NCBI RefSeq assembly: GCF_001194135.2
Contig: NC_069000.1
Span: 10,909,774 to 10,973,773, forward strand
From: Octopus bimaculoides
Lineage: Eukaryota
Length of the DNA: 64,000 nt
Direction of reading: 5' to 3'
Shown piece after piece: positions 1-64,000 of this stretch. The first letter of the stretch is position 1. The number at the start of each line of letters is the position of its first letter. The position numbers and the translations under genes are program-made. The notes below the pieces were generated by a model. That model ran no database searches and was not told the origin of the DNA. It worked only from the letters and a program-made list of their open reading frames with translations.

Positions 1-207
1 TTTTAAGGTGGTCACTCAGCCTGTTAGACACAGCAACCGAACTTTTCACAAATCATCACCATTCAGTCATGAATAAGAGGACACAGTGTTATAATGGAGT
101 CTTGGGGCAAAAACTGGAAGTACGACTTTGTTTTAGTTTTGCTTTTGAGATCCAATAATCATGAGAACAGATTTTATGTCTGTATATCATGACTTAGTGA
201 GTTTTTA

Positions 208-412
208 TATCATCATCATCATCGTTGTTTAACGTCCGCTTTCCATGCTGGCATGGGTTGGATGGTTTGACTGGGGACTGGTGAGCCAGATGGCTGCACC
301 GCTGAGTTTCTACAGCTGGATGCCCTTCCTAACGCCGACCACTCCAAGTGTGTAGTGGGTGCTTTTACGTGCCACTGGCACGAGGGCCAGTCAGGCGGTA
401 CTGGCAACGGCC

Positions 413-415
<3 letters not shown>
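208..415 (-). mobile_element. RTE-LINE 3' tail / RTE-tailed SINE (family C), truncated by gap
   Basis: (cat)n-cgttgtttaacgtccgctttccatgctggcatgggttgg...ctggatgcccttcctaacgcc, near-identical to copies at 40240 and 43876. Confidence 0.8.
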
Positions 416-448
<33 letters not shown>

Positions 449-1853
449 NNNNNNNNNNNNNNNNNNNNNNNNNNNNNNNNNNNNNNNNNNNNNNNNNNNN
501 NNNNNNNNNNNNNNNNNNNNNNNNNNNNNNNNNNNNNNNNNNNNNNNNNNNNNNNNNNNNNNNNNNNNNNNNNNNNNNNNNNNNNNNNNNNNNNNNNNNN
601 NNNNNNNNNNNNNNNNNNNNNNNNNNNNNNNNNNNNNNNNNNNNNNNNNNNNNNNNNNNNNNNNNNNNNNNNNNNNNNNNNNNNNNNNNNNNNNNNNNNN
701 NNNNNNNNNNNNNNNNNNNNNNNNNNNNNNNNNNNNNNNNNNNNNNNNNNNNNNNNNNNNNNNNNNNNNNNNNNNNNNNNNNNNNNNNNNNNNNNNNNNN
801 NNNNNNNNNNNNNNNNNNNNNNNNNNNNNNNNNNNNNNNNNNNNNNNNNNNNNNNNNNNNNNNNNNNNNNNNNNNNNNNNNNNNNNNNNNNNNNNNNNNN
901 NNNNNNNNNNNNNNNNNNNNNNNNNNNNNNNNNNNNNNNNNNNNNNNNNNNNNNNNNNNNNNNNNNNNNNNNNNNNNNNNNNNNNNNNNNNNNNNNNNNN
1001 NNNNNNNNNNNNNNNNNNNNNNNNNNNNNNNNNNGTAGACACAGCTTATCGTGGAATATAATCTATAATGAAAAACAAAAATGTTATGTCACTGCAATAC
1101 ACCGCATAAATCTGACAAATTTGAAAGACAAGGTTGATTTTCATATTCAGAAGATAGCAGCAATTAGTAAAAATTGTATTTTACAGTTGCGAATTTTAAG
1201 TCTTGTTGTTGTTGTTGTTGTTGTTGTTGGGTGTGTCTGTCTACGTGAAAGATTTAAATAAATGGGTCAAATAATGTATTAGCAGGTTATCGGATAAACT
1301 GTTTATCACTAAATTTTCTGAACAATTCCTCACCCCGCCCCACCCGTACCTCTCTCTGGCTCTCTCTCTCTCTCTTTCTCTTCCATGCACATGTATTTGT
1401 TACCGTGTGGTGTATCTCTCTGAATGTATCTACACATCTTTACTCATTTTTGTGTTTAAATAACTTATAAATTATGTAAATACACTCTGTGTGTGTAAAA
1501 CTGATTTTCTTTCAAGCCTGTTCTATTGAAGACTCAACTATGTTAGAATTTAATTTTTCTTTTTTTTTTTGTGTGTTAATTTTTTTTTCTTGTATTCCTT
1601 TAAGTTAGTAGCAAAGGATCATGGAGATAATATATAAATATATCCTCCCATTGTAGGAAATATATATATATATATATACATACACACACATATATACACA
1701 AACACTTGTATATACACATATATATATATTAGTACTAATATATATAGTACTATTAGTGGATCATATCTTTGTACTATGTACATTAAATGATGTTTATCTC
1801 TTACTGGATGGAGTTCTTTTTGGAGGTTGAACTTACCTTACCAAAACAGTGAG

Positions 1854-1897
<44 letters not shown>

Positions 1898-2031
1898 AGG
1901 CGCACTTACATCGACACACTCACCCATACTCATGTCTATATGCAGGTTAATTGTGTCAGGGTAGCTTACAGGAAGTAATAATAGTATCAGATAAGGCACT
2001 AAAGTCTAGTAACTGTAGTAGCAGATATCGC

Positions 2032-2067
<36 letters not shown>

Positions 2068-2191
2068 AAAGCAGCATGTCTGTGTGTTTGTATGTACACA
2101 CCTCAACGATGAAGTGATGTACTTCTCTACATTTGCTTGTGTTAAACGTTTATAGTAATTTTTCGCATTTTTTTCCCCTTCTTCCTTACAG

Positions 2192-2209
2192 TGTGGTGGT
2201 ACTTTCCTG
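2192..2209 (+). other. candidate 18-nt microexon of an unidentified plus-strand gene
   Basis: pyrimidine tract ttttttccccttcttccttacag, exon tgtggtggtactttcctg, perfect donor gtaagt; length divisible by 3, no stop in any frame. Confidence 0.45.
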
Positions 2210-3024
2210 GTAAGTGACTTGTATCTTAGACTGCTGCATGTTAAAAACGGCACCGTTGTGTTCCCCTTTTTTTCATTTCTTTCACAAGGTATTGCGACTT
2301 TTTNNNNNNNNNNNNNNNNNNNNNNNNNNNNNNNNNNNNNNNNNNNNNNNNNNNNNNNNNNNNNNNNNNNNNNNNNNNNNNNNNNNNNNNNNNNNNNNNN
2401 NNNNNNNNNNNNNNNNNNNNNNNNNNNNNNNNNNNNNNNNNNNNNNNNNNNNNNNNNNNNNNNNNNNNNNNNNNNNNNNNNNNNNNNNNNNNNNNNNNNN
2501 NNNNNNNNNNNNNNNNNNNNNNNNNNNNNNNNNNNNNNNNNNNNNNNNNNNNNNNNNNNNNNNNNNNNNNNNNNNNNNNNNNNNNNNNNNNNNNNNNNNN
2601 NNNNNNNNNNNNNNNNNNNNNNNNNNNNNNNNNNNNNNNNNNNNNNNNNNNNNNNNNNNNNNNNNNNNNNNNNNNNNNNNNNNNNNNNNNNNNNNNNNNN
2701 NNNNNNNNNNNNNNNNNNNNNNNNNNNNNNNNNNNNNNNNNNNNNNNNNNNNNNNNNNNNNNNNNNNNNNNNNNNNNNNNNNNNNNNNNNNNNNNNNNNN
2801 NNNNNNNNNNNNNNNNNNNNNNNNNNNNNNNNNNNNNNNNNNNNNNNNNNNNNNNNNNNNNNNNNNNNNNNNNNNNNNNNNNNNNNNNNNNNNNNNNNNN
2901 NNNNNNNNNNNNNNNNNNNNNNNNNNNGGACACATACGCCATAGAAACCGGGAAACCGGGACCATGAGCCTAGCTTGGCTTTAAAAGTGCGCATAAATAA
3001 ATAAATATATGAAGGCACGTGACC

Positions 3025-3270
3025 TAGTAGGTTAAGCTGTTGCACTCACACTCGCCAGATCGTGGGTTCGATTCCCTGACTTGGCGGCATGTTGTGTCCT
3101 TGGGCAAATCACTTCATTTCACGTTGCTCCAGTTCCCCTTCAACCAGGAGGGGTTGTTGGCCTGTTCGCCTAGCCAGCAGAGTGGCATGATTTGAAGGCT
3201 AAAACAATGCAAAAGTGCATTGTGACCAGTGATGTGTAACAAGATATGATAGTCTGGTCGGTTACATGAT
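3025..3270 (+). mobile_element. tRNA-derived SINE (family D), decayed
   Basis: B-box gggttcgattccc followed by gtgtccttgggcaaatcacttcatttcacgttgctccagt; related to 6368-6615 and 47645-47880. Confidence 0.65.
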
Positions 3271-3744
3271 TGATGATAGCTAGATAGATAGAGAGATAAA
3301 CTTACTTGAAAATGGATGAGTGGTGTTCAATTATATATAAATAGAACAAAAACACAATAAAAGACATTAAAACGTTTGGACAGATAGACGATACAAAGTT
3401 AGACAAGAGAAACAACAATCAGAAGGACAGGCAAAATAAGACGGGCATATATGGGTACAGGACGTCACCAACTGTGTAAACAACATGATGTATGAAAAGA
3501 AACGAGTTAAATACACAAACAACAAGAGAAAAAAATGGAAAACAGGACAAGTAACGCAGAGAACGACCCTTCATCAGTTGTTGGCTGTCTATCTACTTCT
3601 CATTTTGATCATTCAGATAGATATATGTCTGTGTGTATCCTTGTATCTGTTTAGCTTCTATCATTAGTTCACATGCAAAGCTGTTGTCACCAATGGCGAA
3701 TACTTGGTCTTCAAAATACGACACATTTGATTGGTTGATCGCAT

Positions 3745-4370
3745 ACTCTTTTACTCTTTTACTTGTTTCAGTCATTTGACTGTGGCCATGCTGGAGCACC
3801 GCCTTTTAGTCGAGCTAATCGACCCCCAGGACTTATTCTTTGTAAACCCAGTACTTATTCTATCAGTCCCTTTAGCCGAACCGCTAAGTTACGGGGACGT
3901 AAACACACCAGCATTGGTTGTCAAGCAATGCTAGGGGGGACAAACACAGACACACAAACATATACATACATACATATATATACGACGGGCTTCTTTCAGT
4001 TTCCGTCTACCAAATCCACTCACAAGGCTTTGGTCGGCCCGAGGCTATAGTAGAAGACACTTTGCCCGNNNNNNNNNNNNNNNNNNNNNNNNNNNNNNNN
4101 NNNNNNNNNNNNNNNNNNNNNNNNNNNNNNNNNNNNNNNNNNNNNNNNNNNNNNNNNNNNNNNNNNNNNNNNNNNNNNNNNNNNNNNNNNNNNNNNNNNN
4201 NNNNNNNNNNNNNNNNNNNNNNNNNNNNNNNNNNNNNNNNNNNNNNNNNNNNNNNNNNNNNNNNNNNNNNNNNNNNNNNNNNNNNNNNNNNNNNNNNNNN
4301 NNNNNNNNNNNNNNNNNNNNNNNNNNNNNNNNNNNNNNNNNNNNNNNNNNNNNNNNNNNNNNNNNNNNNN

Positions 4371-4411
<41 letters not shown>

Positions 4412-4578
4412 TATATATACACATTCTTTCAGTTTCCGTCTACCAAATCCACTCACAAGGCTTTGGTCGGCCCGAGGCTATAGTAGAAGACACTTTGCCC
4501 GAGGTGCCCCGCAGCGGGACTGAACCCAGAACCATGTGGTTGGTAAGCAAGCTACTTATCACACAGTCACTCCTACGC
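3745..4578 (-). mobile_element. tRNA/CORE-like SINE (family A) spanning an assembly gap
   Basis: tail tactcttttacttgtttcagtcatttgactgtggccatgctggagcaccgcc, internal (ca/ta)n, head ...gggactgaacccagaaccatgtggttggtaagcaagctactt; many copies in the window. Confidence 0.85.
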
Positions 4579-5082
4579 ATGTTCGCCCTCTCCAATAGTC
4601 TTTGTGCTAATTTGAAGTCAACATTAAAGGAGTATTTCTTCATACTAACTTCTTGTGCCTGAATGAGCTTTGCAGCTCCAACAAGTACAGAAATGATGGA
4701 ATCAGATTACAGACAGTTTGGAGTGGTTGGTTTCTTTTTTTGTTGCTTCTAACTTTTCCAATGTAACCCCAAAGTATTTTATCTGTCCTTAACAACTACT
4801 GTTTAATCGCCGTTGTCATCATCATCATCATTACCATCAATCAACTAGTGGCATTGGAATGAGGTGTCGCTGAATCTAATTATTCACCGAATAATTAGTT
4901 TGCCCCATATTTTGTATGAAATATTGTTGTCCCTGTAATTACAACATGTAACATGTGATCCCAGTATGTAATACAATAAGAAGGATTTTGCTTAGGGGAA
5001 CAGCAGTATTGTCAAGTTGAATTAAGTTATATAGAGACTTCCTCACTGTCTCAAGTAGTAGAAGCTTCTATACAATTCGCTT

Positions 5083-5398
5083 TTATTCTTTTACTTGTTT
5101 CAGTCATTTGACTGTGGCCGTGCTGGAGCACCGCCTTTAGTTGAATCAAATCGACCCCAGGATTTATTCTTTGTAAGCCTAGTGCTTATTCTATCGGTCT
5201 CTTTTGCCGAACCACCAAGTTACGGGGACCTAAACACACCAGCATCGGTTGTCAAGCGATGTTGGAGGGGACAAACAAATACACAACATATACACACGCA
5301 TGCATACATACATATATACAACGGGCTTCTTTCAGTTTCCGTCTACCAAATCCACTCCCAAGGCTTTGGTCAGCCCGAGGTTATAGTAGAAGACACTT
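5083..5398 (-). mobile_element. family A SINE, head truncated
   Basis: same tail and body as 3745-4068. Confidence 0.85.
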
Positions 5399-6367
5399 CT
5401 GAAGTTTTTTTTGTTTTTGTTTTTTGTCCCCAGTACAAGGGGTTTCTGCAAGGCAAACAAACAGTACTGCTACAATCAACTAGTGTCTGTATGTGTGTGC
5501 GTGTGCCTATACATACTTGTACTGTTGCATATACACAAATGATGCCAAACATTTATACCTCTCTAGCGAACCAACTTCACTAAACATATGCATGCACATG
5601 TACACATTCACATACATACATACATACACACACACACGGGGACAATCCCATGTCTAAATAACTGTATCCTGATTATTACATCAATACACACACACACACA
5701 CAGAAAGGGAGACCATACCACAAACATAGACAGACATGTCAGATTGACCTAATCAACATGTACTAATAAGAAATAAAATCTGATATTTATCTAACTGTAC
5801 GCATACATTCTCTTTCATACAGACACACAGACGTGTCTTCTTTCAGTCATCTTTTTTTCTGGTTTTCTTTTCTCTCACACACGTATAGATGCATGCACTT
5901 CAATACAGATACACACACACATCTACTCAAATACACACACACGCATGCATGTCAACACATTTGTACATGCGCACACATACAGGCAGTGATTCTGTAGCAG
6001 ATTTATCTTACATTTGCATGAGAACTTTTACTGTCACCATATTGAATTTCTGTCCACTTGGGTTCATAGACAATGTCACCCAGTATATGTGGTTTTGATT
6101 GGGTATGAGTGTGTTTTCTCATTTCTGGGTAACCTCACTCTGTCTTGCTTGTATCATGTGTACACATCCAAGCTTCTGGGATTACTTGTACCAAACAAAG
6201 CATCATCCTATTTGTGTTTCTAGATATGGCCATTTCGCCTTTATTATATACAGTACATTGTCCTAAAATTTAGGATTCTAAAAGCTATGGTTTCCAGTTA
6301 AAACATAACCTTTTTTTTTTAACTATAGAGAGCCCCTTGACAAGTTTGCATTACTATTTAGAAGTTG

Positions 6368-6615
6368 TGGAGGTGCATGGCTTAGTGGTTAGGGTGTTGG
6401 ACTCATGCTTGTAAGAGTGTGGTTTCAATTCCTGGACCAGGCAATGCATTGTGTTCTTGAGCAAATCACTTCATTTCACTTTGTTCATTCCACTCAGTTG
6501 GCAAAAATGAGTGACCCTGCGACAAACTGGCGTCCCATCCAGATGGGGGACATTTACAACATGAAAACTGTGAAACTGGCCCTTATGAATTAGTATGACT
6601 CAAGAAGGAATACTA
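6368..6615 (+). mobile_element. tRNA-derived SINE (family D)
   Basis: A-box tggcttagtgg, B-box ggtttcaattcc, then ttgtgttcttgagcaaatcacttcatt and ccctgcgacaaactggcgtcccatccag. Confidence 0.75.
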
Positions 6616-7240
6616 CTACTACTACTATTTAGAAGTTTCTTTACTGCCATATCTGTGGTTGTGATTCGTTGTAACCCTGTTTTTTTGGGGTTTTTTTTTT
6701 TGGAGAAGTACTTGAGTCATTGTATATGATAAAGTCGCGAAAATTAATAAGGATTTTGAATTCTTGTTTAGCTCCTTCATCAGCTATGAATCAAAGTTGT
6801 CCAAACGATGATCATCCTAAGGCTACCTTGTCCAAGTGTCATTGAGTCTTTTTTTTTTTAAGACTGTAGGTTATGATTGGTTAATGGTACTTGCTAAGAG
6901 ACCTTGCTGACATAGTTCTATATACTACAGTTCTTATATATATATANNNNNNNNNNNNNNNNNNNNNNNNNNNNNNNNNNNNNNNNNNNNNNNNNNNNNN
7001 NNNNNNNNNNNNNNNNNNNNNNNNNNNNNNNNNNNNNNNNNNNNNNNNNNNNNNNNNNNNNNNNNNNNNNNNNNNNNNNNNNNNNNNNNNNNNNNNNNNN
7101 NNNNNNNNNNNNNNNNNNNNNNNNNNNNNNNNNNNNNNNNNNNNNNNNNNNNNNNNNNNNNNNNNNNNNNNNNNNNNNNNNNNNNNNNNNNNNNNNNNNN
7201 NNNNNNNNNNNNNNNNNNGTTGTTTTTTTCTTACATTCTC

Positions 7241-7280
<40 letters not shown>

Positions 7281-7399
7281 CAGTGTGTGTGCTCATATTT
7301 CCTTGTCTTGGCATCACAGGATACTTGTAAATTAATGTCACTATCATACAAGCAGTGAGTCATTCGTTTCCAATATTCCATGCAAACATGTCTGGCCAT

Positions 7400-7540
7400 G
7401 GGGAAATATAACCACTGCTTGGAAGTGGGTTAGGGTTGGCAACAAGAAGGGCAGCCGGCTGTAGAAAAAAAACCCTGCTGCAACAAATTCTGACTGACTC
7501 ATGCAAGCATGGAAAAGTGGACATTAAATGATGGTGGTGG
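7400..7540 (+). mobile_element. RTE-type 3' tail (family C-like), diverged
   Basis: gggttggcaacaagaagggcagccggctgtagaaa...catgcaagcatggaaaagtggacattaaatgatgg. Confidence 0.6.
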
Positions 7541-8432
7541 TACATGTGTGTATACAATATTCTACTTCCTGTATCCAGTATTTAAGTTTCGCCTCAATCT
7601 GTTTATAAGTTTAAAAGGCTGTAATGCTTTTATGTAGCTACTTGTATACGTCTAAGTGTGGGCACATGTGCTGAAACCTGTTGCTGACCATGTGTAAGTG
7701 TGTGCATGCGTGAGTGCATGCACATACATGCGTGCGAACTGAGCTTGTCTATAACAAGCGCATCTGTGTACGTGCGTATATGCACTTGAAGGTCTGCATA
7801 TTTATGTAATTGGTACTTAACACTCATCCAATACTCGCATTAGTCTGCACACAAACACACACACACGTTAATATTTGTTTAATCTTAGTAGATTGCATGT
7901 TATTAAGACCTTCTTGGATGAGACCATCCGTTTACTGTCTATCAGTGAACTCCACACACACACACACACCTTGCATTTGTCTTTCTTCTCGTATGATGGC
8001 CACAATAATGAAATTCAGTAGATTCTCTTCCTTCTCTTCTACTTTCACATGTGAAGAGTTTTTTTTTTTTTTTTTTTTTTGTAATTCGAAGACGAGGATG
8101 GGTGGGTGGAGGTTGTTATTATTATTGTTAAGAAAATGAAAAAAAACTAATGAAGTAGATAAATGATAATTTAGATAACGTCCTTGATAGAATGACCCTT
8201 GTCTACATAGCTAAGCCTTGAGACTTGCAAAGCAAGGCCTGGCAATTAGCTTGCTGGCAACATATCAATTATATCATTAAATGACATTTTTTTGTGACAG
8301 GTATACTAGCATTATTTGCACTCGATCTACTTTCTCCTTTGCTTCCCCCCCCTCTCTCTCTCTCTCTTTCCAGTAGTTAGCCTCACAGCATCTGGAGTGT
8401 GATCTTGAACTTTAAAACCTGCCCTGCAGTGG

Positions 8433-8483
<51 letters not shown>

Positions 8484-9584
8484 TTTATCAGCTGAGATGA
8501 AGGCATATTTAGCTTTTGCGGTAGCGTGAAGGAAGTGAGTGAAAGAGCAGTGTTCAGTGTCTTTTGTTTCACACACACACATTCACACTTAATAGTTCAT
8601 TAGGTAAATATCTTCATAATGCCAGCCAGCCTATCAACAAAGCCAGCTGTTGATTGGTTGGTTAGTTTGCTGGTTGTTTGGTTGGCCAGTTAGTCAATCA
8701 GTGAAGTTGTTCACTCTCCCTCTCTCCCTCTCTGTCTCTCTCTCTCTCTCCCTCTCTCTCTCTGTCTCTCTCTCTCTCTAACATACACACTATATGACCT
8801 ACAACTTATGGGAGCGACTGGTTTGCAGAGTTTTACAGTTGATAGGAACTTTCTCAGTTTATGAAAGCAGAAATTTACATTGTACTCACAACCCGTTACC
8901 AGCACGGAAAACGAATTTTAAATGATGATAGGAATAATAATCAAGACATTATTCACAACTACATTCGGAAAGAAATTTCATGGATAAAGACTAAATTCTT
9001 TAGAACTTAGCTTCATTTGTTAAAATACATGTTGTTATAGTTATGGACTGGCAGAATCATTTGAGCAACAGATAAGATACTTAGAGGTGTTTTTTGGTGG
9101 GGGAGGGGAGGGTCTACATTCTGAATATGAACTCCACTGAGGTCCATTTCGCCATCTTGCCCATGGGTCAGCGGAATCGGTAGAACATCAGACAAAATAT
9201 GCCATGTAGTATTTAGTTGCTTCCCTTGGTATCCTGGCAACAAATCCTGCTGCTACCACCTGGATATCATATATGTATGTATGTTTGTGTATATGCATGT
9301 GTGTATATATATATGTATATAAGCATTAAGCCCAATATACAGAGATAAAAAAACTATGATTGAGTACAACATACCAAGATAAAAATATATTTGTGTTGAG
9401 GTGCTCTGTGTTTCTTTCAATTAATTTTAGATATAACAAAGAAATTAGCAAAATAACTTAGTTATCATTCAGCTAGTGTTCGGAACGTAAATTGTGACAA
9501 AGGTTTTGGTGGAAGATTTTCATTCAGAACTTTTGAAAACCAGACGTTACAGAGCCAGAGGTGGTTTCAGACGGGTTGGCATCA

Positions 9585-10000
9585 TTGGTATTAAGCAATG
9601 ATGCATCATTCATATTGAGTATCTCAGTTACTGTAGGCAAAATTATGATTGATCCATAATACTATGTATCAGCTATTGACAATTTAAGAGTCAACATTCG
9701 AGTCTGAAATGACAGGGAGACTTAGGAAGTTGAAATTTGTTTTGTGATGTTATAATTCACCAGACCATACCAGCTGTATTGTTATCACACCCATTCTTCA
9801 AAATCAGAATCCAGACCTAGCACTGAAATTTTTCATCTCTCCTCAGTTCAAAAGAAGTTTAAATGGCTGTTGTTGTGGAAGCACTGCACAAATTAATGAA
9901 GCGTTTGGAAAATGTCATTGCAGAAAAATATTTAGAAAAAAATTTTTGCATTTTTGCATTTTTTGGTGTAAATGAGCAGAGATTGAGCAGTGAAAGGTGT
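9585..10000 (+). mobile_element. highly decayed mariner transposase relic
   Basis: frameshifted fragments read CIIHIEYL, NLRVNIR, YNSPDHTS (cf. DNAPAHTS) and PDLA..FHL..Q.KRSLNG (cf. YSPDLAPxDFHLF), in the expected order. Confidence 0.5.
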
Positions 10001-11644
10001 AACCAACACTGGAAACTATATATCAACATTTTTTTCTTCTTTTTACTTTTAAAAGCTGAAATATCTTCATTCTCTATATTTTTTCCTTTATTTTTTTCAC
10101 GAGGTTTCGTTTTGGTACAAGCTTTTTAGACACCTTTGTGTGTTGTGTGTAAGAAATAGTATGATTAAACACAACAAGACTGATAGAATAAGTCCTGGGA
10201 TCAATTCATTCGACTAAACCTCTCAATGTGGTACTCCGGCATGGCCACAGTCCAGTGACTGAAACAAATAAAAGATGAAAGCAATACCAAGAATTTCATT
10301 AAAATATTTTTGTTGTTTGCTTTTTAATAAATGTATTTAAATGGACACCTAAAACACCACAGGTCATCACATATTGCTTGGACATTAACCATTGCGTGTC
10401 TCTTCAAATTCATTTAAAAGTGAAACTAACATTAGTTCAGTCAGTGTTCTCGCGGGAATCTAAAACATTGATTTAATTGATTAGTGAGTGCAGTTGAATA
10501 TTGATTTTAAAATATGTATTTTTACAGTGCAATTGGAACATGTATTGTTGGTTGAATCTGCTTAAACTGCTTTTCTATCGTTATTACTACCTTGGCCTTC
10601 GGTACATGGTGGCGGATGGTCGAATATTAATATTAGAATATTAATATTTAGTTTGGCTTTTTATGTTCCGAGTTCAACTGCTGCCACAGTCGACTTTGCC
10701 TTTCATTCTTCCAGGGTCGAGAAAATGAATACTGGTTGAGTATTGTGAGTTGATGCATATCACATGCACAAGCTGTTGCAACCAGCTGATCAATAAAGTG
10801 CAGTTGCTGAATGACATACTCAAACGCAGGCATACAGGTCCTTGTATTTGAACAGACGCACATTATAAATGCACCATTGGCATTATGTTATCTACAAAAA
10901 TAAATAATACTTTCAGTATTACATCCACACAATCATTACCTCTGTCCTTTGACCTGTCCAACATGGAACATCTATGGAAGTCCTACCAGGAACATCCACT
11001 CTGTTGGTATTGCTCTCAGGGCCATTGAGGCCCACAAGCACCACACCACAACATGGACTAGAACTTGTGGTGGATATAGGTGGGTTGCTTTGCAGTATTT
11101 GAACGTATTTATTTTCTCCTGCTGTATATTAACTGGAACAGCTCAAGCAAAGCTGACTGGGGTTAGTCAGTAATGACTTCTGTGGTTTACATAAAAAAAA
11201 ACATTTAATTAACTACTTGCTTAATGTTTTTTTTTCTTTTTTTTTCCTAATGAAGGAAATTACCATTTTAATTTTGTTCAATAGAAGCAAACAGCTACAT
11301 TTCAAAACATATGGCCACTATGTTTTAAAAACAGGAATAAAATAAAATTCCCTACATGGAGCCTATCCAAACACTTATTATTATTGCTTCTGATGTTTTA
11401 TTGTCATTTGGCCAATGCTTATCCTCAGGTGGCTGACACAAATAATTTTATTTGGATGACCTCCATAAATACAGTTTATTTACCAATGCAGACTAACACA
11501 GCCACATACAGAAAATTCACACTGCATCTTGTTAATTGTGCATTCACAATCAGTTTGTACATGGTTTTATGTTTTTATTTATTGTTCCGGTGAGTGAGAG
11601 TGGTAGGAATGGCCTAACATAATCAGGCCTACTCCCAGCTTGCA

Positions 11645-11995
11645 CTTATAGGCCACAGAATACAGCTGGGAAAAGGGGTACCACCTGCCCTTGGTTATCA
11701 GGATAATGGTGTTTCTTAATTGACCCGAAGTGACAGTCCCTTTAACAGGACATCTCATTTCATACTTTAAAATATATCTGTTTTCCATCCCTATTATTAT
11801 TTCATAATTGGTTCTAGGCCAGAGAACACAACTGGAAGAAGGGGAACCACTTGTCCTTGGTAATCAGGATAATGTTGATTCTATGGGGTGCCTTCATTGA
11901 TTCTAAGCAGCAGTCCCCTTAACAGGACATCTCGTTCCATAGCTTAAAATGTCTTTGTTCTTGATCCCTATTTTCATTCATAATTAGTTCTATGT
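11645..11995. repeat. diverged direct tandem duplication, about 170-bp unit x2
   Basis: ggggtaccacctgcccttggttatcaggataatg vs ggggaaccacttgtccttggtaatcaggataatg; cagtccctttaacaggacatctc vs cagtccccttaacaggacatctc. Confidence 0.8.
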
Positions 11996-12619
11996 AAAAC
12001 CTCGATTGTTTTTTTTTAAGTTGCCCCTATAATGACCCCCATCATCAGTTATCTTTGTGGTAAATGAAAGAAATGGCTGTGTGAGTATATGTCTTTATCT
12101 GTAATGTTTATTTGTTCTGTTTGTCATGGCATTTAAACATATTTAAATAATATTATGAACGTCTATAAATTTATACATCAGACTAGAAATAAGGAAACTT
12201 ATAAATTTATGAAAAATGGAAGTTGTATAGGTCCTGCTATGATATGTTGATTGACGGAATCATTAGGGGATCAGAGAAAATGTCTCGTAGTATTTAGGGT
12301 CATAATGTTTGAGTTTAAAATCTATCCAAGCCAGTTAATTCTTCCAGGTCAATTTATTTGATAACCAGTTGATCTAGCAAGCGGTGCCTCATATCAGCGA
12401 GTGGGAGCCGGTGCGTATTGATGCCGTTGTGAGGTAGGCCCTGAAACGGTGTGTGCGCATCCTCTTCCGATGACCCGATACACTTGCTGGCTTCTGGTAT
12501 GCAGAGCTTTCAACTAGTAGCACTTGCATGTGCAAGTTGTTTGCAAAGCATCACAAATACCAGTCAACTGCTGGGGGGGGGGGGGCTAAGGTAATCAACT
12601 AATTATCATTATTATCATT

Positions 12620-12778
12620 AAGGTGGCAAGCCAGAGTTCAAATTCTGCTGAGGTTGATTTTGTCTTTCATCCTTTCGGGGTCGATAAAATAAGTACCAGT
12701 ACCATGGGTCGATATAATCAACTAGTCCCATCCCCCAAAAATTTCAGGCCTTGTGCCTTTAGTAGAAAGAATTATTGT

Positions 12779-12812
<34 letters not shown>
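12620..12812 (+). mobile_element. tRNA-derived SINE (family B) with (cta)n tail
   Basis: gagttcaaattctgctgaggttgattttgtctttcatcctttcggggtcgataaaataagtaccag...ggccttgtgcctttagtagaaag. Confidence 0.8.
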
Positions 12813-12819
<7 letters not shown>

Positions 12820-13018
12820 TACATTTTTGGAATTGACATGCTCTGGTTTATAATGAGGAAGGGAAATTTAATTCTTATTCAATGCTAATGTTACAAGAGA
12901 GAAAAGGAAGATGAAAAAACAAATGTCAAAACTACCTAAAAGGATCACCTACCCCCGACGCCCCACCCTACTTGTTCCAAGTTGTTTGCACCAACCTTTG
13001 ACTTCTGCTGACATAGCA

Positions 13019-13057
<39 letters not shown>

Positions 13058-13597
13058 GGCAGCATACCCGTTTCTCCTCTTCTTCATCTTTGTTTTTTTT
13101 TTCTTTCGTTTCATAAAATCACCATGTTTTAGCAAATTATTAAGAATTATATATATGTGTGTGTTGCAAATTCTCTGATCTGTTTGTTTTTTTTAGCATT
13201 AATGGGTTAATAAACAAATAAATAAATACACACACACATAATATATATTAATTTTTATTGGTATATAAAAGTCGTTCAATGAATCAAATTGTATCTTCTC
13301 TTCCCCCCCCCTTTTTTTTGTTGGTGATGTTTTTAGTATTAGTAGCTTGATGNNNNNNNNNNNNNNNNNNNNNNNNNNNNNNNNNNNNNNNNNNNNNNNN
13401 NNNNNNNNNNNNNNNNNNNNNNNNNNNNNNNNNNNNNNNNNNNNNNNNAAAAAAAAAAAAAAAATACCAAAAGCAAAAAATTAAAAAAAAGAACTGGTTT
13501 TACATCATCTGTGTTTTTAAGTGTTAGTATTCATGAGCAGCAACTTTAATCTGTTACAAGAAAGTGTATTTGTATGTGTGTGTGTGTGAGTATATGC

Positions 13598-13648
<51 letters not shown>

Positions 13649-14254
13649 TATATAACTATATGCCTGCGCATCCATCCATACACATACACACACACACACG
13701 TGTACACACATCTGTGTGTGTGTGTGTGTGTAATAAAATATTACTTTGGAAGGAAAAACTGCAAATATAATGGCCTCCGTTTGATGTTTTAATGCATTGT
13801 TGATGACATTAACACTATATAAATCTACCTGCAGCTCTCGTATATTTTACTTGTGGTCGCTACTAGAAATAATAGTAATAGTAATAATAATAATAATGAT
13901 GATAATAATAATGATAATAATAATAACAAAGCTAAAAATCGAAGTTGTTTAAATCATAATTCTTCCCTTCGTTTCTGTATGTCTCGGTAGTTAGCTAAAC
14001 ATCGTTACGTATGTTGTATTACTATTGCGTTTTCTTCGCTGTTGGATGACAAACCCTTGATGTCCCTAGGTCTGAAGACCAAGAAAATGTCCCTATGTTT
14101 TGTTTTTTTATTATATTATGGGGGAGGTTCTTTACAAGGAAAGAGTTGTTTTGTTTCCCCCCCCCCTCTTCTATAAATAAAAAAAAAATATATCTTTACA
14201 CCTATATGACAATACGATGCGTTTGTATATGTTGATCGTAATGGAGAGTAAAGT

Positions 14255-14699
14255 GCCAAGCTGGCAGGATCGGTAGATTGCTGGACCAAATGTTTAGTGA
14301 CATTTCTTCTGGCTTTATATTTTGAGTTCAAATTCTACCAAGGTCGACTTTGCCTTTCATCCTTTCAGGGTCGACGAAATAAGTACCAGTTGAGGACTGG
14401 GGTTGATGGAGTGGTAAGTAGCTTGCTTACCAACCACATGGTTCCAGGTTCAGTCCCACTGTGTGACACCTTGGGCAAGTGTCTTCTACTATAGCCTTGG
14501 GCTGACCAAAGCCTTGGGAGTGGATTTGGTAGACGGAAACTGAAAGAAGCCCATCGTATATATGTATATGTATGTGTGTCTGTGTCTGTGTTTGTCCCCC
14601 AACATCGCTTCACAACCAATGCTGGTGTGTTTACGTCCCTGTAACTTAGCGGTTCGGCAGAAGAGACCGATAGAATAAGTACTAAGCTTACAAAGAATA
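14255..14699 (+). mobile_element. chimera: family B 5' part joined to a family A SINE
   Basis: B body to gtaccagttgaggactggggttgat (about 14408), then A head ggagtggtaagtagcttgcttaccaaccacatgg through to the gap. Confidence 0.8.
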
Positions 14700-15074
14700 N
14701 NNNNNNNNNNNNNNNNNNNNNNNNNNNNNNNNNNNNNNNNNNNNNNNNNNNNNNNNNNNNNNNNNNNNNNNNNNNNNNNNNNNNNNNNNNNNNNNNNNNN
14801 NNNNNNNNNNNNNNNNNNNNNNNNNNNNNNNNNNNNNNNNNNNNNNNNNNNNNNNNNNNNNNNNNNNNNNNNNNNNNNNNNNNNNNNNNNNNNNNNNNNN
14901 NNNNNNNNNNNNNNNNNNNNNNNNNNNNNNNNNNNNNNNNNNNNNNNNNNNNNNNNNNNNNNNNNNNNNNNNNNNNNNNNNNNNNNNNNNNNNNNNNNNN
15001 NNNNNNNNNNNNNNNNNNNNNNNNNNNNNNNNNNNNNNNNNNNNNNNNNNNNNNNNNNNNNNNNNNNNTATATA

Positions 15075-15180
15075 TATCAGATTGGAGCCTGGTGTAGGCA
15101 TCTGGTTCACCAGTCCTCAGTCAAATTGTCCAACCCATGCTAGCGTGGAAAGCGGACGTTAAATGATGATTATGATGTCT
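15075..15180 (+). mobile_element. family C RTE tail
   Basis: cagattggagcctggtg...ccaacccatgctagcgtggaaagcggacgttaaatgatgat. Confidence 0.75.
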
Positions 15181-16850
15181 AATGCGTTCTTATTTTAAGA
15201 GAATATAAAGTAATCTGAGGGGTCTTTGGCTGCTATTTTGTTAGTAGATCAGCTGACTGTTTAGAGGCACCCCCCCCCCATTGGTTTTTGTTACATAAGT
15301 AACGTACGTGTGTTTGTGTGACTACTTTCGTTTCAACAAAGAGCTGTCATCAGAATGCAAAACATTCAGCAGATAAAACGAAGGGGTGAGGTAGCTAAAA
15401 ATAAACCAGATCCTAGTTTTGTTGATTGTATTGTTTTACCAACTTTATCTCATTGATGATGTGATTTCTAATAATAACAACAATAGACTTTGAGATGGTA
15501 AGTTCTTCAGATATTTCTGGCATTGCTTAGGACTCAAAAAGTTGTGGGCTTTTTTTTTTTTTCTTTTTCTTTCTCCAATCTTCAGAAATTCATGAAACAT
15601 CAAACATCAGTCAGCTTTTTGTTGTTGAATCATTTGTGTGGGAGTGACTTCTTTATATTTACATACGCATAGATTATGAACTGAATCATCATCATCACCA
15701 GCATCGTTAATGTAATTATTCCATTTTCTGCCACGCTTTCAACCATTCCAAGTTTGCATAATCGAGGATCTTTCTTGCTGTCGTAAAAACAAATCTTAAA
15801 ATTCTTTCGTAACTTCGAAGTAGTTTTAAATCAATATTGATAAATATGGTTTCGTAATCTCTTCATAGCAGAGAGGGAAGTTAGCTTGTTTATTGCTGAC
15901 ATAATCTTTTGGATCAGGATTGGCGCTGGTGATACAACATCAGCTTAATGTCGCATATATATATATATGTATGTGTTGTAGGTATGAAACATTAGAACAC
16001 AATATGTCTCAATAGTTTCCAGTCTTTAATCAGACCACTTTCTCAGAATCTTAACTTAAGATTTTGTTGCCAAATATAAACTTTCCATTTTTTATTTTAA
16101 ATTTTATTTTTTATTAAAACATTTTTGCATTTATTATCCATGCTAGACTTAGGAAAAGCCACTGATATTCTTCTTTTAATATACACACATGAGATAAAGA
16201 TTAATTCTATTCAATGTGGTTTGTGTACATGTGTGCGTGTGCGTGTGTGTGTGAGAGAGAGAGAGAGATAGTGATGGGCAGACAGACGTAAATAGTATAT
16301 TATGGAAATGTACTGTAACACTCATATCTTCAGCCTTCCACTTGAACGAGATATTACATAGTGGTTGACTAAACAGCAGTAATCATACATATATATATTC
16401 CAGTGTATTTATGTTGCATGTTACCATTAAAGTGTTGTCAAATTGCAAATTACTAAGAGGATCTTAATGCATACAGCCAGTCTGTCTTCATTCCATGTAC
16501 ATATATATGTATGTGTGTATACATATATGTATATGTTTTCATATATATATGTATGTATATATATTTGTGTGTGTATTTGTATATATATATATATATATAT
16601 ATATAAATGGTTTGTATGTACGTGCACACACAAATGTATATGTTCTCACACACACAGCAAATGTACATATTCACACACGCAAACTGCATATACACACATA
16701 TTCACATATTGGTATACAGCCTCATAGACACACCGTTTTAATAAGATTAAGGTGAAATGCTACCACTGTTATCAACAAGAAGAGTTTGCGACGATTGTAG
16801 ATGTGTATTTAATATAATCACATCAACAGGAAATGATTACATAAATGTAA

Positions 16851-16903
16851 TTATGGCAACAGCTCAGTAAGATCTGTTGCGATAGGGAGTTCACGGCGCT
16901 GAC
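16851..16903 (-). CDS. candidate terminal exon 4 of a small secreted protein (G-QRRELPIATDLTELLP*)
   Basis: minus-strand acceptor ttttgtgtttttacttcatcacgacaatag; phase-1 entry matches exon 3; CpG-containing; ends TAA. Confidence 0.3.
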
Positions 16904-17174
16904 CTATTGTCGTGATGAAGTAAAAACACAAAACAGATTAAGCACCCACCTTAGCCATCGTCTAACCAAAAGTCAGTTCACCATCTTCTTATTAATATGA
17001 ATATCAAAAGGACAACTGTGAACTAATTCTTGTATAACTTATTTACTTCACGTTAATGTTTGCCATTAACAGAATTTCGATTACTGTGGAGTCTAGTCTT
17101 CTCTCTACTATATGTTTTCCAGCTGTGCCTTAATAATCATAAAAGCTAGTTAGTTATTAGTTCGACAGACAAAC

Positions 17175-17294
17175 CAATAAAACAGCTATGATCGAAATTG
17201 ACTTCCGTGCTGCTGCACAAGATGAAATAAATGTCCCCGTTGCTAGATATTATTCGCCTGCAATCCAGTCGGTCATTGGCAGAGGAAACCATTG
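17175..17294 (-). CDS. candidate exon 3 (A-MVSSANDRLDCRRIISSNGDIYFILCSSTEVNFDHSCFI-G)
   Basis: 120 nt, phase 1-1, acceptor ctttcctttgaacccctgctggttcatcctag, donor gtttgt (weak), open frame. Confidence 0.35.
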
Positions 17295-18109
17295 CTAGGA
17301 TGAACCAGCAGGGGTTCAAAGGAAAGTGATACACCCAAGTGGTTTCCTGTTGCTTTCTCAGAAATCATTTCAGGGATATGAGCACAACATTTGTAAACTA
17401 AAAAAAAAACATCATTTTTTTTTTTTCAGTCAAGGAACAGTTTAGACAATGAGCTATAGAAGATTGCTTGAGCTGGCTGGGCCACACACTTCAAGTGTTC
17501 CACAGACATCAATTGCCAATGAAATGGGTTCAAGATGAACTGACAGTAGTAGATTGAGCAAAACCGTTGATTGGTCAACTGTCAATGGGGCAATTATTGT
17601 GTAATCCTGTTCTCAGCAGCAACAGGATTTAGTAGAGTAATTCTCATTGCATGATGCAGAATGTGGGCCTTTGTCACACATGCACACACATACACACACT
17701 ATATTTACTTATCTGTAAGTCATGCTCATAATTCCGTGTTAAATTGTGGTACATATTTTCTTCCTTTCGTATTATATTCCTTGTTGAAAAAGTGGTAGCT
17801 CAGCCCCCTCCCCCCAAATTTCGGGCCTTGTGCCTAGAATAGAAAATATGTGTGTGTGTATATAATATATATATATATAATTTTGTTAACAGTAACATGA
17901 ATTTTGCTAGGTCAAAGCTTATAAACTATAGCCATCACTTGCAAGCAAGTATGACTTTGTAGTGTGTACCCTGCTTTCACTGACTGTTTTAGATGATGTT
18001 ATTGCAAGCAGATAGACACCCTCTTGGTTCAAGTGGAACTGCCGGGATGTGTCTGCTGGAAGGGGGTGAGTGTTTCATCAGTACTTGTCTGGTACTGAAT
18101 TGAGACTAT

Positions 18110-18228
18110 AACCAACATCAAATGAGGTGTCCTACTTCAAGGATACAGTATGCTGCTCAGTCCAGGGATCGAACCTGGAACCTTATGATCATGAGTCTGA
18201 CACTCTAACCACTAAACCACAAGCCTCT
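18110..18228 (-). mobile_element. family D SINE head
   Basis: reverse complement reads tggtttagtggttagagtgtcagactcatgatcataaggttccaggttcgatccctgg. Confidence 0.7.
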
Positions 18229-18233
18229 CTCTA

Positions 18234-18292
<59 letters not shown>

Positions 18293-18414
18293 AACAGAGT
18301 TAAAAATTTAAAACACATTCATTCTTTTCCAAAGAAAATATTCACACATTTAGAGAAAAGCTGAACATTAGAAGCATCAGTTGTGGCGTGCAAGAGAGAC
18401 GATNNNNNNNNNNC

Positions 18415-18578
18415 TGAGTGGTTGGCGTTAGGAAGGGCATCCAGCTGTAGAAACTCTGCCAAATCAGACTGGAGCCTGGTGTTGCCATCCGGTTTCACCA
18501 GTCCTCAGTCAAATCGTCCAACCCATGCTAGCATGGAAAGCGGACGTTAAACGATGATGATGATGATGATGATGATGA
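18415..18578 (+). mobile_element. family C RTE tail with (gat)n
   Basis: gagtggttggcgttaggaagggcatccagctgtagaaactctgcc...gcggacgttaaacgatgatgat. Confidence 0.85.
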
Positions 18579-19572
18579 TTCCTTTTGAAGTACCACTCAA
18601 AACAGCTAGTTTTAAAGACTTGATTAAATGTTGGTGACATTCATGTACATCTGATCACAAAGTAGATGCTAAAGATAATAATAATTGGTGCCTTAAAATT
18701 ATTCCGCAGTAAATATAGGCCACAGGTATATATTATAGATAATATAAATGTAACATTGGTTTCCCTTCAGCACAGCTAACTTATAACTATCCAACTGTAA
18801 GATTTATCTGGTCCGTATAATAAACTTTAGCAATCCATTTCAGATAAAAGCAGTTATGGGGAGATAAAATAAACAAAAGCCAAAAAAAAAAAAAAAGATC
18901 TGATTGAAACAGTAAGTCTTCTGGTCACTCATCATCATCACCATCATCAATGGACAGATCATCATCAATGGTTGTTTATTTGATTGTGACATGATAGTGT
19001 ACAAATGAGTATCCAGCAACCATGTTTAATACTTATAACACAAACAGAAAACATAAGAGATGTCCCAGTTACCAGTTAATGACTGCAAATTGTTGTGTGT
19101 GTGTATGTATGTGTGTTGTTGTCGTTGTTGTTTATTTTGCTTGTTTGTTTTATCTGTGAAAGTAGATGGATTCCTGTTGCTTTTCATTTAATTTGTGTCG
19201 ACTTAGCTTCAATCAGATGAATACGTTGCCTGTATGTGTGGGCATATTATAAGTCAGTGATAAGTGTGCACCTGTATGTATGTATGTATTTATGTATGTC
19301 TATATACACACACGTGTAACTATGCATACATAAATGCACACACAAGTGTATTTGTGTATGTGTGCATCTGTGTATATATGTCTGTTTAGACACACATGTA
19401 TGTATATGTAATTACCAATATTATTTCTAATTAGTTATCTAAAATACATCTTTAATATTGTTGCAATGTCTATCTATCTATACTGGTTGGAACGTGTTAG
19501 GCTTCAGAGAGAGAGAGAGAGAGAGAGAGAATAGTCTAAGATGATACACACACATGTACACAGATTAGTTAC

Positions 19573-19718
19573 CATAGCACTGTATATAATAGAAGTTGAA
19601 AACAGTCTTGGTGAGTTTGCATTTAATGAGATCTGTGTCCTGGCTTCTTTTCAATGGTCTTCTGACTGATCCATGTCCTTCATATATCAAACTGCCATCC
19701 ATAACGTATAGTGAGGAT
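19573..19718 (-). CDS. candidate exon 2 (R-SSLYVMDGSLIYEGHGSVRRPLKRSQDTDLIKCKLTKTVFNFYYIQCY)
   Basis: 146 nt, acceptor ggtcttgttacag, donor gtaact; only one frame is open, and its phase (2 in, 1 out) fits exons 1 and 3. Confidence 0.35.
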
Positions 19719-19782
19719 CTGTAACAAGACCTTGGTTGAAAAATTAATGATGTCCAGGGCAAAAATTATAATAATAATAATA

Positions 19783-20125
19783 ATCTTTTCTACTAAAGGC
19801 ACAAAGGCCTGAAATTTCTGGGGAGGGGACTAATCGATGACATTGATTCCAGTGTTTCACTGGTACTTAATTTATCAACCCCAAAAGGATCATGATGATA
19901 ATAATAATAATAATAATAATAATTCTTTCTGATTTTTTAGCACAAGGTTAGTGATTTTAGGAGAGGGTTTAAGTTGATTACATCGACCCCAGTGTTCAAC
20001 TGGTGTTTATTTTATCACCCCTGAAAGGATGAAGGACAACGTTTGAACTCAGGACTTAAAGATCTGGAAGAGATGTTGCAGCACTTGTTCAAGACTCTAA
20101 CAATTCTGCCAACTTGCCACCTTGA
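19783..20125 (-). mobile_element. two adjacent family B SINE fragments
   Basis: aatcttttctactaaaggcacaaaggcctgaaatt...; catcgaccccagtgttcaactgg...aggatgaaggacaa. Confidence 0.7.
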
Positions 20126-20755
20126 CAGACTGATAAATACCACCATCCCTTTTTAACACTCAAATCCAGAACCCGTATATTTTAATTATCTGACTTTTTG
20201 GTTTTGTTTGAAGTGGGGTTTGGGTTTTTTCTCATCCAGAACCCTTCAGCCTTGTTTGCAAATCATGAGATTGTATATTTTCTTTCTGGGATTGTATCTT
20301 TTCTATTGATATCTCCACAGACTTTTAGAACCCATCTCATCTTTGATTAGATCAAACTACTGCGCCTGTTTGTCCATTGCATCTGTCTCCAACCTTAACT
20401 TTACTCCCCGTTCCATTACTTTTTACTTAAACAAGACACCCAACTTTCTAGGATGTCAGAACTGGCACAGAGGGACAAGGAACGCTTTGCTAGTTTTTTG
20501 CTTTACTTCTTCTTTCCAACTTCAAATTCAACCAGGATTGATTTGGGCCATTCAGCAATCCTGAGGAGATCTATAACATGAATAAAATATATAATGCTTG
20601 CAAAACAATTCGAGCGAATCAGCTGCAATCTCACTTTCTTGCACTTGAACTTACAAAGCCAAAATAGAGCATCAGAATGATGTAGATGCCTCTGATAAGA
20701 ACCTATGTAAGTTTCCAAAAATTGATCAAGGTTGTTTGTTGGTTTTTCTTTTATA

Positions 20756-20920
20756 GGCATAGGAGTGGATGTGTGGTAAGTAGCTTGCTTACCAACCACA
20801 TGGTTCCGGGTTCAGTCCCACTGTGTGGCACCTTAGGCAAGTGTCTTCTATTATAGCCTCGGGCCGACCAAAGCCTTGTGAGTGGATTTGGTAGATGGAA
20901 ACTGAAAGAAGCCCGTCGTA

Positions 20921-20960
<40 letters not shown>
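20756..20960 (+). mobile_element. family A SINE 5' half ending in (ta)n
   Basis: ggcataggagtggatgtgtggtaagtagcttgcttaccaaccacatggttccgggttcagtccc. Confidence 0.85.
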
Positions 20961-20963
<3 letters not shown>

Positions 20964-23900
20964 CTCCAGCCATCACTATCCTACTAGTACTTTTGTTTTT
21001 CAGACATAGTGTACTAGAGCTACAATCTCTAATGTGTCCCTTTTTTAGGGGCCTTTAAGCGGCCGAGGAGATAAGTCTGGTTTCGGTCTTACTGGAGCTC
21101 CTCAGCGAAGCATAGCCTTCACTGCACTTTACCAAAATAGAGATGAGATTGATCACGAGGTAAATGTACAATAATGCACATTTGTAGGCGTAAAAGAGAG
21201 AGAGAGAGAGAGAAAAGAAAAGAAAAGAAAAGAATGTCGACGCATTCAGAGAAATTATTCTTAGACGCTATCCGCACATGAAGAAGAAGAAGAAAAAGAA
21301 GAAAGGAAAAAAGAATTAAGTGTTGAATTAGTGTTAACATATTTTAATGCAGGGAGCATGTTAACTAGAAATAGTTAATGGATAGAGGTAAAATAATAAT
21401 AATAATAATAATAGTAATAATAATAATAATTGTAGTAGTCGTTTGAACAACATTATTTTTTTGTGTTTTCTTCGGCAAGTCCGGGAGAGCAGAGTAAACC
21501 TCGTTATCATTAAGTTCTTTCGATATAAAAAGTAATATTTTCGTACAAATCTCATGGCATAGTTATGGTGTCAGTTCAGTTTATGGCAGCGATCGCCACC
21601 AGGGAGGTAGGTACATGACGAAGTCGTGATTTTTAAATGGAATTTATTTTGATATATACATATATATACTCGAAGAACAAACTATTAATGTATTGATAAA
21701 ACATTATTTTCCTTTTTATTCCTTATCACTCCCTGTTCTACATGTTGAGTAAGTTTTTTATTCGTATTTCGATTATTGTTTTTTCTTTTTTTTTTAAAGA
21801 AGTTCTGCTGTGTCGAGATTTTCAAACGAAATGTACGTTTACCGTTTCATTCATAGCCCTCTAAATGGTTGGGACTGATTGATAAACTGCGCCCTATTAG
21901 ATTGTTCCTTAACAGAATTTAGTTTCGTTTCTTATCGGTTCTTTTTAAACAAACACTCGATTTTTACTATTCGTTCTTCTGGGGGGAGCTCTGTAAAAAT
22001 ATAATGCTGGTAACTATTGTTTAGCCTCAAATCGGCCATATGATCGAAGACGTCACAACCGTAAACATCCCATCTTTATTTCAACGTAGTGTACCTAGGA
22101 CTACATTATTCCGATGTGTGCTTCCTGTTTTTGTAAGATTTTTTTATGTGAGATTTGACTGCTATTTCTAGCACTCAGAACGACAGCATAGAGTTTCTCC
22201 ACCACACATATGACTCGTTCGTATTGGTGATCTATTTCAACATAGTGTGTTAGGACTACACTATTCTGGTGTAGGTTGTTTTGTTTTGTTTTGGTGTGGT
22301 TTTTGTTTTTAAAAATGATTTTATATGAGATGTGACTTATTTCTAGCACGTCGAACGGACAACTTACTCATATACACACTCACACAAATACACATTTCCT
22401 AACTCGCTGGTTCGATATATGAGTACTGGCAATATAATAATCAATCGATTCTAAACATCACCCGTAATATATATATATATAAAGAGAGAGAGAGTGTGTG
22501 TGCGTGTGTGTGAGTGAGAGAATGAGATAAATATTGACTTTGTTCTCGATCAAAAGGAAATTATCAATAAACTTCGTAACTCTTACGTGATCAAAATTAG
22601 GTATCTTCGCATTTATCGGTGAAGGCAGGAAAACTAACGGAATAAACAAATAAATTACGTAACAAGATAGACATTCGAATGAAGTTTTCTTGTTAGTATA
22701 TTGTGTTTTGCTGTATTTTATTTTAAATAAAGTAATGTTACTCCGGGATAAATATGTGAAGAAAAAGTGAAGCGATTGCGCCGTATCCCCCACATACACA
22801 CTTTTGGTACTTCTCGAACCAAGGAGGGAGCTTCTAACGCAGTCGCTCAGCGTGTTAGAAATGGCAGCCAGATTCTCCTCGTCGCGAAATCACTACTGTC
22901 TTAGATAAAGAAGAACCAACACTAGATGATGACGATAATAATAATAATAATAATTAATAATAATAATAACGTTTATAGTCCCGTCATAAATAGTGTGTCT
23001 GTGACGGGATGGTAACGACCGGGACGCCTTTTTGAACATACGACAGCTCCGCCGATCAGAGCCCGACTTAGTGGCTAAAACAGCTCTTGTTCTGATCTGC
23101 ACCACCACCACCACCTTTTTCCTCTATTAAGACATCTTAGATCTTCCACCACCTCACCATTCTACTCCTGACGCTGGAACTTTATTAAGTGTCTGGTGAG
23201 TCTGAGGAGGAATCCGTGTAGTGTTTGGGATAATAAATATTTTTTCACCATTAACTCTGTCTAAAGCAGCAGCTATTTATTTCTCAAACGGATTTCGTGT
23301 TCACGTTGACGTAATAGTCACCCAGAGAGAAGAGACTGGAGTAGGCAAAAGCAATGAGAAGGTTGTTTGCAGGCTCGATAACTTTGTTTAAATAAGTAAA
23401 TAGTTGACCTAGTTAATCAGTAGATGTGTATATATGTGTGTGTATACTTACATATATATATGTGTCTGTGTGTGTGTGTGTGCGCTCATACAGCGAAGCG
23501 CCGGCTGGGAAGTCTCCTTACGTGGATACGTAGCTCTGCTTTACTAGAAATAGCAGCTGAAGAAGAAATAAAAGAGGAAACATTGTACTATACGGTGCTA
23601 GGAAACGAAGGGAAGATACGCTATGTCCGAAAGAAAAATAGTGAAAGACGGCAATAGCTGTTACTGGAACGCCTTTTGATCATAAGGTCTTTTCGATCGT
23701 GTTTTACGCCTGGGGCTATACAACGGCAACGGAGCGAAAACGAAACTGTAAATACAGAAGGTCGTTATTTAGTGATTAATTTTCGAGTTTACTTTGAAGT
23801 TTATTTTGTACTCGGCTGTCTGTGTGTGTGTGAGTAAATATGTATGTGTATACATACACAGCGTTTGCTCATGTAATGTTAATGTTGTTTTATATGTTAT

Positions 23901-24212
23901 GTATGTATAATAAATATATCCGCTCCACTTTTAAGGAAAATTCCAGCCGAAGTTAAGTCGTAATTATTACTGGCGGCATAGTCTGGAACTATGATATATA
24001 TATATATATATATANNNNNNNNNNNNNNNNNNNNNNNNNNNNNNNNNNNNNNNNNNNNNNNNNNNNNNNNNNNNNNNNNNNNNNNNNNNNNNNNNNNNNN
24101 NNNNNNNNNNNNNNNNNNNNNNNNNNNNNNNNNNNNNNNNNNNNNNNNNNNNNNNNNNNNNNNNNNNNNNNNNNNNNNNNNNNNNNNNNNNNNNNNNNNN
24201 NNNNNNNNNNNN

Positions 24213-24248
<36 letters not shown>

Positions 24249-25717
24249 AAGCGAAAGATGTATGTATGTATGTATGTATGTCTTCTAGGTGCACTACATC
24301 TAAAAGAAATTATACACACACACACACACAAATAGACAAATAGATATACAGTTTTTAGCTGATGTCAGCCTTTGACTTTTTCCATCCCCAAAACCCCGAA
24401 GTTTTTACATGCTATTTATAGCTAGCTTTGTGCTTCGAGATCTACTGTTCCAGAAATATATATCTGTATGTAAGGTTCCTGGGTGCTCTACCTCTCTGAA
24501 ATGTTAAAAGGGCATGCGTGCGTGTGTGTGTGTGTGTGTGCTTTTATAGTACATTAAATTGTTTCGACATGTAGCTTTTGGGTATTAACAATGCCTTGCT
24601 TACTTGTAACCTCGGGGGCCTATCTACAATTTGCAATGAAAACACAAAATGTGTTGTTGTTACAGTGTAGTTCGAACCAATCCGACGGTACCACGTTTTG
24701 GTGAAGCCATAATGCTAATAATAAACAATTAGTTTTAAATACAGTGTTTAAAGTTGGAAATAAGATGTATAAACCTTGTAAACGTGCGCTTGTCTTGACA
24801 TGATGAGATACAGAGATGGGCCTACAGCTATATTGAGGAAGCTTCTTTCAAAATGACAACCACTAATTGGCGCTGGTCAGTTTGTGGTTAAATATCTAGC
24901 TATTCTCCCTGTTAGGGAGGAAAGCTCTGCGTACTAGAAATAGCAGTCAAATTTCCTTCGGATCATATCCAATTATCATAGGAAAAGAAGACTCGTTAGA
25001 TTATGGTTGTCGATGTTGCTCTTTAAAAGACTGCTGTGATGGTTGATCTGACAAGTGTGTGTGTGTGTATTTTAGTCACTCTGTCATCATCGTCAATTTT
25101 CCATCAATAATAGAACTTTTTCTTCCAGAAATTCGCTGTTTTCTTGGGATATTTAAACAATGATTTGCTTTCGCCTAATAAAAAGACGGGAAATGGAAGC
25201 TTGTTTATTTTTTTCTTTGAGATACTTGCTAAAAATATGACGAAGGGATACTTTATTTTAATGAGGGCTTTTGCTTTGAATAATCGAGGAGTTTGCATGT
25301 CAAAGGAAGTATTTCAAACACTCGTTTAAAATCAAATAATCAATAACTATGAAAGGCTTTTAGATTGTCAGAAGTTTATTTATTAAATTTTAATGCATCA
25401 AACCTAAACCCACCTGTTTAGTTTCTCGGCCTTACAGTTTGTATATTTCTGACCCAGTCGAACGGTTTGGAGTTGTTAATGATCTGTTTCGAAAATTTCT
25501 ATTTGGCGGCCAAGATATATTAAAACCGAAATATCAAATGGTGCTTTGGTGGCTGTCATGACATTTCTTTGACGCTTGTACACTTTCGTATCTCACTACT
25601 TAGAACATTTTCGCACTTTTACTTCAAAAACATAGGTTTATGCCTGCTACAGGTACACCAGAAAGAATTGTAGGATTTTTTATATCATAGAATTATTTTT
25701 ATTATAGCACACCGGAT

Positions 25718-25900
25718 AAAATGCTTAGCATCATTTCTTTCGGATTTATGTTTTCAGTTCATATTCCGCCGAGGTCGGCTTTGCTTTTCATCTTTTCGGA
25801 ATTGGTAAAAATAAATACCAGTCAATTGCTGGGGATCAATGTAATCGATTGTCCCCCTCTCTCAAATCTTCAGGCTTTGCGTCTACAGTAGAAAGGATTG
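25718..25900 (+). mobile_element. family B SINE
   Basis: aaatgcttagc...ttccgccgaggtcggctttgcttttcatc...tttgcgtctacagtagaaaggatt. Confidence 0.75.
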
Positions 25901-27276
25901 TATTTTTAAGATCTCCGTTTGAAGACTAGTAAATTTTTTTATGTGTCCTTATTAGTGGTATCTAGATTCTTTGCTCGTCTTAACGGCTGTTCCGGAAAAT
26001 GATGAACTAACTCGAAATTAAGAGCCACATCACTGTCGTTGAAGGTTCGTGGCCAACTAGTTAGAATATTGCGCTAACGATCGTTAGTTGTTGTTTTCGG
26101 ATCAGTCGATGCGTTGTATCTTTGAGCAAAGCACTTCGTTTCATATTAACCCAGTGCAATCAGCTGAAAATGGTTACCACTGGCACCCAGAAGTTAACTC
26201 TTTGACGGACCGACGTCCTGTCCTGTAAAACATCTTGAAAAGTTCGGATAAGGCCTGACCTGAACGTGTAGGCTCAAGATTGACATATTAACAGTCATTG
26301 ATTAGAATCAATTGTGCCAACTTATAGCCATGGAATAAGGACTTGCACAAAATTCCTGATCAAAAGTTACTATGAAAACGGCGTATCTTGTGTACCACAA
26401 AACCACGTTGGTGATAGAAGTGCTGAGGTAGTGACATAGCATAGGTCTTGGCCATCTGTTCCTCAGACGCAACATAGCTTCCGGCTGCAGCACATACCCG
26501 TATAAAATAGTGTCCGCTCTAATGCGATGTGCACAATGCTCTCTTTCCGATTTTTGAGTAATGGCTTGTTTCGGTTTCCATCGTGTGGGCGGATGTGTGG
26601 GTGGCTTTATAATGAACTGGGGAAATTAAGGACGTGATCATGATATCGTTAACCACTCAGGAATTTTTTGCAAATCCTGTAATTGGATACGTGTGTATTT
26701 ACTAGAGACGAAGCCGTGTGTTTTCATGCAAATTGCCAGATTTGAAGGCCACTTACGAAACAAGACGTGTTATAATTTTTTTCTTCTTGTTTATAAATGT
26801 TTAGGTGGAGCTGTGAAAGTTTAGTGCGGCATTTAAAATATTTTTAAAAATAAATTTTGTATCTATTTTAGGTTGACGTAAAGTGAAACTGTTCTGGCAT
26901 CTCGCTCTTTTATTTAGAATAAATGTTTGGTATGAAGTGAGAATTCTTTCGTTTCGGTTGTAGTAGGAAGAGGTGGGGGTCAGTGAATGGCAGAATCCAG
27001 TCATGAAATAATAGGTGCTACTGAGTCAATTGAATCAACTGTAACCGTCTTCTTTACAAATTTGTTCTGGTTCTGTACGTTCTGAGTTCAATTGTTGTCG
27101 GGGTCAACTTCACCATTAAAAAAGGCCGTTGAAATAAAATACTCGACAAGTTATACAATCAATAGTTCTCGTTCCTCTCCTCAACCTGGTTTTGTGTCTA
27201 TATAAGAAAGGATGGAAGGCCAGAGCTCAAGTATCAAATCGGATGGAGGGAGATTATCATCATCATTATCATCATC

Positions 27277-27680
27277 AAGGCGGTGAGCTGGCAGAATCGT
27301 TAGCAGGCTGAACTAAATGCTCAGCAGTATTTCGTCCGTCCTTACGTTCCGAGTTCAAATTCCGCCGAGGTCGACTTTGTCTTTCATTCTTTCGGGGGTC
27401 AATAAGATAAGTACCAGTTGAGCACTGGGTTATTATTATTGTTGTTGTTGTTAAGGCAGCAAGCTGGCTGAATCGTTTGCACGCCGGGCGACATATTTTT
27501 TTGGTATTTCTTCTGTTGTTACGTTCTGAGTTCAAATTCCGCCAAGGTCGACTTTGCCTTTTATCCTTTCGGGGTCGATAAATTAAGCACCAGTCAAATA
27601 CTGGTTCGATGTGATCGACTTACCCTTCTCCCAAAATTTCAGGCCTTGTGCCTTTAGTAGAAAGGATTATTATTATTAAT
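27277..27680 (+). mobile_element. two tandem family B SINEs
   Basis: aaggcggtgagctggcagaatcgttagc... and aaggcagcaagctggctgaatcgtttgc..., each with ttcaaattccgcc..ggtcgactttg. Confidence 0.85.
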
Positions 27681-28488
27681 AATATTGTTGTTATTCAGGT
27701 TGAGAATGTGCGTAGCCTAACGGTTAAAGTTTTTGGTCTGCGATCGTAAGGTTGGAGGGTTCGATTCATGCTGTTCCTGCCTAATCGTTCGATAATGAGC
27801 ACCAGCTAGCTGTTGTATTCTCGATTTTCAGTTGGGTCAAGTGCGGGTTGGCCGAGAGTATGTCGATACCTTGGTTACCAATACAGAGGCCCTTAAATGA
27901 CAGCGAAAACTCGATGTTTGCTCCCAAGTTATCTCACTCGCTTATGAATGGTAGCCATGATTTGTTTAGTCCGTAATTGGATTCTAATTTTAATCTTTAA
28001 TAAAGTAAAATGAAACATTGTGCTATCAGTAATTGGTGCGGTCTGTCCGGCCTTATACACTTTAGCATATTATCTGATCCTGATCCTAATCCTAATCCTG
28101 CCAGCTCGTCAGCTTCAAAATATTGGTTCGATTTTTTTATAATTTTCGAACAACTTTAAAAGTAAGAAGTGAAGGACATTTCCTGGTGGAGGATACTCCA
28201 TACGGAAGTCCGAGTCGAATTCGTTCTGACGAGGGCTTCATTTCATTAGGTTATCAGTCGAAAGACCCATACAAAACTAACTTCATAACTTGAAAATATA
28301 CGCTCAAAGCTAGAGGGGATGAAGGGTAAGGCGTATCTCGATGCAAACCACAGGAAATTCATATCTCCATGAAAGAAACTTTGTATCTTCTAGTAAAAAA
28401 AAAAATATCCTTTCAAATACCCTGTCTGTGTTTAGTTTTTATATCCTTTCTTTTTCTCTCGGACAAAATAAATATCGATGAGTCAACC

Positions 28489-28524
<36 letters not shown>

Positions 28525-30671
28525 ATCTTGTCATCAGAAATGCGTCTCTTAGAACATGACTTATTTTTAAGTTCACATTCTCCACAAGTCACTGTGACAT
28601 CCTGTAACTCTTGCACGCGCACTTAATCGACTATTCAGGGTTAGACTCGGGATACTGGCCAGTAATTTTGAAAGGAGAAAAATTTACTAAAGACACTTAG
28701 ATGTTAGTTGCACTATTAAAACATTCTATCATAGCAAAAAAAAAACTTCATTTAGATAGATAGATAGTTCTCTTAAAACTATCCACCTTAGTGTGTGCAA
28801 ATTGAAGGTTACTTATTTACACAAAATGCTTCTCGGTTGAAAATATATGCACAAGCTGTTTCAATCGAATATTTAGAGGTTTGTTTCGTTTGTGGACAGT
28901 GTGAAAGTTGTATGTGAATTAGAGTAGTTGCTCATTATAATTACGCAATTTTTATGCTTGAACTTCTTGCTAAAGCCATAATTTTTCCCAGAATGTCTGA
29001 TTGTGTGTTATGTACCTATATATATATATGTACGTCATATCTCACTGGCAGATAAGAATTCATATGAGATTGTTTTTGTTTTGCCTTTTTTTTTTATTAT
29101 TTCATTAATGTGCGTTTTCATTGCGTTTCAATAACTTTTCCTCTGCATTCATTTACCGACGTTGGTGTCTGAGGGTTTTATTTCCATATATATATATAAC
29201 GCGTTTGTGTAATCTAGAACAGTCTGTCCATAAAATAGACATATAATCGAAGTATNNNNNNNNNNNNNNNNNNNNNNNNNNNNNNNNNNNNNNNNNNNNN
29301 NNNNNNNNNNNNNNNNNNNNNNNNNNNNNNNNNNNNNNNNNNNNNNNNNNNNNNNNNNNNNNNNNNNNNNNNNNNNNNNNNNNNNNNNNNNNNNNNNNNN
29401 NNNNNNNNNNNNNNNNNNNNNNNNNNNNNNNNNNNNNNNNNNNNNNNNNNNNNNNNNNNNNNNNNNNNNNNNNNNNNNNNNNNNNNNNNNNNNNNNNNNN
29501 NNNNNNNNNNNNNNNNNNNNNNNNNNNNNNNNNNNNNNNNNNNNNNNNNNNNNNNNNNNNNNNNNNNNNNNNNNNNNNNNNNNNNNNNNNNNNNNNNNNN
29601 NNNNNNNNNNNNNNNNNNNNNNNNNNNNNNNNNNNNNNNNNNNNNNNNNNNNNNNNNNNNNNNNNNNNNNNNNNNNNNNNNNNNNNNNNNTTGATTGAAC
29701 AGACTTATAATAAAAACCGTTCCTGTTCTGACCATCACGTCTTTCCTCCTTCCATACACAGTGCACTCAAGGCCACAACATCCGATGACCTTTTCTAAGA
29801 CGATATATAGAGTGTAATTTGAGGGATTTTTGGCTACTATTTCTAGCAGTCCGTTTGATCGTCGTTCGATCAGGTTTGCTGACAATTTCATTTTACCTCG
29901 AAAAAATAGGTTAACATATATCACAAAAACATTAAGCTGTGTGTGTGTGTGAAAGAGAAGAGGGCGGGGCCTTTATTCTGTTCAATCAAGCCTTCACAGA
30001 AAGCTGATGTCTATTTTTAGTAACTAAGCATAGTTCCCAAATAAGTAGTTCTTAATGTATACTCACTATCAATTAGTTTTCCTGCAACAGCTTTTTTTAC
30101 TTCGACTGAAACTGAATTTTCAATTAACTTTTCACCCGACAGACAGTTTGATTTGCTGGATCAGCTGAGCGCTGGAGAAAAACTACCTTTTAGCAATGGG
30201 TACAACTGAGCAATCGCTTCGGGATTAAGGTGGGAACGGACTGAAGGAGCCAGAAGCCTGTGTATGTTGTTACCTCGCTCGAGGGCCTATAATGCTGCTC
30301 TGGTGGCCCTGCCTTTTCGTATTTGCTTATGTCTTGATCTGAAAGTCTTCCATCTGGATCGACTTTACCTTTCATCCTTTCGGGGGTCGATAAGGTCGAT
30401 TCTACTTAATGCCCTTCTTGGCAGTATCCCACCCAGCATGGCCCCATCTAATAATGCCTGCAGCCATCAATTCGTTGATAACAATTTAGTTTCTTTTTCG
30501 TTAACAGCTTTTATTCTTAAAATTACGCTTTTCCACACTAATGTGGATTGCCTTTTACAAGGGTAGAGTGGACAAATTACCATGTTTAATGAATTCAGGA
30601 TAGATTTATTATCATTATTCGTTAATTGTTCGACAAAGGGGTATAAACGCGTTTATTCGTTAAAGGCACAA

Positions 30672-31130
30672 GCATAACTATATGGTTAAGAAGTTCGCTT
30701 CGCAACTACGTGATTTTGTGTTCGGCCTTACTGCACGGAACTTCGGGCAAATGTCTCCTACTATAGTCCCAGGGTGACCAATGCCTTGGTCGGCAGAAAG
30801 TGTGGGCGAGCTGACAGAAACGTTAGCGCGCCGGGCGAAATGCTTATCAGTGTTTTTGTCTGCCGTTACGTTCTGAGTTCAAATTCCGCCGAGGTCGACT
30901 TAATCCCTTTGTCTGTCCTTGTTTGACCCCTCTATGTTTAGCCCCTTGTGGGCAAGCCCGTCGTATGTATGTATGTATGTATGTACGTAAGTAAGTCTGT
31001 CTTTGTGATTTTTGCCTTCTTCCTCTCCTCAAACACACTCACATAAACCGCTTGACAATTACGTTCCTGTAATTTAGCAGTTCAGCAGAAGAGGTCGACA
31101 AAAATAGCAGACTTTTAAAAAAATAATTAC
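30672..31130 (+). mobile_element. family A SINE interrupted by an internally deleted family B SINE (30805-30955)
   Basis: A head, then a B body with gaggtcgactt fused directly to aatccctttgtctgtcc, then A resumes at aagcccgtcgtat. Confidence 0.7.
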
Positions 31131-31766
31131 TGAGGTGGCAGTACCCCACTACAGGGTACTGAAACAAGGAAAAGAGTTGGGGTCTTTTTGTTTGTTTCTT
31201 TGGCTGTGGGGTAAGTCTCGGTGGTTGAATCGTTGAACGTCATTGGATTCGTTCGATCTATCTGTCGAAATCTTAACTCCCATCGTCAGCCAGTTAGCTC
31301 TTTATAACTAATTTGAATGCCTGGTTCCTCGTTTTTACCAAATTCAAACGAGTCCAACAGGAACGAAATGCTCACCTGAATTTATTATGGATAACAATTT
31401 AGAAATAATAGCATGAATGGTGTTTTGTTTTGTTTTTTTACTTTCTGCTGTTAGTTACGAAAGTTATTAGTTTAATCGATTTTCGAACTCTCAAACAAAG
31501 GATGAATAGAACATCTGCAATTGTTGTTGTCGTCCTTGTTGCTTTCAATGCAAAATTTTTCTGTAGTAATCATGGTTTTCTTGGTTATAATTTAATTACT
31601 ATGGTCGTCATGCAATTTATTTTAGTTTTTAATTATTGTTGGAAAAAAATTTTTTTTAATGTTATTTGCTGCTTGTTTTACGAGTCACTTGATCTAAGGT
31701 CGTATGAGGAAGCCTGAAGCAATTACACTGTCCATTTAAAACTCACACATGGCTGTGTTATATATA

Positions 31767-31802
<36 letters not shown>

Positions 31803-31842
31803 TGTATACGCGATGTTGTATGTATGAAATTAACAACACTGG

Positions 31843-32030
31843 TAAGGCGGCGTGCTGGCAGAATCGTTAACACGCCGGGCGAAATGCTTAGCGGTATTTC
31901 GTCTGTCGTTACGTTCTGAGTTCAAATTCCGCCGAGGTCGACTTGACCTTTTATTCTTTCGGGGTCGATCTAATCGACTGCCTCCTCCCCAAAAAAATTC
32001 AGGCTTTGTGCCTATAGTAGAAAAGGATTA
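31843..32030 (+). mobile_element. family B SINE, CpGs largely intact
   Basis: aaggcggcgtgctggcagaatcgttaacacgccgggcgaaatgcttagcggtatttcgtctgtcgttacgttctgagttcaaattccgccgaggtcgac. Confidence 0.85.
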
Positions 32031-32104
32031 ACAACACTAGTGCATTGAACAGAAATACCTTATATATTTCCAGTTATTTCCTTTAAGCTGAGAGGGCGGC
32101 TTAC

Positions 32105-32154
32105 CTTTTCGTCCCTTGCGAGATCGACAAAATAAATAGCAGCTGAAGTATCAT
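32105..32154 (-). CDS. candidate first coding exon, signal-peptide-like (MILQLLFILSISQGTK-R)
   Basis: ATG at 32154, hydrophobic core, strong donor AAG|GTAAGC at 32104, phase 2; upstream sequence lies in a gap. Confidence 0.4.
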
Positions 32155-33141
32155 TGTTCCGNNNNNNNNNNNNNNNNNNNNNNNNNNNNNNNNNNNNNNN
32201 NNNNNNNNNNNNNNNNNNNNNNNNNNNNNNNNNNNNNNNNNNNNNNNNNNNNNNNNNNNNNNNNNNNNNNNNNNNNNNNNNNNNNNNNNNNNNNNNNNNN
32301 NNNNNNNNNNNNNNNNNNNNNNNNNNNNNNNNNNNNNNNNNNNNNNNNNNNNNNNNNNNNNNNNNNNNNNNNNNNNNNNNNNNNNNNNNNNNNNNNNNNN
32401 NNNNNNNNNNNNNNNNNNNNNNNNNNNNNNNNNNNNNNNNNNNNNNNNNNNNNNNNNNNNNNNNNNNNNNNNNNNNNNNNNNNNNNNNNNNNNNNNNNNN
32501 NNNNNNNNNNNNNNNNNNNNNNNNNNNNNNNNNNNNNNNNNNNNNNNNNNNNNNNNNNNNNNNNNNNNNNNNNNNNNNNNNNNNNNNNNNNNNNNNNNNN
32601 NNNNNNNNNNNNNNNNNNNNNNNNNNNNNNNNNNNNNNNNNNNNNNNNNNNNNNNNNNNNNNNNNNNNNNNNNNNNNNNNNNNNNNNNNNNNNNNNNNNN
32701 NNNNNNNNNNNNNNNNNNNNNNNNNNNNNNNNNNNNNNNNNNNNNNNNNNNNNNNNNNNNNNNNNNNNNNNNNNNNNNNNNNNNNNNNNNNNNNNNNNNN
32801 NNNNNNNNNNNNNNNNNNNNNNNNNNNNNNNNNNNNNNNNNNNNNNNNNNNNNNNNNNNNNNNNNNNNNNNNNNNNNNNNNNNNNNNNNNNNNNNNNNNN
32901 NNNNNNNNNNNNNNNNNNNNNNNNNNNNNNNNNNNNNNNNNNNNNNNNNNNNNNNNNNNNNNNNNNNNNNNNNNNNNNNNNNNNNNNNNNNNNNNNNNNN
33001 NNNNNNNNNNNNNNNNNNNNNNNNNNNNNNNNNNNNNNNNNNNNNNNNNNNNNNNNNNNNNNNNNNNNNNNNNNNNNNNNNNNNNNNNNNNNNNNNNNNN
33101 NNNNNNNNNGGGGGGGGGGGTTGAGAGTGTCGGAAGTAAGT
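32155..33141. promoter_or_regulatory. inferred bidirectional promoter, mostly within the N gap
   Basis: minus donor GTAAGC at 32104 and plus donor GTAAGT at 33136 point away from each other; G-run and ETS-like cggaagt at the gap edge; CpG-rich surroundings. Confidence 0.35.
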
Positions 33142-34844
33142 AAGGAACGAAAACGGACATGATGTATTTGAATTTACTACGTCATTGTACATCATGTAGT
33201 AGATAATACTGAAGGTGGTTACATGTGGTGTGAGGGTGGTACTTCGCCACTCGGAGTGTTGGACGTCGCGTTCTCTTATATGATATTATCGCTGCACGAT
33301 TACATGGAAGAAAATTCGACAAAAACCACCACCTTCTCTTCTACACAACAGCTTAATCACGTCAGACTGGCACTGTGCCAGTACGATAATGTTTCTACTA
33401 CTCATTCTGCCAAATTATTCAGAACGTTTCTCCAATGTCATAAATTAAGGCTTTCATTTTAGCTCATAACACATTCTTCAAGCCTGAACCTCTCTGAAAA
33501 TTTATGACTGATATCGGAGTACTTTTGAAAGCAAGAGATCTTTTATCTGTAACGACACAGGAAGGATGTTATGAATTAATTCACATAATCGGAAAAAGAT
33601 TACCAGTGTTGTAATAAAAATGGTTTTTTTAAAAAATTACACGGCAACAATGCCGTAAAATGTTTTGGCTGAACATTTTCCCCCCTTAATATGAATGTCT
33701 TGGGGGTAATTTTTTTTTTATAAGCTAATAGAGGGACTGTGTTCACAACCGTTACATACCTTCCCATTAAAAAAAAAGAAAGAACTACGCAATAACAATT
33801 CTGTTAAACGTTTTGAGTAAACCTTTTTTTTTTTTAATCTGAACCTTTTTGGGAGTCTTTTGTTTTTTATAAGTTAATCGAGAAGCTGTGCTCTGTTCAT
33901 TGCACGCCTTACTANNNNNNNNNNNNNNNNNNNNNNNNNNNNNNNNNNNNNNNNNNNNNNNNNNNNNNNNNNNNNNNNNNNNNNNNNNNNNNNNNNNNNN
34001 NNNNNNNNNNNNNNNNNNNNNNNNNNNNNNNNNNNNNNNNNNNNNNNNNNNNNNNNNNNNNNNNNNNNNNNNNNNNNNNNNNNNNNNNNNNNNNNNNNNN
34101 NNNNNNNNNNNNNNNNNNNNNNNNNNNNNNNNNNNNNNNNNNNNNNNNNNNNNNNNNNNNNNNNNNNNNNNNNNNNNNNNNNNNNNNNNNNNNNNNNNNN
34201 NNNNNNNNNNNNNNNNNNNNNNNNNNNNNNNNNNNNNNNNNNNNNNNNNNNNNNNNNNNNNNNNNNNNNNNNNNNNNNNNNNNNNNNNNNNNNNNNNNNN
34301 NNNNNNNNNNNNNNNNNNNNNNNNNNNNNNNNNNNNNNNNNNNNNNNNNNNNNNNNNNNNNNNNNNNNTTAAGTCTCTAGTTTCACTAAATTTTAATTAA
34401 TTTTTTCAGCCATACTTTTTGTTTTCTTTTTAAAGTTTTTGACACCAGAGTAATCCAGTTAAGGTTTTCAAAACGGCCATATTATATTTTGACGAATAAT
34501 AATTATATTGTTTTATAAATTATTTTATCTTTTAAACACAAAACTACGCTAAGAAAATAGATTAATAAAACACAGCGAGGAAGCATTTTTTATTGTTCGA
34601 TTCTTACGACCTCAATAGCGGACACTTACACTTTTAATTCACTGAATCTAGGTCACGGGTATACAGTTCTAAAAGAAAATAGAGGCTGGACTTTGTCTGC
34701 ATGTGAGAGAAGTATTGATCTACTAATCGTGTAGATTATTTTGGTAATCGAAGTTTTTCGATTGATTCTTACTTATGCGAAACACCCGCTGTATGAGTAT
34801 TTTGTGTACATGGCTCCCTTCTGAGGTACTTTTCTTAAGACCAT

Positions 34845-35240
34845 GAGCAAAGGCTTGAAATTTGGGGGAAGTGGGGTTAGTCGATTACATCCATCCCACT
34901 AGTACTTATCTTATTGACCCCGAAAGGATGAAAGATAAAGTTGACTTTGGCAGAATTTGAACTGAGAACATCAAGCCGGAAGGAATGCCGCTAAGCGTTT
35001 TGTCCGGCGTGCTTACGATTCTGCCAGCTTGCCGCCCATATTGGTTTTAATAATCCTTTCTGCTATAGGCACAGGGCCTGAATTCGGGAGTGGAGGGAGC
35101 AAGTACCCCAGTACTCAACCGGTACTTATTTTGTCGACCTCGGCGGAATTTGAACTCAGAACGTAAAGACGGGCGGAATGTCGCTAAGCATTTTGTCCGG
35201 CGTGCTACCGACTCTGCCACCGACTCTGCCACCTCGCCAC
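34845..35240 (-). mobile_element. two tandem family B SINEs
   Basis: cgaaaggatgaaagataaagttgactttggcagaatttgaac and gtcgacctcggcggaatttgaactcagaacgtaaagacgg. Confidence 0.8.
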
Positions 35241-35271
35241 TTTTTTTTTTGTGTGTGTGTGTTAATAAGTG

Positions 35272-35310
35272 CCGGAAGTAAGGTGTTTTCGCTTTCCGTT
35301 GGCCAATCAG
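35272..35310 (+). promoter_or_regulatory. ETS-type site (CCGGAAGT) plus CCAAT box, possible alternative promoter
   Basis: ccggaagt 35272-35279, ccaat 35303-35307; short motifs only. Confidence 0.25.
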
Positions 35311-38300
35311 GTTTCTCGATATTACAGCTCCCTTTGTTGTTTCTTTCCATTGGTGAAGTTTAGTTTTTCCCCAGGTGAGATTGAATATTGCATCGCACCG
35401 CACATTATCCTTTATCCCTCTTGCGCGTGAACATGTTTTCAGATGCAGCAAAAATTNNNNNNNNNNGATTGAATATTGCATCGCACCGCACATTATCCTT
35501 TATCCCTCTTGCGCGTGAACATGTTTTCAGATGCAGCAAAAATTGAAATCTTCCCCCATCACTGTCCTAAATAGCCCATGCAAATATATATTTTCCATTT
35601 TAAGCAGCTATTTTAGACAGGTTTGTTTTCAATTCTTTTCTTTATTTCCTTTTTTTTTTTTTTTTCAAGTTTTCTTATAAGTTAGCAAACTTCTTTTAAG
35701 TAATTTAGTTTTGGTTTGTTTGTTTGTTATTTTAGCAATTTTAGTTATTGGATTGCTACAATCCTAGAGCGTCGCCTTCGCGGGGCAATCAATCGATTTG
35801 TATCGACTAAATTATTCCTATTATAATGTCTATTTTGTCGCTTTCTGTATATCGAATGGCAGGTGGTTTAGCTTCTCCAACGGACATACAATTTGGCGGA
35901 CAAGATACCGCAAGAAGTGCTTGTTGTTATTTAAACACATATTTGTGTATGTTCATCTTATAAGTGATTGATACGTCGCGTTTTTATTACTTAGTAAAAT
36001 ATTGCCCTATTTGTCTTACTCGGTTTTTATTTATGATGTATAAAAACCATACCATCAAAAAGCACCTTTGCGTTCCTTTTGTATTCCAGCGCCGGGACAC
36101 TTGACAAATTGTTAATTAATTCTCTGAGTGCAATTTTACTGTGACCTAAAAATAAAAGCAGAGAACAAATTCTATGTCAGTAACTCTGTGTGGTTAATTA
36201 ATTAGCTATTTGCTTGTTGGGAGATTAAGTAGGGAGAATGTGGCCCTTTTTTACCAAGCCTCAGAACGCTTTTGATCCTATTCGTTTTGGTTTTCAATAT
36301 TCGCTCCTTTTTTTTTTCCTCTTCCTGTGGCTTTGTTTAATTTTTTCTTTCTTTTTTTTTATTGCAACTTTGCGAATAAAAAAAAAATTAATAGTTTTTA
36401 ATTGTGTTGCGAAAAACATGTTCAATCATTCCAGTAGTGTACAATATGGTTTTGTGGTGTTGTTTTAGACCTAGTGATCGAACAAGCATTTGATCAGAAA
36501 AGACATAACAGTCGGAGATCCGACTGTTATTTCTAACAACTCGAACGGTCACTTCGAAGTACCTTTGTAGGCGCTGTTCGCTGACATTTTTGGGGGTGGG
36601 GGTGGAGTGTAAACATAAAAATTATTTTTAAATTCATCAAAAAAGCCCCCTTGTGGACAGTGTGGCCTGTGGCAACTTCCTATGAGGTTATTGTGGCCTG
36701 GTGTCGCTAAAGTTTATTGTCCAGCTATCACCACAGTCGATTGAGTGAGTAAGTACTTCGTCACTTCAAGCTTGTCTGTGTGTGAAGCCCTAAAAAAAAA
36801 ACGAAAACATTCTGAAATTTTGTATTCGTAGTTTATATAAATAGGAGGAAATTTCCAGTTGTTCTTACCGTATTTTCTGCTTTCTCAGCATCAAAAAAAT
36901 AAAGGTTTATTTACATTCTTTTCATATTTTTCTTTCTTTTGTTATATTAACTAAGAAAAAAAAAAGCGAGTCAACTGAAATAAGACTGCAATGATACTTT
37001 ATATAAAAGATATGTTTATAGAAAAATATCAATGAGGCAAAATAAAATTGAATTATTATTTATTCTTTTTAAAAATAACAATCATCGTTGTGAAGTGTTT
37101 CAGTTTATTCGCCCTTTTTTTTTTTCCGTGGTTTTGGCAATTGAATTTTTAAAACTACGTATAAACTCGAGGGGGTAAAAAAGCCTTTTGCTCTTATTCA
37201 AACTGAGGAGTTAATTATAATTTTCGATTTATTTTATTTTCGCGTATTGATTCGTAGTCATTAATGTTTGGTCGGTGAAATTTTTAAAAAACTACATTGT
37301 GCTAACGACGAACATTGGGATTTAATTTGTGATCCAAAATTGTATTTTTTTTTTATTAACAACTTTGTAACCAAAATGTTGCCTCTCCAGTTGATTTAAT
37401 TATGCCATTGTTGTTAATCACTTAGCTTTAATTCTAAGCGTTCGTATCCGATCTGACATAATTTATAATTTATTACGTGTACAGAAGTTAGTTGTTAAAA
37501 TCTCTAATTGCATCACACACACACACTTATGCAGAAATGCTCATGGATGGCCACAAATGGGTAGAGACTAGCAGAAATTGATCTCGGTATCTCCCGTTAG
37601 AAATATTTGTCTGGTCAACCGCTTCACAGATAATGTACACGCGCGCGGATTTGCAGATTAAACAAAATATTTGTGAATCTTGATGCCCTTATCAAAACAT
37701 TGATTTACAATTTCCACAGTTTCAGTTTGCCAACCTCGGTCGAACTGACCTGTGGTCGTAGGTGTTCAGTCCACTACTGTTATGACATTGTCCTGTCACC
37801 TGTTTTTAGGACTGCGTAATTTCCAAATCACACAGCCAGTATCTGTTGGAGTTTTGAGCGATCGCGCGCACACAGTCCCTCTTCGAATCGTCTCAAATGA
37901 TACATATATTGTGTGTGTTAGTGTATGGTCCCGGTGTAGCGATTTTAGATTAACCCATTTCGCCTCGTAATTTAGATAGGCATTCAATTTATCTGTAAAT
38001 AGAATGGGATCGATATGAAATTACCTCTGGGTAGTTGGAAGGTCATTTCATTCCTGCCGCATAAGAAGAACAAGTAGTAGTTTGTGAAATCAGGTTCAGA
38101 CTGACTGAGGGCGATATAGAATTGATTTCAAATTATCAGTGGAGTAACTTGGGACGGGGGGCGGGGGATTAGCTTGAAGCTTTGGTAGATCTAGGTGTAT
38201 ATTATCGGACCTGCCCTTTCATTTTTAAGACAGTAAGGTAGTATTTGAAAGAGATTTTGACTGCTCTTTCAAAAATCATCCTACTCTTGTGATTGAACGG

Positions 38301-38664
38301 CGGCATAGAGTCGAGTTTCCCCCCCCCCCATCTACTGTTAGCTTTAATTCTTAATATATATANNNNNNNNNNCCCCATCTACTGTTAGCTTTAATTCTTA
38401 ATATATATATATATATATATAATGGGTTTATTACATTGCATGTAATAACAGTTGGTATCAATTACACCTTATCACTTGACATTGCACCTGGGTACTAATG
38501 AATGACGTAATTGTTTCTAATAATTAACATTTGAAGAGAGAGAAAACAACTGATTGTAATAATCTTTACTAATCAGTCGTATTAAAGTGTTGTACAGTGT
38601 ATTTAATATAAAGAAAAAGAAGACGATGTTTCAAAGCAGATAGGAATAAAAAGAGGCAATCAGA

Positions 38665-38840
38665 CCAAGAGAGACTGGTTGTTTTTGCGTCATCCTCTCC
38701 TAGTCTTAGGTCATCCAACTTTCCTCCTCCTTTCAGGTTCCCAGTCTAACACTTGTCCTGCAGTGTCTCGTTAGAGTGTGACCTGTCCAGCCCCATTTCC
38801 TACAGTAATCCAAAATCCCTTACATGTGTTCTGCAATCCT
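38665..38840 (-). mobile_element. decayed RTE-clade LINE ORF2 C-terminal fragment
   Basis: minus strand reads RKWGWTGHTL, then after a frameshift QVLDWEPERRRKVG*PKT, matching the WxGH...WxP.GxRxxGRPK tail of RTE ORF2. Confidence 0.6.
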
Positions 38841-39658
38841 TAGTGCATCTTCCATGTTGTTTAATTTTGAGAGTTAAGCTCCACCAATGTCTGTGCAAGT
38901 TATGAATACTGAAAGAGTACATCTGGTCCCACATTAAATACAACATCCTCGGGTCAACCAAAACCTTAGAATTCAAGATGAGTTGACTAGTTATGAATTG
39001 TGTGTGGAGACTTTATCAGATGGATTATACATGTAATTAAAAGGTATGGCTGTGTTTCACACTGATTTAGAGGTGTACAATAAGGGTACACATATCTCTG
39101 GAATACTCAACCACATAATTGCTAATCCAATGAGTAGAGAATTGAGTTGCTCAAACAACTGAATCTGGGTCATCAAAACCAGCTGAGACCCATTCACTTT
39201 CCAGGCTTAGTAAAGTTGATGTTGTTTATAGTATTTTGCTGTTCTTGTCCAGTGGCACTGAATTTACAACTAGATGGGTGGGTCATTTGAGGATTAAGCA
39301 TTTTGCCCCTCCCCCACATACATACAGCATGACGGACAGGTAACTAAATAAGCAATACAGGTGACATCACAGCTGGATATCAGGTGTCAACCAACCATAC
39401 ATTCTCTGAAAGGTGTGTGTGTGTGTACAGTTCAAAAGTTGGTGTAATTGGTAGAATGTCTGGTTGTACTGCTGTATATAGCGTTTGGTAGCGTTCTTGG
39501 GTATAAATTTTTGCTCAGTGTTGATTGATAAAGTAAGTAAATATTATGATAGGGAGTATTCCAGTCAATCGCCTACGACCCTTGTCAAGAGAAAGGTCAA
39601 AATAAGAATTGTTGGATACAATAACCTTATCAAGAAGCAGGTAGAATTGAAATCCTAT

Positions 39659-39692
<34 letters not shown>

Positions 39693-40239
39693 GCATTAAC
39701 ACATACTTTTGATATCACCCAAATAATGTTTAATAGGCTTCGCATAGTGATGGAAAGAAAATCAGTAGGCAGAGAATAAAAATGAAGTAAGCAAGAGGCA
39801 CACACAAAGCAAAAAAAAATATTTCTTGTCGAACGCAATAAATTATTGATATCAAAAGAAAAGCTTTTTCTTTTTCTTTCTTTCTCATTAAAAAGAAGAA
39901 AAAAAAACAACAAAAGCATGTAAAAATTCACACAGAGAAAAATTCACAAAACCAATACTAATAATATACATCTAACTTNNNNNNNNNNNNNNNNNNNNNN
40001 NNNNNNNNNNNNNNNNNNNNNNNNNNNNNNNNNNNNNNNNNNNNNNNNNNNNNNNNNNNNNNNNNNNNNNNNNNNNNNNNNNNNNNNNNNNNNNNNNNNN
40101 NNNNNNNNNNNNNNNNNNNNNNNNNNNNNNNNNNNNNNNNNNNNNNNNNNNNNNNNNNNNNNNNNNNNNNNNTTTTTTTTTTTTTTCTGACACCACCTTA
40201 AAACATATTAGGAACATTTCAATCACACTAACGATGTAT

Positions 40240-40457
40240 ATCATCATCGTCGTTTAACGTCCGCTTTCCATGCTAGCATGGGTTGGACGATTTGACTGAG
40301 GTCTGGTGGGCCAGGAGGCGACACCAGGCTCCAATCTGATTTGGTAGAGTTTCTACAGCTGGATGCCCTTCCTAACGCCAACCACTCCGAGAGTGTAGTG
40401 GGTGCTTTTACGTGCCACCGGCATGAGGGCCAGTCAGGCAGGTACTGGCAACGGCGT
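40240..40457 (-). mobile_element. family C RTE tail
   Basis: catcatcgtcgtttaacgtccgctttccatgctagc...gccagtcaggcaggtactggcaacgg. Confidence 0.85.
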
Positions 40458-40771
40458 ATGTATTTACATTAATACAAATCAAACACAAACAGGGCAATTC
40501 TTGGTTTGCTCTAAAGTTGCGGGAAGAGGCAACCGAAAATTCCCTTGAATCATTCTACCATCATCAGAAAGACAAAGAATTACATAAAATATCATTGTCC
40601 TTATACTACCATGTCCTTGTGGGATAAAGAATTAGGGCTAATTGAGGGCCTGAACACTTTTATCTTTGATCATAAATCTGCTTGATCACGGTTTGTTTTT
40701 CAGTGAGATTAAATGTCCGTAATAAGACAAGCTTTTCAGCTTCACTCAAGAATGGCTTTTTCTATTTTTAA

Positions 40772-40917
40772 AGTCTGTGTTTATGTCCCCATAACTTAGC
40801 GATTCAGCAAACGGACACTGATAAAGTAAATAGCGGGTTATTAAAAAAGAATAAGTCTTCAAGGTGGTGCCCCAGCATGGCCTCGGTCTAATGACTGAAA
40901 CGAGTAAAAGATAAAGG
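40772..40917 (+). mobile_element. family A SINE 3' half
   Basis: gtgtttatgtccccataacttagcgattcagcaa...ccagcatggcctcggtctaatgactgaaacgagtaaaag. Confidence 0.7.
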
Positions 40918-43614
40918 GATATGAACATGCATAATATTCAAATATACTTGCGTAATGGAATGTGCTCTTCTGTAATATCTTTTCAATTTACTTCATCTTA
41001 ACAATATATTCTTTGAATTATGACACCAGTCCAACTGTTAGAATATTACATACACCTTCGCACATCCTCTCCCTTCCCATCTGCAATAAACATAAACCTG
41101 CACTCAGAGAGATATTCTCCCTGTAACACATCAATGTTATGAACACTAAAATAGTTTTGTGGGGGTGGCAACATTATCGTTATTAGCATTATTACGAGGG
41201 TAAGAAGTGAATTCGATGTTAATTGCTATGGAATTTATGTTGTAAGCCAGCGAGAGAGAAAGAAGAAAAAAAAGAAACATATCTCCTAACTGTAAATGCC
41301 AAATAAAAGAATGTCTAGCTCAATGTATTTCATCTATGCATCATTTGCCATATGAACAGGACAAGGTCTTTCACTATTTTCACTGCTTTCATCTTTTACA
41401 CTTACTTTGTTTCGTTTCTCTTTGTGTGTGTGTGTGTGTGTGCTTTTAGTTTATTTTGTTCCACTGTCTAATGTCTGAAAAATTACTAAAGAGTATGTTT
41501 ATTCTTATTAAAGCAAGCAAATTAACTCTGTTCTACTACTTTCTGTTGATGCCAAGCCAAAGACATTCACCTACATTTATATGGACATACAAACACATAC
41601 ACATATATATATATATATATATAATGATAAAGGTGGCTTATTCGCAATTTACAACCAGTATATATATATATATATATATATACATATATATAATTCAATA
41701 ATAGGATAAAGTCTGTAAGAATTTATCAAGTAGTTACCGTGAAAAAACCTCATAAGGGAAAAATCCATCATTTATTCCCTATAAATATATGGGCATTACT
41801 ATACATAAATGCCTCACACTAAGAGGGACTCTAAAGTCAAACTACCATATATACACACACTCACAAGTAATACAGTAAAGAAGGCAAGGTGTATTCAACC
41901 ATATATGATGACATGTCATAGAAAAGCTTTTCTGATAAGAGAGAGGGGGGGACTGTATGTACAGTTTATAGTATTATCAGGGTGTAGTTTTACCTGATTT
42001 CTTGCATAGGCACCAGGTCTCGGGTTGCTGTCTTTTATTTTAGGGTGGACGAAGCGAGGTAGTTACTCGTATTTAAATCAAGGGGAAACAAGCTTTTTTG
42101 GTAGTTTATGGTCTAGGTCAGCTTAACCTTTCCAGTTTACTGGAGTCAGTAAAATAAACTGTCAGTGATAACCTACAGCACTCACTGTAAGGGCCCGTTT
42201 TCATGCTAGCATGGGTCAGGAGGAGTCAATACTAGTCTCGCCTCTCTCTACCAGCAATGTTTTCCACTGGCAAAAAGTAAGGCTGACACTTACAGACAGG
42301 TGTCAGAGTCAGAAAGGTCATCACCATGAAAACAGTTATCGCAGGGCATGTTATCCAATGCACTGACGGTTCTTGCTAATCTATTGCTCGGCATTGGTAC
42401 TTTTGTTGACATTAACACCACCCACCCAGTGTTGACCTTGTGGCATTTGAAGCCAAAGTGCAGCAGCTCTGGACAAATACCACAGTGAATTCCATCCTGC
42501 TCTTTAACAACTCTGCTGCCACTTTGCCCCTGTTCTGTATACTCCAAGTCATCTCTGTTCTAGCTCCATGTCAACATTTCGTCATAAGCTTCTTACTCTC
42601 TTCAAATTTCTTTGTCCTCTTCAACAACATTCCCTTTGGTTAGACTTCGTCTCACAGTGCTTCCTTCGTTAATTACTTTTATATCATCCAGATTCCTTTT
42701 AATTCTAGTCCCGCCTGCTTCCTTTGTTGAACCGTTAAGTTTTGTCTTCTCAATTCAAGTTATACTCGTCTCAGTTTTCAATGGTCTTTGTAGATCTTCA
42801 CCATTTATTGCTGGTAACACATTTACGCATCATCATACAAGCTATATTTTCGTTTTGGAAAGGGAGGAGAGAGAGAGAGAGAGAGAGACAAGCAAAAATA
42901 AAGATACACTATTTTAATTTTCTATACATTTTTATCATAGAAAAAACCCATCTTTTTCGAGATTACAAGAGGGCAGGAGGATGTGTAACCCCTTTGTCTC
43001 CTACAAGAGTAGAAAGAAATTCTCTAAATAGCTTCCAATCATGACAAGCTGTAGCCAGCATGCATGCTATAGCAACACTAGTTAGATCATGTTTTTTAAC
43101 AACATAACTTTTACCAATACTAAATATGTCTTTACAGTAGAAATTCCTCAAGTTGTAATCTGTTACAAATAGATGGAATCATTTTTTTCTTCTTTCGCTT
43201 CTTGTCTCGAATACAATTTCTCTTTTGTTTTGTTTGTCGTTATTTTTTTTGTATTATTGTTTGAGGAGGGAATTTTTTTTTCTTTTCCTTCATCATTTCT
43301 TGCAAATGCAGAATTATTATGCGTTCATGGACCAACCTTTTTTTTTTTTCTTCTAAAAATTATGCATTATTTACAACTATTTTTTAAATTTTTGTATTAT
43401 GTTCTTACTGCAGTTTTTTAGTTTATATGCTGCAATACAAAGACACAAAACAGTTTTGTCCTCTTCCTACTGAACCATTTTTGTGGGGAGATATTTCTAA
43501 GTTAATGAATAAATACAGAACCATTGTCTATTTGAACAACTGCAGCATTAGTACAGCTCTCATATCCTAGGCTATGTTTGTATGTGAGTATATATCAAGA
43601 TTATACATGTTTGG

Positions 43615-43812
43615 CGTGTGTGTATAATACAACATCACTGGTGCCAAACCGTATCGGTCTTTCCCTTGGATAACATCGGTGGCGTGGAGAGGAGAGGCTG
43701 GTATACATGGGCAACTGCTGGTCTTCCATAAACAACTTTGCCCAGACTTGTGCCTCAGAGGGTGCAATCCTATGGTCATTCATGACTGAAGGGGGTTTTT
43801 ACCCTTTTTTTA
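43615..43812 (+). repeat. GC-richer interspersed-repeat-like segment, family not assigned
   Basis: composition shift ending ggtcattcatgactgaagggggtttttacccttttt; retroposon-like tail; single copy in the window. Confidence 0.35.
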
Positions 43813-43875
43813 CATATATATTTATATATATATGTATTCACCTGGAAATAGATATATACAAATGAAAGTCTAAAA

Positions 43876-44290
43876 TCATCATCATCATCGTTTAACGTCC
43901 GCTTTCCATGCTAGCATGGGTTGGACGATTTGACTGAGGACTGGTGAAACCGGATGGCAACACCAGGCTCCAGTCTGATTTGGCAGAGTTTCTACAGCTG
44001 GATGCCCTTCCTAACGCCAACCACTCAGAGTGTAGTGGGTGCTTTTACGTGTCACCCGCACGAAAACGGCCACGCTCGAAATGGTGTCTTTTATGTGCCA
44101 CCCGCACAAGCCAGTCCAGGGGCACTGGCAACGATCTCGCTCGAAAATCCTACGGGAGCCAGTCAGGCGGTACTGGCAACGGCCACGCTCAAAATGGTGC
44201 ATCTCATGTGCCACCCGCACAAGAACCAGTCCAGGGGCACTGGCAACGATCTTACTTGGCTTGCCGGGTCTTCTCACGCACAGCACATCT
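43876..44290 (-). mobile_element. 5'-truncated RTE LINE: last ORF2 codons plus 3'UTR with internal duplication
   Basis: minus strand begins gctgtgcgtgagaagacccggcaagccaagtaa (AVREKTRQAK*) and ends ...ggacgttaaacgatgatgatg. Confidence 0.75.
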
Positions 44291-44579
44291 AAAATAGATG
44301 GGGAAAAAAAAGAAGTAATTCATGAAATGTGTTTTTCTCCTTTTAATTTTTTCCAATAGTATTCTAGACATTTTCCACAGATAATCTGTAAATATCTACA
44401 CCGTTATGTTTGTATGTCTGTATTTTCCATATCCCATATCGAAAGTTGACTCTCTCACGTCAAAATCACAAGTAATTAAATAATTCATTTAGACATTTGT
44501 TGAGCATTTTTTACAAAAACTACCTTATTGAGACTAATTATGATGTACATTGTGGCATGCGTATGTGTCTTGTGTGTAT

Positions 44580-44742
44580 AGTGTGGCTGTGTGATAAGAA
44601 GTTTGCTTCCCAACCACATAGTTCCAGGTTCAGTCTCACTGCATGGCACATTGAGCAAATGTCTTCTACTATAATCTCAGGACAACCAAAGCTTTGTGAG
44701 TGTATTTGGTCAACAGAATCTGAAAGAAGCCCATTGTATATA
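44580..44742 (+). mobile_element. family A SINE 5' half, CpG-decayed
   Basis: gtggctgtgtgataagaagtttgcttcccaaccacatagttccaggttcagtc. Confidence 0.75.
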
Positions 44743-46271
44743 ATAAATGATCAGTTATCAAAATCTCAAAGCTACAAGATAACACATGGTTAATTCAAAG
44801 CAATGTGAATTAAATAATCATTAACATTCGACAAAATGGTCTGGGTATTTTCTTTTTTCTTATCACAGCCCTATTACGTTGCCATCAATGCACCCCAAAA
44901 TTTATCCATTCCATTTCAGTCCACTTAAACATGTCGAATCTTCTATTTATACCTCACTTGTGCATTATTTATAAAGAATGTTTCTTTCCTTTTAACGTAT
45001 GCTATTTATTTTAATAGATCAATATTGAAGTTTTCTTTGTTTTCCAATATTCAGCTGGACTTGTATTTAAGTAATCAATGTGCCTTACTACAACTGATTC
45101 TAGTCCTTCACTTCGTGCTTGTGGGTTTTTTTTGCCATCAACACTTGTATGCTGTTAGTAACATTAACAAACTAGGTCAGATTAGTCTACAACTACCATA
45201 ATGAACAGTGTTTCCAATTAAATAATCTACCTTGTTTACAATATTCAGCTTACCATATTTCAGTAGTCAAAAGTTCTTTGCTGGAAGTGGCTCCAGTCTT
45301 GTTCAATATTTGAACGGTTACAGCAAATAAACTAAAATATCAAATTAGGTCCAAATTAGTGTAACGTAGTAATGAATAGTCTTTATGGTTTGTAAATGTT
45401 GGCATTTTAATTCTTGAGTTACTATTTAGAAAATGTTTTTTTAAGGAAAACTTTAATAAGTGAGTCTACTGTGTTGGATGTTGTTGCTTGGTTAAAATGA
45501 AAAGAATGCTGTAGTCCTTTTTTTTTTAGAGCTTAGCAATTTCATTGTAAAACCATTATCGCTATTATCATATAACCTTGTCTGAAAATATAAACGTGTC
45601 CTACATTGGTGAAAGAAGAATATATCCGAGGTGGTTAGGAGTATAATAGATAGATAGGGTGGTGTTATTTTTTATTTAGCCTAGTCGATGTTGATCCAAT
45701 AGACATAGGGCCAAAAGCCTACTAGCTAGAATTATCCCAGTTAGCAAAGATATTAATTAAACTGCATTTGGTTGTGAGGCTCTATCTTCAGGCTTTTGTA
45801 GTATGGAGTTAACACTTAGTTACCACTGCACACAGGCCCAGTCTGCCCTGGGGTGGTAGTACCTGTCGTGGTAGGGGTCAGATGGAAGAAGGTTCTGTGG
45901 TTAAGGTATGCAGAACTCAGAGGAGGGCTGGCCCCTGGACATGTGTTACGTCAGTCTACCATTGTGTGATCATTCCTTGATGTCACATGAACTAGTCGCC
46001 CTTGTTTACAGGATCTAAATAGGTCCCATGCTCTGGAGAACAGGAGATACCAAGCAGAATAAATTGTAAATAAATTTGCAACCTGTAAAACAGGTGAGAA
46101 TAGAGCATCATTAGTAAAGATAAAAGGAAATATTTAGAAGCCATTGATGAGGGAACCGCAAGTTTTGAGATTAATGACTTAGGTAAATCTTAGTTTAAAC
46201 ATTTACAACAGTAATGTTGATGTTAAGTATGGTTTAAGATTTGGCTCTCATCCACTACCACCACCCCATTA

Positions 46272-46635
46272 GATGCAGAAAGAGTTGTGTGGTTAAGAAG
46301 CTCACTTTGCAGTCATGCGGTTTGGGGTTCAGTCCCATTGCGTGGTACCTTGGGCAAATGTCTTCTATAGCCTCGGGCCAAACAATGCCTTGTGAGTGAA
46401 ATTTAGTATGCAGAAGCTGTATGGGAGTCTGTTGTATGTATGTGTACATACATATATGTGTTTGTCATCTCCCACACTGCCTGATAACTGATGGTTTCTT
46501 TGTAATTTAGCAGTTTAGCAAAAGAGACCGATAGAATAAGTACTGGACTTCAAAGGAAAAGATACGTACTGTGGTTGATTTGTTCAATTAAGACCCTTCG
46601 AAGCAGGGTTTTTTTCATGGCTGCAGTCCAGTGAC
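46272..46635 (+). mobile_element. family A SINE, near full length
   Basis: head gtgtggttaagaagctcactttgcag...ggttcagtccc; tail gcagtccagtgactgaaacgaataaaag. Confidence 0.8.
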
Positions 46636-47644
46636 TGAAACGAATAAAAGATAATGGTCAGAAATGACCAGATGACCACGTCTTAGAGAAGGCAGATCAT
46701 GATACAATATGAGATGTTTTAGGAATGTGGAGCTCAGGTGGAATGACAAAATGGTATATACTATTCTTTGGAAAGTCTCATCTTCGTGTTGTTTGAGTTA
46801 GAATGGGATATTTGCATTGTGCAAGTTTTGCCAAAGGAGAAGTCTGTTCAGGGATTCCTTGTTTAAAAGATGAGCACTTAGTAAAAGTCTACGGTAATGG
46901 GAAGAGATAGATTCTGCAAATGACTGGATAGAAAAGAAAAAAAAAATATATGGTTGGTGAGATTTAGCTACCGACTTGCTAGTGTGAATATCTGATCCCT
47001 TGTATATATGGACATGTATTGGCTGTTGTGTGTAAGTGTGTAGCCTGCCGTTTACAAATGTGTGAATGTCTTTTTTGTGTATGTATGCTTTATCGTGTAA
47101 ATGTACACATGTGTAAGATAGAAAATGTGTACAGAGCATTTGTATTTTGTGTTTGCTTTTACTTATCGGTAATTGAAGGGTGGGGGAAGAAGAAGAAGAA
47201 GACAAAAGAAAAGTAGTAACAATCATAGAAAATGGGAAGTGAATGGAAGGGAACAGGATGGCATAAAAAAAATAAATAAGGCCCTTCCGTTTGGTTAACC
47301 ATTATATGTGCATTGAAGATTTCATTGATTTTCTTCCCTTCAACACAATTGCTCTCACTCTATTCAATAACATTCATTTAACAAACCTTTTATAGGTACC
47401 CCCCCCCCCCACCACTTCTTTCTTCCAACCATCTTTAACAGATATACGGGACTTTGTTTCCTTTTTTTCACCAACAAGACTATATTTTAGGGTAATTTCC
47501 TTCTTTTACAATTAACACTTTACACAAGTGATGGATGGTTAGTTGGCAGTAACGGTAAAGCACTCGACTAACTATTTGACAATGTTTAATTTCATTGTGC
47601 TTCTAAAATCCATCTTTAAATCCCTTTGTGATTGATAAATGTGT

Positions 47645-47880
47645 GTGTGGAAGTGCGTGGCCTAGTTGTTACGGTGTTGTGCTCACAATCACTAGATCTT
47701 GCGTTCAATTCCTGCACCAAGTGAACCGTTGTGTTGTGTTCTTGAGCAAATCACTTCAACATCTGACATGTAGCAGCACACTTGTGCACCTGTTCAGGTA
47801 ATGTTGATTTGATGGAGGGAGGGAGTTAATGAACAGTCCATACATTTGATTACTATAAACAAATCATTTGTGCAAGTTGT
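47645..47880 (+). mobile_element. family D SINE
   Basis: ggaagtgcgtggcctagttgttacggtgttg...gcgttcaattcctgcacc...gtgttcttgagcaaatcacttc. Confidence 0.7.
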
Positions 47881-47914
47881 TGAGCAAAACCTGACCACTC
47901 ATACATCAATTTCA

Positions 47915-48148
47915 ATAGGGAGAGCCTTGTGAGTGGATTTGGTAGATGGAAACTGAAAGAAGCCCGTCGTATATATATGTGTATGTTTGTTCCCCCACAA
48001 TCGCTTAACAACTGATGCTGGTGTCCCTGTAAGTTAGTGGATCGGCAAAAGAGACCGATAGAATAAGTCCTGGGGTCGATTTGCTCGACTAAAGGCGGTG
48101 CTCCAGCATGGCCACAGTCAAATGACTGAAACAAGTAAAAGAGTAAGA
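47915..48148 (+). mobile_element. family A SINE 3' part
   Basis: agccttgtgagtggatttggtagatggaaactgaaagaagcccgtcg...gactgaaacaagtaaaagagtaagagta. Confidence 0.85.
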
Positions 48149-48422
48149 GTATACTGGGGTCGATTTATTCGCCTAAAAATTTAAGGTGATACCCCAGCAT
48201 GCCTGCAGCCTAGATGAAAGATAATCACACAAACAACCTTTTATACAGAGCAGAAAATCCTTTTAGAAAAGAGCTTGAAATAAGCAATTACTTTCATACA
48301 TTATAACTAATTCTCTTTTAACAAATACTATTGATGTTTTCTTTAAACAATTTCTTTGTTGATATTCTTCGAAATATTTTNNNNNNNNNNTTTTTTTTTT
48401 TTTTTTTTTTCTTCTTTTGCAG

Positions 48423-48609
48423 ATTTCAAATAGAAAAGATCTGCTGATGTTGGATATCAGTGAAACATCTGCAATTGCTTCTGTCACCATATTCTGGATT
48501 ATGTTTCCTTCAAGAAGCTCCTTTTCCCATTCAATGGAATCTGGAATTTTACAAATGTTTATGGACTTCTCTGAGCTGTAATCTGAAAAAAAAAAAAGCC
48601 TTTCACCAT
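48423..48609 (+). other. candidate non-coding 5'UTR exon of the AFF gene
   Basis: very strong acceptor (t)n-cttcttttgcag ending 48422; donor CAT|GTAAGT at 48610; candidate acceptors at 48971 (tag) and 48984 (cag) just before the ATG. Confidence 0.45.
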
Positions 48610-48991
48610 GTAAGTCATTTAGGTGATAGTAGCATCACCAGTGCCGGATTCTGGGTCCTTTCACAATGTTTTGTGGAACACACGACCAGTCACCAAGTTT
48701 TTTTATCTGATTATTTTCCATTGTTTAACGAACATTCCCCTCCCCCCCCCACACACACATACATACATGCATGCATGCACACACATGTTCACAATACACT
48801 GACCTATTCTCAGATCGAGTTTACAATCCTATAACTACACATATAAATTGTTGTTTGTATCTATGCACACTCTTGAAAACAGAAAAGAATAACACAAGCA
48901 AAATCCATACACATCAGTCACAGAATTGTTTTGTTCATTCTGGAAACTACCGTAATATTGGTACGCCGTAGTTATCACCATCAGCTGAACC

Positions 48992-51900
48992 ATGATCAGT
49001 TATAACAAAGAAATATTGAAAGAAGAAGCTAAGAAAGCCAGGCAGGCCCAAGTTATGCAGGCGATCCAGTCACGAACCACATCGACTCCTAAATCCAACT
49101 CAATGCTGTTCAGCGAGCCTGTACGTGTTTCTTCCAACCCTAAAAACCATTCTGTCATGCACCAGACTATCAACAAAGTCCTTGGAAACTACGACGAGGT
49201 CGTCGAAGAAATGTCCAAGCAACCAGGTCACATGATCGGCATTGACAAGCAGACCCGCTCGACAAGAGAAACCAACCACCAAGCCAAAACTTCGAAATTG
49301 CGATGTAATGGCTACAAAATGCGTCCGCAGGCTAGTTCCAAGGGGATGATAGGGAAAGATGATACTCCTCGGAGTCAAGATGCATCTAGTCATGGGCGTT
49401 GCAGCGGAAGCAATAGTGGCAGCGGTGGCTGCAGTGGTAATAGTTCTGCTTCCTACCTTGGTCATGGCCATGGGCACCAAGATGGTTCTAGACAAGGACT
49501 CCTTGAAACACCTCCAGATGGTGCTTATAGTCGTAATTCTCAGAACTCTCATTCAATGTCGAAAGACAGTGGTCACGGACAAAACTCGATAGACAATAAC
49601 TATCGAAGCCGGACTTCTCAAAATTCTCGATTGTCTACTTCATCAAGAATGTTGTCCGAGAAGCATGGACCTGACAAGGACTTCCATCCTAAAAAACACT
49701 CATATTCTTCACAAAATTCTTTCATCAACCCCAATAACAAACTATACACTTCGTCCTCCTCCTCCTCATCATCCACACAACTCAGTAAGCACCCCCCTTA
49801 TCCAACTACCAACTCTGGCAATGCACACGTGAAACCCAATCGGCCCCTATCTTCTTTAAGTGACAAAAGCTCATCACATGGCAGTAATAGTGAGAAATAT
49901 TATCGTGACAAGTACCATTCTGGGGGTGAGAAATCTTTGCAAGTGGACAAGTTTCATAGTAGTGCTGACAAGACCCATGCTGACCATAAACAGTATAGTG
50001 ATAAGACACACAATGAAAGCAAAGAACTTTCTAGTAATGTTGATACCAGTGAGAAAAGCCTCTCCAATAACAGTGGTAGGGAGAAGTCATATTCTGCTGA
50101 GAAAGGAATTTCACATCATTTGACCAAAACCAAGTCAAGATCCCCAATGCCCTCTCTAACACCCAGTGTACAGTCTCAACAACAGGGTCCCCCATTATTA
50201 CAGTCTCAACAACAACAGCCTCACCTTCAACTACAACAGCCATCAAAGGGACCAGCAGCACCACCTTCTGCTATTGCTTCCACACCTCCCCCTCCTTCTC
50301 TCAATATGGATGGTTCTCGAGAGAATCATCACACCTCGTTGCCCTCATCATTGTCACCTGCATACATTGCAACGAATACCGTTTCAAGCAAGCCATCCAT
50401 GCCGACACATCTGAACAAAGGCTTATCAAACTCTCTAAAAGTCAAAATTATTGGCTCAAATCCGGCAAAGCTCTCCAGTGATCTTGATGACAGCGAATCA
50501 AATAACCAGCACACACAGATTGAGAAAATTATGAAAGAAATGTGTCAGCCAGAGAAAATAACGGGTATAAAAACACCGAGCGTGAAAGAGAACCTGGATG
50601 AAGAGAACAGCTTCCTTTCACCGTTGGGGCAAAGCCATAAACACCTGCTGTCCGAATTAAAACATCAGAAACCTTTAACACCTGTACATCAAACAAAGTT
50701 AAAAGCTATTTCACCATCTTTAACTCTCCACCGTTACCAAAAGCAGAATTTAAACACATCACCAGTGCTGTCTGATCTCAAAGAAGAGAAAAATGACCTG
50801 GATAAAATTTTAGCCGAGATGACCTGTCCCGAGTCTCCAGTTACAGCCATTTCTACACCGGAGAAAATGTCAGAAAATCCATTTGCTCGGTCTTTCAAGA
50901 ATTCCCATTCACCTTCCCAAAAGACTTTTGGACTCTCTGACAGTGACAGTGATTCCTTTGATAATGAAGAGGATGCAACACAACCCCCTAATGATAAACC
51001 AGTCCACAGTTGTTCATCTGATGAGAACACCAATAACCAAGCAGATGCCAGCATCCTCAAAGAATCTAAAAACATGACCCTGGCTGCTGCAGAAATTAAG
51101 AACCATCAAAACACAGATTCTGTAGGCGAGAACCAACCATTAAAGACAAGTCCACTTGAATCAACTTCTCCAACAGCTATGCCTGTCTTCCCCTTAAATG
51201 CTGTGAAACGTTCCTTACAGAGTCAAGAAGATCTTTCCCAAGACCTTCAGATGAGTGATTCAGACAGCGAAGCACTCGAGTCTACCAAAGAATTCCCCCC
51301 CGTGTTTACTCTCTCAAAGTCATCACCGTCCAGTCCTATCTCACGCCTACATCATTCCATGGATATCGGTGCAGTGGAAACCAGAAAGGAGTCAGTAGGC
51401 TTTGATATTTTCAGTGAACATCCAACAAGTGAAAGTGATTCTGAGAGTGATGATGTTGTAGGTAAAACAAAGTCCAGTACGTTGACTGTCAACAACTCAG
51501 CTGTTGCAGAATCTAATACTGTCTGTAATAATACGCCATTAGTTTACTCAACACCAGCTAGGAAAGGATCGGGCCAGTTTGCTAAGAAAAATGATAATGA
51601 TGCTGATGATGAAGAGGAGGAGGATGGAGATGACGATGAAGATGATGATCAAAGTGATGTCGAAGAAAGCAATGAGCTGGATAGAATAGGCCCAGCGGTC
51701 AAGCATCAGAAACCAGATGTGGTCTCTTCAAGTTCAACTAGCGACTCAGAAACTGATGATGATGAGTCGAACGTCTCAGAAAAAGCATCTAGTGCATCAG
51801 ATGACGACGATGATAACGACGAAGAGGAAGAAGACGAAGATAAAGACGATCATTCAAAGCAGCTCAACTCAGTGGACGGGGTCAATGATGCGGAACAGTG

Positions 51901-54751
51901 CGATTCTGCAAGTGTTCAAAAGACACCACGCTGGTGTCTGCGAGCATTCTTTTCTTTGCCAAACAGTGGCAACAAAGCAAATCAGGTCCCCAAAGAAGCC
52001 GAGGAAATTGTATCCGTCTCTAGCCATACTGGAAGCAACGTCAGTGCAAGCCAAAGAAGCAGAAACAACAGCAGCAGCAGCAGTAGTAGTAATAGTGGTA
52101 GTAGTAGTAGTAGCAGTAGCGGTAGCAGCAGCTGCAATGAGAACAGCAGTCCAATCACTGAAGCGAACAGTCATTGCGAATCTGATGATGACAGCAACAG
52201 TGAAAAGTCATCTGCAGAGGAGAAAATCTCAATAATACCAAGTGATAATGAAGACCCAGCTAGCAGCTGCCATAAACAAGATGTTACCAGTGCCCCACCA
52301 TTTACTGAGGACATCTCATCAAAGGAAAACAGTTTGCTGGCCAATACTAAATCTGTGACAAATCTCTTGACGTGGCCACCTGGCAAAGACATCCAAGAGT
52401 TTCCATCTCCTGTATCTTCCCCGATGTCTGCATCACCTACATTAGTTCATAGAAAACTGAAACGTAAAATTTCACTTCCCATTTGTATTAATACCAATTT
52501 GCTGTCCTCCATTCCAAATGTTAAACGCCGCAAACTCTCAAATGAACCGTCCCAGCCCGCCGAGCACCTGGATACCATCAAATCTGAAACAGTCCTGAAC
52601 ACTTGGTCAAATCAAATGCAATCCCAAGAGTCTGTTGAGAAACAGTCTGAAAACAAGCAACCCTGGATAAAGCGAGACAAAAGTCCAAGACGAACACCAA
52701 ATAATACTGAATCTAATTGTTGCCAAAAACGCTCTTTGACCATCAAAATCAATACAGATCTTCTGCATTTCATCCCTGCAAAATGCTTAAAAGACATGCC
52801 ATTATTACAAGATGTTAAAACAGAAAACTGTATCGAGGAAGCTGTGGTCAAGCCTGAAATGCAGAATGGTAATATTTCTCCTTCGGTTAAAGTAAGTGAA
52901 CCCAATGCAAACACCGAAAGTTTTGTCATGACACAGACTACAACGACACCTGTGCTGACGGAGAGTACACCTTGCAAAGTAGAAAAATCTGATTTTAAAT
53001 TCCGGATCCCAAAGAGAAACCTCGACTCTGAGAGCTATGACATCAGTCGACCCAGTCCAAAAATGATCAAAACCGAGGGACAAATTTCAAAGAATGAAGA
53101 TAACCAGTTGCCAAATATTTCCAAGAGTGAATCTGTGAAAAGTTTGTCTTTGGTCAACAGTGACAATAACCACAGTTCTCCTTCAACTGAGTCTTCAACT
53201 GCTACCAGCAAAACCAGAATTTCTGATAAAGATAAACAGATTTCTTCCATAGATGATACCAAACAACCATGCCATGACAAAGAGAAGGACAATGCTGTGC
53301 TACCTGCATCTCCATCTGAATGTAATAGCAGTGGTTGTAGTACAAGTAGTAGCAGTAGTAATAGCAATAACAACAACAACAACAATGGTGATGATGACAT
53401 CGACGACGATGGTGATGACAGCAACAGTGATAGTGAGCATGATGACAGTGATCACAATGACCATGTTGATAATGAAAATGTTAAGAAGCATAACAACAGC
53501 AATGGTAATAATCAAAGTGTCAATGCTTTAACTAACTCGTCCAGCAATAAAAAGCTTAAAACAGCAACCCAGGCAAACTTGACATCAAAAAGCTCATCGG
53601 ATAATTCCAAAGACACCGGGAAACCGGTTGCAACACCGTCTCCATCAAGGCAGTCTAACTCTTCTTCTGCCTTGTTGTCACCGAAGGGGTCGACGTCAAG
53701 CAATGCAGCTGACCACCACCACCACCATCAGCAGCAGCCCTCGACGTCTGCTATTAGTATGATCCCAGTCACCCCCAGCTACAGCAACAGTTCAAATAGC
53801 CTACGTAACAGGCCATTATACAAGAGTAGTAGTTCTAACCACCACAGCAGCAGTGATGGTGGCTGCAGCCATAAGGGTAAAGAAAAGGCTGCTGACCACT
53901 TTTTCCAAGAAGCCAAACGTATGAAACACGAAGGAAACAAATTAACCGACATCTTTGAGAAATCTTTCTTGTATATGAATGCTGTGGTGTCCTATGTACA
54001 GTGCGGTATAGCATTAGAAAAAGATCAGGAACAGCGATGTTTTCGCATGTTTGGTGAGATTTTTGACTTTCTCAATCAAATCGGACACTACCACCAGTAC
54101 CCTCACGAACCGCAAATCTCACTGTTGCGTTTGCTGTTGATGTCTCGTGTTTGCAAAAAGCTCTACGACATGAAGAAAAAGGTTGCCGACAACCTCAAGC
54201 TGGCCATTGATGAATACAACAAGCAGTCTAGTAGCACTTCCTTGCCATCTCACACCCCATCCCCGCATCGGCCTAACTGGAACACTTCCACGCCTTCATC
54301 ACGATCAACCCCTTCACCATCAGGCAGCATTGACTCAATACGTTCACAAGGAAGTAATGCTTCAGATGCAAGACTAACGCCTTCAGCTTCATCGTCAAAT
54401 GCTGTTTCAGCAACATCACACTCCTCCTCCCATATCTCTAACAACTCTACTTCATCCTCTTCTTCCTCCAACCCAAACTCTTCGAGCCTTACGGGTTCGT
54501 CTTTGCCCTCCTCGTCACAGACTGTTACTATTCCTAAAAGAATTCATTCCATCACACAGAACTACATAGAAATATTAGATTATATTGTGAAGACTCACAA
54601 TTACTGGGAACAGGCTGAAAATCAGAAAGAAAGTTGCAAAGACTTTATTGATCTCCTGCACACTAGATGTAATTACATCTCATTGCAAAGCAGTATTTTT
54701 CAATATGTGGAATACGTAAGAGTTGGTCTCCAAATTCTCCGAGAATCATGA
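48992..54751 (+). CDS. lilli: AF4/FMR2 family (AFF1-4/lilliputian-like) super elongation complex scaffold, 1919 aa, intronless CDS
   Basis: N-terminal LFSEPVRV...INKVLGNYDEV (cf. AFF LFAEPYKV...IQSMLGNYDEM, cyclin T1-binding); ILAEMT..PVTAISTP (ELL-binding region); DLQMSDSDSE; WCLRAFF; LTIKINTDLLHFIP (AF9/ENL-binding); C-terminal homology domain ADHFFQEAKRMKH...CGIALE...VTIPKRIH...YVRVGLQILRE. Vertebrate paralogue cannot be assigned. Confidence 0.93.
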   Translation: MISYNKEILKEEAKKARQAQVMQAIQSRTTSTPKSNSMLFSEPVRVSSNPKNHSVMHQTINKVLGNYDEVVEEMSKQPGHMIGIDKQTRSTRETNHQAKTSKLRCNGYKMRPQASSKGMIGKDDTPRSQDASSHGRCSGSNSGSGGCSGNSSASYLGHGHGHQDGSRQGLLETPPDGAYSRNSQNSHSMSKDSGHGQNSIDNNYRSRTSQNSRLSTSSRMLSEKHGPDKDFHPKKHSYSSQNSFINPNNKLYTSSSSSSSSTQLSKHPPYPTTNSGNAHVKPNRPLSSLSDKSSSHGSNSEKYYRDKYHSGGEKSLQVDKFHSSADKTHADHKQYSDKTHNESKELSSNVDTSEKSLSNNSGREKSYSAEKGISHHLTKTKSRSPMPSLTPSVQSQQQGPPLLQSQQQQPHLQLQQPSKGPAAPPSAIASTPPPPSLNMDGSRENHHTSLPSSLSPAYIATNTVSSKPSMPTHLNKGLSNSLKVKIIGSNPAKLSSDLDDSESNNQHTQIEKIMKEMCQPEKITGIKTPSVKENLDEENSFLSPLGQSHKHLLSELKHQKPLTPVHQTKLKAISPSLTLHRYQKQNLNTSPVLSDLKEEKNDLDKILAEMTCPESPVTAISTPEKMSENPFARSFKNSHSPSQKTFGLSDSDSDSFDNEEDATQPPNDKPVHSCSSDENTNNQADASILKESKNMTLAAAEIKNHQNTDSVGENQPLKTSPLESTSPTAMPVFPLNAVKRSLQSQEDLSQDLQMSDSDSEALESTKEFPPVFTLSKSSPSSPISRLHHSMDIGAVETRKESVGFDIFSEHPTSESDSESDDVVGKTKSSTLTVNNSAVAESNTVCNNTPLVYSTPARKGSGQFAKKNDNDADDEEEEDGDDDEDDDQSDVEESNELDRIGPAVKHQKPDVVSSSSTSDSETDDDESNVSEKASSASDDDDDNDEEEEDEDKDDHSKQLNSVDGVNDAEQCDSASVQKTPRWCLRAFFSLPNSGNKANQVPKEAEEIVSVSSHTGSNVSASQRSRNNSSSSSSSNSGSSSSSSSGSSSCNENSSPITEANSHCESDDDSNSEKSSAEEKISIIPSDNEDPASSCHKQDVTSAPPFTEDISSKENSLLANTKSVTNLLTWPPGKDIQEFPSPVSSPMSASPTLVHRKLKRKISLPICINTNLLSSIPNVKRRKLSNEPSQPAEHLDTIKSETVLNTWSNQMQSQESVEKQSENKQPWIKRDKSPRRTPNNTESNCCQKRSLTIKINTDLLHFIPAKCLKDMPLLQDVKTENCIEEAVVKPEMQNGNISPSVKVSEPNANTESFVMTQTTTTPVLTESTPCKVEKSDFKFRIPKRNLDSESYDISRPSPKMIKTEGQISKNEDNQLPNISKSESVKSLSLVNSDNNHSSPSTESSTATSKTRISDKDKQISSIDDTKQPCHDKEKDNAVLPASPSECNSSGCSTSSSSSNSNNNNNNNGDDDIDDDGDDSNSDSEHDDSDHNDHVDNENVKKHNNSNGNNQSVNALTNSSSNKKLKTATQANLTSKSSSDNSKDTGKPVATPSPSRQSNSSSALLSPKGSTSSNAADHHHHHQQQPSTSAISMIPVTPSYSNSSNSLRNRPLYKSSSSNHHSSSDGGCSHKGKEKAADHFFQEAKRMKHEGNKLTDIFEKSFLYMNAVVSYVQCGIALEKDQEQRCFRMFGEIFDFLNQIGHYHQYPHEPQISLLRLLLMSRVCKKLYDMKKKVADNLKLAIDEYNKQSSSTSLPSHTPSPHRPNWNTSTPSSRSTPSPSGSIDSIRSQGSNASDARLTPSASSSNAVSATSHSSSHISNNSTSSSSSSNPNSSSLTGSSLPSSSQTVTIPKRIHSITQNYIEILDYIVKTHNYWEQAENQKESCKDFIDLLHTRCNYISLQSSIFQYVEYVRVGLQILRES

Positions 54752-56426
54752 CCTGACCTTCTGAACAATTACAAAGAGAAAATTTAAAATAAAAGAAAAA
54801 AAAAATAAACAAAGAAACAAAACTATTGCTATTTATAATAAAGGAAAAAAAATAATGTTTACTTTTCCTTCCCTTCCCCCATTTGGATTTTTTTTTTTGA
54901 TTTTTTTTTTTCCTCCTCCTCCTTGATGCTTGATCTTCAAAGGAAGCCATTTGCCAAAATAGAAAGTGTCTGAGATCCAGGTAGCTCCCTCAAGAGCCAA
55001 CCTGTCTATAAGTATTGATGAAAAGACGACGAGAAGAAAAGAGAGGGATGGAAGGTGAGAAGAAGAGCGAGAAAGACTTTATATGTGCAAGAATGAGAGA
55101 GAAACACTGTGTGTGTGTGTGAAAGAGATGGTTTGTGCAGAAAGTATATACTTAAAGTCAGTCCTTTGTAAGATAATGAAGATGAAGTGATGGCATTAAA
55201 AAAAAAAAAAATAAAGTCAAAACATAAAATTGTGTTTGTCTTTTGATCTTCCCTCCCCATTCTACCCAAATATGCCTGCACACACGCTCACACTTACACA
55301 AACACATACATGCTCTCACGTGCACACACATTCTTGTTATAAGTTTTTAATTCAAATAATTTTTGAATATAAAAAGTGCTTTGAAAACTTTATTAAACAT
55401 AGTTTAATTTTTCCATGAATTTTACACGTGGTTTTGTACACACAGCTAGCCGAGTTCATTTGAGTGCAATAAGGTCGACAGGTAAATCATCAGTGGCGGT
55501 ACACTGAGTCCCTTATAAAAGCACTGAATCCCTTTATGGCTCAGTCTGTCTAGCTGTATCCAAAGTACCATCGGGAGTTGCAGTTCACTGCTCTATGCAG
55601 CACGAGCACTCTATATAAAGAATGAGGGTTTCATTCATGCAATACTGAGCTCAAATCCTCCCTTGGGGCCCCACAGAAGGCAACAGAAAAGCAACTACAG
55701 TGTTTCCTCTCTTGATTCGCCACATGAGGTTTTTCAAGTGGTGACCCAATGAGTTTTGAAATATTTACTTGTACTTTACATATGTGTGAAGACAAGATGT
55801 CGTTTCTGTATGTCTGTGATTTTGTACATGCACACATAAATAAATACACAAGTCTAGCTAAATTTCGTGTGTGGAAGAACATATTTGTGAAAATCAATCG
55901 TATTAAGCTTTGTAATGTGAGCCAATACATTGTTCCTACCATTATCACCTTTCCAGTTCTGTCAACACACACACACACACACATACACTGCTTTCTCCTC
56001 CCTCCAGTTTTGTACTGTAGGTGAGACTTGCAGAGCGAAACCAACCTGAGGCCTGGTTCCATCATTGTGTCTTGTGTCTGTCGCTGTTTTAGGTTGTGAA
56101 GACTTCCTTGTTTGAAATCAGGACTGATTGATTCTTTTGGTTCTTTTTTTTTTTTTTCCTAAACACCCAAGGGACAGCATTTGATAGCCTAAGTTCTTTT
56201 ACTGGAGAAGAGATCGAAAGAGCAAAGGGAGAGAAGGCAATATATAAACTAGGTGTGATGTACCGTTACTTTTAATGACTGTGAGATGGATGGCTGGGTC
56301 TAGTAGAGATAGACAGACAGAAGCAAAAAAACAATCACATTTGCTTCTTTTATTCGGATTATATTCTTACAAAACAAAAGACAATTTTTAATTGCTACAT
56401 TAAATCACATATTTATAACTTGTAGC

Positions 56427-56483
<57 letters not shown>

Positions 56484-56949
56484 ATCTATATAAAGAGCCT
56501 GTTTGTCATCTTCGTATTTTGGGAAGGAATTATGGCTATGCATAAACAATATAACATAGTAAATGTGTGCACACGTATGTGTTTGTACATTTCTGTAAAA
56601 GGTGTTTATTTTATTTTTGTGAGTATGGGGGGAGGGGTTAGGGAGGTGGATGATGAGAAAGAGGAAGATGAAGGGGGGGAAAAAAAGCTGTAAAGTTTTA
56701 AAAAATACAAACAAACAAAAAACAAAAATGACTATTTGTGTAAAGAATATAGACAGATACTATTTACTTTTGTCTTTTAAGAATCTCTTGTCTGAAGAAA
56801 CCAAACCAAAATGATTTTAAGAAAAAAATAATAAAAATATTAATTATAATGAAATCAAGAAATATGACAAGAATTTTATTCTTGAAAATATAAAGACAAA
56901 GAAATTTTAAAAAAACTACTGTTGTTGTTTTTATTTGTATATGTATGTA

Positions 56950-57330
56950 TTTTTTTCTTGTGTCAGTCAGACTGCGGCCATGCTGGGGCACTGCCTTGAA
57001 GAAAATTTAGATGAATGAATTGACCTCAGAACATTTTTTTTTTTCAGCCTGATACTTATTCTATTGGTCTTTTTTGTTGAACCACTAAGTTACAGAGATA
57101 TCAACATACCAATATCGGTTGCCAAGCAGTGTTGCAGGACAAAGACACACACATATATACATACACACACAATGAGCTTGCTTCAGTTTGCATCTACCAT
57201 ATCCACTCACAAGGTTTGGTCAGCCCAAGGCTATAATAGAAGACACTTACCTAGGGTGCCACACTGGGACTGAACCTGGAACCATGTGGTTGGGAAGCAA
57301 ACTTTTAACCACTCAGCTACACCAGCACCC
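56950..57330 (-). mobile_element. family A SINE, near full length
   Basis: gactgcggccatgctggggcactgcc...gggactgaacctggaaccatgtggttgggaagc. Confidence 0.8.
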
Positions 57331-57589
57331 ATATGTATGTTTTTGCATTTTGTAACGGGAACCGTATCAAGTCCTGCCATTTCAATCAAAAAGCACAATC
57401 AGAACATGCCCAGCTAAAGAAATTTCCCTGTCATTCATTCTAACTCCATGCGCCATACCTATCTCTGTGTGGTCGTACATTAGCAAGATCTAAAGAACCA
57501 ATAGCTGCATGATAAACAACATTTTTTTTGTCATCCCATTCAGGGGTCAGTATAATTTGTTTTTTTTGCTGTCTAATCTCTTTCTGTTG

Positions 57590-57850
57590 ATTGTTTTCAA
57601 CCATCACTATCCCCAGTACCACCACCACAACTGCCATACATACACCATTCAGACCTCTGACGCCACCACCATCAATACTTTTGAGTTTGCTGCCTTCCCC
57701 TCCATCACCATTGTCTTTCACATCGCTGTCATCCCTGACTGCCTCAGCTACCACCATCATCACTGTCAACTCCACCTCGATTACTATCACAACCGTCAAT
57801 CTACTACCACCCTTACCATCTATATGCTTACTATTACTCTCACCCCATCA
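57590..57850. repeat. (cac/cat)-rich low-complexity tract
   Basis: degenerate accaccacc/catcac repeats. Confidence 0.6.
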
Positions 57851-57964
57851 TGAGGAATAGTGGAAGTGTCATTGAATAGTGAGAGAGGGTCAAAATGTGG
57901 CATGCTGACACAGAAATTCACTTTGGCATTTATTATTATAGAGGTGTGTGTATGTATACATGAC

Positions 57965-58092
57965 AAGCTTATTTCAGTTTCCATTTACCAAATCCACTCA
58001 CAAGGCTTTGGTTGGCCCAAGGCTATAATAGAAGACACTTCCCCAAGGTACCATGTGGTTGGGAAGCAGACTTCTTACCACACCTGCACCTA
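57965..58092 (-). mobile_element. family A SINE head fragment
   Basis: ttcagtttccatttaccaaatccactcacaaggctttgg...catgtggttgggaagcagacttcttacc. Confidence 0.75.
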
Positions 58093-58639
58093 CATATATA
58101 TATATATAAAAGAAAGAAAGACATTTTATTTGAACAGATGTGCTATTCTCTGTAGCTAATAATATTGTCATAATTTTTCGATGATATAAGTACACTAGTA
58201 AAATAGATATTAAATATTGACACGAGGCCATACGTTGATGTGAAAGAAGACAAAAATAAAAGGCAATTTATGTGACAGTTATGCTTTTGCATAAGAGCAA
58301 CATCTGAGCTGAAACAGTTATGAGGAAACTTCGTCTCATTACTTTTCTATTAAGCAATGGTTTATAAACTTGTTTGATTTCAACACCAAGGTTCAAGTCT
58401 GACAACAGAATGGTGTCATTGAAATAATTTTTATAGCAAATGGCTTTGAGATTATTTTCCAGTTTCTCTAACGCAGAGCAGGTTTTACAGCCACATCATC
58501 CAAACCAACCGGGTGAAACCGGGCTTAGCTGCTAGTATACATATATATATATGTATGTATGTATGTATTTTTATATATATATATATATATAATATATGTA
58601 TGTGTGTGTGTGTGTATATATATATATATGTATATATTT

Positions 58640-58845
58640 CTTTATTGCCCACAGCGGGGGGGGGGGCTAAATATAGAGTGGACAGACAAGGGGATTAAGT
58701 CGATTACATCGACCCCAGTGATTAACTGGTACTTATTTAATCAACCCCGAAAGGATGAAAGGCAAAGTTGACCTCAGTGGAATTTGAACTCAGAACATAA
58801 CGGTAGATGAAATACCGCTTAGCATTTCGCCCAGTGTGCTAAAAC
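58640..58845 (-). mobile_element. family B SINE
   Basis: gggattaagtcgattacatcgaccccag...aaggatgaaaggcaaagttgacctcagtggaatttgaactcag. Confidence 0.85.
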
Positions 58846-59574
58846 GAATAATAAGGAACAAGGAACCTCAACTGTGTTTATTCTACTGTCAAAACAAGGC
58901 AGTGATTCCATGCTTTTAATCCATATAAATGTTAAGACACAGCTTCAAAATACATAATAAAGACATAGCAGTTATGGCAAAAAAATAAAAAGGATTAATG
59001 AAAAAGGAAGCCTCTACTGGTTTTCCATTTATTCTACAGGATGATATTCAAACATCATTTAAAGCTTATAGTAGCTACATAGAATACGTCCATCTGTTTT
59101 ACCGACCTGATAAAATGAAATGTAGATATCTATAAAACATGTGGAAACCTTCTGAATCAATACTTGTAATGTGCCAGATATCAATAGTAATAATAATAAT
59201 AATAGAATGGGATGGGAGTCCAGCAGTTACACAAACAATAGCTATTCGCTGCCACCCCCAACCTTATATTTCTCATCTCGTCAGCTGTAATATGCTACGC
59301 CTATGAACTCCCAACATTAGATGGTGAACATATCGGCATTATTTTGTATCATTGCAGATGTTGCCTAGGTTCTATAAAAGACTTCAAGAGTAATTCACAA
59401 AAGCATCGCACAAAATGTATATCAGTTTTATTAACTAAAATCCAGAATATAGATGTGTTTACATGGATAAATTTAATAGTCCACACACTGCACATAATGT
59501 TTTCTAGAATTAACCTTTAATTAGTACAGGTGAGTGTGGTGGTGGTGGTGGCTGTTAGAATTATTGGTTCTTCT

Positions 59575-59830
59575 TTGAGTGCCATGCAGCAGGTTTGGCC
59601 CCAGGTGCACATGGTTGGGAAGCAAGCTTCTTAACCACACAGCCATTCTGTGTTAGTGTGTGTGAGAGAGAGGGGGGGAGAGTGAGTGCATGCACTTTTG
59701 TGCTTGTGTCGCTACTTGACAACTGGTGTCGATTTATAAACGCACCCATCACCTAGCAGTTCAGCAAAAGGTGATTGACATAACAAGGACCTGACTTAAA
59801 AATAAGTACAATGAATAAAACAAGTAAAAG
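59575..59830 (+). mobile_element. family A SINE, decayed, with a locally inverted head segment
   Basis: catggttgggaagcaagcttcttaaccacacagcc (minus orientation) followed by cttgacaactggtgtcg...tagcagttcagcaaaag (plus orientation). Confidence 0.55.
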
Positions 59831-60084
59831 AATAAAAATAAGAAAAAAAATACAGATTTGAAATAATGTCTAAGTAGATATTATTCTGTGTTTATGCAGC
59901 GTAGACAAAAATTATTGGCTGTGATAGTATTTGTATAAATCGACATGCACCAAGTGCCTTAGATGCATCTGTATTGATAAAAAAAAAAAATACAACTGAT
60001 AACATTTGTATTTTTTCATATACATGTATGTGCATGAAAAAGTAATTGAGTAATTAGGGCCATGACTGTGATTTTCAGCCGAGT

Positions 60085-60908
60085 GATATCGTAGCCATGG
60101 CCGATGCCAGTGTCATGTACTGGCACCTATATTAATGGCACGTAATAAGCACCCTTTGAACTCCGGGCCTCACGGAGGCAGTGACAGGTGACTGAGATTT
60201 TTGGCAATATACCATGCTCAAAGGCGGTGAGCTGGCAGAAACGTTAGCATGCTGGGTGAAACGCTTAGCGGTATTTCGTCTGCCGTTACGTTCTGAGTTC
60301 AAGTTCCGCCGAGGTCGACTTTGCCTTTCATCCTTTTGGGGTCGATAAATTAAATACCAGTTATGCACAGGGGTCGATGTAATTGACTTAATTCCTTTGT
60401 CTGTCCTTGTTTGTCCCCTCTATGTTTAGCCCCTTGTGGGCAATAAAGAAATAAGAAATGTTAGCAGTATTACATCTGTCTTTATGTTCTGAGTTCAAAT
60501 TCCACTGAGGTCAACTTTGCCTTTCATCCTTTTGGGGTCGATAAATTAAATACCAGTTGCATAATCGACTGGCTCCTTCCCCCAAAATTTCAGGCCCTGT
60601 GAATCAGACTCCTGGTCATTGCCAGGACCATGTTTATGACACCCACGAATCGTTGTCATGGTCATTGCTGTTACCATGTAAATGGTACCCGTGAATCATA
60701 GTTGTGGTCATTGCCAGTGCTATGTAAATGGGACCCATGCTAGTGATACATAAAAGCACCTGTTACACTGTTGGAGTTTTTGGCATTAGGAAGGGCATCC
60801 AGCCATAGAAACCATGCCAACTCAGACTGGAGCCCTCCAGATTACCAGTTTCAGTCAAACCGTCTAACCCATGGCAACATGGAAAACAAGCGTTTGATGA
60901 TGATGATG
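60085..60908 (+). mobile_element. cluster: RTE 3'UTR fragment, two tandem family B SINEs (60221-60600), RTE tail
   Basis: gccgatgccagtgtcatgtactggcacc; aaggcggtgagctggcagaaacgttagc; ggcattaggaagggcatccagcc...tgatgatgatg. Confidence 0.75.
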
Positions 60909-61569
60909 TAGTGTAAATATTCAAACATCATCACTATCTTTACAAAATCCTGCTGCATTTTTACATGAAATTCTAGGTCCTCCAAAATTGACCCACCATT
61001 TTTGGCTGTAAATATTATCTGAAAAATTCAACTCACATACCAAAAATGCAGTACATTAGCAGAAATAGCAGATATTAGCTCCTTTATCTTAAGGCCAGTG
61101 TTGGATGGTATGTTTTTGTGGGATTTTTTCTTTAAATAGAGGTATTTCTTTGTACCATTCCTACATCCAGTGTTAACTGTAGTGCCTTTTCTTTATTCTT
61201 GTTCCCTTGTTCAATATGTGTTACCTCTTTCCAAACACATCAGATCAGAGCTAATGTCTATCTGCCATGATAAGCAGAAATCATTATTGATAAAATCACC
61301 ACTACCATCACCAAATCTTGTAAAGTCACTTGACAGATAACAAGCATTCTTGTGACATCACACATCACATGACTAGTGATTTATTTCATCATTCCTGTAT
61401 CGAATGGTGTTTCACATTCATTAACATTTCCTAGTATCAACACTGATACATACATGAAATCATGGAATGGGTTTTATCACATAATTAAATACATACATAT
61501 AACTGACTCTACATTATTTTACCATGAAAGCAAATTCCGCCAAGATCAATCTTGCCTTTCATCCTTTCG

Positions 61570-62062
61570 GGGTCAATTTGTCCCCCAAGGCCACACTGTT
61601 AATCATGAATTCTACTGCGATATTTTGAAACATTTGAGGGTGGACATTTAGCGAAAGTGACTGGATTTGTAGAGTGCGACGAAGTGGATTCTTTACTAAG
61701 CTATCCTCGCTCATAAGTTTCTTGCCAAAAAAACAACATGGTATCACTTCTTCACCCACCATATTCACTAGATTTAACACCTGCAGACCTCCATCTCTTC
61801 CCCCCCCCCCCCCGAGATGAAAATGCAGCTCAAAGGTCGCTGCTTTAACGCCATTGCTGAGATCCAGAGTGAATCACAGAAGGTCCTTGACCCACTTACG
61901 GAAAACGACTTCCAGGCCAGATTCCAAAAGTGGCAGGAACACCGGGACTGGTGTATTGTTGCACAACTCGACTATTTTGAAGGAGATGATGTTAAAACGT
62001 TGGTGAATAAGCTATTTTTTATTAAATAAACTAGTTCAGGAATTTTTTGATACTACCTTGTA
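61570..62062 (+). mobile_element. mariner (Tc1/mariner) element 3' portion, transposase pseudogene
   Basis: FVPQGHTVNHEFYCDILKHLR, HPPYSLDLTPADLHL (cf. YSPDLAP), MKMQLKGRCF...WCIVAQLDYFEGD; followed by TIR-like gttcaggaattttttgatactaccttgta; frameshifted, 5' end missing. Confidence 0.9.
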
Positions 62063-62397
62063 TCCTTGTATATGCCACAGATTTCCAGGAAACTGGCCTT
62101 ATTATGAGCCTATGGCTCAGGAAGAGCCCCCTTTTTTTTTTTTTTTTGGTATCCCCTTACATCTCTTCTAGTCTATTTAATATGACCATCCATCATCTAC
62201 TCTTACCATTACCCACCTCTTTATTTCTGTCCATCACTCTCTCACTCCCACTAACCCTAACCCCAACCCATCCCAATTCACTCTGCTTCAACTACCATTC
62301 TTTCATTCCCCTCTCTCCCAGCCATCCTGGTGCTTCTGTTGTCTTATATGTATTTGTGAGGGTTTGACATGCATTTTCGACTAGCTAGTGTTGCTAC

Positions 62398-62440
62398 TTC
62401 AGGCTGATGATGAGCAATGACTCAGAAACATGTCCCTGAA
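62398..62440 (+). ncRNA. minimal type I hammerhead ribozyme (Penelope/retrozyme-like)
   Basis: ttcagg CTGATGA tgag caatga ctca GAAA catg TC cctgaa: 6-bp stem I, 4-bp stem II, palindromic ACATGT stem III, GUC cleavage triplet. Confidence 0.75.
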
Positions 62441-62602
62441 TGCACACTGAGCTGGGTGGGGGTGCTTGTCTCCCCCTCGCAAATAGAAGGACACAGGAAA
62501 TGTGCCAAGGCCGACAAGAAGCGGTCCAGCTTCCTAGGGCTAAATAGCAGCGGTATGATTCCCGTATTGAGACTGTCACATTGAGTTGACAGTATACAAC
62601 TG

Positions 62603-62760
<158 letters not shown>

Positions 62761-62954
62761 CATACAAATGAGATAGTGTACAAGTGAGGGCAGCTCCAAA
62801 TAAGATCTGACTCAACCATCTTGATGACAACGTTGTTGTTGTTGTTATATGATAGCTGTAAGTGAGTTTCACAGTTGTACAAGCTACATCATTCATTTCC
62901 AGTCTTCAGTGAAAATGTCTGACGAAGAGGAAATATTACGTTATTAAAAAAAAA

Positions 62955-63080
62955 AGGGGGGGGTTAGCAATAGAAAGGGTACCTGGCCATACAAAATCTG
63001 CCTCAATGAATTCTCTGTGATCCATGCAAAAGCATGGTCAAGTGGACATTGAAATGACAGCAACGACGATGATGATGATG
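62955..63080 (+). mobile_element. diverged RTE-type 3' tail
   Basis: gggttagcaatagaaagggtacctggcc...gcatggtcaagtggacattgaaatgac...gatgatgatg. Confidence 0.55.
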
Positions 63081-63109
63081 ATTTCTATATTTTTCTGCAT
63101 TCTCATATA

Positions 63110-63792
63110 TATCATCATCATCATCATTTTTATGGCCACTTGTCATTGCTTGGATGGGTTGGACAGCTCGTTTCCAACACAGCATTTCACCATTTATTGC
63201 AATCTTTTGCATGAATTTCAATATTTTAAGACCAGCTTTTGCCACTACTACCCATACATTCCTTGGTCTTCCTCTTCAGCAGTTTCCTTCCACTCAAAAG
63301 TCCTGGCTCTTCTTTAACCATCTGTTGTTATCCTCCATATACACCAAAAGTCTGCACCAACATAATCTTCATTCTTGCACACTGCAAATGATTCTTCTTA
63401 CACCTAGTCTATCTCCCAGCTCATCTGTACCACATGGTTCATGCAGGCTAACATATTACATGTCCTGTGAAGCATGCTGACTTCATTTCTCTCTAACCTT
63501 TGCACATCCTTTGCATTCAGTGCCTGCATCTCACTACCATGCAACATTGCACTTCATACACATGCAACAAAAATATAACCTCACATGGAGGGAGAACCCC
63601 GTTGTTACCAACAGAGATTATAAGCTCTCTGAACATTTTCCCCCCTGTCCTTATCAGAGCTGCCATACTTTCTGAGCGCCTTCCTCTGCTGCTGATAAGG
63701 TCACCCAGGTAACAGAATCTATCAACTACTTCTACAGAGTGTTTCAAGCATTGGAAAGTTATTTTAGCAGCAATCTGACTGCTAACTATATC
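63110..63792 (-). mobile_element. RTE-clade LINE 3' fragment (ORF2 C-terminal part plus tail), decayed
   Basis: EVVDRFCYLGDLISSRGRRSESMAALIRTG..FREL, then by frameshift CMVVRCRH (cf. MLHGSETW); (cat)n tail at 63110. Confidence 0.85.
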
Positions 63793-64000
63793 TACTCTTT
63801 TACTTGTTTCAGTCATTTGACAGTGGCCATGCTGGAGCACCGCCTTTAGTCGAGCAGATCGGCCCCAGGACTTATTCTTTAGAAGCCTAGTACTTATTCT
63901 ATCGGTCTCTTTTGCCAAACTGCTAAGTTACGGGGACGTTAACACACCAGCATCGGTTGTCAAGCGATGTTGGACACACACACACACACACACACACACA
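63793..64000 (-). mobile_element. family A SINE 3' part, continues past the window end
   Basis: tactcttttacttgtttcagtcatttgacagtggccatgctggagcaccgcctttagtcgagc. Confidence 0.9.

Follow-up and report, generated by a model that had tools for sequence, protein, structure and literature searches.

An octopus AFF/lilli gene carries its entire coding sequence in one exon, possibly through in-place loss of introns

Introduction

AFF/lilli is an essential regulator of transcription elongation, and its genes are normally very long and divided into many exons; human AFF genes have about 20. In Octopus bimaculoides, an AFF/lilli open reading frame (ORF) of 1919 codons lies in one piece on chromosome CM046620.1, within the 64,000 nucleotides analyzed here (the window, to whose positions all coordinates refer). 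How did this coding sequence (CDS) come to lack introns? The initial annotation proposed a functional retrogene, which would have replaced its parent or served as a divergent paralogue. The locus poses a choice between two mechanisms, retrogene replacement and recombination of cDNA in place. Both are known, and the octopus gene had already been annotated as an orthologue of a known family. We found no literature that deals with the structure of AFF genes in invertebrates or with retrogenes in octopus.

Results

The octopus CDS is a single exon under purifying selection

The ORF runs from an ATG in one reading frame on the + strand (48992-54751, 1919 aa), and as an in-frame TGA is found at 48986-48988, it has no upstream extension. 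The GenBank gene range for the protein is exactly 5760 nt, and the CDS is thus a single exon, uninterrupted as first described; there are no assembly gaps within it. Splicing from an upstream coding exon into a potential acceptor at 48997-48999 (atgatcag|tt) was considered and rejected, as no polypyrimidine tract precedes the site, all 570 nt upstream are 97% conserved, and a related protein, P0005, likewise begins MI. Together these results show or strongly indicate that the entire CDS lies within one large terminal exon.

The Octopus vulgaris orthologue (P0002), which carries the UniRef name 'AF4/FMR2 family member lilli', is 92% identical and has a 5739-nt CDS that is also single-exon, and the flanks of the locus are collinear between the two species. 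Divergence at third codon positions is about 3-4 times that at positions 1 and 2. The octopus AFF/lilli gene is under purifying selection: dN/dS between the two species is 0.147 (dS 0.177), not near 1, the value that the initial annotation had named, for an unexpressed ORF, as refuting its proposal.

An upstream intron probably remains

The exon carrying the ORF starts at a canonical polypyrimidine-CAG acceptor (48400-48422, + strand, tttttttttttcttcttttgcag), with the boundary at 48422|48423. Upstream of this point the O. bimaculoides and O. vulgaris sequences align poorly or not at all, while from exactly 48423 they are about 97% identical. For O. vulgaris, the annotation also includes a spliced model upstream, and the final exon of this model falls at the same place, with its end at L001:9586 (about window position 48581). 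As the exon starts at an acceptor about 570 nt upstream of the ATG, the gene probably retains at least one 5'-UTR intron, a feature that we infer from the sequence together with the O. vulgaris annotation. A CpG-rich island farther upstream, at about 21250-24000, is a candidate location for the first exon. To call the gene intronless, as was done at first, is accordingly right for the CDS but probably too strong for the gene as a whole.

The leader of the large exon (48423-48991, + strand), the presumed 5'-UTR, contains 12 upstream ATGs. It is more conserved than the protein-coding portion: the leader is 97.2% identical to O. vulgaris, while the CDS reaches 94.7% and its third codon positions 89.7%. 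A search of the leader for structured RNA found no Rfam family, and its folding stability was not in excess (z = +0.83). The AFF start codon of Patella, amphioxus and Argopecten sits in alternative 5' exons, which may be first exons.

The ORF encodes a full-length AFF/lilli protein

The ORF encodes the full-length octopus AFF/lilli orthologue, with its modules in the order of the family. The C-terminal homology domain (CHD; aa 1630-1919, 53879-54748, + strand), which is unambiguous, includes a Ser-rich insert of about 100 aa and has no introns. It matches Pfam PF18876 (AFF4_CHD) with E = 7e-35 and 121 bits against a cut-off of 24, as well as the PDB AFF4 CHD chains 6KN5, 6K7P and 6R80 with E of about 1e-22 (also given as about 5e-22). 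At the N-terminus, a putative P-TEFb (cyclin T1)-binding segment (aa 39-68, 49106-49195, + strand) reads LFSEPVRV...LGNYDE, a motif (LFxEPxxV...LGNYDE) also present in fish AFF2. The best PDB matches of the octopus N-terminus are AFF4 peptides of P-TEFb complexes (4IMY, 4OGR, 4OR5, 5L1Z, 6CYT; E = 0.016), and the segment forms collinear BLAST HSPs with the AFFs of Solemya, Patella and Lineus (E = 1e-5 to 1e-7, also given as 8e-7 to 4e-5).

Two ELLBow-like motifs were recovered with the pattern ..IL.EMT....P.TAI.TP; the human ELLBow is defined in PMC5290273. Copy 1 (aa 511-530, 50522-50581, + strand, IEKIMKEMCQPEKITGIKTP) is a regular-expression match that both O. vulgaris and P0005, a cephalopod-like relative, have kept. 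Copy 2 (aa 604-625, 50801-50866, + strand, LDKILAEMTCPESPVTAISTPE) is the more canonical and also gives a BLAST HSP with Argopecten AFF (E = 0.002); the region as a whole aligns with Patella AFF (E = 8e-4). Two AF9/ENL-binding-like motifs follow, both identified by pattern match only: copy 1 at aa 1162-1175 (52475-52516, + strand, LPICINTNLLSSIP) and copy 2 at aa 1249-1262 (52736-52777, + strand, LTIKINTDLLHFIP). The block that holds them (aa 1152-1265) aligns with P0005 at E = 2e-12, and pattern searches found an equivalent motif in single copy in fish AFF2, Tubulanus and Haliotis. When compared with PDB sequences, the ELLBow and AF9-binding fragments, which are too short for this purpose, gave no meaningful matches.

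The initial annotation had credited the ORF with every AFF hallmark. This holds for the CHD, the N-terminal segment and the ELLBow-like motifs, and at pattern level for the AF9/ENL-binding-like motifs, but two Pfam families of the AFF group went unmatched. AF-4 (PF05110), which is present in fish AFF2, had no match with the full octopus protein (E <= 1) or its N-terminal fragment (E <= 10), and AF4_int (PF18875) had none even when fragments were used as query. The missing PF05110 match reflects divergence and low complexity and carries less weight than the motif-level matches to the family.

If the conserved motifs act as they do elsewhere in the family, cyclin T1/P-TEFb would be the partner of the N-terminal LFxEP...LGNYDE segment, ELL that of the ELLBow-like motifs and the AF9/ENL AHD that of the hydrophobic I/L-x-I-x-L..LL..IP motifs, with dimerization through the CHD. 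The octopus protein is thereby predicted to serve the super elongation complex as a flexible scaffold. It shares its module order (P-TEFb segment, ELLBow, AF9/ENL motif, CHD) with vertebrate AFF1-4, AFF4 in particular. However, at 1919 aa it is much longer, with long Ser/Asn/Asp-rich low-complexity tracts, and its ELLBow-like and AF9/ENL-binding-like motifs each come in two copies where the vertebrate proteins have one. Its N-terminal, ELLBow and CHD homology is collinear with that of other invertebrate AFF/lilli proteins (Argopecten XP_069130959.1, Patella XP_050416187.1, Haliotis XP_046363130.2, Lottia, Solemya, Lineus, Tubulanus and Drosophila lilliputian). Liolophura XP_064608627.1 is a further AFF orthologue.

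Introns interrupt the CDS in outgroups

That relatives have a multi-exon CDS, CHD included, was borne out across several phyla. In insects the introns were mapped directly: the 275 aa of the cricket CHD are spread over 16.7 kb, and the psyllid CHD is encoded by six exons. Its five introns correspond to about octopus aa 1634, 1694, 1712, 1745 and 1883, all uninterrupted in octopus; two of them are common to cricket and one to amphioxus. Just upstream of the CHD, the psyllid model packs 855 aa into about 2.6 kb. The fish AFF2 gene spans 140 kb, which implies CDS introns, whereas the octopus CDS occupies one exon. For amphioxus, Patella, Haliotis and Tubulanus, introns within the CDS are implied only by isoform differences; in the gastropods and nemerteans these junctions lie N-terminally and directly ahead of the CHD, two being demonstrable in each. 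Unlike these AFFs, the octopus CDS has no such junctions. Two further sequences, P0166 and P0167, were taken up as candidate lophotrochozoan genomic contigs and set aside as uninformative, since BLAST groups both with arthropod-like sequences.

At least two intron positions, one N-terminal and one in the CHD, are common across superphyla. Given these shared positions and the CDS introns in outgroups, the single-exon CDS of octopus is a derived state.

No second AFF gene was recovered from octopus

Protein searches of annotated octopus proteomes recovered no second AFF gene, and as in other invertebrates with lilli, each genome represented in these protein sets apparently has a single AFF gene. 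Word-index protein searches were dominated by Ser/Pro-rich low-complexity words, and their matches were insects and fragments, not molluscs. Three other cephalopod-like sequences were found, P0004, P0005 and a 690-aa 'mini-AFF', P0006. The P0005 90% cluster consists solely of SRA-assembly (Logan) members and includes no NCBI octopus protein. A tree based on CHD identities takes the form (Octopus,(P0006,(P0004,P0005))), and the identities of 62-64% would fit octopod-decapod divergence, extrapolated from the 95% seen between the two Octopus species. The CHD of P0004 is uninterrupted on its contig (L003), the source SRA run of which may be DNA or RNA. Neither the cephalopod CHD alignment nor P0006, each used to scan metagenome contigs, gave a match confirmed by tblastn.

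The cephalopod CHDs share 30-36% identity with other lophotrochozoan CHDs, which are 47-53% identical to one another. The cephalopod domain therefore lies on a long, fast branch, as relocated genes often do.

The flanks carry no demonstrable retrocopy scars

The probable 3'-UTR (54752-55654, + strand) is 93.7% identical to O. vulgaris and has AATAAA/ATTAAA polyadenylation signals at 54788, 54804, 54837, 55195, 55210 and 55392; the collinear high-identity block stops at 55654. Downstream of the CDS there is no demonstrable poly(A) end, only short A runs (A10 at 54796, A8 at 54845 and A14 at 55198-55211), none tied to a demonstrable copy boundary. No non-microsatellite k-mer of at least 11 nt is common to 47800-48995 and 54752-56300, and hence no target-site duplication was detected. 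Both absences agree with what was first noted at this locus, and the lack of a target-site duplication is expected for an old event. No relic parental AFF exons were found within the window.

The surroundings were first described as saturated with retroposons and as holding active RTE machinery. As measured by self-match within the window, SINE-like interspersed repeats do make up 15-25% of most flanking 4-kb bins; however, they amount to only 14% of the window and 0% of the exon block. The RTE machinery did not hold up: outside the AFF ORF no stop-free stretch in the window exceeds about 175 aa, and none of 10 tested fragments had a reverse-transcriptase or endonuclease Pfam match.

Discussion

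The CDS introns of the bilaterian ancestor would have been removed from the octopus gene by a reverse-transcriptase-mediated process. We narrowly favor a route in which cDNA recombined with the original locus, through a single 3'-biased round or several, and we put the probability that the ancestral CDS introns were removed in this way at only about 0.4. Recombination of this type characteristically spares only the 5'-most intron, and it would require neither a retrocopy of full length (about 6.5-7 kb) nor a new promoter nor the loss of a parent. The intron loss predates the split of O. bimaculoides and O. vulgaris and may have occurred on the long cephalopod stem branch. We count toward this tentative reading the gene architecture, the constraint on the CDS, the collinearity of the two octopus loci, the acceptor with its 97.2% conserved leader and the introns of outgroups, along with the lack of a second gene in annotated octopus proteomes, of relic exons in the window and of retrocopy scars.

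No positive demonstration of in-place loss was found, and several points weigh against it. As AFF genes are long, cDNA recombination would have to delete tens of kb or more. If the ATG-bearing 5' exons of outgroups are first exons, the upstream intron of octopus would have arisen anew, which would match a retrocopy that had taken over a 5' exon from elsewhere. The long, fast branch of the cephalopod CHD is a pattern frequent in relocated genes. Mollusc introns, moreover, are implied only by isoform differences, and the 5'-UTR intron is suggested by the sequence and the O. vulgaris annotation.

A possible though somewhat doubtful alternative is that reverse transcription copied a processed AFF mRNA to a new locus, where the copy captured an upstream promoter and a 5' exon via a new or cryptic acceptor, and that the multi-exon parent was then lost. 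Such an orphan retrogene would explain why octopus lacks all CDS introns at once while outgroups have them, and the single upstream intron is of a type often acquired by retrogenes. The accelerated cephalopod stem branch with its motif doubling points the same way, as do the repeat-rich flanks, which suggest that retroelements were active in the lineage. Retrogene replacement is documented elsewhere, as for amphioxus SYCP1 (PMC5803294), which likewise has a single-exon CDS in one lineage, multi-exonic orthologues and no detectable parent. There, however, relocation was shown by synteny, whereas the octopus flanks have been compared only with those of O. vulgaris, with which they are collinear. 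Heavy rearrangement marks the genomes of coleoids, which makes Nautilus the most informative species for such a comparison. Given the probable 5'-UTR intron and the lack of retrocopy scars, in-place loss is no less plausible for octopus AFF. Against relocation stand the absence of both a target-site duplication and a demonstrable poly(A) end, of a reverse-transcriptase ORF in the 10 fragments and of any parental remnant in the window, none of which is decisive if the event is old. Relocation would also require the right regulation of a gene that is essential and the disappearance of its parent, besides a retrocopy of full length (at least 6.3 kb). On this evidence, which includes the probable 5'-UTR intron, the retrogene origin first proposed ranks narrowly behind in-place loss.

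Stepwise and independent loss of the introns, whether through genomic deletion or through a number of small events, is unlikely, as is a molluscan ancestor that was already so poor in CDS introns that octopus had only a handful to lose. Large central exons do occur in the AFF family, as in the psyllid, and the two junctions demonstrable in each of the gastropods and nemerteans would fit few ancestral introns. However, the psyllid CHD introns, at least five, with positions shared with cricket and amphioxus, imply many ancestral introns, and precise independent deletion of each is less parsimonious than an RNA-mediated event.

More improbable still is a divergent retro-paralogue with an intron-containing parental AFF elsewhere in the octopus genome. 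The three cephalopod-like sequences, the 'mini-AFF' among them, could be taken to hint at such a parent, but no NCBI octopus protein falls in the P0005 cluster, and the CHD identities would fit divergence between octopods and decapods. The gene in the window is itself strongly constrained and bears every motif. The paralogue option of the initial annotation is unsupported: annotated octopus proteomes yielded no AFF gene other than the one at this locus, with its collinear flanks. Nothing beyond the odd single-exon structure speaks for a non-functional retrocopy or for an artefact of annotation or assembly, and this reading is effectively refuted by a gap-free 5.76-kb frame that is intact in a second species with a dN/dS of 0.147 and excess third-position divergence.

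Under in-place loss, as under relocation, a 5.8-kb CDS that collapsed to one exon provides a clean natural case for wholesale intron loss in intron-rich animals. Unless relocation of octopus AFF is demonstrated, the interest of this case is modest and specialist. A more far-reaching scenario, which we consider rather unlikely, is that, on the cephalopod stem, the multi-exon AFF/lilli gave way to a full-length retrocopy, which evolved fast, doubled its ELL- and AF9/ENL-binding motifs and acquired an ultra-conserved leader rich in upstream ATGs. If true, the core scaffold of the cephalopod super elongation complex would have been rebuilt through retrogene replacement. Cephalopod-specific changes in the construction and translation of this scaffold are suggested by the doubling of its partner-binding motifs and by the high conservation of the leader.

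Results

The reading frame at 48992..54751 (+) comprises 1919 codons without interruption, exactly as initially annotated, and since an in-frame TGA sits one codon 5' of its ATG, it is not extendable upstream. The database gene range for octopus AFF (GCA_001194135.2, chromosome CM046620.1) is 5760 nt, corresponding to a single CDS exon. Its nearest relative, 92% identical and 1912 aa long, comes from O. vulgaris and is named 'AF4/FMR2 family member lilli' in UniRef; the O. vulgaris recorded range of 5739 nt implies a single CDS exon there too.

The last 290 residues (the C-terminal homology domain, CHD; aa 1630-1919, window 53879-54748) match Pfam AFF4_CHD (E = 7e-35) and the solved AFF4 CHD chains 6KN5, 6K7P, and 6R80 in the PDB (~1e-22), and pairwise BLAST gave CHD HSPs with every relative compared. 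For the N-terminal 113 residues, which keep the LFxEP...LGNYDE core, the top PDB matches are AFF4 peptides crystallised with P-TEFb, at a marginal E of 0.016. Pairwise BLAST also gave N-terminal HSPs collinear with the Solemya, Patella, and Lineus AFFs (E = 8e-7 to 4e-5), and HSPs in the region of the ELL-binding motif (ELLBow) with Argopecten (E = 0.002) and Patella (8e-4). Pattern searches placed ELLBow-like motifs at aa 511 (window 50522-50581) and aa 604 (50801-50866), and AF9/ENL-binding-like hydrophobic docking motifs at aa 1162 (52475-52516) and aa 1249 (52736-52777). The statement that every AFF hallmark is present holds for the CHD, the P-TEFb-type N-terminal segment, and the ELLBow-like motifs; the Pfam AF-4 and AF4_int models matched neither the whole protein nor isolated fragments. 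These similarities identify the product as a full AFF/lilli protein.

When the CDS was aligned by codons to its O. vulgaris counterpart, the estimates were dS = 0.177, dN = 0.026, and dN/dS = 0.147, with dN/dS below 0.33 in every 200-codon window of the CDS; identity was 96.7%, 97.7%, and 89.7% at first, second, and third codon positions. The ratio lies far from 1, bearing out the purifying selection proposed earlier, and by this measure octopus AFF is a working gene.

O. vulgaris was the mollusc genomic locus compared with the window. Positions 48393-55654 form one collinear block with it (92.7% by BLAST), with flanks of unique DNA (identity about 82-88%) and numerous short interspersed repeats. 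At base level practically nothing aligns 5' of ...ttcttcttttgcag; starting immediately after it, at 48423, identity is 97.2% as far as the ATG. This step in conservation carries the signature of an exon border at a canonical 3' splice site. A 10-N gap (48381-48390) lies directly 5' of the acceptor's pyrimidine tract. Independently of this, the O. vulgaris annotation contains a same-strand spliced model whose last exon ends at about the equivalent of window 48581 and which leaves the locus over 9 kb further upstream; it is most simply explained as misread 5'-UTR exons. Together, the alignment step and the spliced model suggest that the ORF belongs to a terminal exon measuring 6.4 kb or more, with one or more 5'-UTR introns ahead of it, and the gene was probably wrongly described as intronless. 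Alternatively, 48423 to ~48581 could form the final exon of another, small gene, with the AFF promoter within the remaining 400 nt. The 5'-UTR intron, start site, and poly(A) site of octopus AFF are predictions from sequence and annotation.

The 570-nt leader (48423-48991), at 97.2% identity between the two octopus species, is above the CDS (94.7%) and contains 12 upstream ATGs; it had no Rfam match, and its folding energy was not unusual, with no excess stability. CpG observed/expected reaches 1.2-1.75 at ~21250-24000, 31500-32250, and 36750-37500 (window median 0.54). The first of these segments falls in the least repetitive upstream bin and may be an unmethylated promoter or a first exon, perhaps that of the AFF transcript. 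Immediately 3' of the probable 3'-UTR, a 136-nt segment (55519-55654) is single-copy in O. bimaculoides and has four tandem copies in O. vulgaris (16560-16961 of that locus, L001).

SINE-like repeats are frequent in the AFF flanks and absent from the exon block. At least four families, with repeats of ~150-350 nt, are common to the window and the O. vulgaris locus, the AFF exon being uninterrupted; examples lie at 3747-4067, 5080-5398, 14411-14699, 20752-20931, 27277-27622, 40240-40436, 43875-44066, 56951-57341, 60221-60561, and 63790-64000. A weak tRNA-like Rfam match at 18154-18224 (-) (31.2 bits against a gathering score of 29; no ARAGORN call) probably marks the head of a tRNA-derived SINE or a tRNA pseudogene. 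N runs occur across the window. Segments 348-1261, 2032-3045, and 32060-33195, which are open in several frames on both strands, lie in bins rich in them and most likely reflect simple tandem repeats plus assembly gaps rather than genes.

Discussion

The ORF is a functional AFF/lilli orthologue whose CDS lies in a single exon, and this state is derived. In the psyllid, the 333-aa CHD is split over six exons with GT-AG borders, its five junctions falling at octopus residues ~1634, 1694, 1712, 1745, and 1883. A cricket CHD-only model, with 275 aa spread over 16.7 kb, has the junctions equivalent to ~1745 and 1883; the fish AFF2 gene is 140 kb long. Indirect evidence comes from RefSeq isoforms: within one genome, splice junctions are the sole internal points at which they can diverge. 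In amphioxus such differences fall at residues 2-7, 506, and 1028-1042 and inside the CHD, where the junction lies within ~2 residues of the psyllid junction at the octopus 1694 equivalent. The N-terminal difference recurs at that position in Patella and Tubulanus, and isoforms of Haliotis and Tubulanus diverge 50-100 residues ahead of the CHD. Thus, bilaterian superphyla have at least one N-terminal and one CHD intron in common, and CDS introns occur in lophotrochozoan relatives, making the octopus condition the derived one.

Two comparably likely origins can be considered. We tentatively put at roughly 40% the probability that the CDS introns were lost at the original AFF locus through a cDNA intermediate. 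Intron loss by reverse transcriptase, with its 3' bias, would be expected to stop with just the 5'-most intron left, as seems to be the case here, and loss in place dispenses with a new promoter, the loss of a parent, and a full-length retrocopy of 6.3 kb or more. Retroposition with loss of the parent, which does require all three, is only slightly less probable. In its favor, introns of AFF genes are very long, the ATG-bearing exons of relatives resemble alternative first exons, so that the octopus upstream intron would be new, and the cephalopod CHD sits on a long accelerated branch. However, its classical scars were not recognised. In line with the initial annotation, no clear poly(A) remnant or target-site duplication was seen: only short A runs follow the AFF stop codon, and no k-mer of at least 11 nt shared between the two sides of the exon block could represent a duplicated target site. 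Relic AFF exons were not found elsewhere within the 64 kb window. The active RTE machinery claimed nearby was not recovered either, as the ten best ORF fragments of the window have no reverse-transcriptase/endonuclease domain and no stop-free stretch exceeds ~175 aa outside the AFF gene. Of the proposed functional retrogene, then, the functional gene with a derived single-exon CDS stands; retroposition may be its origin, about as probably as loss in place. Stepwise intron loss, or an ancestor with few introns, appears unlikely beside the introns shared among bilaterians.

That an intron-bearing parent still survives is very improbable, as neither a 90%-cluster search nor exhaustive HMMER (1.84 billion representatives) found a second AFF gene from annotated octopus proteomes. 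Metagenome contig scans with the cephalopod CHD alignment and with P0006, one of three cephalopod-like AFF sequences (P0004-P0006), gave no confirmed match. CHD identities yield the tree (Octopus,(P0006,(P0004,P0005))), with distances that would fit the octopod-decapod split. Given these distances and a P0005 cluster with no NCBI member, the most plausible reading of all three is as orthologues in other cephalopods, leaving the suggested divergent paralogue without support. The CHD is uninterrupted on the P0004 contig, which could derive from either RNA or DNA. For P0005, three runs gave contigs of about 6.1-6.3 kb that resemble transcripts. P0006 (JGI, 690 aa) is a 'mini-AFF' that keeps the N-terminal segment, second ELLBow, FxFRIPKR block, and CHD and lacks ~1100 residues, among them both AF9/ENL-binding motifs; possible readings are a splice isoform, a compact decapodiform paralogue, or a faulty gene model.

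AFF/lilli is already known as a gene family, to which octopus AFF adds one more member. Cephalopod CHDs are 30-36% identical to those of bivalves, limpet, and nemertean, whereas the latter share 47-53% among themselves, indicating a marked acceleration of AFF evolution on the stem lineage of cephalopods. The full-length relative P0005 likewise has doubled ELLBow-like and AF9/ENL-binding-like motifs, while fish, hemichordate, nemertean, gastropod, and bivalve AFFs have one or no copy of each by the same patterns; partner-docking sites may thus have been doubled specifically in cephalopods.
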